Shown: positions 1 to 32,000 of the stretch, piece by piece
Layout of the letters: every line of letters begins with the position of its first letter
Numbering within the stretch: position 1 is the stretch's first letter
Source: Flavobacteriaceae bacterium
GTDB lineage: Bacteria > Bacteroidota > Bacteroidia > Flavobacteriales > Flavobacteriaceae
Assembly: GCA_965224465.1 (NCBI GenBank)
Contig: OZ245049.1
Coordinates: forward strand, 2,250,001 to 2,282,000
Length of the DNA: 32,000 bases
Direction of reading: 5' to 3'
The notes under the pieces: generated by a model
What the model was told of the DNA's origin: nothing
What the model saw: only the letters and a program-made list of their open reading frames with translations
Database searches by the model: none
Translations under genes and position numbers: made by a program

Positions 1-35
1 AGCAAACTTAAGGTATTTTTTAAACTAAACATGAA

Positions 36-1274
36 ATGAATAAAAAAATAATTGACGTCCTTGTCATAGGTGCAGGTCCTTCTGGCTGCGTGTCAGCATC
101 TTACCTTTCTAACCACAATATTAACGTAAAAATAATCGAAAAATCCATATTCCCTAGGTACGTCATAGGCGAAAGTTTACTCCCTAGATGTATGGATCAT
201 TTCGAAGAAGTCGGATTGCTTGAATGCCTCAAAAAAAGCAACTTTGAAATAAAAAACGGAGCAAGATTTATTAGAGGAAATGAAGTCTGTAATTTTGATT
301 TTTCAAATAAACATACAGATGGATGGGATTGGACTTGGCAAGTACCTAGAGATGAATTTGACAATGTACTGGCTCAAGAAACTATAAAAAAAGGGGTAGA
401 TATCTCTTTTGAAACTACGGTAGAGGATGTTGTTATTAAAGACACCTACTCAGAAGTAACCATCTGTGATAAAAATGGATTAAAATCAACTATTTACACT
501 AAGTTTATTATCGATTCTAGTGGATATGGCCGTGTTCTTCCAAGAATATTAGACTTAGAAAAAGATTCTGAACTGCCAAAGCACGCATCTATTTTTACAC
601 AAGTTAAAGATATTAATAGACCTCCTGGTAAAGAAGGAACCATGATTACCTTTGATGTTTTAGAAACGCAAGTGTGGCTTTGGGTGATCCCTTTCTCTAA
701 TGGAAACACAAGCATTGGCTTTGTCGGCCCTACATCATTTATAAATTCATTTAAAGGATCACCTTCTGAAATTATTGAACAGATGCTCGACTTATCTGCT
801 TATTACAAAAACAGGTTCAAAGGAGTAACACATCTTTTCACTCCTATTTTAATAGAAAACTTCTCGAAATCTGTAAAACAACTATACGGAAAAGGGTATG
901 CCTTAACAGGAAATAGTTCAGAATTTTTAGATCCCGTATTCTCCTCTGGCGTTGCTTTTGCAACTGAATCAGGATTATTAGCAGCAAAATTAGCACTTAA
1001 AGAACTAAACGGACAACCTGTTGATTGGGAAAACGAATACGCAAAATATATAAGTAAAGGAGTCGCTGTTTTTAAATCATATGTGGAAGAGTGGTATTCT
1101 GGAAACCTACAAGAGTTGTTCTTTTTCCAACCAGAAAACAAAGATATTAAGAAAAAAATATGTGCTGTACTAGCTGGATATGTTTGGGATGAGACCAATC
1201 CATTTGTCACAAAACACAAGCGTATTATTAGTAATGTTGCTCATCTTATAAAATCTGACGCCCCCACCATTTAG
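36..1274 (+). CDS. FAD-dependent oxidoreductase, flavin-dependent halogenase-like
   Basis: 412-aa ORF. Has an N-terminal dinucleotide-binding motif VIGAGPSG, then IGESLLP, WLWVIP (matches the WxWxIP signature of flavin-dependent halogenases) and FLDPVFSSG. The catalytic lysine could not be verified by eye, so halogenase activity itself is not claimed. Confidence 0.7.
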   Translation: MNKKIIDVLVIGAGPSGCVSASYLSNHNINVKIIEKSIFPRYVIGESLLPRCMDHFEEVGLLECLKKSNFEIKNGARFIRGNEVCNFDFSNKHTDGWDWTWQVPRDEFDNVLAQETIKKGVDISFETTVEDVVIKDTYSEVTICDKNGLKSTIYTKFIIDSSGYGRVLPRILDLEKDSELPKHASIFTQVKDINRPPGKEGTMITFDVLETQVWLWVIPFSNGNTSIGFVGPTSFINSFKGSPSEIIEQMLDLSAYYKNRFKGVTHLFTPILIENFSKSVKQLYGKGYALTGNSSEFLDPVFSSGVAFATESGLLAAKLALKELNGQPVDWENEYAKYISKGVAVFKSYVEEWYSGNLQELFFFQPENKDIKKKICAVLAGYVWDETNPFVTKHKRIISNVAHLIKSDAPTI

Positions 1275-1423
1275 TTTATGACGATCACAATTGAACGCAT
1301 ATTAGCAAAGGTATATTCTACTTTTAATATCGGTGTTCTTTTTATAAAAAAAAGAGAGGTTTCTAAATTGGTTCTTTATTGCCAATCTTAACTCCCTTTT
1401 ATTTATAAAATTTAAATACTTTT

Positions 1424-1470
1424 AAAACAGTATAAAACCCAAGGGTACTCCTTTCTTTTTATACTGTTTT
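1424..1470 (+). terminator. Long A/T-rich hairpin about 150 nt downstream of the oxidoreductase gene (possible terminator)
   Basis: Perfect 14-bp inverted repeat aaaacagtataaaa (1424-1437) / ttttatactgtttt (1457-1470) with a 19-nt loop. The loop (cccaagggtactcc) resembles the 5' part of the family-1 intergenic element. The large loop and AT-only stem are atypical for an intrinsic terminator. Confidence 0.3.
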
Positions 1471-1721
1471 CTCTAATTAATATCAAATAATACCCTTATA
1501 GTTAAGGAGGAATTTCTATTCATTGATTACAGATAGACTATCCACAAAACAGTACTGTTTTTTACTCATTCTCTTTTTCTTTAGTAAATCGATATGATCT
1601 CCGAATAGTAAAAAAGGTTAATTCTACCTGTTTTTTTCTGATTTCAAGGTGCTTTTATGGACTAAAAACAACATGGCTAAAAAGGCAATCCTGTTTTTTA
1701 AAAATCAGAAACTGATACCTA

Positions 1722-1824
1722 AATCAACAGCATCGACCCTAGGGCACGAGGCATACTCCCGAAATACTCTTTTCTATTTTGAGGCAACCCCTTCTGAATT
1801 TAAATCCTCAATGAGGGATTAAAA
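1722..1824 (+). repeat. Intergenic repeat family 1, copy A (upstream of giant gene)
   Basis: The 82-nt core 1743-1824 (ggcacgaggcatactcccgaaa...gagggattaaaa) aligns without gaps to 15018-15099 with 62/82 identities (hand alignment). The shared atcaaca...ccct lead-in extends the match about 20 nt upstream. Confidence 0.7.
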
Positions 1825-2394
1825 ACACAAATACCTTTAAATTAAGCTGTTAGTTTCCTTTTTTTTTATTAAATTTAGACGAATAAAAAATACTTTTATA
1901 GGATTATAGCCCGCGTATTTTTATTTTTAAATAATATTGAAAAAACATAGACTCAATTTTAAGTAGTCTTTCTGAAATTATTTTCAAGAAAATTACAAAC
2001 ACATATCTATTGAATTAAAAAGCAATCGGTAAATATCTTACCCCATTTTGAATTGATTCTTATCCTAAAAGACGCAATAAAAAATTACACATACTCTATT
2101 TTTGATGTCGTTGTTTTTTAAATGATACGTATCAGAAAGTTCTCCCCTTATTTTACATATAAGAAGTTACAGTAAAACAGCACATAGCATCCTTATGGGC
2201 CTAAGGTGAAATCTGATTTTTATTAACAGGATAAATTCAAAAAAAATGACATTAAAAGTTTCGCTAAAAAAGAAAAAATATTCAATAGCACAGGCAGTAT
2301 CAACATGTAAAAAGGTGATTTTAAAACTGATACAGGGTCTAATTATATAAGAACAATTGAATTAAAAAACGTCTATCACATAATTAAATTTAAC

Positions 2395-2448
2395 ATGAAA
2401 AAAGAACTACTTATTTTATTCCTCTTATTTCTAAACACAGCCTATTCA
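2395..2448 (+). other. Signal peptide of giant protein (SPase I type)
   Basis: MKKELLILFLLFLNTAYS/QIK: charged N-region, hydrophobic core, small residues at -3/-1. No Cys, so it is not a lipoprotein. Confidence 0.7.
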
Positions 2449-5400
2449 CAAATAAAAATAGGAAATGACCCAGAAATTATAGATGGAAATTCGTTGTTAG
2501 AGCTTAAAAGTAAAGAAAAGGTTTTTGTATTGACAAGAATCAATACTTATCAAATGAATTTGATATCACCTTTGGAAGGCGCTATCATCTATAATACAGA
2601 TTTTCAATGTATCTTTCAATACAACGGGATCTTATGGGAAAACTTATGCGATAGCAGCTCTGACAATCAGACACTTAATTTTGATCCTATAACAAATATA
2701 CTAACTTTAGAAAACGGAGGAACTGTAGACCTCTCTAGCTTTTCTTCTACAGACAGTCAAAACTTAACATTAATTGAAAACACCCTTATTTTAGAAAATG
2801 GAGGAATTGTAGACCTATCTAAATACCTAGACAATACAGACGACCAATATTTTACAGATTTTTCTGTTTCTGGAACTACATTAACCATCTCTTTAGAAAA
2901 TGGAGGAACTAAACATGTAGATCTATCTGCCTTTGAAGAATCTACTGAAATAGCCACCAATCTAGAAAAAATCACTACAAACGCAAGTGATATTACTGCC
3001 ATAGAAACTGAGCAAACAACACAGAACACAAACATTGCGGCAAATGCAAGTGACATTGACGCCCTAGAAACTGAGCAAACTACTCAAAACACAAATATTG
3101 CAGCAAATACAAGTGACATTGATGCCCTAGAAACTGAGCAAACTACTCAGAATACAAATATTGCAGCAAACACTTCTAACATCTCAACAAATACCACAAA
3201 CATCACCACAAATACGAGTGACATTTCTGCTATAGAAATTGAGCAAACAACACAGAACACAAACATTGCGGCAAATGCAAGTGACATTGACGCCTTAGAA
3301 ACCGAGCAAACTACCCAAAACACAAATATTGCGGCAAATACCACAAACATTGCTACAAATGCAAGTGACATTGACGTCATAGAAACTGAGCAAACTACTC
3401 AGAACACAAATATTGCAGCAAATACCACAAACATCACCACAAACTCAAGTGACATTGATGCCTTAGAAACTGAGCAAACTACTCAGAACACAAATATTGC
3501 AGCAAACACCACAAACATCACCACAAATGCAAGCGATATTGATGCTATAGAAACCGTACAAACTACTCAAAACACAAACATCACTACAAACGCAAGTGAC
3601 ATTGATGCCCTAGAAACTGAACAAACTACTCAGAACACAAATATTGCAGCAAATACTTCCAATATCTCAACAAATACCACAAACATCACCACAAATGCGA
3701 GTGACATTGACGCCATAGAAACTGAGCAAACTACTCAAAACACAAATATTGCAGCAAATACATCTAACATCTCAACAAATGCAAGTGATATTACTGCCAT
3801 AGAAACTGAGCAAACTACTCAGAATACAAATATTGCAGCAAACACTTCCGACATCTCAACAAATACAAGTGACATTTCTGATATAGAAATTGAGCAAACT
3901 ACTCAAAATACAAACATCGCAGCGAATACAAGTGATATTTCTGATATAAAAACCGAGCAAACTACTCAGAATACAAATATTGCAGCAAACGCTTCCGACA
4001 TCTCAACAAATACCACAAACATCACCACAAATGCGAGTGACATTTCTGCTATAGAAACTGAGCAAACAACGCAGAACACAAACATAGCAGCAAATACAAG
4101 TGACATTGATGCCCTAGAAACTGAGCAAACTACTCAAAATACTAATATTGCAGCAAACACTTCCAATATCTCAACAAATACCACAAACATCACCTCAAAT
4201 GCGAGTGACATTGACGCCATAGAAACTAAGCAAACTACTCAAAATACTAATATTGCTGCAAATACAACAAACATCACTACAAATGCGAGTGACATTTCTG
4301 ATATAGAAATTGAGCAAACAACGCAGAATACAAACATCGCAGCAAATACAACAAACATCACTACAAACACAAGTGACATTTCTGATATAGAAACCGAGCA
4401 AACAACGCAGAACACAAACATTGCTGCAAATACAACAAACATCACTACAAACTCAAGTGACATTGATGCCCTAGAAACTGAGCAAACTACTCAGAACACG
4501 AACATTGCGGCAAACATTTCCGACATCTCAACAAATACCACAAACATCACCTCAAATGCGAGTGACATTGACGCCATAGAAACTGAACAAACAACGCAGA
4601 ACACAAACATAGCAGCAAATACAAGTGACATTGATGCCCTAGAAACTGAGCAAACTACTCAAAATACTAATATTGCAGCAAACACTTCCAATATCTCAAC
4701 AAATACCACAAACATCACCTCAAATGCGAGTGACATTGACGCCATAGAAACTGAGCAAACTACTCAAAATACTAATATTGCTGCAAATACAACAAACATC
4801 ACTACAAATGCGAGTGACATTTCTGATATAGAAATTGAGCAAACAACGCAGAATACAAACATCGCAGCAAATACAACAAACATCACTACAAACACAAGTG
4901 ACATTTCTGATATAGAAACCGAGCAAACAACGCAGAACACAAATATTGCAGCAAACACTTCTAACATCTCAACAAACGCAAGTGATATTACTGCTATAGA
5001 AACTGAGCAAACTACTCAGAACACAAATATTGCAGCAAACGCTTCCGACATCTCAACAAATACAACAAACATCACCACAAATGCGAGTGACATTGACGCC
5101 ATAGAAACTGAACAAACTACTCAAAACACAAACATCGCGGCAAACACAAATGATATTTCTGATATAAAAACCGAGCAAACTACTCAGAATACAAATATTG
5201 CAGCAAACACTTCTAACATCTCAACAAATACCACAAACATCACCTCAAATGCGAGTGACATTGACGCCATAGAAACTGAGCAAACTACTCAGAACACGAA
5301 CATTGCGGCAAATACAACAAACATCACTACAAATGCGAGTGACATTTCTGATATAGAAATTGAGCAAACAACGCAGAATACAAACATCGCAGCAAATACA

Positions 5401-8400
5401 ACAAACATCACTACAAACACAAGTGACATTTCTGATATAGAAACCGAGCAAACAACGCAGAACACAAACATTACTGCAAATACAACAAACATCACTACAA
5501 ACTCAAGTGACATTGATGCCCTAGAAACTGAGCAAACTACTCAGAACACGAACATTGCGGCAAACACTTCCGACATCTCAACAAATACCACAAACATCAC
5601 CTCAAATGCGAGTGACATTGACGCCATAGAAACTGAACAAACAACGCAGAACACAAACATAGCAGCAAATACAAGTGACATTGATGCCCTAGAAACTGAG
5701 CAAACTACTCAAAATACTAATATTGCAGCAAACACTTCCAATATCTCAACAAATACCACAAACATCACCTCAAATGCGAGTGACATTGACGCCATAGAAA
5801 CTGAGCAAACTACTCAAAATACTAATATTGCTGCAAATACAACAAACATCACTACAAATGCGAGTGACATTTCTGATATAGAAATTGAGCAAACAACGCA
5901 GAATACAAACATCGCAGCAAATACAACAAACATCACTACAAACACAAGTGACATTTCTGATATAGAAACCGAGCAAACAACGCAGAACACAAACATTGCT
6001 GCAAATACAACAAACATCACTACAAACTCAAGTGACATTGATGCCCTAGAAACTGAGCAAACTACTCAGAACACGAACATTGCGGCAAACACTTCCGACA
6101 TCTCAACAAATACCACAAACATCACCTCAAATGCGAGTGACATTGACGCCATAGAAACTGAACAAACAACGCAGAACACAAACATAGCAGCAAATACAAG
6201 TGACATTGATGCCCTAGAAACTGAGCAAACTACTCAAAATACTAATATTGCAGCAAACACTTCCAATATCTCAACAAATACCACAAACATCACCTCAAAT
6301 GCGAGTGACATTGACGCCATAGAAACTGAGCAAACTACTCAAAATACTAATATTGCTGCAAATACAACAAACATCACTACAAATGCGAGTGACATTTCTG
6401 ATATAGAAATTGAGCAAACAACGCAGAATACAAACATCGCAGCAAATACAACAAACATCACTACAAACACAAGTGACATTTCTGATATAGAAACCGAGCA
6501 AACAACGCAGAACACAAATATTGCAGCAAACACTTCTAACATCTCAACAAACGCAAGTGATATTACTGCTATAGAAACTGAGCAAACTACTCAGAACACA
6601 AATATTGCAGCAAACGCTTCCGACATCTCAACAAATACAACAAACATCACCACAAATGCGAGTGACATTGACGCCATAGAAACTGAACAAACTACTCAAA
6701 ACACAAACATCGCGGCAAACACAAATGATATTTCTGATATAAAAACCGAGCAAACTACTCAGAATACAAATATTGCAGCAAACACTTCTAACATCTCAAC
6801 AAATACCACAAACATCACCTCAAATGCGAGTGACATTGACGCCATAGAAACTGAGCAAACTACTCAGAACACGAACATTGCGGCAAACACTTCCGACATC
6901 TCAACAAATACCACAAACATCACCACAAATACGAGTGACATTGACGCCATAGAAACTGAGCAAACTACTCAAAACACAAATATTGCAGCAAATACTTCTA
7001 ACATCACCACAAATGCGAGTGACATTGATGACATAGAAACCGAGCAAACTACTCAGAACACGAACATTGCGGCAAACACTTCCGACATCTCAACAAATAC
7101 AACAAACATCACCACAAGTGCGAGTGACATTGACGCCATAGAAACTGAACAAACTACTCAAAACACAAACATCGCAACAAACACTTCCAGTATCTCAACA
7201 AATACCACAAACATCACTACAAACGCAAGTGATATTGATACCCTAGAAACTGAACAAACAACACAGAATACAAATATTGCAACAAACACTTCTAACATCA
7301 CCACAAATACAAGTAACATTGATGCCATAGAAACTGAGCAAACTACTCAAAACACAAACATTGCGGCAAACACTTCTAACATCTCAACAAATACAACAAA
7401 CATCACCACAAATGCGAGTGACATTTCTGCTATAGAAACTGAACAAACAACGCAGAATACAAACATCGCAACAAATGCAAGTGACATTGACACCATAGAA
7501 ACCGAGCAAACAACACAGAACACAAATATTGCGGCAAACACAACAAACATCACCACAAATGCAAGCGATATTGACGCCATAGAAACTGAGCAAACTACTC
7601 AAAACACAAATATTGCAGCAAACACTTCCGACATCTCAACAAATACAACAAACATCACTACAAACTCAAGTGACATTGACGCCATAGAAACTGAGCAAAC
7701 AACACAGAATACAAATATTGCAGCAAACACTTCTAACATCACCACAAATGCGAGTGACATTTCTGCTATAGAAACTGAACAAACTACTCAAAACACTAAT
7801 ATTATAGCAAACACTTCTAACATCTCAACAAATACCACAAACATCACCACAAATGCGAGTGACATTTCTGATATAGAAACCGAGCAAACTACTCAAAACA
7901 CTAATATTACAGCAAACACTTCCAATATCTCAACAAATACCACAAACATCACCTCAAATGCGAGTGACATTGACGCCATAGAAACTGAGCAAACTACTCA
8001 AAATACTAATATTGCTGCAAATACAACAAACATCACTACAAATGCGAGTGACATTTCTGATATAGAAATTGAGCAAACAACGCAGAATACAAACATCGCA
8101 GCAAATACAACAAACATCACTACAAACACAAGTGACATTTCTGATATAGAAACCGAGCAAACAACGCAGAACACAAATATTGCAGCAAACACTTCTAACA
8201 TCTCAACAAACGCAAGTGATATTACTGCTATAGAAACTGAGCAAACTACTCAGAACACAAATATTGCAGCAAACGCTTCCGACATCTCAACAAATACAAC
8301 AAACATCACCACAAATGCGAGTGACATTGATGCCATAGAAACTGAACAAACTACTCAAAACACAAACATCGCGGCAAACACAAATGATATTTCTGATATA

Positions 8401-11400
8401 AAAACCGAGCAAACTACTCAGAATACAAATATTGCAGCAAACACTTCTAACATCTCAACAAATACCACAAACATCACCTCAAATGCGAGTGACATTGACG
8501 CCATAGAAACTGAGCAAACTACTCAGAACACGAACATTGCGGCAAATACAACAAACATCACTACAAATGCGAGTGACATTTCTGATATAGAAATTGAGCA
8601 AACAACGCAGAATACAAACATCGCAGCAAATACAACAAACATCACTACAAACACAAGTGACATTTCTGATATAGAAACCGAGCAAACAACGCAGAACACA
8701 AATATTGCAGCAAACACTTCTAACATCTCAACAAACGCAAGTGATATTACTGCTATAGAAACTGAGCAAACTACTCAGAACACAAATATTGCAGCAAACG
8801 CTTCCGACATCTCAACAAATACAACAAACATCACCACAAATGCGAGTGACATTGACGCCATAGAAACTGAACAAACTACTCAAAACACAAACATCGCGGC
8901 AAACACAAATGATATTTCTGATATAAAAACCGAGCAAACTACTCAGAATACAAATATTGCAGCAAACACTTCTAACATCTCAACAAATACCACAAACATC
9001 ACCTCAAATGCGAGTGACATTGACGCCATAGAAACTGAGCAAACTACTCAGAACACGAACATTGCGGCAAACACAACAAACATCACTACAAACTCAAGTG
9101 ACATTGATGCCTTAGAAACTGAGCAAACAACGCAGAACACGAACATTGCGGCAAACACTTCCAACACCTCAACAAATACCACAAACATCACCACAAATGC
9201 GAGTGACATTTCTGCTATAGAAACTGAACAAACTACTCAGAACACAAACATCGCAACAAATGCAAGTGACATTGACACCATAGAAACTGAGCAAACAACG
9301 CAGAACACAAACATAGCAACAAATACAAGTGATATTACTGCCATAGAAACTGAGCAAACTACTCAAAATACTAATATTGCTGCAAATACAACAAACATCA
9401 CTACAAATGCGAGTGACATTTCTGATATAGAAATTGAGCAAACAACGCAGAATACAAACATCGCAGCAAATACAACAAACATCACTACAAACACAAGTGA
9501 CATTTCTGATATAGAAACCGAGCAAACAACGCAGAACACAAATATTGCAGCAAACACTTCTAACATCTCAACAAACGCAAGTGATATTACTGCTATAGAA
9601 ACTGAGCAAACTACTCAGAACACAAATATTGCAGCAAACGCTTCCGACATCTCAACAAATACAACAAACATCACCACAAATGCGAGTGACATTGACGCCA
9701 TAGAAACTGAACAAACTACTCAAAACACAAACATCGCGGCAAACACAAATGATATTTCTGATATAAAAACCGAGCAAACTACTCAGAATACAAATATTGC
9801 AGCAAACACTTCTAACATCTCAACAAATACCACAAACATCACCTCAAATGCGAGTGACATTGACGCCATAGAAACTGAGCAAACTACTCAGAACACGAAC
9901 ATTGCGGCAAATACAACAAACATCACTACAAATGCGAGTGACATTTCTGATATAGAAATTGAGCAAACAACGCAGAATACAAACATCGCAGCAAATACAA
10001 CAAACATCACTACAAACACAAGTGACATTTCTGATATAGAAACCGAGCAAACAACGCAGAACACAAATATTGCAGCAAACACTTCTAACATCTCAACAAA
10101 CGCAAGTGATATTACTGCTATAGAAACTGAGCAAACTACTCAGAACACAAATATTGCAGCAAACGCTTCCGACATCTCAACAAATACAACAAACATCACC
10201 ACAAATGCGAGTGACATTGACGCCATAGAAACTGAACAAACTACTCAAAACACAAACATCGCGGCAAACACAAATGATATTTCTGATATAAAAACCGAGC
10301 AAACTACGCAGAATACAAATATTGCAGCAAACACTTCTAACATCACCACAAATACAAGCGGTATTACAGCCATAGAAACTGAGCAAACAACGCAGAATAC
10401 AAACATCGCAGCAAACACTTCCAGTATCTCAACAAATACCACAAACATCACCACAAATACGGGTGACATTGACGCCATAGAAACTGAGCAGACTACTCAA
10501 AACACAAACATAGCAACAAATACAACAAACATCACTACAAACTCAAGTGACATTGACGCCATAGAAACTGAACAAACTACTCAAAACACAAATATTGCAG
10601 CAAATACAAGTGATATTTCTGATATAAAAACTGAGCAAACTACTCAGAACACGAACATTGCGGCAAACACTTCCGACATCTCAACAAATACCACAAACAT
10701 CACCACAAATACGAGTGACATTGACGCCATAGAAACCGAGCAAACTACTCAGAATACAAATATTGCAGCAAATACAACAAACATCACTACAAACTCAAGT
10801 GACATTGACGCCATAGAAACTGAACAAACTACTCAAAACACAAACATCGCGGCAAATACAAGTGATATTTCTGATATAAAAACCGAGCAAACTACTCAGA
10901 ATACAAATATTGCAGCAAACACTTCTAACATCTCAACAAATACCACAAACATCACTACAAACGCAAGTGATATTACAAATCTAGAAACTGAGCAAACTAC
11001 TCAAAACACAAATATTGCAGCAAATACTTCTAACATCACCACAAATGCGAGTGACATTGATGACATAGAAACTGAGCAAACAACACAGAATACAAATATT
11101 GCAACAAATACATCTAACATCACTACAAACGCAAGTGATATTACTGCTATAGAAACCGAGCAAACTACTCAGAACACGAACATTGCGGCAAACACTTCCG
11201 ACATCTCAACAAATACCACAAACATCACCACAAATACGAGTGACATTGACGCCATAGAAACTGAGCAAACAACGCAGAACACAAACATTGCTGCAAATAC
11301 AACAAACATCACTACAAACTCAAGTGACATTGATGCCCTACAAACTGAGCAAACTACTCAGAACACGAACATTGCGGCAAACACTTCCGACATCTCAACA

Positions 11401-14400
11401 AATACCACAAACATCACCTCAAATGCGAGTGACATTGACGCCATAGAAACTGAACAAACTACTCAAAACACAAACATCGCGGCAAATACAAGTGATATTT
11501 CTGATATAAAAACCGAGCAAACTACTCAGAATACAAATATTGCAGCAAACACTTCTAACATCTCAACAAATACCACAAACATCACCTCAAATGCGAGTGA
11601 CATTTCTGCTATAGAAACTGAACAAACTACTCAAAACACAAACATCGCGGCAAACACAAATGATATTTCTGATATAAAAACCGAGCAAACTACTCAGAAT
11701 ACAAATATTGCAGCAAACACTTCCAACATCTCAACAAACACCACAAACATCACCACAAATGCGAGTGACATTGACGCCATAGAAACTGAGCAAACTACTC
11801 AAAACACAAACATCGCGGCAAACACAAGTGACATTTCTGATATAGAAACCGAGCAAACAACGCAGAACACAAATATTGCAGCAAACACTTCTAACATCTC
11901 AACAAATACAACAAACATCACTACAAACTCAAGTGACATTGACGCCATAGAAACTGAACAAACTACTCAAAACACAAATATTGCAGCAAATACAAGTGAT
12001 ATTTCTGATATAAAAACTGAGCAAACTACTCAGAACACGAACATTGCGGCAAACACTTCCGACATCTCAACAAATACCACAAACATCACCACAAATACGA
12101 GTGACATTGACGCCATAGAAACCGAGCAAACTACTCAGAATACAAATATTGCAGCAAATACAACAAACATCACTACAAACTCAAGTGACATTGACGCCAT
12201 AGAAACTGAACAAACTACTCAAAACACAAACATCGCGGCAAATACAAGTGATATTTCTGATATAAAAACCGAGCAAACTACTCAGAATACAAATATTGCA
12301 GCAAACACTTCTAACATCTCAACAAATACCACAAACATCACTACAAACGCAAGTGATATTACAAATCTAGAAACTGAGCAAACTACTCAAAACACAAATA
12401 TTGCAGCAAATACTTCTAACATCACCACAAATGCGAGTGACATTGATGACATAGAAACTGAGCAAACAACACAGAATACAAATATTGCAACAAATACATC
12501 TAACATCACTACAAACGCAAGTGATATTACTGCTATAGAAACCGAGCAAACTACTCAGAACACGAACATTGCGGCAAACACTTCCGACATCTCAACAAAT
12601 ACCACAAACATCACCACAAATACGAGTGACATTGACGCCATAGAAACTGAGCAAACAACGCAGAACACAAACATTGCTGCAAATACAACAAACATCACTA
12701 CAAACTCAAGTGACATTGATGCCCTACAAACTGAGCAAACTACTCAGAACACGAACATTGCGGCAAACACTTCCGACATCTCAACAAATACCACAAACAT
12801 CACCTCAAATGCGAGTGACATTGACGCCATAGAAACTGAACAAACTACTCAAAACACAAACATCGCGGCAAATACAAGTGATATTTCTGATATAAAAACC
12901 GAGCAAACTACTCAGAATACAAATATTGCAGCAAACACTTCTAACATCTCAACAAATACCACAAACATCACCTCAAATGCGAGTGACATTTCTGCTATAG
13001 AAACTGAACAAACTACTCAAAACACAAACATCGCGGCAAACACAAATGATATTTCTGATATAAAAACCGAGCAAACTACTCAGAATACAAATATTGCAGC
13101 AAACACTTCCAACATCTCAACAAACACCACAAACATCACCACAAATGCGAGTGACATTGACGCCATAGAAACTGAGCAAACTACTCAAAACACAAACATC
13201 GCGGCAAACACAAGTGACATTTCTGATATAGAAACCGAGCAAACAACGCAGAACACAAATATTGCAGCAAACACTTCTAACATCTCAACAAATACCACAA
13301 ACATCACCACAAATGCGAGTGACATTGACGCCATAGAAACTGAACAAACTACTCAAAACACAAACATCGCGGCAAATACAAGTGATATTTCTGATATAAA
13401 AACCGAGCAAACTACTCAGAATACTAATATTGCGGCAAACACTTCTAACATCTCAACAAATACCACAAACATCACCTCAAATGCGAGTGACATTTCTGCT
13501 ATAGAAACTGAACAAACAACGCAGAACGCAAATATTGCAACAAACACTTCCAACATCTCAACAAATACAAGTGACATTACTGCCTTAGAAACTGAGCAAA
13601 CTACGCAGAATACAAATATTGGAACGAATACAGCAGACATTTCGACAAACACGACAAGCATTACAAATCACATAGCCAATGACTTAGATATCGACCCTAC
13701 TAATGAAATTCAAGACATCAGTATAATCGGTAATAATTTAACGATTTCAAATGGTAGCACAGTAACAATACCTACATCAGATGGATCAGAAACAATTATA
13801 CAGGCAGGAAATGCAATAACTACAATAACTGGTAGTGGTACAACAGCCGATCCATATATTGTAACAGCCACACCTGCAACATTAACCGATAATGGAGACG
13901 GAACATATACCTTTGCAAACGGAATTGACACCGATGTAACATTTGCCTTGGTTGCTAACACTCCTGCTCCTATTGTAGGGAATTCAAATACAAAAACAGG
14001 TTGTGAAGCAACAGAACAAGGAGAAACAAGCACCATTACCTTAACTGGAGAAAATTTTACATCTGACACCGTCATAACCATTCCAGGACAAACAATAGAT
14101 TATGTAACAGTAGTAAGTTCTACAGAAATAATAGTAGGAATAACTGCTGGTGGAGTTTCTGGTGATTTTGACGTAACAGCAACAAATACAAATGGTTCTG
14201 GCACATTAACCAATGGATTCCATATTAGAAATCCTTTAGTTACTAATACTATTTCAACGTTAAGCACAGACAACACAATGAATTACAACGGGTCAACGCT
14301 AGTAAAAACAGGCGGTAATGGTTGGAATGGAAACGCAAACTCAACAGCACCTAACGGCTCTTTAGAAACGGCAAAAAACGGAGGCTATTCATTTACTGTA

Positions 14401-14724
14401 AATCAAAATAACAAATGGATGAGTATGGGAATAGATGCGAACCCTTCCTTAGCCCACTCATGGAATACTATAGATTATGGTTTTAGATTTTCCAGTAGTG
14501 GAACATATAGAATTTATGAAAATAATTCGATGAAATTATCAAGTACACCTTATAATGCCAATGATAATTTTGAAATATTAAAAGATTGTAATGGAAACAT
14601 TACGTACTACAGAAATGGTAGTTTAATTTACACTTCCACTAGTACTGCGACAAACGACTTGTTTATTGACACTTGTTTTTACCACCAAAATGCCTCAGTT
14701 TCTAACATAAAACTAACAAAATAA
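2395..14724 (+). CDS. Giant secreted repeat protein (4,109 aa): putative coiled-coil fibre / adhesin-like surface protein
   Basis: Single uninterrupted 12,330-nt ORF in AT-rich DNA, which chance cannot explain. Sec-type signal peptide. Repeat cores differ only by synonymous codons, which supports real translation. The functional call is inferred from architecture only. Confidence 0.9.
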   Translation: MKKELLILFLLFLNTAYSQIKIGNDPEIIDGNSLLELKSKEKVFVLTRINTYQMNLISPLEGAIIYNTDFQCIFQYNGILWENLCDSSSDNQTLNFDPITNILTLENGGTVDLSSFSSTDSQNLTLIENTLILENGGIVDLSKYLDNTDDQYFTDFSVSGTTLTISLENGGTKHVDLSAFEESTEIATNLEKITTNASDITAIETEQTTQNTNIAANASDIDALETEQTTQNTNIAANTSDIDALETEQTTQNTNIAANTSNISTNTTNITTNTSDISAIEIEQTTQNTNIAANASDIDALETEQTTQNTNIAANTTNIATNASDIDVIETEQTTQNTNIAANTTNITTNSSDIDALETEQTTQNTNIAANTTNITTNASDIDAIETVQTTQNTNITTNASDIDALETEQTTQNTNIAANTSNISTNTTNITTNASDIDAIETEQTTQNTNIAANTSNISTNASDITAIETEQTTQNTNIAANTSDISTNTSDISDIEIEQTTQNTNIAANTSDISDIKTEQTTQNTNIAANASDISTNTTNITTNASDISAIETEQTTQNTNIAANTSDIDALETEQTTQNTNIAANTSNISTNTTNITSNASDIDAIETKQTTQNTNIAANTTNITTNASDISDIEIEQTTQNTNIAANTTNITTNTSDISDIETEQTTQNTNIAANTTNITTNSSDIDALETEQTTQNTNIAANISDISTNTTNITSNASDIDAIETEQTTQNTNIAANTSDIDALETEQTTQNTNIAANTSNISTNTTNITSNASDIDAIETEQTTQNTNIAANTTNITTNASDISDIEIEQTTQNTNIAANTTNITTNTSDISDIETEQTTQNTNIAANTSNISTNASDITAIETEQTTQNTNIAANASDISTNTTNITTNASDIDAIETEQTTQNTNIAANTNDISDIKTEQTTQNTNIAANTSNISTNTTNITSNASDIDAIETEQTTQNTNIAANTTNITTNASDISDIEIEQTTQNTNIAANTTNITTNTSDISDIETEQTTQNTNITANTTNITTNSSDIDALETEQTTQNTNIAANTSDISTNTTNITSNASDIDAIETEQTTQNTNIAANTSDIDALETEQTTQNTNIAANTSNISTNTTNITSNASDIDAIETEQTTQNTNIAANTTNITTNASDISDIEIEQTTQNTNIAANTTNITTNTSDISDIETEQTTQNTNIAANTTNITTNSSDIDALETEQTTQNTNIAANTSDISTNTTNITSNASDIDAIETEQTTQNTNIAANTSDIDALETEQTTQNTNIAANTSNISTNTTNITSNASDIDAIETEQTTQNTNIAANTTNITTNASDISDIEIEQTTQNTNIAANTTNITTNTSDISDIETEQTTQNTNIAANTSNISTNASDITAIETEQTTQNTNIAANASDISTNTTNITTNASDIDAIETEQTTQNTNIAANTNDISDIKTEQTTQNTNIAANTSNISTNTTNITSNASDIDAIETEQTTQNTNIAANTSDISTNTTNITTNTSDIDAIETEQTTQNTNIAANTSNITTNASDIDDIETEQTTQNTNIAANTSDISTNTTNITTSASDIDAIETEQTTQNTNIATNTSSISTNTTNITTNASDIDTLETEQTTQNTNIATNTSNITTNTSNIDAIETEQTTQNTNIAANTSNISTNTTNITTNASDISAIETEQTTQNTNIATNASDIDTIETEQTTQNTNIAANTTNITTNASDIDAIETEQTTQNTNIAANTSDISTNTTNITTNSSDIDAIETEQTTQNTNIAANTSNITTNASDISAIETEQTTQNTNIIANTSNISTNTTNITTNASDISDIETEQTTQNTNITANTSNISTNTTNITSNASDIDAIETEQTTQNTNIAANTTNITTNASDISDIEIEQTTQNTNIAANTTNITTNTSDISDIETEQTTQNTNIAANTSNISTNASDITAIETEQTTQNTNIAANASDISTNTTNITTNASDIDAIETEQTTQNTNIAANTNDISDIKTEQTTQNTNIAANTSNISTNTTNITSNASDIDAIETEQTTQNTNIAANTTNITTNASDISDIEIEQTTQNTNIAANTTNITTNTSDISDIETEQTTQNTNIAANTSNISTNASDITAIETEQTTQNTNIAANASDISTNTTNITTNASDIDAIETEQTTQNTNIAANTNDISDIKTEQTTQNTNIAANTSNISTNTTNITSNASDIDAIETEQTTQNTNIAANTTNITTNSSDIDALETEQTTQNTNIAANTSNTSTNTTNITTNASDISAIETEQTTQNTNIATNASDIDTIETEQTTQNTNIATNTSDITAIETEQTTQNTNIAANTTNITTNASDISDIEIEQTTQNTNIAANTTNITTNTSDISDIETEQTTQNTNIAANTSNISTNASDITAIETEQTTQNTNIAANASDISTNTTNITTNASDIDAIETEQTTQNTNIAANTNDISDIKTEQTTQNTNIAANTSNISTNTTNITSNASDIDAIETEQTTQNTNIAANTTNITTNASDISDIEIEQTTQNTNIAANTTNITTNTSDISDIETEQTTQNTNIAANTSNISTNASDITAIETEQTTQNTNIAANASDISTNTTNITTNASDIDAIETEQTTQNTNIAANTNDISDIKTEQTTQNTNIAANTSNITTNTSGITAIETEQTTQNTNIAANTSSISTNTTNITTNTGDIDAIETEQTTQNTNIATNTTNITTNSSDIDAIETEQTTQNTNIAANTSDISDIKTEQTTQNTNIAANTSDISTNTTNITTNTSDIDAIETEQTTQNTNIAANTTNITTNSSDIDAIETEQTTQNTNIAANTSDISDIKTEQTTQNTNIAANTSNISTNTTNITTNASDITNLETEQTTQNTNIAANTSNITTNASDIDDIETEQTTQNTNIATNTSNITTNASDITAIETEQTTQNTNIAANTSDISTNTTNITTNTSDIDAIETEQTTQNTNIAANTTNITTNSSDIDALQTEQTTQNTNIAANTSDISTNTTNITSNASDIDAIETEQTTQNTNIAANTSDISDIKTEQTTQNTNIAANTSNISTNTTNITSNASDISAIETEQTTQNTNIAANTNDISDIKTEQTTQNTNIAANTSNISTNTTNITTNASDIDAIETEQTTQNTNIAANTSDISDIETEQTTQNTNIAANTSNISTNTTNITTNSSDIDAIETEQTTQNTNIAANTSDISDIKTEQTTQNTNIAANTSDISTNTTNITTNTSDIDAIETEQTTQNTNIAANTTNITTNSSDIDAIETEQTTQNTNIAANTSDISDIKTEQTTQNTNIAANTSNISTNTTNITTNASDITNLETEQTTQNTNIAANTSNITTNASDIDDIETEQTTQNTNIATNTSNITTNASDITAIETEQTTQNTNIAANTSDISTNTTNITTNTSDIDAIETEQTTQNTNIAANTTNITTNSSDIDALQTEQTTQNTNIAANTSDISTNTTNITSNASDIDAIETEQTTQNTNIAANTSDISDIKTEQTTQNTNIAANTSNISTNTTNITSNASDISAIETEQTTQNTNIAANTNDISDIKTEQTTQNTNIAANTSNISTNTTNITTNASDIDAIETEQTTQNTNIAANTSDISDIETEQTTQNTNIAANTSNISTNTTNITTNASDIDAIETEQTTQNTNIAANTSDISDIKTEQTTQNTNIAANTSNISTNTTNITSNASDISAIETEQTTQNANIATNTSNISTNTSDITALETEQTTQNTNIGTNTADISTNTTSITNHIANDLDIDPTNEIQDISIIGNNLTISNGSTVTIPTSDGSETIIQAGNAITTITGSGTTADPYIVTATPATLTDNGDGTYTFANGIDTDVTFALVANTPAPIVGNSNTKTGCEATEQGETSTITLTGENFTSDTVITIPGQTIDYVTVVSSTEIIVGITAGGVSGDFDVTATNTNGSGTLTNGFHIRNPLVTNTISTLSTDNTMNYNGSTLVKTGGNGWNGNANSTAPNGSLETAKNGGYSFTVNQNNKWMSMGIDANPSLAHSWNTIDYGFRFSSSGTYRIYENNSMKLSSTPYNANDNFEILKDCNGNITYYRNGSLIYTSTSTATNDLFIDTCFYHQNASVSNIKLTK
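2449..2934 (+). other. N-terminal head: conserved Bacteroidota-type N-domain plus three LENGG modules
   Basis: aa 19-85 (NSLLELKSKEKVFVLTRINTYQMNLISPLEGAIIYNTD...YNGILWENL) resembles, from memory, the N-terminal module seen in many Bacteroidota surface or tail-fiber-like proteins. Three roughly 27-aa modules follow: TLNFDPITNILTLENGGTVDLSSF, NLTLIENTLILENGGIVDLSKYLD and FSVSGTTLTISLENGGTKHVDLSAF. Confidence 0.5.
4113..6850 (+). repeat. 525-bp (175-aa, 6-unit) higher-order repeat zone with a 1575-bp super-period
   Basis: Sequence at 4141 recurs at 4666. Identical antisense-ORF translations recur at 4195/4720/5770/6295 (a variant at 5245), at 4239/5814, and at 4764/6339. The same block types reappear at 7954-8726 and 9319-10091. 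Confidence 0.9.
10515..13295 (+). repeat. Perfect 1,386-bp (462-aa) tandem duplication inside the array
   Basis: Line-by-line comparison of 10518-11400 with 11904-12786 found no mismatch. The 11821-11909 stretch also matches 13207-13295. The copies diverge at about 11910/13296. Identical antisense ORFs at 10981 and 12367 have the same 1,386-bp offset. Confidence 0.9.
13693..13773 (+). other. Fourth LENGG-like module immediately after the repeat array
   Basis: DPTNEIQDISIIGNNLTISNGSTVTIP resembles the three N-terminal modules (xNQTLxF...NxLTLENGGTVDL). It is followed by TLTDNGDGTYTFANGIDTDVTF. Confidence 0.45.
13963..14235 (+). other. IPT/TIG-like Ig-fold domain
   Basis: PAPIVG...GETSTITLTGENFTSDTVITIPGQTIDYVTVVSSTEIIVGITAGGVSGDFDVTATNTNGSGTLTNGFHI follows the P-x-I...G-x-x-(I/L)-T-(I/L)-x-G-x-N-F...V-x-(I/V)-G...S-x-x-x-I-x-V pattern typical of IPT/TIG domains. 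Judged by eye only. Confidence 0.5.
14236..14721 (+). other. C-terminal ~160-aa beta-sandwich / lectin-like (LamG/ConA-like) domain
   Basis: GGNGWNGNANS...GGYSFTVNQNNKWMSMGID...IDYGFRFSSSGTYRIYENNSMKL...DNFEILKDCNGNITYYRNGSLIYTS shows alternating beta-strand-like pattern with aromatic and Gly/Asn turns. No YPNP / KLIK-type T9SS CTD pattern was seen. Confidence 0.4.
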
Positions 14725-14758
14725 ACAATACGTTACAGTTTATCAAAAAATAACACCT

Positions 14759-14911
14759 ATTACAATCCAAAATAACCGATATAAATAATTTATCTTACTT
14801 TATAGCATTGTTAAAAAATAGAACGATAGTTAGTTAAACGATCATTAGATTTTCCGCCTAGCTAAAACAAAAATTAATTCCATTTCTAAACCGTCACTTG
14901 AAAATGTATTT
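14759..14911 (-). repeat. Intergenic repeat family 2, copy 1 (inverted; 3' flank of giant gene)
   Basis: The reverse complement reads aaatacattttcaagtgacggtttagaaatggaatta...gttctattttttaacaatgcta...ttatttatatcggttattttggattgtaat. It matches 27324-27433 and 27514-27611 at both ends, with an extra internal block. Confidence 0.7.
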
Positions 14912-14995
14912 GTATAAGTAGAATAGATGTACAAAAAACACACCAAACAACATACCAATCCCTAACAAAACTGTACATCTTTCCCTTCTAATTAT

Positions 14996-15099
14996 CAATC
15001 AACAACCCTGATCCAAAGGCACGAGGTATACTTCCGAAAGGCTATTTTCTATTTCGAAACAGATCCTCCGTAAATTAAACCACCCATAAGGGATTAAAA
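14996..15099 (+). repeat. Intergenic repeat family 1, copy B (downstream of giant gene)
   Basis: The core 15018-15099 is 62/82 identical to 1743-1824, gap-free and in the same orientation. Confidence 0.7.
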
Positions 15100-15130
15100 T
15101 CAATACTATAACTATCATTCTTTTTTATCA

Positions 15131-15175
15131 AAACAAAAAAAAACTGTCTCAAAAAAATGAAACAGTTTTTTATTA
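15131..15175. terminator. Bidirectional intrinsic terminator between giant gene region and ctaD
   Basis: Stem aaactgt-tc (15141-15150) / ga-acagttt (15159-15168) with one mismatch. It is flanked by an A-run upstream and a T-run downstream, so it reads as hairpin plus U-tract on both strands. It lies 15-50 nt past the ctaD stop. Confidence 0.55.
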
Positions 15176-15189
15176 AAAATATTTTAAAC

Positions 15190-16941
15190 TTACGAAGGTA
15201 TTTCTCCTTCTTTTAGAGGAACATTTTGCGGAACAAAATCTTCATCCCATCCTGGCTTACTATAATCATAAGCCCAACGGTGAACTTCTGGAATTGCTCC
15301 AGGCCAATTTCCATGCACATGTTCCACAGGAGTCGTCCATTCCAACGTATTGGAATTCCATGGATTCTGAGTTGCTTTTTTACCCCTATAAATACTCATA
15401 AAGAAGTTCGCTAAAAATATAATTTGAGCAGCCCCTCCAAGAATGGCAAATAAGGTAATTACAATATTAATATCTTGCACATCGTCAAACAACGGAAATG
15501 CAGTATTGTTATAATATCTACGTGGTAATCCAGCCAATCCAACAAAATGCATTGGAAAGAAAACACCATAGGCGGCGACTGCTGTAATCCAAAAATGCCA
15601 GTATCCTAAAGTTTTATTCATCATTCTCCCATACATTTTAGGGAACCAATGATACACACCCGCAAACATTCCGTAAATAGCAGACACACCCATCACCAAG
15701 TGAAAATGCGCCACTACAAAGTAAGTGTCATGGACATTTATATCCAAGGCTGAATCTCCTAAAACCAATCCTGTCAATCCACCTGTAATAAAAGTAGAAA
15801 CAAGTCCTATAGAAAATAACATGGCTGGATTCATTTGCAGATTCCCTTTCCATAAAGTCGTTAAATAGTTAAATGATTTTACAGCTGATGGAATGGCAAT
15901 TAACAAGGTTGTAAAAGTAAATACAGACCCCAAGAAAGGATTCATTCCAGACACAAACATATGATGACCCCAAACAATAGTAGACAAGAATGCTATGGCT
16001 ATAATCGATGCAATCATGGCACGGTACCCAAAAATAGGTTTTCTAGAATTTGTAGAAATTACTTCAGAAGTAATACCTAATGCTGGCAATAATACAATAT
16101 ACACCTCTGGATGTCCTAGAAACCAAAATAGATGTTCGAACAGCACAGGTGAACCTCCTTGATAATGCAGCACTTCACCGTTTATAAAAATATCAGACAA
16201 AAAGAATGATGTTCCGAAACTACGATCAAAAATTAATAATAAGGCAGCTGACAACAATACTGGAAATGAAACTACTCCAATAATAGCAGTTACAAAAAAG
16301 GTCCAGATAGTTAAAGGCAAACGTGTCATTTTCATACCCACGGTACGTAAATTAAGCACGGTTACAATATAATTTAATGATCCCAACAAAGAGGATGCAA
16401 TAAAAATAGCCATAGAAATCAACCACAATGTCATTCCCATCCCAGAGCCTGGCATTGCTTGTGGCAAGGCACTTAGAGGAGGATAAATAGTCCATCCTGC
16501 AGCTGCAGGTCCTGCTTCCACAAATAAGGAAATCAGCATTAATAAACTAGATAAGAAAAACAACCAGTAAGAGACCATATTCAAAAATCCAGAAGCCATA
16601 TCACGAGCTCCAATTTGCAATGGAATTAATAAATTACTAAACGTTCCACTCAGTCCAGCTGTAAGTACAAAAAACACCATAATGGTTCCGTGAATAGTCA
16701 CTAAGGCTAAGTACATATCTGGAGTCATTACTCCATCAACTTGATGAGGGCCTAAAAAGGCTTCGATTAGGGTAAATGAATGGTCTGGCCAAGCTATTTG
16801 TAACCGAAACATCATGGACATTAAAACGCCAATGACTCCCATAAAAATACCTGTCACCAAGTATTGTTTTGAAATCATTTTATGATCGGTACTAAAAATA
16901 TATTTTGTTACAAAAGTTTCTTTGTGATGATGCGCTGACAT
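15190..16941 (-). CDS. ctaD: Cytochrome c oxidase subunit I (heme-copper oxidase, aa3-type)
   Basis: 583 aa, polytopic. Carries signature motifs GHPEVYIVLLPALG, WGHHMF (CuB His pair) and VVAHFHLVM (heme ligands). Confidence 0.95.
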   Translation of the reverse strand: MSAHHHKETFVTKYIFSTDHKMISKQYLVTGIFMGVIGVLMSMMFRLQIAWPDHSFTLIEAFLGPHQVDGVMTPDMYLALVTIHGTIMVFFVLTAGLSGTFSNLLIPLQIGARDMASGFLNMVSYWLFFLSSLLMLISLFVEAGPAAAGWTIYPPLSALPQAMPGSGMGMTLWLISMAIFIASSLLGSLNYIVTVLNLRTVGMKMTRLPLTIWTFFVTAIIGVVSFPVLLSAALLLIFDRSFGTSFFLSDIFINGEVLHYQGGSPVLFEHLFWFLGHPEVYIVLLPALGITSEVISTNSRKPIFGYRAMIASIIAIAFLSTIVWGHHMFVSGMNPFLGSVFTFTTLLIAIPSAVKSFNYLTTLWKGNLQMNPAMLFSIGLVSTFITGGLTGLVLGDSALDINVHDTYFVVAHFHLVMGVSAIYGMFAGVYHWFPKMYGRMMNKTLGYWHFWITAVAAYGVFFPMHFVGLAGLPRRYYNNTAFPLFDDVQDINIVITLFAILGGAAQIIFLANFFMSIYRGKKATQNPWNSNTLEWTTPVEHVHGNWPGAIPEVHRWAYDYSKPGWDEDFVPQNVPLKEGEIPS

Positions 16942-17015
16942 AGCTCTAATTTTGTTAGTTGTTAGTTACTAGTATTTGATTGCTAGTTATTGATGCTAGA
17001 TATTGGTACTACTTT

Positions 17016-18023
17016 TTAGTTCAGTACTTGAGCAATTGTTTTCTGAGATTTTAACCAAGTATTAAATGCTTCTTCTTCTTGTACTACAATTTTCATTTGC
17101 ATATTGTAATGAGAGGAACCACAAATTTTGTTACATAATAATAAGTAATCAAATTCGTAGGCATCTTCACCTTTCGCTTTTCTTATTTTATTAATCCCAG
17201 CAACCTTAGCAATGGTCGCAGTATTTACTCTCATTTCTTCAGTAGTAAACTTGGGTGTAAAAGAAAATTGAGTAATCATCCCAGGGACACAGTTCATTTG
17301 CGCTCTAAAATGCGGCATATAAGCTGAGTGTAATACATCTTGGGAACGAAATTTAAAAATCACTTGACGTCCTTTAGGTAAATACAATACACGCGTTGGA
17401 ATATCATCTTGGGCATTTTTATCGGTCATATCAACACCCATGGTATTCTTTCCTTTAATGTTTCTAACATTCCCCCTACCTAGAGTTTGATCAGCACCAG
17501 CATAGCGAGCTTCCCATTGAAATTGTTGGGCATACACTTCAACAATTAAAGGGTCTTTAGCATCTGAAACATCCATAAAATTATTCCATGCCCATAATCC
17601 ATAAATTACAAGGACAGACAATACAATAGTTGGAACAGTGGTCCAAATTAACTCTAGTTTATGGCTATCCGCATAAAAAAGTGCTTTTGTTCCTTTCTTA
17701 CCTCTGTATTTAAAGGCAAAATAAAACAATAAAAATTGAGTAATTGCTTGAACAAATAGGATCAGCAACATGGTAATTACATATAAGTTATCGTAGTGCT
17801 CTCCTTCTATCGAAGCCGATTCGGGAAGTAATACAACATTGTAAGCCACTAAACAGTAGATCATCAATACATAAAAAAAGACACCAAACGCAGCGAATAA
17901 GTATCCCTGTGTATTATTATCTTTCTCGGTAGCGATGACACCTTTTAGATTAAAAATATTTGTAATTTGCCATAAAGCAATAGCAGTCACTATCGCAATA
18001 AAAATGTAAATTAATGCAGTCAT
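17016..18023 (-). CDS. coxB: Cytochrome c oxidase subunit II (no fused cytochrome c domain)
   Basis: 335 aa with two or three N-terminal TM helices. CuA ligand pattern DVLHSAYMPHF ... CNKICGSSHYNM (H...CxxxCxxxHxxM). No CxxCH motif is present. Confidence 0.9.
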   Translation of the reverse strand: MTALIYIFIAIVTAIALWQITNIFNLKGVIATEKDNNTQGYLFAAFGVFFYVLMIYCLVAYNVVLLPESASIEGEHYDNLYVITMLLILFVQAITQFLLFYFAFKYRGKKGTKALFYADSHKLELIWTTVPTIVLSVLVIYGLWAWNNFMDVSDAKDPLIVEVYAQQFQWEARYAGADQTLGRGNVRNIKGKNTMGVDMTDKNAQDDIPTRVLYLPKGRQVIFKFRSQDVLHSAYMPHFRAQMNCVPGMITQFSFTPKFTTEEMRVNTATIAKVAGINKIRKAKGEDAYEFDYLLLCNKICGSSHYNMQMKIVVQEEEAFNTWLKSQKTIAQVLN

Positions 18024-18056
18024 TATAGTTTGTTAGTTAGTAATAGTGAGCCAAAT

Positions 18057-18090
18057 ATAAAAAAAATCCTGAACATAACCAGTTCAGGAT
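18057..18090 (-). terminator. Intrinsic terminator between actF and coxB
   Basis: 9-bp stem atcctgaac (18066-18074) / gttcaggat (18082-18090) with a 7-nt loop. On the minus strand it is followed by a T-run (complement of the A-run at 18057-18065). It sits 28 nt past the actF stop. Confidence 0.55.
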
Positions 18091-18117
18091 TTTATTATAC
18101 CTTTTTTTTTATATTTT

Positions 18118-19458
18118 TTAATAGTGAAAACCTTCACTTTCTTTAAGATACGGATTGTTTTTTACTACAAGTGGAGCTTTTGATAAAGCATTAAATACCA
18201 CATAAATAAATATCCCTGCAATCAACAATACAGCACCTATTTCTGGAATTCCAATAAACCAATGTGTTCCTACAGTTGCAGGCATCACCATTACGAAGAT
18301 GTCTATATAATGCCCTATAAGGATTACAATACCTGTAACCATCACAAACCAATTTAGGCGTTTAAAATCGCTATTCATCAATACGAGTAATGGGAATACA
18401 AAATTTAATCCGACCATTCCTAAAAACGGCAAACGATAATCTTCAAATCTTGTAATAAAATAAGTTACCTCCTCTGGAATATTTGCATACCATATCAACA
18501 TGAATTGTGAAAACCATAAATACGTCCAGAAAACACTGAATCCAAACATGTATTTAGCTAAATCATGTAAATGACTCTTGTTTACTACTTCTAAATACCC
18601 TTGTCCTTTTAGGTACATGGTAACCAAAGCAATTACTGTAACAGCAGATACGATAGCACTCGAAAATATATACCAACCGAATAAGGTAGAGAACCAGTGT
18701 GGATCTAAGGACATAATCCAGTCCCAAGACATCATAGATTCCGTGATTAAGAAAAACACTAAAAACCCTGCTGATCGCTTGAATAATTTACGATAATTCC
18801 CAGTATCAACAATATCTTGAGCCTTTGTTAATTTACGAGAATGCCATTGGAAAAAAGACCAACCTCCGATATAAATAACAGCTCTTATTAAAAAGAAAGG
18901 TACATTTAAGTATCCTTCTTTATTTTGCAATAATTGATCTCCAGCAACTACATCAGCATCCATCCATATAAAAAGATGATTCATATGCATTCCTGATAAT
19001 ACCAAAAACACAAATAACAAAATACCTCCTATTGGTAAATAAGCAGCGATGGCTTCCATTACTCGAAACAATACAATAGACCATCCTGCCTGAGTTGCAT
19101 TCTGAATTGCATAAAAAGCAAGTGCTGTTAATGAAATTATTAAGAAAAAGAATATCGCCACATACAATGCAGACCAAGGTCTATTTTGCAATTGGTGTAA
19201 AACATGGAGCGCATGTGCATCGTGTGCCTCCTCCGTACTATGAGCATCTGTTGTATTATGACTTTCCGTTGTAGTTGTCTCATGTGATGCTTCGGCATGT
19301 GTATCAACAGCATGCGTATCATGACTTTCGTGAGCCATCATTTCTTTGACTTCCTCTACCGTACTAGGCGTAGATAAAAATCCGTAAGTAACGCCTAGAA
19401 GCCCAACAATCATTAAGGCAAACGAAAATGTTTTTAATTTACTTGAAAATGTATACAT
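18118..19458 (-). CDS. actF: Alternative Complex III subunit ActF (polytopic NrfD-like membrane subunit; quinol:cytochrome c oxidoreductase)
   Basis: 446 aa and strongly hydrophobic. It is the last gene of the actABCDEF order, directly upstream of the cox genes. It carries a His/Thr/Glu-rich insert after the first TM helix. Confidence 0.7.
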   Translation of the reverse strand: MYTFSSKLKTFSFALMIVGLLGVTYGFLSTPSTVEEVKEMMAHESHDTHAVDTHAEASHETTTTESHNTTDAHSTEEAHDAHALHVLHQLQNRPWSALYVAIFFFLIISLTALAFYAIQNATQAGWSIVLFRVMEAIAAYLPIGGILLFVFLVLSGMHMNHLFIWMDADVVAGDQLLQNKEGYLNVPFFLIRAVIYIGGWSFFQWHSRKLTKAQDIVDTGNYRKLFKRSAGFLVFFLITESMMSWDWIMSLDPHWFSTLFGWYIFSSAIVSAVTVIALVTMYLKGQGYLEVVNKSHLHDLAKYMFGFSVFWTYLWFSQFMLIWYANIPEEVTYFITRFEDYRLPFLGMVGLNFVFPLLVLMNSDFKRLNWFVMVTGIVILIGHYIDIFVMVMPATVGTHWFIGIPEIGAVLLIAGIFIYVVFNALSKAPLVVKNNPYLKESEGFHY

Positions 19459-19485
19459 ATCTTTAAATTCTATCTTCCTTAAGTA

Positions 19486-20043
19486 TTATTTAATTAAATC
19501 ACTTCTGAGTTGTTCCACATACATGACTATTTGCCAACGCTCTTTTTCTGTTAGTTGAGAAGCGTGAGATCCCATCATATTTCTACCATACATAATCACA
19601 TGATAAATAGATCCCTCAGTAATATCACGAGAACTATAATTAGGAATCCCTAAGAATTTTTCGCGTTTTACAAGTACACCATCTCCTGCTCCCTTTTTTC
19701 CGTGACAAGAAATACAGTAAATGTTGTACATAGCTTTTCCATTCTTCATATTGGCATCATTCTTTTCAAAGGGAGATTTTAACTCCACTTTAGCCAATTC
19801 ATATCCTTGATTTGTATTTTCATAGGCGTAAGGAAACGCATGTCCACGAGCAATGGTGCCTTCTACAGGTTTTTGTACTGTCATCCCATTTTTTAAAATA
19901 GGATTTACACTATACGTTTCATACCCAATAGACTCATACATATCTGGCATGTATTGATAATTCCTTTTTGATTTATCTGTCCAACATGATGTGATCATCA
20001 CAGACATCATCAATAGGGCTATATATTTAATCGAGTTTTTCAT
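19486..20043 (-). CDS. actE: Alternative Complex III subunit ActE (monoheme cytochrome c, probable lipoprotein)
   Basis: 185 aa. Signal peptide ends in the lipobox-like MITSC. There is a single CISCH heme-binding motif. The position between actD and actF fits. Confidence 0.8.
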   Translation of the reverse strand: MKNSIKYIALLMMSVMITSCWTDKSKRNYQYMPDMYESIGYETYSVNPILKNGMTVQKPVEGTIARGHAFPYAYENTNQGYELAKVELKSPFEKNDANMKNGKAMYNIYCISCHGKKGAGDGVLVKREKFLGIPNYSSRDITEGSIYHVIMYGRNMMGSHASQLTEKERWQIVMYVEQLRSDLIK

Positions 20044-20048
20044 TTCTC

Positions 20049-20573
20049 TTAAAGCTTTTCGGTTACTTTTAATTCGATGGCGCCTGTTTTTGTAAGCAAT
20101 GCAGACATTTCATCTTCGTTTCCATCCAATACAATTTCCATTACAAACATATCATCCGTAGTACGTGGATCAGGATTTTCTGCTTCTTTAAACGGCCATA
20201 ATCTACTTCTCATATAAAAAGTAATTACCATTAAGTGAGCAGCAAAAAATATAGTCAATTCAAACATAATTGGCACAAATGCTGGCATATTCTGAATATA
20301 AGACATATTAGGTTTCCCACCAATGTCTTGCGGCCAATCCTCAATCATCATATAATTCATCATCCATGTTGCAAAGCATAAGCCAATACAACCATAAATA
20401 AATGCAGCGATGGCAAGTCTTGTTTCTTTCAAGCCCATAGCTTTGTCTAAACCATGAACAGGAAACGGCGTGTACACTTCTTCGATCTGATGATTGGCTG
20501 CACGAACTTCTTTTACAGCATCCAATAGGATATCATCATCATTATACATTGCTTGTATTACTTTTCTACTCAT
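20049..20573 (-). CDS. actD: Alternative Complex III subunit ActD (DUF3341-like membrane protein)
   Basis: 174 aa with two central hydrophobic helices. The start overlaps the actC stop by 8 nt (20566-20573). The position in the cluster fits. Confidence 0.75.
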   Translation of the reverse strand: MSRKVIQAMYNDDDILLDAVKEVRAANHQIEEVYTPFPVHGLDKAMGLKETRLAIAAFIYGCIGLCFATWMMNYMMIEDWPQDIGGKPNMSYIQNMPAFVPIMFELTIFFAAHLMVITFYMRSRLWPFKEAENPDPRTTDDMFVMEIVLDGNEDEMSALLTKTGAIELKVTEKL

Positions 20574-21954
20574 GATTTTCAGCTCTTAATTTTTTATATT
20601 GATCTCCTGATGATTTCAAAATTGATTTTATCTCTGCTTGTGCAATCACAGGGAATGTACGCGCATATAATAGGAAAAGTACAAAGAAGAATCCTATAGT
20701 TCCAACATAAATACCAATATCTACAAAGGTAGGTGAAAACATGGTCCATGAAGATGGTAAATAATCTCTGTGCAATGAAGTAACAATAATAACAAAACGT
20801 TCAAACCACATTCCGATATTTACAACCAATGCTATAAAGAAAGAGAACATAAAACTTGTTCTTAAGCGTTTGATCCACATAAACTGAGGTGATAACACAT
20901 TACAAGACATCATAAACAAATAGGCCCACCAATAAGGTCCCGTCGCTCTATTTAAAAACGCATATTGTTCATATTCAACTCCAGAATACCATGCGATAAA
21001 TAATTCGGTGATATACGCACAACCAACAATAGAACCTGTAACCATAATTACTATGTTCATTAGTTCAATATGTTGTATGGTTATATAAGCCTCTAAACTT
21101 ACCACTTTACGCATAATGATTAACAAGGTGTTTACCATAGCAAATCCAGAGAATACCGCTCCAGCCACAAAATATGGAGGGAAAATAGTGGTATGCCATC
21201 CTGGAATTACCGAAGTAGCGAAATCAAAAGATACAATCGTATGTACAGAAAGTACAAGTGGGGTAGCCAATCCAGCCAACACCAATGATACCTCTTCAAA
21301 TCGTTGCCAATCTTTTGCACGACCTGTCCAACCAAAACTCAACAATCCATATATTTTCTTTTGGAATGGTTTTACTGCACGGTCACGTAACATGGCAAAA
21401 TCAGGTAATAATCCAGTCCACCAGAAAACTAATGACACCGACAAATAGGTAGAAATTGCAAATACATCCCACAATAATGGAGAGTTAAAATTGGTCCATA
21501 AAGACCCAAACTGATTTGGCAATGGCAATACAAAATGGGCATTCCATGCACGTCCCATGTGAATAATAGGGAACAAACCTGCTTGAATAACTGCAAAAAT
21601 AGTCATGGCTTCCGCTGAACGGTTAATACCCATACGCCATTTTTGACGAAATAGTAATAGTACTGCTGAAATTAGGGTTCCTGCATGTCCGATACCTACC
21701 CACCAAACAAAGTTGGTAATATCCCAGGCCCATCCAACGGTCTTATTCAATCCCCAAACTCCAATTCCGGTTCCAATGGTATAAAATATTGACCCCAATC
21801 CCCAAAGGAAGGCAGCCAAGGCAACAAGAAAAGTAGCCCACCATAATTTATTTGCTTTTCCTTCAACTGGTCTAGCTACATCCAACGTAATGTCGTGGTA
21901 GCTTTTATTTCCAATAATCAAAGGCTCTCTAATAGGTGCTTCGTAATGAGACAT
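20566..21954 (-). CDS. actC: Alternative Complex III subunit ActC (NrfD/PsrC-family quinol-interacting membrane subunit)
   Basis: 462 aa, polytopic and Trp/Phe-rich. It sits immediately downstream of the Fe-S subunit, as in CISM-type complexes. Confidence 0.85.
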   Translation of the reverse strand: MSHYEAPIREPLIIGNKSYHDITLDVARPVEGKANKLWWATFLVALAAFLWGLGSIFYTIGTGIGVWGLNKTVGWAWDITNFVWWVGIGHAGTLISAVLLLFRQKWRMGINRSAEAMTIFAVIQAGLFPIIHMGRAWNAHFVLPLPNQFGSLWTNFNSPLLWDVFAISTYLSVSLVFWWTGLLPDFAMLRDRAVKPFQKKIYGLLSFGWTGRAKDWQRFEEVSLVLAGLATPLVLSVHTIVSFDFATSVIPGWHTTIFPPYFVAGAVFSGFAMVNTLLIIMRKVVSLEAYITIQHIELMNIVIMVTGSIVGCAYITELFIAWYSGVEYEQYAFLNRATGPYWWAYLFMMSCNVLSPQFMWIKRLRTSFMFSFFIALVVNIGMWFERFVIIVTSLHRDYLPSSWTMFSPTFVDIGIYVGTIGFFFVLFLLYARTFPVIAQAEIKSILKSSGDQYKKLRAENHE

Positions 21955-21987
21955 AATTTTTATTTAATTACTCTATCTGTTTATAAT

Positions 21988-24900
21988 CTATGCTTTATTC
22001 GTAACTTTTACTTGATAAACAACGTTTGGTTGTGTACCTACATGCTCTAATAAATGATAAGAACGCGTGTCGTCTTTTAACGCAGCCACTTTATCTTCTT
22101 TATTATTTACATCACCAAAAATCATGGCTCCTGAACTACAAGCATTAGAACAAGCCACTTCAAATTCGTCCGTATTTACTGGACGTCCTTCTTTTTTAGC
22201 TTTTAAAATGGTCGCTTGTGTCATTTGAATACACATCGAACATTTTTCCATTACACCTCTAGAACGCACTACAACATCTGGATTCAATACCATTCTTCCG
22301 TAGTCATCATTCATATTAAAATCAAACTCTTTATTTTCTGGATACTGGAACCAGTTAAAGCGACGTACTTTATAAGGACAGTTATTTGCACAATAACGTG
22401 TTCCTACACATCGATTATAAGCCATTTGATTTTGACCTTGACGACCGTGAGAAGTTGCAGCCACAGGACATACTGTTTCACATGGTGCGTGATTACAGTG
22501 CTGGCACATTACTGGCTGAAAGACTACCTCTGGGTTATCAGAAGGATCTTCTAACTTAGCAAAACCTTGTACAGATCCTGTTTTCCCTAATAATCCATGA
22601 ATATTATCTTTGAATTCGTTGTCTCCTTCAAAGCTTTCTTCTGAAGAATAATAACGGTCAATACGCAACCAGTGCATATCTCTACTCACTCTAATTTCGT
22701 GTTTCCCTACAACAGGCACATTGTTTTCTGCATGACATGCAATAACACATGCTCCACATCCAGTACAGGCATTTAAATCGATAGACAGGTTAAAGTGATG
22801 TCCAATAGAACGATCAAATTTGGTCCATAAATCAACGGTTGTTGCTTCTACTTCTTTATGATTCAATGTAACCATTGGCACTTTATTCCAAGTATGTCTC
22901 GGGTTTAAAGAATGGTCGTTGTATGTTTCTAAGGTGGTTTCTTTTACAATATCACCTCTACCCATTAACGTATTCTGTAGCTGAACACAAGCAAATTCGT
23001 GTTCTCCTTCTACCAATTTTAAACTGACCCCTAATTGAGACGTTTTAAAATCTTTATATAAAGGAAAGGCATTAATACCTGTTTGCATTTCTTCTTTTAG
23101 TCCCTTTTTTCTACCATACCCTAATGCAAGACCTACAGTCCCAACTGCTTGCCCTGGTTGAATAATTACTGGTAAAATTTCAGAAACACCATTTACAGTT
23201 AAGGATACTTTACTCCCATTTAATGCTCCATTAGATACATGCCAATTTTTAACTGCTAATTTCTCAGCATCAAATTTGGACATCGTTAAATAGTTATCCC
23301 AAGAAGCTCTACTAATAGGATCTGGTAATTCTTGCAGCCATGGGTTGCTTGCCATTTGACCATCACCCATTCCTGTTTTTACGTATAACTTTAATTCAAA
23401 GTCACTTGTAGTAGTTGTCTTTCCTAAAACAGTTAATGCAGCGTTTATATCTACATCATTAGTTTCTATGGTAAGAACCTCATTTTTTTTATTAAAAACA
23501 CCATCTTGTAATGCTTGATTCCATGAAGTACCTTCCAGTATATTGGTAGACCAAGACACCTTTAAATAGTCATAATACGATTGATCATTCCCCATCCATT
23601 TTAACATACTGTCTTGGTATTGACGTGTATCAAATAATGGTTGAATGGTAGGTTGAGTTAAACTATACGAACCTGTTTTAATCATTACATCTCCCCAAGC
23701 TTCTAGGTAATGAGGAGTTGGCAAAGCATATTGTACAACAGATGCTGTTTCATCATTTGCGCTTGTAAAAGCAACAGAAAGTTTCACTTTATTTAAACCT
23801 TCTACAAATTCTTTTGCATTTGGTAATGTGTATGCCGCATTTCCATTAAAGGTAAATACAGCTCCAATTTTACCAGCATTCATATCTGTAATTAATTGTG
23901 CAACTGCTTGATCGTTTCCGATGCGTGTATATCTAGTTACTCCAACATTCATTACCTCACTTCCGAGGTGATTGTTTATAGCCAATGCAACTAATTGTGC
24001 ATTTTTATCATTAGCTCCTGCTAAAACAACTCCTTTAGATCCTGCAGCTTTTAATTTTGCAGCGGCTTTAAGAATTGCCGTATTTAAGGGAGATGCTTCC
24101 TGTGTAGAAATACCTCCTACAACAGCTTGGTATAATTTGATTAAAGCCAATCCTTCTTGTGATGGACGGATTCTAGTTCTGTTATCAGCATTTGCTCCAG
24201 AGAGTGTCATGTTAGATTCAAACTGTGCATGATGCGACATTTTTCCGTTTTTTGGAATACGTCCTTTTGCATAACCCGTTTCAAATCCACCACCTTGCCA
24301 ATCTCCAAGGAAATCTGCAGCGATAGAAACAATCACTTCTGCTTTTTCTAAATTATAGTCAGGCAAAGCACGTGTACCATACATTTCTTCAAAAGCATCT
24401 AAAGCTCCTGATTCAGAAACTGAATCGTATATTACGTGACGAACATCACCATATTTTTCTTTGAATTCCGAGATCAAACGACTTGTAGAAGGACTTGCAT
24501 GAGAACCTGATAAGAATACAATCGGTAAATTAGCTTCCTTTAATTCGTTTAACTTAGATATAATTGCTGTATCTGCAGCAGACCAAGCAATTTTTTCGTT
24601 CTTATAAATAGGTGCTTGCAATCTTTTACTATCATATAAAGATAATACAGATGCTTGCACTCTTGCGTTGGTCGCTCCACCAGCCTCTTTATTTGGTTCG
24701 ATTTTGATAGGACGTCCATCCCGAACTTTTACCAATATATTTGCAAAATCAAATCCATCCGCTATAGTAGTTGCATAATAATCAGCAACCCCAGGGATAA
24801 TTTCCTCTGGCTTTATTACATAGGGTATTGTTTTTACGACAGGTCCTTCACAGGCAGCCAGCGATGCAGCGGCAGTAGTAAATCCAACATATTTTAAGAA

Positions 24901-25062
24901 GTCACGACGTGAGGTAGAAGAAGACTCTAAAGTTTCTTTATCACCTAAAAACTCATCTGTAGGAATTTCTTCAACAAACTCATTTTGTCTTAACGTATCA
25001 ACAACAGCACTAGATGTTTCTAGCTCTTCAACACTTTTCCAGTATTTTTTGTTTGATGCCAT
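21988..25062 (-). CDS. actB: Alternative Complex III subunit ActB (Tat-exported molybdopterin-oxidoreductase-like / Fe-S fusion protein)
   Basis: 1,024 aa. Twin-arginine motif SRRDFLKYVGF. The C-terminal ferredoxin-like module has Cys clusters CTGCGACVIAC, CQHCNHAPCETVCP, CVGTRYCANNCP and CSMC. Confidence 0.9.
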   Translation of the reverse strand: MASNKKYWKSVEELETSSAVVDTLRQNEFVEEIPTDEFLGDKETLESSSTSRRDFLKYVGFTTAAASLAACEGPVVKTIPYVIKPEEIIPGVADYYATTIADGFDFANILVKVRDGRPIKIEPNKEAGGATNARVQASVLSLYDSKRLQAPIYKNEKIAWSAADTAIISKLNELKEANLPIVFLSGSHASPSTSRLISEFKEKYGDVRHVIYDSVSESGALDAFEEMYGTRALPDYNLEKAEVIVSIAADFLGDWQGGGFETGYAKGRIPKNGKMSHHAQFESNMTLSGANADNRTRIRPSQEGLALIKLYQAVVGGISTQEASPLNTAILKAAAKLKAAGSKGVVLAGANDKNAQLVALAINNHLGSEVMNVGVTRYTRIGNDQAVAQLITDMNAGKIGAVFTFNGNAAYTLPNAKEFVEGLNKVKLSVAFTSANDETASVVQYALPTPHYLEAWGDVMIKTGSYSLTQPTIQPLFDTRQYQDSMLKWMGNDQSYYDYLKVSWSTNILEGTSWNQALQDGVFNKKNEVLTIETNDVDINAALTVLGKTTTTSDFELKLYVKTGMGDGQMASNPWLQELPDPISRASWDNYLTMSKFDAEKLAVKNWHVSNGALNGSKVSLTVNGVSEILPVIIQPGQAVGTVGLALGYGRKKGLKEEMQTGINAFPLYKDFKTSQLGVSLKLVEGEHEFACVQLQNTLMGRGDIVKETTLETYNDHSLNPRHTWNKVPMVTLNHKEVEATTVDLWTKFDRSIGHHFNLSIDLNACTGCGACVIACHAENNVPVVGKHEIRVSRDMHWLRIDRYYSSEESFEGDNEFKDNIHGLLGKTGSVQGFAKLEDPSDNPEVVFQPVMCQHCNHAPCETVCPVAATSHGRQGQNQMAYNRCVGTRYCANNCPYKVRRFNWFQYPENKEFDFNMNDDYGRMVLNPDVVVRSRGVMEKCSMCIQMTQATILKAKKEGRPVNTDEFEVACSNACSSGAMIFGDVNNKEDKVAALKDDTRSYHLLEHVGTQPNVVYQVKVTNKA

Positions 25063-25092
25063 TTTATAATTTGTTATTTCTTTCGTTAGTTA

Positions 25093-26673
25093 TTAATAGT
25101 GACATTTTCCACATTCCAATCCACCCATCTGAGCTTCAGTCACCTTCTTTACACCGTATTTTTCGGCCAATTGATCATGGATTTTCTTATAGTATCCATT
25201 TTCAGTCATATCTACTTCCGTTTCTCTGTGACAGTCTATACACCATCCCATAGTCAACGGAGAAAACTGAGTCATCTCGTGCATTTCCTCTACAGGTCCA
25301 TGACATTTTTGACAAGCCAAACCTGCCACTGTTACGTGTTGCGAGTGATTGTAGTAAACAAAATCTGCCAAATTATGAATTCGAATCCATTCTATCGGTT
25401 TTTCTACGGCGTCTTCTTTGTACTTCCCAGCCTCAGCATCCCAGCCAACAGCGTCATATATTTTAGCAATCTCACCATCTAACTCTTCTTTTGTATGCCC
25501 ACCAAATAATGGACCCGTATATTCAGAGATAGATTTATGACAGTTCATACAAACATTGGCTGTAGGAACTCCAGAAGTTTTACTGTGTTTTGCTGATGAG
25601 TGACAGTACTGACAGTCAATCTTATTATCTCCAGCATGTACTGCATGAGAAAAAGCAATTGGTTGAATTGGTGTATACCCTTCGTTTACGTCAATTTGCA
25701 TCAACCATCCAAACAACAACCATATACCTAATAGTATTGAGAAGATTAAAAACAAGAACCTTAAAAAAGGATTTTTTAAGAACGTAAGTACTAAGTTTTC
25801 TTTAAACACTTCGTCCCCTGGTTCTCCTTTATTCTTTTTAAGAGTGCCTGCTATAATAATTACAAACAATAAAAAACCACCTAAAGTAATAGCCAACATA
25901 GACCATACTCCCATCTTTTCATTTTCATACATTGCCTGAGAACCATCGCCTCCTGCAGCTACCGTTTTCTTAGCTGCATTCCCGACTTTCAAATACAATA
26001 GTACGTTATCTAAATCGGTATCTGATAGTTGTGGAAAAGGAGTCATCGCTGCTGGATTACTATCCGCAACTTCCTTTGCCAATTTATCACCAGAGGCAAC
26101 CAATGCATTATTATCTTTAATCCATAATTTCAACCATTCGATTTCACGTTTTTCTGTGATATCTCCTAATGCTGGACCCACTAATTTCTTGTCAAGTTTA
26201 TGACAAGCCGCACAATTGGCGTTAAATACTTTTTTACCAGCAGCTACGGCTTCTTGATCTACATCAGAAGTAGTCGCTGTTGCTACAGTAGCGGCAACAG
26301 GTTTACCATCAGTATATGCTAAAACATCAGCAATATCTTGATTGGTGAACTGAGGATACGCAAGCATCGGAATGCTACTGTATTCTTCAAAAATAGCAAT
26401 GGCATCTGCATCACCAGATTTAATGAATGCTTGACTATCTTTTATCCAAGCTCTTAACCATTCGATGGTACGTTTTTCGCCAATCCCTTTTAAGGCTGGA
26501 CCTACAAGTCTCTTATCTAATTTATGACAGGCAGCACAGTTTGCGTTAAACAACTGTTTTCCCTTAGAAGCATCACCTTCTTGCGCCGATAAATCAATAG
26601 AAAAAAGTAATAGGAAAGCAAGACTACATACGATTAGTCTTGATAATAGATGGTGTTTTTTCACACTTTTCAT
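25093..26673 (-). CDS. actA: Alternative Complex III subunit ActA (pentaheme cytochrome c) fused to two N-terminal class-I cytochrome c domains
   Basis: 526 aa with a signal peptide. Two paralogous domains each carry FNANCAACHKLDK. A two-helix hydrophobic hairpin follows, then five more CxxCH motifs (CQYCH, CMNCH, CQKCH, CIDCH, CGKCH). Confidence 0.85.
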   Translation of the reverse strand: MKSVKKHHLLSRLIVCSLAFLLLFSIDLSAQEGDASKGKQLFNANCAACHKLDKRLVGPALKGIGEKRTIEWLRAWIKDSQAFIKSGDADAIAIFEEYSSIPMLAYPQFTNQDIADVLAYTDGKPVAATVATATTSDVDQEAVAAGKKVFNANCAACHKLDKKLVGPALGDITEKREIEWLKLWIKDNNALVASGDKLAKEVADSNPAAMTPFPQLSDTDLDNVLLYLKVGNAAKKTVAAGGDGSQAMYENEKMGVWSMLAITLGGFLLFVIIIAGTLKKNKGEPGDEVFKENLVLTFLKNPFLRFLFLIFSILLGIWLLFGWLMQIDVNEGYTPIQPIAFSHAVHAGDNKIDCQYCHSSAKHSKTSGVPTANVCMNCHKSISEYTGPLFGGHTKEELDGEIAKIYDAVGWDAEAGKYKEDAVEKPIEWIRIHNLADFVYYNHSQHVTVAGLACQKCHGPVEEMHEMTQFSPLTMGWCIDCHRETEVDMTENGYYKKIHDQLAEKYGVKKVTEAQMGGLECGKCHY

Positions 26674-26890
26674 ACTTTAGTTATCTTTTCTTTCTAGTTT
26701 GGTACGGTTATTTCACTCAAAATCGGGTACAAAACGACCGTTTTCTTGAACGACCTGACAAAAGTAAACTTTCTGTCTAAGTTTGGAAATTTTAATCATC
26801 GAATACTGTAGTTTATATTTATTCTAAATAACTGTGAGTACACTGCTGGTTAAGGGATAAAGTTTTAAATTTACAAAATAAATAACACAC
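26674..26890. promoter_or_regulatory. Divergent promoter region (actA operon / SPOR gene), candidate Bacteroidota -7 boxes
   Basis: Two matches to the Bacteroidota TAnnTTTG -7 consensus: tacttttg on the minus strand (26759-26766, about 86 nt upstream of the actA ATG) and taagtttg on the plus strand (26778-26785, about 105 nt upstream of the SPOR ATG). No well-spaced -33 TTG was found for either. Confidence 0.3.
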
Positions 26891-27256
26891 ATGAAATATA
26901 TCAGTAATAATATAATTTTTTCTGTTTTGCTACTGTCGTTTTTTGGCATATCCACAATGACTGCTCAAAATGATACTGCTAAAATTGAAAAGCTTATCGA
27001 AAAAAAAAGAGGTTATAATCAAACAAAAGAGAAAAGTAAAGGCTTTTTAATTCAATTGTACAATGGAGGAGAATCTAGAGCCTATGCTGTACAACGAAAA
27101 TTTGATAATCTATTCCCTCAATATACTTCAAAAATGAAAGTAGATTTACCTGACTGGAAGGTACAAGTTATCAATTTCGAAACTCGTTTAGCTGCTGATA
27201 GAGCCTTGAATATTTTTAAAGAAGAATTTGTGGGTGCCAACATCCCTAAATCATAG
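26891..27256 (+). CDS. SPOR-domain-like secreted protein
   Basis: 121 aa with a signal peptide. The C-terminal ~70 aa (GFLIQLYNGGESRAYAVQRKFDNLFPQ...WKVQVINFETRLAADRALNIFKEEF) follows the beta-alpha-beta-beta-alpha-beta SPOR pattern. Judged by eye. Confidence 0.6.
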   Translation: MKYISNNIIFSVLLLSFFGISTMTAQNDTAKIEKLIEKKRGYNQTKEKSKGFLIQLYNGGESRAYAVQRKFDNLFPQYTSKMKVDLPDWKVQVINFETRLAADRALNIFKEEFVGANIPKS

Positions 27257-27260
27257 CTGC

Positions 27261-27323
27261 TAAATCAACAAGCTCACCTATAACAGTCCCAAGGCATGCT
27301 TCCAATACTATTTCTATGACAAC
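27261..27323 (+). repeat. Intergenic repeat family 1, partial copy C
   Basis: aaatcaaca...cccaaggcatgcttccaatactatttctatgacaac resembles the 5' half of copies A and B with deletions. It directly abuts family-2 copy 2. Confidence 0.4.
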
Positions 27324-27433
27324 AAACACATTTTTAAGTGACGGTTTAGAAATGAAATTATTTTTTGTTCTATTTTTCAACAACGCTAGAACGTAAAATA
27401 AACTATTTATATCTGTCATTTTAGATTGTAATT
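27324..27433 (+). repeat. Intergenic repeat family 2, copy 2
   Basis: aaacacatttttaagtgacggtttagaaatgaaatta...gttctatttttcaacaacgctagaacgtaaaataaactatttatatctgtcattttagattgtaattgc. Confidence 0.7.
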
Positions 27434-27465
27434 GCTAGAGGCAGCGCCGCGGAAATAAAATACAG

Positions 27466-27500
27466 AAAGACTGTCAAACATAAGTTTTGACAGTCTTTTT
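27466..27500 (+). terminator. Intrinsic terminator-like hairpin between family-2 copies 2 and 3
   Basis: 13-bp perfect stem aaagactgtcaaa (27466-27478) / tttgacagtcttt (27486-27498) with a 7-nt loop, running into ttttt. The A-run on the 5' side makes it potentially bidirectional. Confidence 0.6.
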
Positions 27501-27513
27501 GCTATCTAATACC

Positions 27514-27611
27514 AAATACATTCTAACGTGAAGGTTTAGAAATAGAATTATTTTCCAACAACGCAAGAACGTAAAACAAACTATTTGTATCGGTTATTTT
27601 GGATTGTAATT
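27514..27611 (+). repeat. Intergenic repeat family 2, copy 3
   Basis: aaatacattctaacgtgaaggtttagaaatagaattattttccaacaacgcaagaacgtaaaacaaactatttgtatcggttattttggattgtaatt. Confidence 0.7.
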
Positions 27612-27630
27612 CAATTATTGGCTACTGGTC

Positions 27631-28060
27631 TTAAAATGTAAATAAGACTCCATTACAATAATATTCTCTTTTTATTTCATTTCCATTTTTCTCATATAAA
27701 ACCCAAGAACTATCTTTTTTGTTTTTTGTATAAAATCCAATTTCTTTTAAAATTCCTGTTTCATAATAATAGTCATAGTACCAACCTGAACCATTTTTAA
27801 ATAGTTCAAAATTTTCATATTCATATGGAAATAGAGGACGTGGATCTAAAGGATATAAAGCGCTCCTTCTGATGTCATATACTTGATATTTAAGATTCCA
27901 TTCGTATAATTAAATATTTTAACGATGCTATAATAAGGGAGTTTTTGAATTTATATTTTTTTTACCCATTTCCCTTCTCGTTTACCTTTTATGATTGCTC
28001 CTTCTAAATAACCATAAGAAATAGGAGACTCTCCACAATCAGGTGTTTTATTCTTTCTTA
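27631..28060 (-). pseudogene. C-terminal remnant of a YwqK/MORN-repeat-like protein gene (frameshifted, truncated by IS30)
   Basis: Hand translation of the minus strand gives ...RKNKTPDCGESPISYGYLEGAIIKGKREGKWVKKNINSKTPLL* (28060-27925). In another frame it gives LYEWNLKYQVYD...FKNGSGWYYDYYYETGILKEIGFYTKNKKDSSWVLYEKNGNEIKREYYCNGVLFTF* (27906-27631). The G-x-W-x-x-Y-Y-x-x-G repeats are typical of MORN-variant/YwqK proteins. There is no start codon. Confidence 0.45.
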
Positions 28061-29177
28061 AATTCAACTAATAAACGCAACTTTTCGATTTGATTCTATG
28101 ATGGTTATATTTTCAAAACAGAAAAGTAGGAAAACCTACCTTTCTTGTCTTGATGGATATGTATCTTACGGTCTCAAATCTCGAAAAAAGAAGTTGTATG
28201 AAACACATCACCCAAGCGCAAAGATACACAATTTGTTGCATGTTAAAACAAGGTTATAAACAGGTTGAGATAGCAGCTGCTATAGGAAAAGACAAGTCTG
28301 TTATTAGCAAAGAGATTAAGCGTAATTCAGACAAAAGAAATGGAGTTTACAAGCATGAATTAGCCCAAAAAAAGTATGCTAAACGTCATAAAGAAAAGCC
28401 TAAAAGAAAACGCTTTACAGAAGATATTCAACAAGCAATAGAGTTGTTATTGCGAGACGATTATAGTCCTGAGCAAGTAGTTGGTGTCCTAAAAAAACAA
28501 GGTAAAGAAACGGTGTCTATTGAGCGTATATATCAGCATATTAGGGAAGACAAGAGGAATGATGGTGATTTACATACACACCTTCGCAGACAGGGAAGGA
28601 GATATAGAAAACGTGGCTCATCAAAGGATTCTAGAGGGGTTATAAAGAATCGTATTAGTATAGAACAACGCCCTGAAGTTGTTGAACAAAGAAATCGATT
28701 TGGAGATTTAGAGGTCGATTTAATCATAGGTAAAAACCATAATCAAGCCATACTTACCGTAAATGATAGAGCTTCTGGAATGCTTAAAATGAAAAAAGTA
28801 AGCTCTAAAGAAGCAGTTGTTGTCACTAAAGCTATCAATGAAATATTAGAAGACTGGAAGCCTTATCTACATACTATAACAGCTGATAATGGAAAAGAAT
28901 TTGCAGGCCATGAGCAGGTTGCAGAAAATTTATGTATTGATTACTTTTTTGCGCATCCATATCACTCTTGGGAAAGAGGATCTAACGAAAATTTAAATGG
29001 TTTGATTAGACAATATTTTGCCAAAGGAAGTGACTTTACAAACCTAACAGATCAAAGAATCAAAGAGGTAGAAACAAAATTAAATAACAGACCTAGGAAG
29101 AGACATAAATATCAAAACCCTATATTTGTAATGGAACAATTATTATTTAACTAAAAGTTGCGTTTGTGACTTGAATT
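28061..29177 (+). mobile_element. IS30-family insertion sequence (1,117 bp)
   Basis: Terminal inverted repeats aattcaactaataaacgcaactttt (28061-28085) and, reverse-complemented, aattcaagtcacaaacgcaactttt (29153-29177), matching at 21/25 positions. They enclose a single DDE transposase ORF. No clear target-site duplication is present (flanks tta / cag). Confidence 0.85.
28198..29154 (+). CDS. IS30-family transposase
   Basis: N-terminal HTH region (MKHITQAQRYTICCMLKQGYKQVEIAAAIGKDKSVISKEIKRN). DDE triad context DLIIGK ... ITADNGKEF ... HPYHSWERGSNENLNGLIRQY. The ATG at 28198 is preferred over the TTG at 28150 listed in the ORF track. Confidence 0.9.
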   Translation: MKHITQAQRYTICCMLKQGYKQVEIAAAIGKDKSVISKEIKRNSDKRNGVYKHELAQKKYAKRHKEKPKRKRFTEDIQQAIELLLRDDYSPEQVVGVLKKQGKETVSIERIYQHIREDKRNDGDLHTHLRRQGRRYRKRGSSKDSRGVIKNRISIEQRPEVVEQRNRFGDLEVDLIIGKNHNQAILTVNDRASGMLKMKKVSSKEAVVVTKAINEILEDWKPYLHTITADNGKEFAGHEQVAENLCIDYFFAHPYHSWERGSNENLNGLIRQYFAKGSDFTNLTDQRIKEVETKLNNRPRKRHKYQNPIFVMEQLLFN

Positions 29178-29457
29178 CAGCTTTTCAATCCTAGGGGATT
29201 TTTGTTTTTGAATTTACTAATGTAGAATCTTTGTATTGATATCGTCCTTTTTCATTAACGATTATCTTTAATTTAGCTGTTTTATCTTCCAAATCAGAAT
29301 CATTAAGATATAAAAAAACAAGAGTGATTCCATTTGAATTTTCTCAACCAAGGTAGTCTCTAAATTAATCTTTTCTATTTGTACAGCTTTTACCTCTTTT
29401 TTGAGCAGAGCAATTAAAAAACATCGAAACTATACAGGGTAAAACAAATTTATTCAT
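29178..29457 (-). pseudogene. N-terminal remnant of the disrupted lipoprotein-like gene
   Basis: The minus strand from the ATG at 29457 reads MNKFVLPCIVSMFFNCSAQK (signal/lipobox-like). A frameshift follows at an A6 run. The alternative frame reads KKEVKAVQIEKINLETTLVEKIQMES...NEKGRYQYKDSTLVNSKTKIP*. That this fragment and 27631-28060 were once one gene is an inference. Confidence 0.35.
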
Positions 29458-29941
29458 ATGAATAGTATCTTTTTATATCATGTTGCATTGTCTTGATTGT
29501 CAAAACCTTCCGTAAGACCTAAATTTAGGGTTTATGGAATTCTACTTTGTACAAGGTTTAAAAATCATCTCTGTCCTAAAACACCAATTCACCGTTAAAA
29601 CAAGCATTTGGCAAAACATATACTGATACAAATCGCAATCAAACCCAGTAGATTCAAACATTAAATGGAATGGGGTTTTACGCGTTGTTGCCGTAGGGTT
29701 ACCCATAATATTTTAGTTTGTAAAAGATGTATTCTGCTCTTAATAACGTTCTTTATTTTACATCTATGATAGCGACACCTTTAAAACTGCTCATGACTTT
29801 TCAATTTCTGGATTCCTCTTTTAATTTATAAATGATATAGACTGTTTTTTACCTTGTCTCTAGCATTATAGCCTTACAATAGCAATTCCTAACATGATGG
29901 TATATTCGTTTAGTGCACATTACAGGAGGGCTTATTATACC

Positions 29942-30047
29942 AAACACATTTCCGCGTGACGGTTTAAAAATGGAAATATGTATCCATATCTTTTGTAGAT
30001 CGCAGTACGTTATTGTGGACGCTGGTTCTATTTTTAAAAAACTATAT
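29942..30047 (+). repeat. Intergenic repeat family 2, degenerate copy 4
   Basis: aaacacatttccgcgtgacggtttaaaaatggaaat ... ggttctatttttaaaaaactat shares the 5' module and part of the 3' module, with a different internal block. Confidence 0.45.
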
Positions 30048-30061
30048 GCTCAATAGTAAAC

Positions 30062-30090
30062 AAAAAAAGGCTCACAAATTGTGAGCCTTT
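30062..30090 (-). terminator. Rho-independent terminator of infB
   Basis: 11-bp perfect stem aaaggctcaca (30066-30076) / tgtgagccttt (30080-30090) with a 3-nt loop. On the minus strand a T7 tract follows. It lies 23 nt past the infB stop. Confidence 0.8.
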
Positions 30091-30112
30091 TTAATTTTAT
30101 GTAAAACTTGAA

Positions 30113-32000
30113 TTACTTCAAGGTCTTTTTTACTTCAATTTCTTGGTATGCTTCAATAACATCCCCTTGACGAATATCGTTGTAGTTTTTAAGTTGCAAA
30201 CCACAATCATATCCTTTGGCTACTTCTTTAACATCATCTTTAAAACGTTTTAACGATGATAATAAACCGTCGTGAACTACTATGTTCTCACGTAAGATTC
30301 TAATTTTAGAATTACGGAATATCTTACCAGACATCACCATACAACCAGCAATATTACCAATTTTTGAGATTTTGTAAACCTCTCTAATTTCAACATTACC
30401 TGTAACTTCTTCTTTCAACTCTGGAGATAACATACCTTCCATAGCATCTTTTAAGTCGTCAATAGCAGCATAGATAATAGAATAAGTACGGATATCAATT
30501 TCTTCTTGATCGGCTAACATTTTAGCATTTCCAGAAGGACGTACATTAAATCCTATAATAATAGCTTCCGAAGCAGATGCTAACAACACATCAGATTCTG
30601 TAATAGCTCCTACACCTTTATGTATAATATTTACTTGAATTTCTTCGGTAGATAATTTTTGGAAAGAATCTGTCAAAGCTTCAACAGAACCATCTACATC
30701 TCCTTTCAAGATAATATTTAACTCTTTAAAGTCACCTAGTGCAATACGACGACCAATTTCGTCTAATGTAATATGACGTTGGGTACGTACAGACAACTCG
30801 CGTTGTAATTGTGCACGTTTGGATGCAATTTGTTTTGCTTCACGTTCGTCTTCAAAAACATTAAATTTATCACCTGCTTGTGGTGCTCCGTCCAATCCTA
30901 AGATTGAAACTGGCGTAGAAGGTAATGCAATAATCATTTTTTGACCTCGCTCATTAAACATTGCTTTAATCTTACCAGAGTTTTTCCCTGCTAACATAAA
31001 GTCACCAATTTTTAATGTTCCTTCTTGAACTAGAATGGTAGATACGTATCCACGACCTTTATCCAAAGATGCTTCTACTACTGTACCTGTAGCTAATTTA
31101 TTAGGATTTGCTTTTAACTCGAGCATTTCCGCTTCCAACAATACTTTTTCAAGTAATTCTTCAACCCCAGCTCCTGTTTTAGCAGAAATATCATGTGATT
31201 GTATTTTACCACCCCAATCTTCTACCAATAAATTCATGGCAGCTAATTGTTCTTTAATTTTTTCTGGTTTAGCGTCTGGCTTATCTACTTTATTAATAGC
31301 AAAAATAATTGGCACACCAGCTGCTTGTGCATGGCTAATAGCCTCTTTTGTTTGCGGCATCACATCATCATCTGCTGCAACTACAACAATTACAATATCT
31401 GCTACTTGTCCCCCACGTGCACGCATGGCAGTAAAGGCCTCGTGACCTGGTGTATCCAAGAATGCCATTTTTTGACCTCCTTTTAACTCCACTCCATAAG
31501 CACCAATATGCTGAGTAATCCCTCCAGATTCACCGGCAATTACATTTTCTTGACGGATATAATCCAGCAAGCTTGTTTTACCATGATCTACGTGTCCCAT
31601 AACGGTCACAACTGGAGCTCTATGCTCTAGGTCTTCTTCTTTATCTTCTATAACTTGTACGGCATCTTCTACTTCTGCACTAACAAAATCAAGTGCGTAT
31701 CCAAATTCATCCGCAACAATGGTTAATGTCTCAGCATCTAAACGCTGATTCATGGTTACCATCATTCCTAACATCATACAGGAAGAGATAATATTAGTCA
31801 CAGGAATATTCATCATGGTAGCAACTTCGCTTACCGTAACAAATTCTGTTACTTTAATCACTTTACTTTCTGCCGCTTGTTGTTGTAGATCTTTTTCCGA
31901 CTGTTGACGGTGTAAATCTCTCTTATCTCTACGGTGTTTCGCTCCTTTATTCTTTTTAGATTTCCCTTGAAGTTTTTCTAAAGTTTCGCGAATTTGTTTT
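30113..32000 (-). CDS. infB: Translation initiation factor IF-2 (5'-partial; continues beyond the window)
   Basis: GTPase motifs [17 protein letters not shown] and NKVD. The frame stays open upstream of the track's GTG at 31861 all the way to nt 32000 ([47 protein letters not shown]...), the typical basic IF-2 linker. Confidence 0.95.

Follow-up and report, generated by a model that had tools for sequence, protein, structure and literature searches.

The reading frame at 2395..14724 (+) of the window, the 32,000-nt stretch of DNA that was analysed, encodes a protein of 4,109 residues (432 kDa), which is probably an exported, fibre-forming member of a large and as yet uncharacterised family found in marine Flavobacteriaceae; we hold this as the best explanation with fair, not high, confidence. 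The 12,330-nt frame was already part of the original prediction and is confirmed by the ORF list and the translation, and all overlapping ORFs, on either strand, are of 123 aa or less. The gene is chromosomal and surrounded by respiratory and translation genes, and no conserved partner gene adjoining it was found in the neighbourhood comparison. The following features are located on the gene:

2395..2448 (+), Sec signal peptide, aa 1–18, MKKELLILFLLFLNTAYS (sequence and family alignments)
2449..2658 (+), conserved N-terminal head domain, aa 19–88 (homologues and alignments)
2659..2949 (+), neck of three beta-type repeats of ~30 aa, aa 89–185 (sequence)
2950..13680 (+), 511 uninterrupted heptads, aa 186–3762 (phase and composition analysis, tandem repeats, AF2, PDB matches)
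10514..13295 (+), perfect tandem duplication within the array, identical over 1,396 nt at an offset of 1,386 nt (self-comparison)
13681..13959 (+), linker and small beta units after the coil, aa 3763–3855 (sequence)
13960..14229 (+), Ig-like (IPT-type) beta-sandwich domain, predicted, aa 3856–3945 (alignment and AF2/Foldseek of homologue P0022)
14230..14724 (+), C-terminal ConA-like/SPRY-like jelly-roll tip, predicted, aa 3946–4109 and stop (AF2/Foldseek of P0022)

The array consists of 3,577 residues in 511 heptads with zero phase insertions or deletions. It had been expected to parse entirely into heptads from about nt 2950 to 13690, which agrees with the measured bounds. Position a is occupied by I (387), Q (123) and T (1), and position d by N (263, 51%), Q (123, 24%), I and L (104 and 19, 24%), S (1) and H (1), with Thr at e following the Asn in 176 of the 263 N layers. 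The heptads, of which 50 are distinct, follow a simple grammar of 123 units, each (IxxN[TA]xx)1-3 + Ixx[IL]ETE + QTTQNTN, where 29 units have three heptads, about 50 have four and about 44 have five; the predicted N at d in three of five heptads is thus correct for the five-heptad units but not for the array as a whole. T constitutes 27% of the residues, N 18%, I 14%, A 11%, S 9%, Q 7%, D 7% and E 6%. P, C, F, Y, W, M and R are absent and Gly is found three times, as anticipated from the near-absence of Pro, Gly, aromatic residues and Cys. About half of the core positions are polar, the net charge is -454 per chain, and the g-e' pairs include 103 acid-acid pairs but only 16 potential salt bridges. 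With such a polar core and so few salt bridges the stability of the array is not obvious.

The heptad pattern exceeds both chance and DNA slippage. Codon positions 1 and 2 are invariant at a and d, with variation at b, c, e, f and g, and the 122 copies of QTTQNTN are written in 20 DNA versions with 99.4% of the codon differences being synonymous, indicating purifying selection on this peptide. Fixed core positions together with varying synonymous sites argue for selection on the protein. Tandem repeats have periods of 21/63/84/105 nt, and self-comparison resolves the array as a mosaic of segmental duplications with offsets that include 525, 1365, 1386 and 1575 nt, every one of them a multiple of 21 nt, as should be the case if the array grows by in-register tandem duplication. 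The 175-aa higher-order unit that had been proposed exists in parts of the array, as a 525-nt period, and is absent elsewhere. The duplication at 10514..13295 marks a recent in-register expansion and is where the copy number is least certain, since perfect tandem repeats of 1.4 kb make the number of copies in an assembly uncertain. Part of the extreme length might therefore be an artefact of the assembly, or come from an expansion that is unstable and specific to the strain, with a substantially different true copy number. Besides the 1,396-nt repeat, several copies of 1.1–1.6 kb are 99.6–99.7% identical, 46 of 80 related genes in public genomes reach contig ends just past the head, all metagenome relatives are truncated, and no identical protein was found on record. 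We nevertheless regard an artefact as unlikely: the 12.3-kb reading frame is intact, the diversity of heptads and of QTTQNTN versions is that of a diverged mosaic and not of one collapsed unit, and the array minus its youngest duplicates would still exceed 2,500 residues.

AF2 predicts a fragment of the array as a single 208-residue helix with a mean pLDDT of 88.9 (monomer run, self-derived alignment); the best three of the five models are one helix with pLDDT 82–89, and the other two are poor (52 and 28). The proposed helical coil is thereby supported as a continuous helix, neither beta nor disordered. PDB matches are to trimeric coiled coils only, namely P22 gp26 (4lin, E 2e-4), the HK620 needle (5bu5) and UspA1; the last, from the trimeric autotransporter adhesins (TAAs), is a weak match by profile. 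PHROG tail-needle and phage-fibre coil families also match the array, and P0152, a YadA_stalk protein, is among the coil matches. The alternative of an intrinsically disordered, hydrated and acidic Thr/Asn/Ser-rich spacer or brush between folded ends would suit the composition (T+N+S+Q 61%, Ile/Leu only about 15%), the charge and the low confidence of two models, and standard tools confidently predict polar-core coiled-coil sequences as disordered (PMC13580157). It is very unlikely. Nothing in a disordered linker would require the register to be kept over 511 heptads, a and d to stay fixed against the drift seen at the remaining positions and at synonymous sites, or Pro and nearly all Gly to be avoided, and needles and fibres of phages and stalks of the TAA type contain the same module.

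The array is instead predicted, from its sequence and the models, to form one continuous parallel trimeric coiled coil with a polar core and a length of about 530 nm. Ile at a with Asn-Thr at d and e is the N@d/N(d)T signature of trimeric coiled coils, as had been recognized; in known trimers such Asn layers coordinate anions, N(d)T is a binding site for Cl-, and further halide sites arise from Q at a together with Ile or Val at a (PMC4786415, PMC13580157, PMC12933892). Another architecture, be it a dimer, a tetramer, an antiparallel coil or a hetero-oligomer with another protein, is quite unlikely. The oligomer state is a prediction from sequence with AF2 run on a monomer, and for the Asn-rich giant coils of Dreissena tpf1 trimer and tetramer models were equally good (PMC10691215), but the signature is that of trimers and the matches in the PDB are all parallel trimers. 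The hydrophobic d positions are mostly Ile (104 against 19 Leu). According to the Harbury rules for GCN4, Ile at both a and d is said to favour trimers. Collagen is an obligate trimer, and collagen-like stalks in relatives with the same head, some of them in series with the same coil module in one chain, support a trimer here.

In the proposed assembly the protein would be exported by Sec and cleaved before Gln19, three chains would associate in parallel, and the heptads would wind into a continuous left-handed trimeric coiled coil. Its core would have Ile at a and Asn at d in 263 layers, which by analogy with known trimers may hold a buried chloride or other anion, and each unit would add one fully hydrophobic Ile/Leu d layer and one pair of Gln at a and d. 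The surface of the rod should be rich in hydroxyls and strongly acidic, and we infer that its stability requires the chloride and cations of seawater.

The N-terminus reads as a Sec/SPase I signal, in line with the original prediction, with cleavage predicted before Gln19, between MKKELLILFLLFLNTAYS and QIKIG. Family alignments have the hydrophobic leader in common, followed by an invariant Q at +1 and then (V/I)KIG. The head contains two invariant Cys, C72 and C85 (invariant columns in alignments A3 and A4), and its homologues are 39–60% identical; no Pfam or NCBIfam model matches it, and in the AF2 model of P0022 it is poorly modelled (pLDDT 50–78). The neck repeats, with the consensus xxQxLxLxxNxLxLENGGxVDLSxx, precede the coil and are also found in tandem in homologues P0001, P0003, P0004, P0010 and P0011. 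We take the head to be the end that would remain at the cell, or bound to a partner for assembly or anchoring.

At the other end the linker contains, in order, a DLDIDPTNEIQ cap, a IIGNNLTISNGSTVTIP repeat, a GSETIIQAGNAITTITGSGTTADPYIV unit and an LTDNGDGTYTF unit. The H..D.D...NE[IL]Q cap follows coil modules also in P0008, P0043, P0062, P0161 and P0162, and P0030, P0035 and P0037 carry repeats of the GSET...DPY unit. The fold of the tail is read from the AF2 model of P0022, a homologue with 40% identity, and not from the protein itself. This tail models as an Ig-like domain (pLDDT 86–94) and a ConA/SPRY-like jelly roll (pLDDT about 90), consistent with the IPT-like domain and lectin-like tip suggested before. 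Foldseek matches of the Ig-like part are the Bacteroides SGBP-B tandem Ig proteins, plexin IPT domains and viral IPT/TIG proteins; those of the tip are SPRY/B30.2 domains (TM 0.6), 1,3-1,4-beta-glucanase, PL7 alginate lyases, the Emp47p lectin and the botulinum Hc domain; and in BFVD the tail matches ConA-like and tail-fibre proteins of marine phages. The modelled tail thus resembles glycan binders among Bacteroides surface proteins as well as phage fibre tips, and the tip is a candidate ligand-binding (glycan-binding) domain.

The head is the constant module that defines the family, with at least 414 confirmed loci among GTDB species representatives, in marine Flavobacteriaceae; this is the phylogenetic distribution that had been asked for, and stalks and tips vary within it. 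The stalks are interchangeable: some are triple helices of collagen, some are beta repeats, and some are short coils that follow the ExEQTTQNTNI grammar. Collagen-like extenders of family members match Scl/Lcl models, and collagen-like stalks of about 2,000 aa are carried by L017 (Tenacibaculum sp. ZS6-P6) and L041 (Aquimarina sp. SS2-1); coil modules and a collagen region are joined in one chain in P0162 and P0049, and short members of about 385 aa have a head and a tip but no stalk. With its relatives (for example P0161 and P0163, Maribacter-like; P0162, Olleya-like; L017; L041) the giant protein has in common the signal peptide, the Q at +1, the head with its Cys pair, the LENGGxVDLS repeats, the ExEQTTQNTNI coil module and the H..D.D..NE[IL]Q cap. 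It differs in having one uninterrupted coil of 511 heptads, whereas coils in the relatives total at most 65 heptads, in segments of at most 25 alternating with small beta modules, their other stalks are collagen-like or beta repeats, and their tips are different. Many of the relatives lie in tandem clusters adjoining a T9SS-CTD protein, while the giant-coil gene is solitary. The building block is not new: this coil module occurs widely among fibre proteins of Flavobacteriaceae and among phage tail-fibre-like proteins.

The rod would act as a spacer that keeps the Ig-like and ConA/SPRY-like tip some half a micrometre away from the conserved head, and its likely purpose is attachment over a long reach to surfaces that bear glycans, for instance those of particles, algae or other cells. 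We infer the surface location, polarity and fibre length of the protein, and its role as an adhesin. There is a low probability that it is instead released structural material, such as matrix fibres, a component of a sheath or net, or a thread precursor turning from helix to beta sheet like Dreissena tpf1; a periplasmic location is less likely still. Its size and an Asn content of 18% match tpf1, which forms load-bearing fibres (PMC10691215), and no lipobox, beta-barrel anchor, T9SS C-terminal domain (CTD) or T1SS signal, or known outer-membrane export or anchoring signal of any kind, was found in the protein. The polar architecture, in which the head is conserved and the lectin-like tip varies, an arrangement shared by adhesins and phage fibres, speaks against release, and so do the Cys residues confined to the end domains and the absence of self-assembly or cross-linking motifs. 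The stalkless members also fit a binding protein better.

The N@d motif of TAA stalks was reportedly described in a study from 2009. The giant coil shares with these stalks the heptads of the form [ILV]xxNTxx, in which d is Asn and e is Thr, and a strong asymmetry between a and d, with polar residues at about 5% of a and 45% of d in TAAs and at 24% and 76% in the giant coil; the total of about 50% is like that of Saa, the most extreme natural case cited (PMC4786415, PMC13580157). The giant coil has a regular QxxQ heptad and is not broken by the heptad/pentadecad transitions or necks of TAA stalks. The protein also belongs to another phylum, it probably runs in the opposite orientation, its conserved end being N-terminal, and it was rejected as a trimeric autotransporter as it lacks the YadA_anchor beta-barrel and a YadA head or neck, and does not match the YadA_stalk model.

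Phage needles and fibres (P22 gp26, HK620; PHROGs) are the best sequence matches among solved structures and PHROGs. The phage-like proteins P0045, P0054 and P0058 share LQTEQTTQNTNI / NTTNI heptads with the giant coil, and its modelled tail resembles the tips of marine Flavobacteriaceae phage proteins. Unlike these proteins, it has a Sec signal peptide, a chromosomal gene and no phage attachment domains, and it is 10 to 50 times longer; tblastn in 50,697 phage records gave no match to it.

Closest in size are the tpf1 byssal thread precursors of Dreissena, called the 'largest coiled coil ever discovered' and inferred to originate from an unidentified bacterium (PMC10691215). Compared by description, tpf1 has 4,068 aa against 4,109, 440 kDa against 432, and 19–20% Asn against 18% in the core of the giant protein, and its coiled coil, predicted to be trimeric or tetrameric, would be about 600 nm long, compared with about 530 nm for that of the giant protein (PMC10691215). 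Unlike the giant protein, tpf1 is built from about 20 loose repeats, some of them beta-barrel-like, is encoded by a eukaryote, and forms a material that converts to beta crystallites (PMC10691215).

With SprB-type T9SS filaments, RTX/BIg adhesins and collagen-like Scl/Lcl proteins the protein shares a constant end, a long repetitive extender and a ligand-binding tip, in accordance with the giant-adhesin layout first proposed for it, where the Ig-like and ConA/SPRY-like tip is modelled on P0022. Its extender is predicted to be an alpha-helical coiled coil, and no RTX repeats, BIg/cadherin repeats or LPXTG were found in it; it was rejected as T9SS cargo for want of the CTD, and as an RTX adhesin for want of RTX repeats and a T1SS signal. 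The top PDB matches by Foldseek of a head-plus-tail homologue are SGBP-B proteins (7k44, 6e9b, 6d2y), which likewise have Ig-like domains in tandem and a beta-sandwich binding domain at the end, with 14–16% identity and TM-scores of about 0.2 that are low owing to the domain arrangement. SGBP-B are lipoproteins of polysaccharide utilisation loci (PUL), while the giant protein has neither a lipobox nor a PUL context. The sequence predicts that the giant coil takes to an extreme a type of stalk that bacterial adhesins and phage tail fibres also have; the motif is already known and the scale is new, with 511 heptads, about 530 nm and half of the core polar.

The giant protein is encoded by one ORF, and all ORFs overlapping it on either strand are 123 aa or shorter. 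The positions of the ORF and of its heptad array in the window are as follows.

Window 2395–14724, + strand: giant ORF, 12,330 nt, 4,109 aa
Window 2950–13680, + strand: heptad array, aa 186–3762, 511 consecutive heptads with zero phase shifts

The protein begins with a typical Sec leader, MKKELLILFLLFLNTAYS followed by QIKIG, and the mature form is 432 kDa with a pI of about 4. Position a of the array is occupied by Ile (387 heptads), Gln (123) and Thr (1), and position d by Asn (263), Gln (123), Ile (104), Leu (19), Ser (1) and His (1). In the 263 heptads with Asn at d, position a is Ile in all but one, which has Thr, and the residue following Asn is T in 176, A in 73 and S in 12. The original prediction of a continuous heptad core was correct in its coordinates and description according to this parse and the residue counts, but its figure of Asn at d in three of five heptads holds for the longest unit only, the overall figure being 51%. 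The array is built of 123 units, each consisting of 1–3 IxxN[TA]xx heptads followed by one Ixx[IL]ETE and one QTTQNTN, and the periods of 21, 63, 84 and 105 nt given by Tandem Repeats Finder match this grammar. Together Thr, Asn, Ile, Ala and Ser account for 79% of its residues, Gly is present three times and Lys 18 times, and Pro, Cys, Phe, Tyr, Trp, Met and Arg are lacking. D[ST][AILVMT] is the general O-glycosylation motif, and with only three such motifs in the core, general O-glycosylation is rejected as the source of the Thr/Ser richness.

The heptad QTTQNTN is present in 122 copies written with 20 distinct DNA strings, and 99.4% of the codon differences among the copies are synonymous. 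In all heptad classes codon positions 1 and 2 of a and d are invariant, while b, c, e, f, g and the third positions vary, as is expected if a and d form a structural core. The array is shaped by protein-level constraint rather than by DNA slippage, and it has expanded by in-register segmental duplication. The duplicated copies are 0.5–1.6 kb long with offsets of 525, 1365, 1386 and 1575 nt among others, every one a multiple of 21. These segmental copies include one perfect tandem repeat of 1,396 nt, indicating that the expansion is partly recent. Since the copies are near-identical, the exact repeat number depends on the quality of the long-read assembly, and a rival explanation is that the array is over-assembled, in which case some of the 511 heptads would be a product of the assembly.

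Using an AlphaFold2 monomer input of 210 array residues, with an alignment of 20 array segments, a single continuous helix was predicted over residues 2–209 with a mean pLDDT of 88.9; three of the five models were concordant and two were poor. The array has the [ILV]xxNTxx pattern of the N@d class (beta-branched a, Asn at d and usually Thr at e), and also the continuous heptad periodicity of that class, with no phase break in 511 heptads and a helix as predicted by AlphaFold2. A rival view is that the array is a disordered brush. It has a net charge of -454, and among its g-e' pairs there are 103 acid-acid pairs versus only 16 possible salt bridges; the prediction of one helix supports the original proposal of a helical rather than a beta or disordered array. 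A beta-solenoid or antifreeze-like fold is rejected from the period of seven, the one hydrophobic residue per 3.5 residues and the predicted helix. It is very probable that the array is an alpha-helical coiled-coil rod, with a calculated length of 531 nm at 0.1485 nm per residue.

Pfam and NCBIfam searches with the head, coil and tail gave no family, the coil showing sub-threshold similarity to SMC-type coiled coils only. When all PDB sequences were searched with the coil, the biologically plausible matches were parallel trimeric coiled coils only, the best being gp26, the P22 tail needle (4lin, E 2e-4), whose heptads align with those of the array, followed by the HK620 needle and, by profile, gp26 again and the UspA1 stalk of a trimeric autotransporter adhesin (TAA). 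The coil is also similar to PHROG families that cover the coils of phage needles and fibres, and the PDB sequence search with the head and tail gave nothing meaningful. Asn at d is an anion-coordinating residue in trimeric coiled coils (PMC4786415), crystal structures of designed trimers show chloride bound to N(d)T motifs (PMC13580157), and the recurring halide sites of trimeric coiled coils are Asn triads at d or Gln triads at a, beside Ile or Val at a (PMC12933892). In TAA stalks about 5% of the residues at a and about 45% of those at d are polar, and about 50% is the figure for the most polar cores in nature (PMC13580157). The array has 24% polar residues at a, 76% at d and 50.1% overall, and is thus at the known natural limit along its whole length. 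We infer that the rod would depend on seawater chloride and cations.

Relatives of the N-terminal 185 residues, with 39–60% identity, are found in Pricia, Cellulophaga, Sediminicola, Eudoraea, Arenibacter, Lutibacter, Marinifilum and Saprospiraceae, and are annotated as partial almost without exception. Common to them are the leader with Gln at +1, a roughly 70-aa head in which two Cys are invariant, and repeats of the form LxLENGGxVDLS. The giant protein likewise has a Sec signal, Gln at +1 and the head VLTR..M..I.PL.GA..YNTD..C...YNG..W..LC, which shares 43–59% identity with the heads of eight family members, 24 alignment columns, both Cys among them, being invariant, and three LxLENGGxVDLS repeats follow the head at aa 89–185. 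The family cap H..D.D..NE[IL]Q stands after the coil as HIANDLDIDPTNEIQ, from aa 3759, and both the LENGGxVDLS repeats and the cap recur in the homologues P0043, P0161 and P0162. A scan of GTDB (one genome per species of bacteria and archaea), with an alignment of four head sequences as query and confirmation by tblastn, gave at least 414 head-family loci. The best 80 of the 414 are all from marine Flavobacteriaceae-type genomes with a top identity of 61%, indicating that the source species is absent from the scanned set. In 46 of these 80 the contig stops inside the gene, no more than a few hundred bases from the head, and the family is mostly hidden in public genomes because short-read assemblies break in the repeats after the head. 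Literature searches for this family or PF26696 found no description.

Complete family genes encode 222–2,626 aa, with at least 3,430 aa in Tenacibaculum sp. nBUS_03, and the stalks are collagen-like G-x-T triplets of about 2,000 residues, long arrays of beta modules, or short coils. Three loci with related head genes represent the long types.

Locus L017, 10001–16840, Tenacibaculum sp. ZS6-P6: head-family protein of 2,279 aa with a G-x-T collagen-like stalk of about 2,000 residues (GATGQTGATGNT...)
Locus L041, 10001–17716, Aquimarina sp. SS2-1: head-family protein of 2,571 aa with a G-x-T collagen-like stalk of about 2,000 residues
Locus L051, 10001–20291, Tenacibaculum sp. nBUS_03, complete genome: head-family gene of 3,430 aa or more, extending past the flank covered, with dozens of near-identical beta-type modules of about 70 aa (ALTTMALNADGKTLEYTDEDGTTTSIDLSTVIAGFETLTVLNVDNAAGKLTYKDENGTTNDVDLTALIATHE)

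The fibres of L017 and L041 would also be about half a micrometre long if they are true triple helices. As the stalk type is swapped and the ends are kept, reach itself appears to be under selection.

Among 1.84 billion representative proteins, the coil is matched best by P0161, P0162 and P0163, with E-values from 1e-160 to 1e-77, and these three have the same head as the giant protein. Their coil module, D[IL]xxLE[TA]EQTTQNTNIxxN, stands in segments of up to 25 heptads separated by small beta modules and by the H..D.D..NE[IL]Q cap, which also terminates the giant array. In P0162 and in the homologue P0049 the coil runs on into a collagen region matching the Scl/Lcl models. Collagen in series with the coil module, together with collagen replacing the coil in relatives, is the strongest available argument that the family, and with it the giant stalk, is trimeric. 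A coil of another oligomer state is the rival here, and the plausible PDB matches likewise concern trimers; we consider it probable that the rod is a trimer.

The longest unbroken run of heptads elsewhere, among the best 150 library matches and all earlier matches, is 65 in a phage-like protein, against 511 in the array, and JGI metagenome contigs searched with the coil gave only six relatives, short and truncated. The lack of other giants is weak evidence since assemblies truncate such genes. Three secreted proteins of Bacteroidota type, P0172 (1,837 aa), P0245 (1,881 aa) and P0214 (3,144 aa), have a different N-terminal domain (..ITYQAVI.. or ..ILFQAVARDA..) and pure N@d arrays of 35–48 heptads (TNATNIAANTAAIATNTTDIA...), indicating that more than one Bacteroidota fibre family uses an N@d stalk. 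In the giant viruses Marseilleviridae, P0082 and P0069, annotated as autotransporter adhesin or SMC, have heptads in the style NTxNI/LQGQV and match the array with E-values of 1e-15 to 1e-16.

The last approximately 330 residues of the giant protein are 32–43% identical to stand-alone proteins of about 385 aa in Aquimarina, Tenacibaculum and uncultured Flavobacteriaceae. Each comprises a leader, an abbreviated head and this tail, and is the giant protein minus its stalk. An AlphaFold2 model of one of them, the homologue P0022, is all-beta, with a pLDDT of 79.6 overall and about 90 in the tail, the head being poorly modelled. Foldseek with this model found Bacteroides surface glycan-binding proteins SGBP-B, SPRY/B30.2 domains with a TM of about 0.6, and other ConA-like jelly rolls (glucanase, PL7 alginate lyases and the Emp47p lectin). 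In a viral structure library the same model matched marine phage proteins, including those of Tenacibaculum phage PTm1 and Cellulophaga phage phi13:1, and ConA-like tail-fibre proteins. The IPT-like and lectin-like tip that had been proposed is thus supported for its fold class, on the homologue P0022.

The 12-stranded beta-barrel that forms the C-terminal anchor of TAAs (YadA_anchor) has no Pfam or NCBIfam match in the tail, which aligns instead to soluble Ig and ConA/SPRY-like domains, and YadA_stalk, YadA_head and Hep_Hag have no match in the giant protein at E<=1; P0152, a match found with the coil, does hit YadA_stalk at 3e-46. With no match to anchor, head or stalk, the giant protein is not a trimeric autotransporter. 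T9SS sorting domains (TIGR04183, TIGR04131 and CHU_C) were found by Pfam and NCBIfam neither in the tail nor in five family members, and such models do work on these Flavobacteriaceae proteins, as CHU_C matches a neighbour of the relatives at 5e-25. The lipobox and the LPXTG motif are absent from the giant protein. An RTX/T1SS giant adhesin is rejected because of the Sec signal and the absence of RTX and BIg matches in Pfam and NCBIfam, and a bacterial collagen-like protein because there is no Gly-X-Y region and only the three Gly in the array, although the relatives L017, L041 and P0162 have collagen-like regions. Membership in the gp26 tail-needle family is rejected as well, since the flanking N-terminal gp10-binding tip and the C-terminal domain are not present and the similarity is limited to the coil heptads (query 23–146 against gp26 96–211). 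The head and tail have no PHROG match, and tblastn with the coil and the tail found nothing in 50,697 phage records, probably with masking of the coil as low complexity.

The giant gene is solitary in the window, and its surroundings are listed here.

Window 1275–2394: upstream gap of 1.1 kb, AT-rich with about 30% GC, no ORF above 57 aa
Window 15190–26673, - strand: respiratory operon (cytochrome oxidase and alternative complex III), convergent and downstream of the giant gene
Window 28150–29154, + strand: IS30-like transposase (HTH_38 and integrase core), in the AT-rich gap between the alternative complex III operon and infB

For a bacterial intergenic region the upstream gap is of unusual length, and the regulatory region of the giant gene may lie in it. 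Rfam and tRNA scans of the window, this gap included, gave nothing, and a scan for σ70 promoters and terminators on both sides of the gene was no better than for shuffled sequences, with models that do not cover Bacteroidota promoters. The operon encodes cytochrome c oxidase subunits I and II, cytochrome c, ActD, an NrfD-like protein, a molybdopterin/FeS ActB-like protein and a multihaem cytochrome, and an ORF inside it at 18118–19458 (446 aa) has no Pfam match. The transposase gene has non-coding flanks at 27257–28149 and 29155–30112. A prophage origin is rejected, the flanks being the respiratory-chain operon, infB and a halogenase-like gene.

The recurrent neighbours of the relatives are housekeeping genes (IDH, MurQ-like SIS, MscS and peptidases) and one gene for a CHU_C protein, and none of them, the CHU_C gene included, is present in the window, so no partner gene can be proposed for the giant gene. 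In about 30 of the 80 related loci, tandem head-family genes are followed by this conserved protein of about 385 aa, which has a T9SS type-B C-terminal domain (5e-25) and could be an anchoring or secretion partner.

Locus L001, 12876–14015: CHU_C protein of about 385 aa
Locus L002, 15077–16234: CHU_C protein of about 385 aa
Locus L009, 16145–17302: CHU_C protein of about 385 aa

At 12573–15061 of L002, small tandem paralogues with a short head variant (ELIGLYSVE...YVYT..GW) and differing tips follow the main fibre gene, which suggests fibre-gene clusters with exchangeable tips.

In the mechanism that we propose, the protein would be exported by Sec with cleavage before Gln19, and three parallel chains would then form a continuous coiled coil of about 530 nm with N@d and Gln layers, stabilised by buried halides and screened by sea salt. 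The conserved head would be the constant end, for anchoring or assembly, and the variable Ig and ConA/SPRY-like tip would bind a ligand at the distal end. The likely function is long-reach attachment to glycan-bearing surfaces. The chain as a whole, from Sec export to the distal tip, we hold to be moderately probable. That the giant protein is a cell-anchored adhesin is a more tentative suggestion; as a rival it may be released fibre material, for which the absence of lipobox, LPXTG, YadA_anchor and T9SS sorting domain matches speaks, and against which stand the conserved head at one end and the lectin-like tip at the other.

The N@d motif, its structural meaning and the presence of such coils in adhesin stalks and phage fibres are already known. 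New are the scale and perfection of the array, the natural-maximum polar fraction kept over about 3,600 residues, the membership in a large undescribed Flavobacteriaceae family with swappable trimeric stalks, and the absence of any known surface-export signal. If the reading is true, a coiled coil found in nature would run for about 3,600 residues free of stutters and breaks, half of its core being polar, and would test ideas on the limits of core polarity and on the maximal length of a single register. Candidate halide sites in a single molecule would number up to 263 with Asn triads and 123 with Gln triads, suiting it for the study of salt-dependent folding in a marine protein and possibly as a design template for very long soluble rods. 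The family also bears on outer-membrane export and anchoring in Bacteroidota, the predicted trimeric rod being 3 x 432 kDa.

A joint reading, which we regard as unlikely in its entirety, is that the giant protein would be the extreme of an unrecognised class of Bacteroidota surface fibres with a constant N-terminal head, exchangeable trimeric stalks of coiled coil, collagen or beta repeats, and phage-like lectin tips. Such fibres would follow a head-dependent route to the surface and not that of T9SS-CTD proteins, lipoproteins, autotransporters or T1SS, the halide-zippered stalk of 511 heptads would be the longest continuous coiled coil known from any organism, and the bacterial stock would be akin to the source of the Asn-rich "massive coiled coils" of zebra and quagga mussel byssus. 

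The byssal protein tpf1 of Dreissena, with 4,068 aa, 440 kDa and 19–20% Asn, is predicted to form a trimeric or tetrameric coil about 600 nm long; it has been called the largest coiled coil known, and its origin is ascribed to a transfer whose bacterial donor is unidentified (PMC10691215). The best 150 library matches contained no recognisable giant of the tpf1 kind. Size and composition were the features compared for tpf1 (Db-tpf1iii, GenBank OR105623), and in both it comes nearest to the giant protein; the family would be a testable candidate source for the bacterial gene from which the mussel byssal thread protein derives.

Follow-up and report, generated by a model that had tools for sequence, protein, structure and literature searches.

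The closest described counterparts of the protein considered here are the stalks found on trimeric autotransporter adhesins (TAAs); these use the same heptad motif, with an aliphatic residue at position a, Asn at d, and often Thr at e (PMC13580157). In TAA stalks, the Asn-at-d (N@d) layers coordinate a central anion, about half of these residues being followed by Thr at e, and stalks of 40–52 heptads with polar, N@d-rich cores are treated as extremes, with the question asked of how much core polarity can be tolerated (PMC13580157). Coiled coils designed to be N@d-rich, their cores entirely polar, were just marginally stable, and N@d-rich sequences are predicted, confidently so, as disordered (PMC13580157).

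Two further comparisons are useful. Giantin, cited at ~0.5 µm as the longest coiled coil on record, is comparable in length to the ~0.5 µm predicted for our array, and a spacer or tether role has likewise been proposed for it (PMC5082667), but it is a eukaryotic cytosolic golgin without sequence relationship to the array. Viral-contig ORFs in IMG/VR (L109, L112, L113, and L124) carry the identical unit ‘..I..LQ.EQTTQNTNI..N..’ mixed with IxxNTxx heptads between globular ends; these ORFs have just 2–15 heptads and unrelated end domains and lie on viral contigs, whereas the gene described here is chromosomal.

The window, that is, the whole stretch of DNA analyzed, comprises 32,000 nucleotides of a Flavobacteriaceae bacterium (contig OZ245049.1). 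It contains the following features, given in window coordinates and all on the + strand:

2395..14724 (stop codon included), +, giant ORF of 4,109 aa, a putative secreted fibrous protein (ORF list, translation)
2395..2451, +, Sec-type signal peptide MKKELLILFLLFLNTAYSQ (translation; modeled by AF2 as an N-terminal helix)
2452..2658, +, conserved N-terminal head domain, ~aa 20–88, with two conserved Cys (homologues, alignment A1, AF2)
2668..2928, +, three beta-hairpin repeats ‘LTLENGGTVDLS...DNTDDQ’ (translation; AF2 predicts strand pairs)
2950..13680, +, unbroken heptad array, aa 186–3762, 511 heptads (unit parsing, register, composition, codon constraint)
10514..13295, +, perfect tandem duplication, period 1,386 nt or 66 heptads (exact-repeat search, unit string)
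13660..13968, +, conserved coiled-coil exit and connector, ITNHIANDLDIDPTNEIQDISIIGNNLTISNGSTVTIPTSDGSETIIQAGNAITTITGSGTTADPYIV... (junction comparison; AF2 confidence low)
13969..14250, +, predicted Ig-like (IPT/TIG-like) beta-sandwich (AF2 pLDDT 75–90, model residues 140–233)
14251..14721, +, predicted C-terminal beta-sandwich, jelly-roll and lectin-like (AF2 pLDDT 64–93, model residues 270–380)

The signal peptide lacks a lipobox cysteine and is also found in homologues. The head is modeled by AF2 as a small beta domain (pLDDT 70–86), and Foldseek gave no PDB fold match below E = 0.02 for the N-terminal model. At the other end, the Ig-like domain matches EBF IPT/TIG domains in Foldseek with target TM-scores of up to 0.73, and the jelly-roll matches a galectin-related CRD, SPRY/PRYSPRY, the BoNT receptor-binding domain, and Bacteroides SGBP-B with low global TM-scores; this last domain is likely a distal binding domain, judging by the model. 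Neither end has a significant family in Pfam, NCBIfam, or PHROGs, and the C-terminal region found a single, non-significant, and unrelated match among PDB sequences.

TAAs and the protein described here would alike be fibrous surface proteins built on stalks, but they differ in head and tip domains, in host (Bacteroidota-like here, Proteobacteria for TAAs), and above all in the anchor. Pfam scans of the C-terminal 347–354 aa at E up to 10, and NCBIfam likewise, found no YadA anchor (PF03895), and the AF2 model has the Ig-like domain and jelly-roll in its place; membership of the TAAs (type Vc) was rejected on this ground. Type IX C-terminal sorting domains (TIGR04183 and TIGR04131) were also absent from scans of NCBIfam at E up to 1 and Pfam at E up to 10, so that the Sec signal peptide is the one secretion or anchoring signal found in the giant protein. 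A prophage tail fibre was considered and rejected too, because the genomic context is chromosomal, housekeeping, and respiratory (a FAD halogenase-like gene, cytochrome oxidase, alternative complex III, and infB are the neighbors) and there is no PHROG tail-fibre match, the array having one weak match to a ‘minor head protein’ and the end domains none.

The head defines a family of Flavobacteriaceae fibre proteins, in which a signal peptide is followed by a ~70-aa head with the invariant columns LELxSxxKxxxxxR...PxxGxxxYNTDxxCxxxYxGxxWxxLC (alignment A1). It has 19 protein homologues (phmmer E-values 1e-48 to 1e-4), on which PF26696 is the database's precomputed tag, and 231 tblastn-confirmed genomic matches, which come from Aquimarina, Tenacibaculum, Cellulophaga, Maribacter, and others and, for the 79 loci kept, have 42–63% identity. 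Other parts of the protein recur as well: the beta-hairpin repeats in P0008, P0010, P0011, and P0017; the exit junction in Lacinutrix L064 (as INNHIANDLDIDATNEIQ), P0006, P0007, P0036, and P0038; the ‘GSGTTADPYIV’ module of the connector region in P0001–P0005; and the jelly-roll region, at 39–43% identity, in P0001 and P0002 (389–391 aa).

What varies among relatives is the material between the two ends, which may be joined directly, by collagen triple helices, by beta repeats, or by short coiled-coil segments. The uncharacterized P0036, P0037, P0038, L100, and L107 (the last two being metagenome contigs with Maribacter-like units) have a homologous N-terminal head and share with the giant protein the 21-aa units IDxLExEQTTQNxxIAxNxxD and the exit motif H..xDxDxxxxNE. 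Their coiled coil is cut by ~60-aa beta connectors into segments of 5–23 heptads, adding up in P0036 to ~115, whereas the giant protein has no connectors, forms a continuous array, and differs in its C-terminal domains. In the Aquimarina and Tenacibaculum paralogues L019 and L021, the same head (50–60% identity) is followed by stalks of more than 2,000 aa made of collagen-like G-x-T triplets, not of alpha-helical coiled coil; they and prophage collagen-like tail fibres share with the giant protein the logic of a very long, repetitive trimeric rod between globular ends. None of the 79 head-domain loci has a long heptad array, and Lacinutrix L064 alone among them has a segment, of ~11 heptads. 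Pattern scans for EQTTQNTNI in metagenomes and viruses returned short segments and no long array; a tblastn search of GenBank phages with an array segment gave no match, probably owing to low-complexity masking.

A sequence-only reading of this stretch had proposed that the heptad register is never broken, with all units 21, 28, or 35 aa long and differing solely by whole heptads. Splitting the ORF product at every QTTQN core (123 cores) gives 122 units, a copy number that comes from one assembly and includes 1.4 kb exact repeats unresolvable with short reads. All 122 agree with the proposal: 48 are 28 aa long, 45 are 35 aa, and 29 are 21 aa, all 0 modulo 7, and each runs from QTTQNTN through one to three IxxNxxx heptads to a single IxxI/LExE heptad. 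The earlier estimate of about 510 in-phase heptads in about 120 units becomes 511 on counting, divided into 263 of the class IxxN(T/A/S)xx, 123 IxxI/LExE, 123 QTTQNTN, and 2 irregular. Position a is Ile in 387 heptads and Gln in 123; position d is Asn in 263, Gln in 123, Ile in 105, and Leu in 19. Just three heptads (aa 1572, 2258, and 3756) have a non-canonical residue at a or d, in each case through substitution and not an indel, and over aa 186–3762 there is no insertion of 1–6 residues that would interrupt the canonical, stutter-free register.

Fourier spectra of I/L/V, of N, and of I/L/V/Q agree, with a peak at 3.5 residues and harmonics at 2.33 and 7. The peak is kept along the whole array, its phase staying within ~25 degrees per 70-aa window, and the phase is lost outside. 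The array shows all the sequence hallmarks of a single continuous coiled coil free of stutters and stammers, as had been suggested. In the segmented relatives, too, the coiled-coil segments change length by whole heptads only. The length is as exceptional as had been supposed: the best 150 relatives from a search of 1.84 billion cluster representatives have at most ~81 in-phase heptads, and the extremes described for TAA stalks are 40–52 (PMC13580157). TAA stalks typically have interruptions and connector domains such as necks, none of which occurs in the array.

The DNA is equally regular. All exact repeats of at least 11 nt recur at multiples of 21 nt, and no out-of-register exact match of k = 11 or more occurs anywhere in the array. 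The recurrence offsets listed in the earlier reading (525, 840, 1365, 1386, 1575, 1659, and 3234 nt) are all present, and 0 of the 154 offsets with 60-mer identity break the rule of 21. The longest exact repeat, 1,396 nt at an offset of 1,386, starts at 10514, where the unit string ‘vwxyz01b2ay3W45’ occurs twice in tandem; this duplication is either the latest expansion or the likeliest site of an assembly error. The 122 units comprise 62 distinct DNA units in recurring blocks, which confirms that recombination has reshuffled the array repeatedly. Roughly 65–70% of the array lies within exact repeats of at least 420 nt, which puts the count of independent heptads closer to 180–290 than to 511.

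Here, we must part company with the sequence-only reading, which had taken the persistence of none but register-preserving products as a sign of selection. With every identity of at least 11 nt lying in register, homologous recombination and slippage can yield just multiples of 21 nt, and once the unit lengths are multiples of 21, arithmetic makes the offsets so too; register-preserving duplications are thus no sign of selection. The in-phase pattern is far from chance, yet it is the automatic outcome of a 21-nt-periodic repeat, and assembly errors through the repeats would likewise keep the register.

Purifying selection is visible in the codons, on the a/d pattern and on the QTTQNTN heptad. 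The latter exists as 21 DNA haplotypes encoding 2 peptides (pN/pS 0.002). In the N@d heptads, position a has a pS of 0.72 and a pN of 0.003 and position d a pN of 0, against a pN of 0.2–0.45 at surface positions, so that a and d are nearly invariant while synonymous diversity is near saturation. Distinct units are separated by at least 336 substitutions and zero non-heptad indels, a comparison that offers a rough argument for selection on register, confounded by unit turnover and gene conversion.

We consider it probable, on this evidence, that the array is the stalk of a secreted homotrimeric fibre that has grown by unequal homologous recombination while selection kept its a/d pattern. The fibre would probably be located at the cell surface, with one end presumably anchored there. 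Recombination between units of the 21-nt sub-repeat can add or remove whole heptads only, and purifying selection maintains the pattern at a and d as well as QTTQNTN, the invariant heptad. The sequences show the heptad pattern, its constraint, how the array expanded, and how the family members are related; the helical trimeric fold, ion binding, surface location, and the choice of anchored end are inferred.

It is also conceivable, though we think it unlikely, that the unbroken register and the length are unselected by-products of a very recent amplification or an assembly artefact, and that the real or typical gene has far fewer units, in which case continuity would carry no message about function. 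The long exact repeats, the perfect duplication, and the limited set of distinct units would all be expected, as would an intact register in DNA where recombination cannot break it. The exact giant protein is not on record in the other public assemblies searched, and nearly all database homologues end at contig ends, which indicates that the repeats of these genes defeat assemblers. However, once exact repeats of 63 nt or more are reduced to their first copies, ~180 non-redundant heptads are left, still in one phase and still more than in every relative found. The divergence among units and the strong constraint at a and d are not those of a young amplification of a single unit, and both flanks and the intact 12.3-kb ORF are present.

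The composition of the array invites a different question, namely whether it folds at all. Its 3,577 residues are free of Pro and of aromatics and include 3 Gly, a composition that fits a helix; Thr makes up 27%, Asn 18%, and Ser 9%, and half of the core positions are polar. The net charge is -454 per chain with just 18 Lys/Arg, so that e/g salt bridges of the usual kind are excluded and strong repulsion is to be expected if counter-ions do not screen the charge. Such a chain might be a disordered acidic Thr/Ser/Asn-rich spacer, possibly glycosylated, a reading that we regard as improbable. Sequences of this type draw confident predictions of disorder and can prove unstable on their own (PMC13580157), and AF2 confidence on the monomer is low here too (the final 60 residues of the array have pLDDT below 40, from a 3-sequence alignment). 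Disorder gives no reason, however, for holding Ile at a and N/Q/I/L at d (pN ~0) amid variation at b, c, e, f, and g, nor for the complete exclusion of Pro. As for glycosylation, the Bacteroidota-type O-glycosylation motif is D(S/T)(A/I/L/V/M/T), and the array has just 3 of them.

The comparison with TAA stalks points to a predicted parallel trimeric coiled-coil rod. The array shows the aliphatic a, the Asn at d, and, in 176 of the 263 N@d heptads, the Thr at e of the anion-coordinating motif, and on sequence grounds would count as a trimeric N@d-rich coiled-coil stalk. Its core, ~50% polar, is near the reported natural maximum of 50–57% (PMC13580157), and, like Lferr_2308, it has canonical Ile/Leu layers on either side of its polar Q-type layers.

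That the coiled coil is dimeric or tetrameric, not trimeric, seems to us highly improbable. Searched against PDB sequences, an array segment gave weak, non-significant coiled-coil matches (E of 0.07 or higher), and the best of them, at E 0.075, was the dimeric streptococcal M protein; the others included UspA1 and the P22/HK620 tail needles, which are known trimers. Asn at d and beta-branched Ile at a are reported, reputedly by Hartmann et al. in 2009 and Fletcher et al. in 2017, to favour trimers. The trimer is further supported by relatives in which the same head is combined with collagen triple helices, whether in place of the units or next to them: P0038 has EQxTQN coiled-coil units and a Collagen domain (PF01391, E = 1e-29) in one chain, P0009, whose head is 60% identical to that of the giant protein, continues into collagen, and the long G-x-T stalks of the Aquimarina and Tenacibaculum paralogues likewise follow this head. 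Finally, a beta-solenoid or other beta-rich fibre, like the Thr/Asn-rich antifreeze or adhesin repeats, would suit a composition rich in Thr, Asn, and Ile but was rejected as barely credible, as the periodicity peak lies at 3.5 residues with no period-2 signal, turn-forming Gly and Pro are essentially absent, seven residues are too few per solenoid turn, and the units match known coiled-coil motifs.

In the homotrimeric fibre that we favour, three parallel chains would wind into a continuous left-handed coiled coil of 511 canonical heptads, ~0.53 µm (~530 nm) long and strongly acidic, roughly 10 times longer than comparable stalks described in bacterial adhesins. Core layers would alternate between Ile, Asn at d, which may hold an axial anion (e.g., chloride in TAAs), and one Gln/Gln pair per unit, and half of the core residues are polar as a result. 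The stalk would act as a spacer holding the C-terminal Ig-like and lectin-like module far from the N-terminal head, a role supported by P0001 and P0002, which have both ends but no stalk.

More tentatively, and with somewhat less than even confidence, we suggest that this could be the longest continuous coiled coil of any organism: a stutter-free homotrimer of 3,577 residues per chain and ~0.53 µm, with up to 263 axial anion sites and a 50% polar core, the product of evolution in a marine bacterium, stabilized there by ~0.5 M chloride and divalent cations. Giantin is a dimer whose coiled coil is not known to form one perfect heptad array. In very long rods, stutters are generally seen as a way of relieving strain or tuning flexibility. 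A rod so much longer than the described polar-core stalks, half polar, nearly without basic residues, and with no discontinuity would test polar-core stability and its ion dependence, and would serve as a test case for the mechanics of very long rods. It would equally be a test case for how the architecture of repeat DNA limits protein evolution to structure-preserving steps.

If this is true, there is essentially no limit to the length of coiled coils with half-polar cores, and bacteria employ them as half-micron tethers whose scale is that of the cell. The finding also points to a family that hardly shows in databases, since short-read assemblies break at its genes: a widespread, uncharacterized Flavobacteriaceae family of modular trimeric fibres, with coiled-coil, collagen-like, and beta-repeat stalks set behind one conserved head.

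The window holds a single giant ORF, whose secreted product contains the heptad-repeat array and is laid out as follows.

2395 to 14724, forward strand: giant ORF, 4,109 aa
N-terminus of the product: Sec-type signal peptide
After the signal peptide: conserved head of ~70 aa, the N-terminal domain common to a fibre-protein family of Flavobacteriaceae
Between head and array: three copies of beta-hairpin repeats of the 'LTLENGGTVDLS' type
2950 to 13680, forward strand (aa 186-3762): heptad-repeat array, as delimited by the heptad register parse
C-terminal side of the array: conserved exit motif, ITNHIANDLDIDPTNEIQ...GSGTTADPYIV
End of the product: C-terminal module of ~250 aa

The genes around the giant ORF are ordinary chromosomal genes: a FAD halogenase-like gene lies upstream, and the other neighbours are cox1, cox2, alternative complex III subunits, c-type cytochromes, an IS30-like transposase, and infB. 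A phage tail fibre was rejected in view of this neighbourhood. Judged by where its homologues fall taxonomically, the DNA comes from a marine Flavobacteriaceae-like bacterium; exact look-ups of the giant protein and of the cox1 product matched nothing in the public collections searched. The transposase (28150 to 29154, forward strand; HTH_38 and a weak match to the rve integrase core) sits between the respiratory cluster and infB and is unrelated to the array, while a 446-aa ORF within the alternative complex III/cytochrome oxidase cluster (18118 to 19458, reverse strand) is without a Pfam match. The array shows a strong base skew on its coding strand (A 45%, C 25%, T 18%, G 12%); in the part of the window downstream of the giant gene, A and T are close to parity (A 33%, T 32%).

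We split the protein at each QTTQN core and tabulated the lengths of the resulting units modulo 7. The 123 cores delimit 122 units (48 of 28 aa, 45 of 35 aa, and 29 of 21 aa), and all 122 lengths are multiples of 7. Every unit is built alike, with QTTQNTN followed by one to three IxxNxxx heptads and then one IxxI/LExE heptad. On the assembly as given, in which a 10.7-kb array contains 1.4-kb exact repeats and on which both array length and heptad count rest, 511 heptads run in register from aa 186 to 3762, with no indel and a substituted core residue in only three of them. Position a is I in 387 heptads and Q in 123; position d is N in 263, Q in 123, I in 105, and L in 19. Fourier analysis of I/L/V, of N, and of I/L/V/Q gave a dominant component of 3.5 residues, with a phase that is constant across all 70-aa windows of the array and lost in both flanks. 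The sequence-only reading had described a register that is apparently never broken, units of 21, 28, or 35 aa, about 510 in-phase heptads, and recurrence offsets in multiples of 21 nt; the tabulation, the count, and the periodicity bear out this description, and all the offsets it listed are present at the DNA level.

Recombination has clearly reshuffled the array, as had also been proposed, and has expanded it: the 122 units comprise only 62 different DNA sequences, which recur in blocks, and repeats that are exact over 420 nt or more cover about 65-70% of the array. At 10514 to 13295, a 1,386-nt block (66 heptads) is duplicated in perfect tandem with zero mismatches, so that this is either where the array expanded very recently or the likeliest site of an assembly error. 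All exact DNA repeats of at least 11 nt in the array recur at multiples of 21 nt, and out-of-register identity of at least 11 nt occurs nowhere in it. Gains and losses that depend on homology are for this reason confined to multiples of 21 nt, and assembly errors across repeats would keep the register as well. Since register-preserving duplications and 21-nt-multiple offsets are thus automatic, they are no evidence of selection against heptad-breaking products. The earlier step from the persistence of register-preserving products to selection is invalid as stated, because recombination here cannot break the register.

What does show selection on the heptad pattern is constraint at the codon level. 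The QTTQNTN heptad occurs as 21 DNA haplotypes but only 2 peptides, with a pN/pS (nonsynonymous to synonymous diversity among repeat copies) of 0.002. In the heptads with Asn at d (N@d), position a has a pS of 0.72 and a pN of 0.003, and the pN of position d is 0; at positions b, c, e, f, and g, pN is 0.2-0.45. Linking the distinct units in a minimum spanning tree takes 336 substitutions or more, of which 196 belong to synonymous codon changes; only one nonsynonymous change falls at position a and twelve fall at d, and the units show no non-heptad indel. At commonly assumed indel-to-substitution ratios, a rough estimate is that a few small in-frame indels might be expected here. Their absence hints at selection on the register itself, which is suggestive rather than decisive, as unit turnover confounds the estimate.

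Judged by its sequence, the array has the pattern expected of a canonical coiled coil: a/d periodicity, depletion of Pro, Gly, and aromatic residues (0, 3, and none, respectively, among 3,577 residues), and no period-2 signal in the Fourier analysis. The net charge of this segment is -454, and no more than 18 of its residues are basic. IxxN(T)xx, the heptad found most often, is present in 263 copies, 176 of them with T at e, and is the N@d motif. Hartmann, Lupas and colleagues describe N@d as the commonest polar core element in trimeric autotransporter adhesin (TAA) stalks, where Asn coordinates an axial anion and T@e comes after about half of the layers (PMC13580157). Polar residues occupy 24% of a, 76% of d, and 50% of core positions overall; the highest share reported for natural coiled coils is 50-57% (PMC13580157). 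The Q/Q layer pairs are each flanked by Ile layers, much as the Q@a/D@d heptads of Lferr_2308 are bracketed (PMC13580157).

In a sequence search of the PDB the matches were weak: streptococcal M protein came out best (E 0.075), ahead of UspA1 and the tail needles of P22/HK620. A core with Asn at d and Ile, a beta-branched residue, at a is known to favour the trimeric state. A single chain of the homologue P0038 combines the same EQxTQN coiled-coil units with a region of collagen triple helix (PF01391, E = 1e-29), P0009 has a 60% identical head followed directly by collagen, and Aquimarina and Tenacibaculum paralogues carry G-x-T triplet stalks of >2,000 aa behind a head of the same family. Together with the core preference, these collagen regions and triplet stalks point to a trimer. 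One continuous, stutter-free coiled coil, as the sequence-only reading held, is the best explanation of the array; heptad pattern and composition favour it, and we refine it to a predicted parallel trimer.

At 0.148-0.150 nm per residue, the predicted rod is ~530 nm long, as against about 0.5 µm for giantin, whose coiled coil a 2016 review named the longest identified (PMC5082667). TAA membership was rejected because the product has no YadA anchor; Pfam and NCBIfam profile searches of the C-terminal region found neither this anchor nor a T9SS C-terminal domain, and the signal peptide has no lipobox. The array protein is an extreme variant of an already known structural type.

At the array exit (window 13660 to 13730), as in L064, P0006, P0007, P0036, and P0038, a conserved acidic motif, H-x-x-x-D-x-D-x-D-x-T-N-E-I/L-Q, is followed by a beta-hairpin, 'xISxxGxxLTISNGS'. 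By analogy with TAA stalk connectors, the two may form a calcium-binding, neck-like connector. An AF2 model of the C-terminal 390 aa, built on a shallow alignment (mean pLDDT 58), contains a confident Ig-like domain followed by a beta-sandwich of the jelly-roll type, which Foldseek relates to IPT/TIG domains and to binding domains of the galectin, SPRY, BoNT-Hc, and SGBP-B types. These fold relations suggest that the C-terminal module is a ligand-binding tip. For the head model (pLDDT 69), Foldseek found no PDB fold match. The homologues P0001 and P0002 (389-391 aa, 39-43% identical across the C-terminal module) join a head-family domain straight to GSGTTADPYIV and the Ig-like and jelly-roll module. 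Since these stalk-less proteins unite the same two ends, it follows that the stalk is a spacer inserted between them.

The closest among the matches listed, P0036 and P0037, have the head and are 44-50% identical along matched array stretches. Their 21-aa units are the same as here but are split among 7-9 segments, each of 5-23 heptads, with ~60-aa beta connectors in between, whereas the array here is continuous. Within these segments, core spacing is 21 or 28 aa without exception, and segment lengths differ by whole heptads. By a lenient criterion, the longest in-phase run among the best 150 matches from 1.84 billion cluster representatives is 81 heptads. None of the 79 genomic loci with a head domain has a long heptad array, most of these genes being broken off at contig ends. 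Across loci L002-L079, most homologous genes stop 0.2-1.5 kb past their start, at the contig end, and most database entries among P0008-P0026 are flagged 'partial'. The fibre family is systematically truncated by short-read assembly and thus under-represented in protein databases.

The exact peptide EQTTQNTNI at 21-aa spacing is also present in 320-450-aa ORFs on IMG/VR viral contigs (L109, L110, L112, L113, L116, and L124); metagenome contigs L093 and L097 have the peptide too. The viral-contig ORFs are fibre-like, with a globular N-terminus, a short coiled coil, and a beta-rich C-terminus. This distribution suggests that phage fibres and bacterial surface fibres have the unit in common or exchange it. 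Behind the head, L019 (Aquimarina sp. SS2-1) and L021 (Tenacibaculum sp. ZS6-P6) have collagen-like G-x-T arrays of >2,000 aa, L033 (Tenacibaculum sp. nBUS_03) has beta-type repeats of ~66 aa, near-identical to one another, over >3,000 aa, and L056 (Aquimarina sp. W85) has mixed stalk modules. The head family is one of modular fibres, in which the stalks are interchangeable and the C-terminal domains are of several different kinds. Within this Flavobacteriaceae family, the array would form a half-micron spacer, a trimer of parallel chains whose N@d/Q core is half polar.

Follow-up and report, generated by a model that had tools for sequence, protein, structure and literature searches.

Architecture of the giant repeat gene and its surroundings

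The window, a stretch of 32,000 nucleotides from a Flavobacteriaceae contig, contains one giant ORF on the forward strand (2395–14724, stop codon included), on which all parts of the gene described below also lie. It encodes a repeat protein of 4,109 aa that belongs to no Pfam or NCBIfam family. An ORF of this length had been proposed in the original prediction, and we confirmed it as a single intact frame without frameshift across 12.3 kb that encloses the whole repeat array. The protein starts with a predicted Sec signal peptide (2395–2448; MKKELLILFLLFLNTAYS, then cleavage before Q), assigned by reading the translation and devoid of a lipobox cysteine. This is followed by an N-terminal head and three LENGG-VDLS-(DN)TDDQ beta-type repeats (aa 19–185; 2449–2949), for which Flavobacteriaceae homologues show 39–60% identity. 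The head carries the motif IKIGNDP...LTRINT.QMN...YNTD.QC.FQYNG..WENLC. The stalk spans 511 consecutive heptads arranged in 123 units (aa 186–3,762; 2950–13680) and is followed on its 3′ side by a connector (DLDIDPTNEIQDISIIGNNLTISNGSTVTIPTSDGSET...GSGTTADPYIV; 13681–14001), which was modelled with low confidence and contains an NEIQ motif common to many fibre-like proteins.

The C-terminal region (14002–14721) is predicted to fold into an Ig-like beta-sandwich and, after it, a SPRY/ConA-like jelly roll. Confidence was too low when AlphaFold2 was run on the single sequence; an alignment of four sequences (A2) gave a usable model, with pLDDT values of 80–95 over 14002–14721. The best Foldseek matches of this model in the PDB were SPRY domains (E 2e-6, target-normalised TM-score at most 0.68), and the homologue P0024 has a weak Pfam match to SPRY. 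The Ig-like and SPRY-like domains are presumed to represent a ligand-binding tip.

Searches of Pfam, NCBIfam and PHROGs with the whole protein, head, stalk and C-terminus returned no significant family. Pfam and NCBIfam scans identified no recognised export or anchor domain, and those of the C-terminal 385 aa gave nothing at E up to 1. The stalk retrieved only non-significant coiled-coil matches among PDB sequences (M protein, UspA1 and gp26). A metagenome scan with the C-terminus matched solely through the short NEIQ connector motif and revealed no close relative.

The giant gene is flanked by housekeeping genes, with no phage genes nearby, and scans for Rfam families and tRNAs were negative. 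In none of 90 homologue loci do cox, ACIII or FAD oxidoreductase genes adjoin the homologue. We considered a frameshift in IF-2 as a sign of poor consensus and rejected it, as the IF-2 ORF simply runs off the end of the window. An IS30-family element is located 13 kb from the giant gene.

The stalk as a predicted half-polar coiled coil

Each stalk unit is composed of one QTTQNTN heptad, one to three IxxN(T/A)xx heptads and one Ixx(I/L)ETE heptad, and the 511 heptads succeed one another without any register break. Position a is occupied by I in 387 heptads and by Q in 123, and position d by N in 263, by Q in 124 and by I or L in 124. Among the 263 heptads with N at d, position e is T in 176, A in 74 and S in 13. 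The last 78 residues of the stalk were predicted from the single sequence as one continuous helix (pLDDT 75–86). Judged by their sequence pattern, the residues at a and d are compatible with a half-polar core in a parallel trimeric coiled coil, and the computed length of the rod is ~0.53 µm for the 3,577-aa stalk. Ion-coordinating N-at-d coiled coils reportedly are parallel trimers in which asparagine triads bind anions in the core (work of Hartmann et al in 2009). The giant stalk, with its N-at-d motif and predicted helix, is a candidate for such a structure.

The heptad QTTQNTN is identical in 122 of its 123 copies and is encoded by 21 different DNA versions, with codon diversity of 0.39–0.50 at third positions and ~0 at first and second positions. 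This codon pattern shows the protein repeat to be under purifying selection.

Among the closest known systems are the trimeric autotransporter adhesins. No polar motif is commoner in their stalks than N at d with T next to it at e (PMC13580157), and the giant stalk carries this motif as well. Bartonella henselae BadA (3,973 aa in strain Marseille) is likewise a giant secreted fibre with a head-stalk-tail layout and a very repetitive stalk gene, which was mis-sized before long reads were available and varies by recombination between 18 and 34 neck/stalk domains among strains (PMC8859334). The giant protein differs from BadA in its Ig-like and SPRY-like C-terminus without a YadA barrel, and in its host, which belongs to the Bacteroidota rather than to the proteobacteria. 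It also differs from trimeric autotransporter adhesins in having one unbroken coiled coil of 511 heptads; the natural N-at-d stalk that PMC13580157 cites as the most extreme has 40. Pfam identified no Hep_Hag, HIM, YadA head or neck motifs in the giant protein.

Trimeric autotransporter adhesins (type Vc) are anchored by a C-terminal YadA-like 12-stranded beta-barrel (PF03895), and type IX cargo of Bacteroidota such as SprB and RemA is marked by a conserved C-terminal sorting domain (TIGR04183 for type A, TIGR04131 for type B; Por_Secre_tail in Pfam). Neither was identified: the barrel had no Pfam match in the whole protein or its C-terminal 385 aa, and the sorting domain none in the C-terminal 385 aa in NCBIfam or Pfam, in each case at E up to 1.

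Coiled coils of phage tail fibres and tail needles (P22 gp26 and Phage_tail_C proteins) share heptads of the form NxSxI(S/T/A)xN, and the stalk shows weak sequence matches to gp26, UspA1 and metagenomic PF24243 Phage_tail_C proteins. However, the PDB matches are not significant (E 0.1–0.35), the PHROGs match to the repeat is weak and no phage genes lie near. Giantin, of 3,056 aa and ~0.5 µm, has been cited as the longest known coiled coil (PMC5082667). The predicted coiled coil of the giant stalk is comparable or slightly longer (3,577 aa, ~0.53 µm); whereas giantin is eukaryotic, cytosolic and low in repeats, the giant rod is a secreted bacterial structure, probably a trimer, made up of near-identical repeats.

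A perfect 1,386-bp tandem duplication with a hybrid junction

Positions 10515–11909 and 11901–13295 had been described as identical wherever compared, and we found 0 mismatches over the 1,395 nt. The maximal exact run at an offset of 1,386 is 1,396 nt (10514–11909 equals 11900–13295), which corresponds to two complete copies plus 10 nt. By self-comparison and the unit table, copy 1 occupies 10514–11899 and copy 2 occupies 11900–13285, each being a perfect 1,386 bp; copy 1 comprises 16 units (66 heptads, 462 aa). At an identity of 0.8 per site, the chance of an exact run of 1,396 nt is ~0.8^1396, roughly 1e-135 by arithmetic, and the identity of the two segments is not due to chance.

The junction between the copies falls in unit 103 (11854–11958), which three-way alignment and the unit table reveal as a hybrid. 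On its left side it matches the left part of unit 119 (13240–13285) exactly, and on its right side the right part of unit 87 (10514–10572), which places the exchange point within the 10-nt patch CAACAAATAC at 11900–11909. Copy 2 is followed by an older, diverged partial third copy (13286–13600, by three-way alignment), in which the first 10 nt match exactly and the remainder shows 74–98% identity to the unit start; over the 330 nt past the exact patch it carries 26 synonymous and 22 non-synonymous differences. Upstream, the same offset reveals an older layer with 81–100% identity. The duplication event keeps both the reading frame and the heptad phase.

We consider it probable that the two segments are real and arose by an in-frame tandem duplication, very recent in evolutionary terms, within the stalk array. 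Since the 21-nt codon blocks of the heptads all resemble one another, misaligned copies could exchange when paired in register, either between sister chromosomes or at the replication fork. One such exchange would have joined the heptad ISTNTTN (now unit 119) to IATNTTN followed by ITTN (unit 87) within the 10-nt patch, adding 16 units, that is 66 heptads, 462 aa and ~69 nm of rod, and hybrid unit 103 would be the scar left by this unequal exchange. The original prediction of a recent, RecA-dependent expansion thus holds in part: the hybrid unit supports homologous exchange, but RecA dependence was not established by a crossover patch of 10 nt. Such a patch is shorter than the homology usually required for efficient RecA exchange. 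Perfect identity over 10 nt at the crossover would fit RecA-independent template switching equally well, and any enzymology assigned to the exchange is conjectural.

The same identity could in principle have arisen by gene conversion, through recent homogenisation of two older diverged 1,386-bp blocks with no change in array length. The partial third copy on the 3′ side of copy 2 indicates that this type of block was already present more than once, and elsewhere in the array the differences cluster in patches, which points to conversion tracts. However, the tract would have to span exactly one 1,386-nt period with both ends in the same 10-nt patch, and a single unequal exchange is the simpler account of the hybrid unit; we regard conversion as decidedly unlikely. 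Programmed phase or antigenic variation that relies on a site-specific recombinase, a diversity-generating retroelement or silent donor cassettes is scarcely credible. Apart from the general analogy with variable surface proteins and the presence of the IS30-family element 13 kb away, nothing favours it. Recombinase, reverse transcriptase, invertible segment and silent cassette are all absent beside the gene in the window, array 15-mers do not occur outside the gene within the window, and homology alone accounts for the variation. Variation based on a retroelement, invertase or cassette was rejected, as no component was found in the window.

Graded older layers of the array

Returning to recurrent unequal exchange, the same process, repeated and combined with patchy gene conversion, would have generated the nested array, with periods of 21, then 63, 84 or 105, then 168 or 525 and finally 1,386 nt, and would hold many copies at 99–100% identity. 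Between 2 and 15 kb, 24 pairs of exact repeats reach 200 nt or more. The 1,396-nt pair is the longest, followed by pairs of 795 nt (4518–5312 equals 6093–6887), 728 nt (starting at 4741 and 9340) and 611 nt (starting at 8332 and 9697). All 268 offsets of exact repeats of at least 60 nt are divisible by 21, which keeps the heptad phase, and unit-to-unit spacings are 21, 28 or 35 aa in every case. No array 15-mers were detected elsewhere in the window.

Self-comparison and the unit table delineate a higher-order repeat of 525 bp (175 aa, six units) in cluster 1 (4126–6855), and again in clusters 2 and 3 (units 57–69 and 74–84; 7885–10299), which are split by the diverged units 70–73. Cluster 1 contains a pair at an offset of 1,575 that is 99.8% identical. 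Within it, the near-identity proposed for 4141–4960 and 5716–6535 was borne out, with two differences (4228 A/G and 4517 T/C, both non-synonymous) instead of the one reported. The 525-bp blocks at 7954, 8479, 9319 and 9844, proposed to be the same, proved similar but not identical, with 6–23 differences per pair (95.6–98.9% identity). Differences between copies are grouped in patches, one of which holds five synonymous changes within 8001–8016, a distribution indicating mosaic exchange.

Mean self-identity of the array is 0.43–0.59 for in-phase offsets of up to 126 nt, as against 0.30 for those out of phase. Among the 487 in-phase windows of 525 nt, 132 have an exact twin, 104 a twin of at least 99% identity and 63 a twin of at least 95%; at the 5′ end of the array, the best twin reaches just 73–83%. 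A single assembler artefact would not produce such a graded age series, of which the 1,386-bp duplication is the youngest layer. Long in-frame, near-identical direct repeats are thus present within the coding sequence, as in length-variable repeat surface proteins.

Head-domain relatives and length variation in Maribacter

The head matched 23 proteins and 37 genomic loci at 39–60% identity, and the best match in a scan of species-representative genomes was 56% identical. The family consensus is (V/I)KIG.NP...LE(L)(E/K)S..K.(F/L)VLTR(I/V/L).T.QM..I.PL.GA.(I/V)YNTD..C.(F/H).(Y/F).G..W..LC. Like other fibres of this head-domain family (P0002, P0005, P0140 and L001–L006), the giant protein has a signal peptide, the conserved head, a modular, repeat-built stalk that is presumably trimeric, and then a variable C-terminal domain. 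The stalks of relatives are coiled-coil, collagen-like or beta-repeat, and the stalk-less P0024 (391 aa) has its head joined directly to the same C-terminal domain as in the giant protein. P0002, L001 and L003 have heads 54–60% identical to that of the giant protein and the same LENGG-VDLS-TDDQ repeats, but carry a Gly-X-Y collagen stalk rather than a coiled coil and are much shorter (435 aa for L003). Collagen helices are obligate trimers, so that the Gly-X-Y stalks found in place of, or beside, the coiled coil in the same-head relatives P0002, L001, L003 and P0142 support the trimeric coiled-coil reading. We infer that the giant fibre is a trimer located at the cell surface; which of its ends is distal can likewise only be surmised.

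Repeat-number polymorphism was seen in one pair of homologues, from Maribacter. The Maribacter dokdonensis hypothetical protein WP_074669809.1 (P0140; 1,823 aa) and its counterpart P0141 (1,365 aa) are both encoded on chromosome-scale contigs of near-identical genomes. Their termini are 97.6% and 98.8% identical, and their stalks differ by 458 aa (33 coiled-coil units and 8 beta modules in P0140, 18 and 6 in P0141). Both proteins share with the giant protein the head type (QVKIGxNP...LTR..T.QM..ITPL.GA.VYNTD.QC...NG..W..LC) and the stalk motif DIDALE(T/A)EQTTQN(T/N)xIA(T/A)N. However, their coiled-coil segments of one to seven three-heptad units alternate with beta modules of ~80 aa and they end in another C-terminal domain (...DSEFMFTVLDL), whereas the giant stalk is uninterrupted and approximately five times longer, with stalk identity of just ~45%. 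Repeat expansion in surface-fibre genes is well known and is an ordinary mode of length change; the giant fibre may be heterogeneous in length at present.

Assembly, copy number and implications

Perfect identity of the two copies might also be an artefact. The true genome would then contain one, three or more 1,386-bp units, or two near-identical units whose differences were lost when a repeat node collapsed or ambiguous short-read polishing assigned them one consensus. Graph-based hybrid assembly and short-read polishing can manufacture such identity. In 23 of the 37 related loci a contig end truncates the ORF, most protein relatives are labelled 'partial' and some lie on contigs of 352–716 bp. 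Look-ups in the protein collection retrieved the neighbours on either side but not the giant protein. For badA, long reads brought to light two four-domain repeats that had escaped Sanger sequencing (PMC8859334).

Against this, a single chromosome-scale contig of 5,241,564 bp is on record as carrying the genes to either side of the array, and gross mis-assembly of the window is less likely because the neighbouring genes come from this single contig. Short reads alone cannot cross exact repeats of 1,396, 795, 728 and 611 nt, so long reads were almost certainly used, and a read of ~3.2 kb over 10.3–13.5 kb would be enough to settle how many copies there are. The consensus could tell near-identical copies apart, since it resolved other block pairs at 1–2 differences per kb. 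The junction is in frame, homologous and embedded in graded older duplications, and the 12.3-kb ORF has no frameshift. We consider an artefact unlikely. The assembly hazard raised in the original prediction is therefore real for the family but weaker at this locus, where the flanks share one contig and the ORF is intact. The length of 4,109 aa, the copy number and the perfect identity are provisional, and the duplication serves mainly as a caution that spanning reads are needed to check copy number.

The fibre itself is unusual and unusually long. A joint reading, which we offer as a tentative and somewhat doubtful possibility, is that the stalk, at 511 heptads and ~0.53 µm, would surpass giantin and every other continuous coiled coil described, forming a secreted trimer with a half-polar core of Q-Q and I-N layers that possibly holds strings of ions or water in seawater. 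Its length would be heritable and rapidly adjustable through exchange steps of 7 to 462 aa (up to 69 nm), giving populations with several discrete fibre lengths. It would bear an Ig-like and SPRY-like tip and be exported without a type V anchor or recognised type IX sorting domain. If real, the fibre would raise the question of export and anchoring in marine flavobacteria, and would offer both a natural test of the maximum length of a half-polar coiled coil and a clean system in which to measure recombination-driven length change. The protein family is unannotated, with no Pfam or NCBIfam model. In this Bacteroidota protein, the polar-core heptads of proteobacterial trimeric adhesins occur without the anchor of those proteins and run in register for ~3,600 residues.

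An exact tandem duplication within the stalk-coding array

All repeats lie inside a single plus-strand ORF (2395–14724) encoding a protein of 4,109 aa. Direct comparison identified an exact run at an offset of 1,386 nt that extends to a maximum of 1,396 nt, with 10514–11909 equal to 11900–13295, corresponding to two whole 1,386-bp copies plus 10 nt. The region contains 24 exact repeat pairs with lengths of 200 nt or more; this run exceeds all the others, the next being 795, 728, and 611 nt long. Tandem Repeats Finder detected nested periods of 21, 63, 84, 105, 168, 189, 252, 336, 357, and 420 nt over 2.97–13.65 kb, and the background self-identity of the array was 0.43–0.59 at in-phase and 0.30 at out-of-phase offsets. 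Chance is excluded as the source of the perfect 1,386-bp duplication.

The original prediction described the repeats and their coordinates in terms that were upheld with minor corrections. The identity of 10515–11909 with 11901–13295 was borne out with 0 mismatches. The blocks at 4141–4960 and 5716–6535, thought to be separated by a single nucleotide, differ instead at two sites (4228, A/G, and 4517, T/C). The 525-bp blocks at 7954, 8479, 9319, and 9844 recur as proposed but are not the same, with 6–23 nt separating them pair by pair.

A hybrid junction over older layers

The duplicated 1,386 bp comprises 16 units of the array, or 66 heptads and 462 aa. Unit 103 (11854–11958) at the junction is a hybrid of units 119 and 87, in which the sequence to the left of 11900 is that found to the left of 13286 (unit 119) and the sequence to its right is that found to the right of 10514 (unit 87). 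The patch common to all three junction sequences spans only 10 nt (CAACAAATAC). One unequal exchange between two misaligned heptad blocks of similar sequence is expected to produce just such a hybrid.

The approximately 300 nt downstream of copy 2 (11900–13285) show 74–98% identity to the start of the 1,386-bp unit, and the segment upstream of copy 1 (10514–11899) shows 81–100% identity at the same 1,386 offset. Because segments of lower identity lie on both sides of it, the perfect duplication represents the newest layer over older ones. Among 525-nt windows across the array, 27% are matched by an exact twin and another 21% by one of at least 99% identity; the 5′ end of the array has diverged to 73–83%. 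Differences between sister blocks are localised in tight patches, such as the five synonymous changes within 8001–8016, a distribution pointing to mosaic exchange, or to conversion, among variant units. Offsets are multiples of 21 for all 268 exact repeats of 60 nt or longer, and therefore the heptad phase, and hence a continuous coiled coil, is always kept. The recent expansion anticipated in the original prediction is well supported by the hybrid, in-frame junction over older diverged layers.

We consider it likely that the duplication is both genuine and recent. The competing explanation, that the copy number or the perfect identity of the copies is an assembly error, draws on the behaviour of comparable sequences. 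Where an assembly is graph-based and hybrid, or has been polished with short reads, copies can come out identical by construction. The related loci are fragmented, with the ORF cut by a contig end in 23 of 37, most database relatives labelled “partial”, and stalk fragments of relatives found on contigs of only 543–716 bp; the badA gene, which was under-sized by Sanger sequencing, offers a precedent for such a sizing error (PMC8859334). The hazard raised by the original prediction is in this respect a real one for genes of this kind, but it is less likely to have operated here. The exact repeats of up to 1.4 kb sit in a 5.24-Mb contig, which is beyond short reads alone, the 12.3-kb ORF is uninterrupted, and sister blocks one or two bases per kilobase apart stayed separate in the assembly. 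In addition, the junction is a clean hybrid in frame, and a read of about 3.2 kb could fix the copy number. On this balance, an assembly error is the less likely reading and a true duplication the favoured one.

Selection on the repeated heptads

In the heptad QTTQNTN, glutamine occupies each of the two core positions; 122 of its 123 copies have the same amino-acid sequence, although 21 DNA versions encode it. Its nucleotide diversity is 0.39–0.50 at third codon positions and essentially zero at first and second positions. Because one protein heptad is spelled in many DNA versions, the array consists of more than young copies. The polar layer recurs every 3–5 heptads. This codon usage indicates that the amino-acid pattern, including a fully polar Q–Q core layer per unit, is held by strong purifying selection.

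Architecture of the giant protein

A predicted signal peptide leads into a head (about 70 aa) and three LENGG-VDLS-TDDQ repeats; 23 proteins and 37 genomic loci, nearly all of them from Flavobacteriaceae, share this region at 39–60% identity. On this sequence similarity, we assign the giant protein to a Flavobacteriaceae family without a name that is defined by its N-terminal head. The stalk spans residues 186–3762 and contains 511 heptads in unbroken register, with position a occupied by I (387) or Q (123) and position d by N (263), Q (124), I (105), or L (19). Three heptad classes follow a fixed grammar of [QTTQNTN], one to three [IxxN(T/A)xx], and [Ixx(I/L)ETE], giving 123 units of 21, 28, or 35 aa each. 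AlphaFold2, given no more than a single sequence, nevertheless modelled the final 78 residues of the stalk as one helix (pLDDT 75–86).

The same N-terminal head occurs on collagen Gly-X-Y stalks in relative protein P0002 and relative genomic loci L001 and L003, which suggests that the present stalk is a trimer. A further relative, P0142, combines a collagen segment with the same coiled-coil modules within one protein. Coiled-coil and collagen-like stalks, both trimer-forming, appear to be interchangeable within this family.

The C-terminal 240 aa yielded a confident model from a four-sequence alignment, composed of an Ig-like sandwich and a SPRY/ConA-like jelly roll. The best Foldseek PDB matches of this model were SPRY domains (E 2e-6, target-normalised TM-score up to 0.68). 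In the 391-aa relative P0024, a head is joined straight to the same C-terminal domain with no stalk, and on this basis the stalk behaves as an insertable spacer. The Ig-like and SPRY-like module was also observed in the short proteins P0024, P0027, and P0029 (343–391 aa), one of which has a head and no stalk and two of which carry a different, phage-like-looking N-terminus.

Stalk length among relatives and comparison with known fibres

The closest stalk relatives were identified by a profile-free search of 1.84 billion representatives. P0140 (Maribacter dokdonensis WP_074669809.1, 4.61-Mb contig) is 1,823 aa long with 33 coiled-coil units and 8 beta modules, whereas P0141, from a close relative (4.48-Mb contig), is 1,365 aa long with 18 coiled-coil units and 6 beta modules. 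Both derive from chromosome-scale genomes, and their termini are 97.6% and 98.8% identical. This pair shows directly that stalk length is a polymorphic trait among close relatives within the head-domain family. The variability between strains put forward in the original prediction finds its support in this homologous pair. Other relatives contain in-frame exact internal repeats of up to 371 nt. The longest stalk relative among the matches listed has 2,794 aa, and, measured against that set, the giant protein is accordingly the extreme case.

Among the polar-core motifs of trimeric autotransporter stalks, the one seen most often has I at a and N at d followed by T at e, and the most extreme natural N-at-d stalk named comprises 40 heptads (PMC13580157). 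The giant protein shares this motif but extends to 511 heptads. At 0.1485 nm per residue, its predicted stalk length is about 0.53 µm, slightly longer than the 3,056-aa coiled coil of giantin, the longest known according to a 2016 review (PMC5082667). Domain scans identified neither a YadA anchor nor the head and neck motifs of trimeric autotransporters, and they detected no C-terminal domain recognisable as that of type IX secretion. Although it would work like a trimeric adhesin stalk, the protein does not belong to the trimeric autotransporters. The expansion of intragenic repeats through homologous exchange is an already known kind of event. The repeat phenomenon is ordinary; what is unusual is the fibre itself.

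Genomic setting

The chromosomal setting of the giant gene is ordinary. An FAD-dependent oxidoreductase gene lies upstream, and the minus strand downstream carries an alternative complex III gene set together with cytochrome c oxidase subunits II and I (15190–26673). The alternative complex III set is complete, comprising a multihaem cytochrome c, a molybdopterin/FeS subunit, an NrfD-like subunit, ActD, a mono-haem cytochrome c, and a protein of 446 aa lacking any Pfam match; subunits II and I follow directly in one operon. G+C content is 30–39%. The proteins encoded to either side of the giant gene are recorded on one NCBI/ENA contig of 5,241,564 bp, and their 90% clusters include the Flavobacteriaceae Lutibacter, Tenacibaculum, and Polaribacter. 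The giant protein has no record in a 15-billion-protein collection, although its neighbours on both sides are present; another start may have been called, or the protein may have been split or skipped.

The 1.1-kb region upstream of the giant gene (1275–2394) is AT-rich (G+C about 0.30) and contains no ORF longer than 57 aa; scans of it detected no terminator-like site, Rfam family, or tRNA. A long leader, a regulatory region, and a decayed gene are all candidates for its role. A strong terminator-like hairpin is located at 15171–15138, by the respiratory genes. Further downstream, beyond the respiratory operon, lie infB and an apparently intact IS30-family insertion sequence (28061–29177). 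Its transposase ORF (28150–29154) has a TTG start and Pfam HTH_38 and rve domains, and the element is bounded by imperfect 25-nt terminal inverted repeats (28061–28085 and 29153–29177).

What the first reader, a model, noticed from the sequence alone, without database searches (positions are those of the whole stretch)
13691..14724. No recognisable sorting or anchoring signal on a giant Bacteroidota surface-type protein; LENGG modules cap both ends of the rod
Seen: the N-terminus is a plain SPase-I signal with no lipobox Cys. The C-terminus is an IPT-like domain followed by a ~160-aa lectin-like beta-sandwich ending in ...SVSNIKLTK. I could not find type A T9SS CTD hallmarks (YPNP-like start, a ~80-aa sandwich ending in a K-x-x-K strand), type B CTD hallmarks, an autotransporter barrel, RTX/T1SS repeats or LPXTG. 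A module resembling the three N-terminal xxLTLENGGTVDL repeats recurs right after the array (13693-13773). Established: large gliding adhesins and secreted proteins of Flavobacteriia normally cross the outer membrane via T9SS using a C-terminal domain. Inference: one possibility is a cryptic CTD variant. Another is that the conserved N-terminal head is the anchor with the lectin-like domain as the distal tip. A third is a different export route. Which end is cell-proximal is unknown.
Basis: partly seen in the sequence, partly recalled or inferred. Interest (0 to 1): 0.6.

Follow-up and report, generated by a model that had tools for sequence, protein, structure and literature searches.

The report
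Giant tail-fibre-like fibre lacking sorting tag
A 4109-residue marine Flavobacteriaceae protein looks like a half-micron, three-stranded fibre with a phage-type sugar-binding tip and no secretion tag of its own; its relatives also lack one but are almost always encoded next to a small tag-bearing partner protein, which is missing from this window.

Summary
ORF 2395-14724 (4109 aa) has a cleavable non-lipoprotein signal peptide. It has no T9SS type A or B CTD and no other sorting domain, and the same HMM libraries do detect CTDs in this lineage. It ends in an Ig-like domain plus a ~155-aa SPRY/ConA-like sandwich.

- The N-terminal "head" is a widespread domain, precomputed as PF26696 PTL_trimer in close homologues. 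It defines a large Flavobacteriaceae family of phage-tail-fibre-like fibres.
- No tip class in that family has a CTD.
- 67 of 88 complete fibre genes are followed directly (median gap 2.5 nt) by a conserved ~385-aa protein with a type B T9SS sorting domain. Head and partner co-diverge.
- The window gene is an orphan. It has no partner within the 2.4 kb upstream or 17 kb downstream, and it shares no synteny with any family locus.
- The rod is 511 heptads in one unbroken register with an IxxNTxx motif, which implies a trimeric coiled coil of about 0.5 µm.
- The tip module recurs in phages of Tenacibaculum and Cellulophaga.

Best reading: the N-terminal head trimerises and sits next to the cell, and the lectin tip is distal. 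Export and anchoring through a partner encoded elsewhere in the genome is inferred, not shown.

The parts
2395..14724 (+). Giant fibre gene, 4109 codons plus stop
   Evidence: Single intact ORF. Matches no Pfam family at E<=0.1.
2395..2448 (+). Signal peptide, aa 1-18 (MKKELLILFLLFLNTAYS); predicted SPase I cleavage before Q19; no lipobox Cys
   Evidence: Read. The equivalent '...AQ|[IV]K[IV]G' junction is seen in about 140 relatives.
2449..2649 (+). N-terminal head, aa 19-85. Small alpha/beta domain with a conserved Cys pair (C72, C85). Homologous to proteins precomputed as PF26696 PTL_trimer. Probable trimerisation and cell-proximal module.
   Evidence: 68-72% identical to P0002 and P0043, both precomputed as PF26696. 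2026 representative proteins match at E<=1e-3. AF2 core pLDDT about 94. Top, non-significant fold matches are collagen XV/XVIII trimerisation domains and the trimeric phage proteins CBA120 tailspikes, Mtd and HylP.
2683..2934 (+). Three LENGG modules (aa 97-116, 129-143 and 157-172, extending to about 180)
   Evidence: HMM built from homologues' modules: i-E 3e-8, 9e-4 and 5e-6. The same modules appear in P0001-P0018.
2941..13668 (+). Rod, aa 183-3758: 3576 aa = 511 heptads in one unbroken register, made of 124 units of 21, 28 or 35 aa. Heptad positions: a = I/Q; d = N/Q/I/L; e = T (IxxNTxx).
   Evidence: Heptad statistics and unit lengths. Only weak PDB sequence hits, all to coiled coils: M protein, UspA1 stalk and P22 gp26 (E 0.1-0.35). 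Relative L097 has about 4 heptads between the same flanking modules.
13696..13779 (+). Post-rod 'NEIQ' beta module, aa 3768-3795 (PTNEIQDISIIGNNLTISNGSTVTIPTS)
   Evidence: NEIQ-module HMM i-E 5e-9; LENGG HMM only 0.088. Homologous stretches in P0023, P0027 and P0028.
13780..13971 (+). Linker with the 'GSGTTADPYIVTA...DNGDGTYTF' motifs, shared with P0021 and P0022
   Evidence: Alignment A3. Low-confidence in the monomer model.
13972..14229 (+). Ig-like (IPT-like) beta sandwich, about aa 3860-3945
   Evidence: AF2 model residues 95-180, pLDDT 88-94. No Pfam TIG hit.
14257..14721 (+). C-terminal SPRY/ConA-like lectin-type sandwich, about aa 3955-4109; the putative distal binding tip
   Evidence: Foldseek PDB: SPRY domains, E 9e-6 to 1e-4, TMt about 0.6; CBM66. 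BFVD: marine phage protein E 4.6e-17, Tenacibaculum phage PTm1 E 2.4e-11, Cellulophaga phage phi13:1 E 5e-8. 40% identical to P0021 over 93% of the query.
15138..15171 (.). A/T-flanked hairpin between the convergent giant gene and cox1; a possible bidirectional terminator
   Evidence: one terminator-like site against 0.2 expected.

Best explanation
The gene encodes an extreme member of a Flavobacteriaceae family of phage-tail-fibre-like, homotrimeric surface fibres.

Proposed mechanism:
1. Sec exports the protein and SPase I cleaves before Q19.
2. The conserved 67-aa N-terminal head, which carries a conserved Cys pair that could form a disulfide, nucleates trimerisation and is the cell-proximal end.
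3. Three LENGG beta modules lead into 511 uninterrupted IxxNTxx-type heptads, giving a trimeric coiled coil of about 0.5 µm.
4. An NEIQ module, an Ig-like domain and a SPRY/ConA-like lectin domain form the distal binding tip. This module is exchanged with phages of marine Flavobacteriaceae.

The protein has no T9SS tag of its own because none of the family does. The family instead relies on a co-encoded ~385-aa adaptor that carries a type B T9SS sorting domain. That adaptor is the only recognisable link to outer-membrane export and surface attachment. For this orphan gene the adaptor would have to be supplied from another locus.

Shown: the architecture, the family, the absence of a CTD, the linkage and co-divergence of fibre and partner, and the phage relationship of the tip.
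Inferred: trimer state, orientation, physical head-adaptor contact, T9SS dependence and supply of the adaptor in trans.
For: No CTD, with positive controls: against 32, 49.

Family:
- 118 confirmed relatives, with the best 78 loci kept.
- About 140 head-bearing ORFs of 165 to over 3253 aa, usually 2-4 per locus. Their fibres are collagen, coiled coil or LENGG repeats, and their tips are swapped.
- The head matches 2026 representative proteins.
- P0021 has the same head and the same tip without a rod.

Family-wide lack of a CTD.

Partner:
- 91 ORFs in 66 loci.
- 67 of 88 complete fibre genes are followed directly by the partner, and 5 more after one further fibre gene.
- Median gap 2.5 nt; 45 of 52 gaps are <=20 nt.
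- CHU_C and TIGR04131 hits.
- Mantel r = 0.72 between head and adjacent-partner distances; 0 of 999 global and 3 of 999 within-locus permutations reach it.

Trimer: collagen in relatives; IxxNTxx heptads; head fold matches.

Tip.

[quoted passage not shown] Bdellovibrio MAT fibres have a conserved N-terminal proximal domain and variable tips (PMC10769870).
Against: - The window has no partner. The best tblastn hit of 91 partners is E 0.015. It also shares no synteny with any family locus. The rest of the genome could not be examined, because three exact-sequence look-ups found nothing.
- No interaction between head and partner was tested.
- My two literature searches on T9SS found no report of export of an untagged protein by piggybacking.
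- The head also occurs as 3-9 internal copies in other proteins, which fits a generic trimerisation unit better than a dedicated docking site.
- The head's fold matches are not significant (best E 0.36).
- The rod is 27% Thr, 18% Asn and 9% Ser, a composition with low helix propensity. The coiled-coil assignment rests on periodicity alone.
- The trimer state is not shown for this protein.
Confidence: 0.5

Rival explanations
1. Cryptic CTD: the SPRY-like C-terminal domain, or its last strands, is itself an unrecognised T9SS signal, as reported for F. johnsoniae ChiA (recalled from memory, not checked here).
For: The protein has a Sec signal and a C-terminal beta sandwich ending in a K-rich strand (NIKLTK). 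CTD models can miss divergent signals.
Against: - No CTD hit at E<=1.
- The fold is SPRY/ConA-like, of about 155 aa.
- The same domain closes a signal-less protein on a phage-like contig and lies internally in 1300-3100-aa virion proteins.
- Family members carry at least 7 unrelated tip classes with no CTD. A signal located in the tip would therefore need to have evolved many times.
Confidence: 0.07
2. Partner-independent route: the fibre crosses or leaves the outer membrane by another path, such as an unknown translocon, vesicles or lysis, or stays attached through the head binding a surface glycan or protein. The neighbouring type B CTD protein would then be only a co-functioning surface protein. 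This matches the unresolved situation of the Bdellovibrio MAT fibres.
For: - The window gene stands alone, apparently intact and with its heptad register preserved over 511 heptads.
- MAT fibres reach the surface and their N-terminal binding partner is still unidentified; the paper never uses the word 'secretion' (PMC10769870).
- The head looks like a trimerisation unit, not an anchor.
Against: Tight translational coupling and co-divergence of fibre and partner across 66 loci. No other export signal or machinery gene is seen in the window.
Confidence: 0.25
3. Not a working surface fibre: a periplasmic protein, a decaying orphan copy, or an ORF whose length is inflated by mis-assembly of repeats.
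For: - It is an orphan outside the usual locus, with an IS30-like transposase 13 kb away.
- A 1.7-kb block is duplicated at 97.4% identity.
- Relatives often break assemblies: many loci end inside the fibre gene.
Against: - 12.3 kb of open frame with no stop and no register shift over 511 heptads.
- Most repeat copies are only 75-87% identical at the DNA level, so they can be assembled.
- The head, the Cys pair and the tip are intact and conserved.
Confidence: 0.1
4. Prophage, tailocin or contractile-injection-system tail fibre rather than a cellular appendage.
For: The tip and the wider head superfamily are phage-like: Peptidase_S74, phage Collar and DUF2793, and BFVD matches.
Against: - The protein has a Sec signal peptide.
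- The window has no phage or CIS genes. The neighbours are housekeeping genes: cytochrome oxidase, alternative complex III and IF-2.
- The PHROGs scan of the head and tip found nothing.
- Related loci sit in conserved chromosomal contexts.
Confidence: 0.03

Closest known systems
Bdellovibrio bacteriovorus mosaic adhesive trimer (MAT) fibres (PMC10769870; NCBIfam NF053851 Bdello_MAT_N)
   Same: Signal peptide, then a conserved beta-rich N-terminal domain presumed to be cell-proximal, a long trimeric fibre, and swappable phage-like C-terminal tips. Multiple paralogues per genome. The way the N-terminal domain is held on the cell is unknown.
   Different: - The window protein does not match Bdello_MAT_N (no hit at E<=1). 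Only the distant hit P0028 does.
- Different phylum.
- The head is about 67 aa rather than about 130 aa.
- The flavobacterial family has a coupled type B CTD partner gene.
- The rod here is one uninterrupted 3576-aa coiled coil.
Trimeric autotransporter adhesin stalks (for example Moraxella UspA1, 2qih)
   Same: Asn/Thr-rich heptads of the IxxNTxx type with N at position d. From memory, this is characteristic of trimeric coiled coils (Hartmann et al. 2009). The shape is a long rod with a head.
   Different: - No C-terminal YadA-type beta-barrel anchor and no TAA Pfam domains.
- The polarity would be opposite, with the constant end N-terminal.
- The only sequence hit to UspA1 is a non-significant E 0.21.
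Phage tail fibres and tailspikes (CBA120 TSPs, Bordetella phage Mtd, HylP; S74-chaperoned fibres)
   Same: Constant N-terminal trimeric module, fibre, and variable receptor-binding tip. The Ig+SPRY tip has structural relatives in Tenacibaculum and Cellulophaga phage proteins. Wider head-superfamily members carry Peptidase_S74 and Collar domains.
   Different: The protein has a Sec signal peptide and a chromosomal housekeeping context. There are no PHROG hits to the head or tip.
T9SS type B CTD adhesins (SprB and others) with PorP/SprF shuttles (PMC9143113, PMC12618676)
   Same: Giant repetitive Flavobacteriia surface-type protein. The partner of the family is a bona fide type B CTD protein. 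There is precedent for orphan substrates served by a distant shuttle.
   Different: - The fibre itself has no CTD.
- No PorP/SprF-like gene stood out among the 14 most widely shared ORF clusters of the loci, but those clusters were not scanned against family models.
- SprB is not a coiled coil.
Collagen XV/XVIII (multiplexin) trimerisation domain (3n3f, 3hsh)
   Same: Best, though non-significant, fold match to the head: TMt 0.64, probability 0.96. Several relatives place the head directly before collagen GXY repeats.
   Different: E 0.36 and 22% identity. This is analogy at most.

Membership tests
T9SS type A CTD cargo | C-terminal Por_Secre_tail domain (TIGR04183 / PF18962) | tested here: not met
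   No hit at E<=1 on the last 414 aa. Full-length protein: 0 Pfam families.
T9SS type A CTD cargo | N-terminal Sec signal peptide | tested here: met
   MKKELLILFLLFLNTAYS|Q read. No predictor was available.
T9SS type B CTD cargo | C-terminal TIGR04131 / PF13585 CHU_C domain | tested here: not met
   No hit. The same models score the partner proteins at E 1e-22 to 1e-29 and 9e-7 to 4e-15.
T9SS type B CTD cargo | Adjacent porP/sprF-like shuttle gene (common but not obligatory) | tested here: not met
   All window ORFs of >=100 aa read as a FAD-dependent enzyme, cytochrome oxidase, alternative complex III, an IS30-like transposase, IF-2 and a 121-aa ORF. This rests on reading the translations, not on an HMM.
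Bacteroidota surface lipoprotein | Lipobox Cys at the end of the signal peptide | tested here: not met
   The first Cys is residue 72.
PTL_trimer-headed fibre family of Flavobacteriaceae (PF26696) | Head domain directly after the signal peptide | tested here: met
   68-72% identity to P0002 and P0043, which are precomputed as PF26696. Head HMM consensus from 135 relatives. PF26696 itself is not in the local Pfam copy, so the curated threshold could not be applied.
PTL_trimer-headed fibre family of Flavobacteriaceae (PF26696) | Fibre segment plus a modular C-terminal tip shared with other members | tested here: met
   LENGG modules. The tip is 40% identical to that of P0021, which has the same head.
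PTL_trimer-headed fibre family of Flavobacteriaceae (PF26696) | Downstream, translationally coupled ~385-aa type B CTD partner gene (my operational feature, seen in 67+5 of 88 complete genes) | tested here: not met
   tblastn of 91 partners against the window: best E 0.015. Only 2.4 kb upstream and 17 kb downstream are visible.
PTL_trimer-headed fibre family of Flavobacteriaceae (PF26696) | Homotrimeric state | not testable with these tools
   Only indirect evidence: collagen in relatives, IxxNTxx heptads, and fold matches to trimerisation units.
Bdellovibrio MAT fibres | NF053851 Bdello_MAT_N N-terminal domain | tested here: not met
   No hit at E<=1. P0028, a weak hit to the post-rod module, scores 1.2e-11, below the curated cut-off.
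Trimeric autotransporter adhesins | C-terminal YadA-like membrane anchor barrel | tested here: not met
   No Pfam hit. The C-terminus folds as Ig plus SPRY.
Trimeric autotransporter adhesins | Heptad stalk with N at position d (IxxNTxx) | tested here: met
   a = I 387 / Q 123; d = N 263 / Q 123 / I 104 / L 19; e = T 176, over 511 heptads. This is a pattern match only.
SPRY / ConA-like lectin fold | Beta-sandwich fold match, and Pfam SPRY above threshold | tested here: inconclusive
   Fold: E 9e-6, TMt 0.62. Pfam SPRY scores only 17.6-18.8 bits on the homologue P0021, against a cut-off of 26.3, and gives no hit on the window protein itself.

The most novel reading that the evidence does not exclude
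Marine Flavobacteriaceae export and mount CTD-less, phage-tail-fibre-like trimers by an adaptor mechanism. A dedicated ~385-aa type B CTD protein would bind the conserved N-terminal head in the periplasm, carry the folded trimer through the SprA translocon and then hold it on the surface. One adaptor pool could serve orphan fibres encoded elsewhere, including this fibre of about 0.5 µm. That would be a piggyback mode of T9SS secretion and a bacterial counterpart of swapping phage receptor-binding proteins.
Probability: 0.3. Interest if true: 0.8.

Novelty: new variant of a known kind. Interest (0 to 1): 0.62.

Why it matters
T9SS cargo is currently recognised by its own C-terminal domain. A large, widespread family of surface-type fibres that never carries that tag, but is always paired with a small tagged protein, would mean that genome-wide T9SS secretome predictions miss a whole class of adhesins. 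It would also make adaptor-mediated secretion directly testable.

The rod is also of interest for protein design and biophysics. It has 511 heptads with no stutter and a polar core of Asn and Gln layers, so it would be one of the longest continuous coiled coils predicted.

The tips are shared with phages of Tenacibaculum and Cellulophaga. This suggests an exchange of binding modules between bacteria and their phages, with possible roles in aggregation, particle or algal attachment, or phage decoying in marine Flavobacteriaceae.

Tried and rejected
- Exact-sequence look-ups of the giant protein, the upstream FAD enzyme and cox1, to find the source genome and more flank: none is on record. The genome-wide presence of a partner or of T9SS genes therefore could not be checked.
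- The search for related loci with a 7-sequence head alignment failed because no conserved stretch was available. A 3-sequence alignment worked.
- The source genome is not among the GTDB representatives. The best head identity is 68%, to a Urechidicola MAG.
- PHROGs on the head and tip: nothing.
- Rfam on the whole window: nothing.
- PDB sequence search with a rod segment: only non-significant coiled-coil hits.
- Literature searches for 'PTL_trimer', for T9SS piggybacking, and for type B CTD combined with fibre and trimer: no paper on this family.
- S74 chaperone for the '...LEKIEELFLHTIEQEKKI...' tip class: not confirmed, no PF13884 hit at E<=0.01. S74 is present in wider superfamily members.
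- A pseudogenised partner in the 1.1-kb upstream gap or in the downstream gap: rejected.
- Synteny between the window and the family loci: none.
- A multimer prediction of head plus partner was not possible, because the tool handles one chain and loci-derived sequences are not accepted.
Full report
**What is in the window**

The finding lies at the 3' end of one ORF, 2395..14724 (+), 4109 aa. Its neighbours are housekeeping genes:
- a FAD-dependent enzyme upstream (36..1274);
- convergent cytochrome c oxidase subunits I and II, and the alternative complex III genes (15190..26673, minus strand);
- an IS30-like transposase (28150..29154);
- IF-2.

A 1.1-kb AT-rich gap with no ORF of >=60 aa precedes the gene.

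**Checking the observation**

The N-terminus is MKKELLILFLLFLNTAYS|QIKIG, a classical n-h-c signal with A at -3 and S at -1. It has no Cys, so it is not a lipoprotein. Q at +1 fits the Bacteroidota Q-rule (sequence reading plus my own knowledge).

HMM scans gave no T9SS type A or B CTD, autotransporter, RTX or LPXTG match:
- the N-terminal 308 aa and C-terminal 414 aa against Pfam and NCBIfam at E<=1;
- the whole protein against Pfam at E<=0.1, with 0 families.

The models do work in this lineage. The partner proteins described below score CHU_C at E 1e-22 to 1e-29 and TIGR04131 at up to 4e-15.

An AlphaFold2 model of aa 3766-4109 (4-sequence alignment, mean pLDDT 69.5) gives two domains:
- a confident Ig-like sandwich (model residues 95-180);
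- a ~155-aa terminal sandwich.

Foldseek places the terminal sandwich with SPRY domains (4qt6, E 9e-6, TMt 0.62) and CBM66. No T9SS CTD is in the top 50.

The module right after the rod (aa 3768-3795) is real, but it belongs to a sister 'NEIQ' type:
- a NEIQ-module HMM built from homologues scores it at i-E 5e-9;
- a LENGG-module HMM scores it only at i-E 0.088;
- the LENGG HMM scores the three N-terminal modules at 3e-8 to 9e-4.

Codon 3766 begins at 13690, not 13691.

**The rod**

Residues 183-3758 are 3576 aa, or 511 heptads, in a single register with no stutter.
- Position a is I (387) or Q (123).
- Position d is N (263), Q (123), I (104) or L (19).
- Position e is mostly T.

This is the IxxNTxx 'N at d' pattern. 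From memory, it marks trimeric coiled coils such as trimeric autotransporter stalks. At about 0.148 nm per residue the rod would be about 0.53 µm long.

It is built of 124 units of 21, 28 or 35 aa. PDB sequence hits are weak and all to coiled coils: M protein, UspA1 and P22 gp26.

The closest relative, P0043 on L097, has a head 72% identical. It has the same head, the same three LENGG modules and the same post-rod module, but only about 4 heptads between them. Its continuation has short 5-15-heptad segments of the same unit type. The rod is therefore a lineage-specific expansion.

**The head defines a family**

Residues 19-85 are the only part conserved across relatives. Close homologues are precomputed as PF26696 'PTL_trimer'. 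That model is absent from the local Pfam copy, so I could not apply it directly.

A scan of GTDB species representatives gave 118 confirmed relatives. The best 78 loci were kept. All but one (a Flammeovirgaceae MAG, L077) are marine Flavobacteriaceae, including Maribacter, Flagellimonas, Cellulophaga, Aquimarina, Tenacibaculum and Ulvibacterium.

These loci hold about 140 head-bearing ORFs, usually 2-4 side by side. All begin with a signal peptide followed by Q[IVL]K[IV]G. They range from 165 to over 3253 aa. Their fibres are made of collagen GXY repeats, coiled coil or LENGG repeats. Their C-terminal tips fall into at least 7 recurrent, unrelated classes.

An exhaustive phmmer search found 2026 representative proteins at E<=1e-3. 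In some of these the domain occurs 3-9 times internally, together with Peptidase_S74, phage Collar or Fib_succ_major domains. Its GxLVYNTD...YNGxxW part matches the C-terminal part of DUF2793.

An AF2 model of the head (52-sequence alignment, core pLDDT about 94) has no significant PDB match. Its top matches are nevertheless trimerisation units: collagen XV/XVIII trimerisation domains (TMt 0.64), CBA120 tailspikes, Mtd and HylP. Two conserved cysteines (C72 and C85) could form a disulfide, which would fit an exported protein.

**No member has a CTD, but nearly all have a tagged neighbour**

28 representative C-termini covering all tip classes, including this one, gave no CTD hit in Pfam or NCBIfam.

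A ~385-aa protein is encoded just downstream of the fibre genes instead. It consists of a signal peptide, an unassigned ~290-aa domain and a CHU_C / TIGR04131 type B T9SS sorting domain.
- There are 91 copies in 66 loci.
- 67 of 88 complete fibre genes are followed directly by it.
- 5 more are followed by it after one further fibre gene.
- The remaining 16 are mostly frameshifted ORFs with a partner further on.
- The stop-to-start gap has a median of 2.5 nt, and 45 of 52 gaps are <=20 nt.

Head distances and adjacent-partner distances correlate, with Mantel r = 0.72. None of 999 permutations reach this value. When partners are shuffled only within loci, r falls to 0.48 +/- 0.09 and only 3 of 999 shuffles reach the observed value. 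Fibre and partner therefore diverge as a pair.

RefSeq calls the partner a 'gliding motility-associated C-terminal domain-containing protein', and the fibres 'hypothetical' or 'beta strand repeat-containing' proteins.

**This gene is an orphan**

None of the 91 partners matches the window; the best tblastn E is 0.015. None of the 78 loci shares the window's flanking genes.

The nearest relatives with the same heptad type (L003, L004) do have a partner downstream.

I could not recover the source genome. Whether a partner exists elsewhere in it is unknown.

**The tip is a phage-type module**

- P0021 has a signal peptide, the head, a short linker, and the same Ig+SPRY tip at 40% identity. It is a rod-less version of this protein, and it sits in a fibre-fibre-partner array.
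- P0024 has the same tip but no signal peptide. It lies on a contig next to tail-spike and tail-fibre PHROGs and an endolysin.
- 15 IMG/VR contigs carry the domain inside virion proteins of 1300-3100 aa.
- Against predicted viral structures, the best matches are a marine phage protein (E 4.6e-17), a Tenacibaculum phage PTm1 protein (E 2.4e-11) and a Cellulophaga phage phi13:1 structural protein (E 5e-8).

**Interpretation**

The architecture is constant N-terminal module, then trimeric fibre, then swappable phage-like tip. This parallels phage fibres and the Bdellovibrio MAT fibres. In MAT fibres the invariant N-terminal domain is thought to sit next to the cell, and its binding partner is still unknown (PMC10769870).

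By that comparative logic, the N-terminus here is proximal and the SPRY-like lectin domain is the distal tip.

The missing sorting signal is a property of the family, not an oddity of this protein. The only recognisable connection to outer-membrane export is the coupled type B CTD partner.
- Type B CTD proteins are retained on the surface by PorP/SprF-like proteins (PMC9143113).
- Orphan type B substrates in F. johnsoniae share a shuttle encoded elsewhere (PMC12618676). Service in trans therefore has a precedent.

That the partner binds the head and carries or anchors the trimer is my inference. It was not tested here, and my searches found no paper describing it.

**Rivals**

- A partner-independent route (0.25).
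- A non-functional or mis-assembled orphan (0.10).
- A cryptic CTD (0.07).
- A phage or tailocin fibre (0.03).

**Verdict**

The 'head as proximal end, lectin tip distal' option is the best supported, and the cryptic-CTD option is unlikely.

The system (CTD-less tail-fibre-like trimers paired with a small type B CTD protein) appears undescribed, though the head domain is already in Pfam.

I rate it a new variant of a known kind, with interest 0.62. Confidence is about 0.85 for family membership and architecture, and about 0.4 for partner-mediated T9SS export.

Noticed in passing
window 1275-2394: A 1.1-kb AT-rich non-coding gap lies upstream of the giant gene. It has no ORF of >=60 aa (one 57-aa GTG ORF at 1649-1822), no Rfam family and no remnant of a partner gene. 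It may be a long regulatory or leader region.
   Followed up: partly
window 10507-12230 vs 11893-13616: A 1.7-kb block in the rod is duplicated at 97.4% identity with a shift of 1386 nt (exactly 66 heptads). Other repeat blocks are only 75-87% identical. This indicates recent in-frame tandem expansion, and this part of the assembly needs long-read confirmation.
   Followed up: partly
window 28150-29154: An IS30-like transposase gene lies 13 kb downstream, beside a 121-aa signal-peptide ORF (26891-27256). A related IS30 fragment is in L040, and IS21 and DDE elements flank the closest relative in L097. Mobile elements may explain why this fibre gene has been dispersed.
   Followed up: no
window 15190-26673: A complete-looking operon on the minus strand: cytochrome c oxidase subunits I and II, alternative complex III-like genes and a multihaem cytochrome c. 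It is ordinary respiratory housekeeping and is convergent with the giant gene.
   Followed up: no
P0039, P0040, P0042, P0044, P0045, P0053: The head domain also occurs as 3-9 tandem or internal copies in other large proteins. These end in Peptidase_S74, phage Collar, Fib_succ_major or Kelch domains. Part of the head matches the C-terminal part of DUF2793. The domain is therefore a general trimer module, not only an N-terminal cap.
   Followed up: partly
P0023 and P0010, C-terminal ~100 aa: Two relatives end in a further conserved domain (ARIFYPPSI...YYYVT[FY]YD...SLINVVFVVK). It matches no Pfam or NCBIfam family, and its role is unknown.
   Followed up: partly
L003-L080, upstream of the fibre arrays: Many family loci share conserved flanking genes: a 258-aa signal-peptide protein family (107 ORFs in 50 loci, often in tandem on the opposite strand), a 168-aa family (45 loci) and a ~768-aa protein (44 loci). 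The arrays therefore occupy a conserved chromosomal site, which the window gene does not share. None of these clusters was scanned against family models.
   Followed up: no
L010, L011, L017, L024, L027-L031 and others (C-termini): The commonest tip class ends in '...PDYVFxKYF...HLPG[IV]xSAxE...LEKIEELFLHTIEQEKKIxxL...'. This looks like an intramolecular-chaperone helix but gave no Peptidase_S74 hit at E<=0.01. It may be a divergent self-cleaving chaperone.
   Followed up: partly
L081 (contig carrying P0024): A phage-like contig from a Logan assembly has tightly packed same-strand genes. They include tail-spike and tail-fibre PHROG matches and an M15 endolysin. One of its proteins has the same Ig+SPRY tip as the window protein.
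   Followed up: partly
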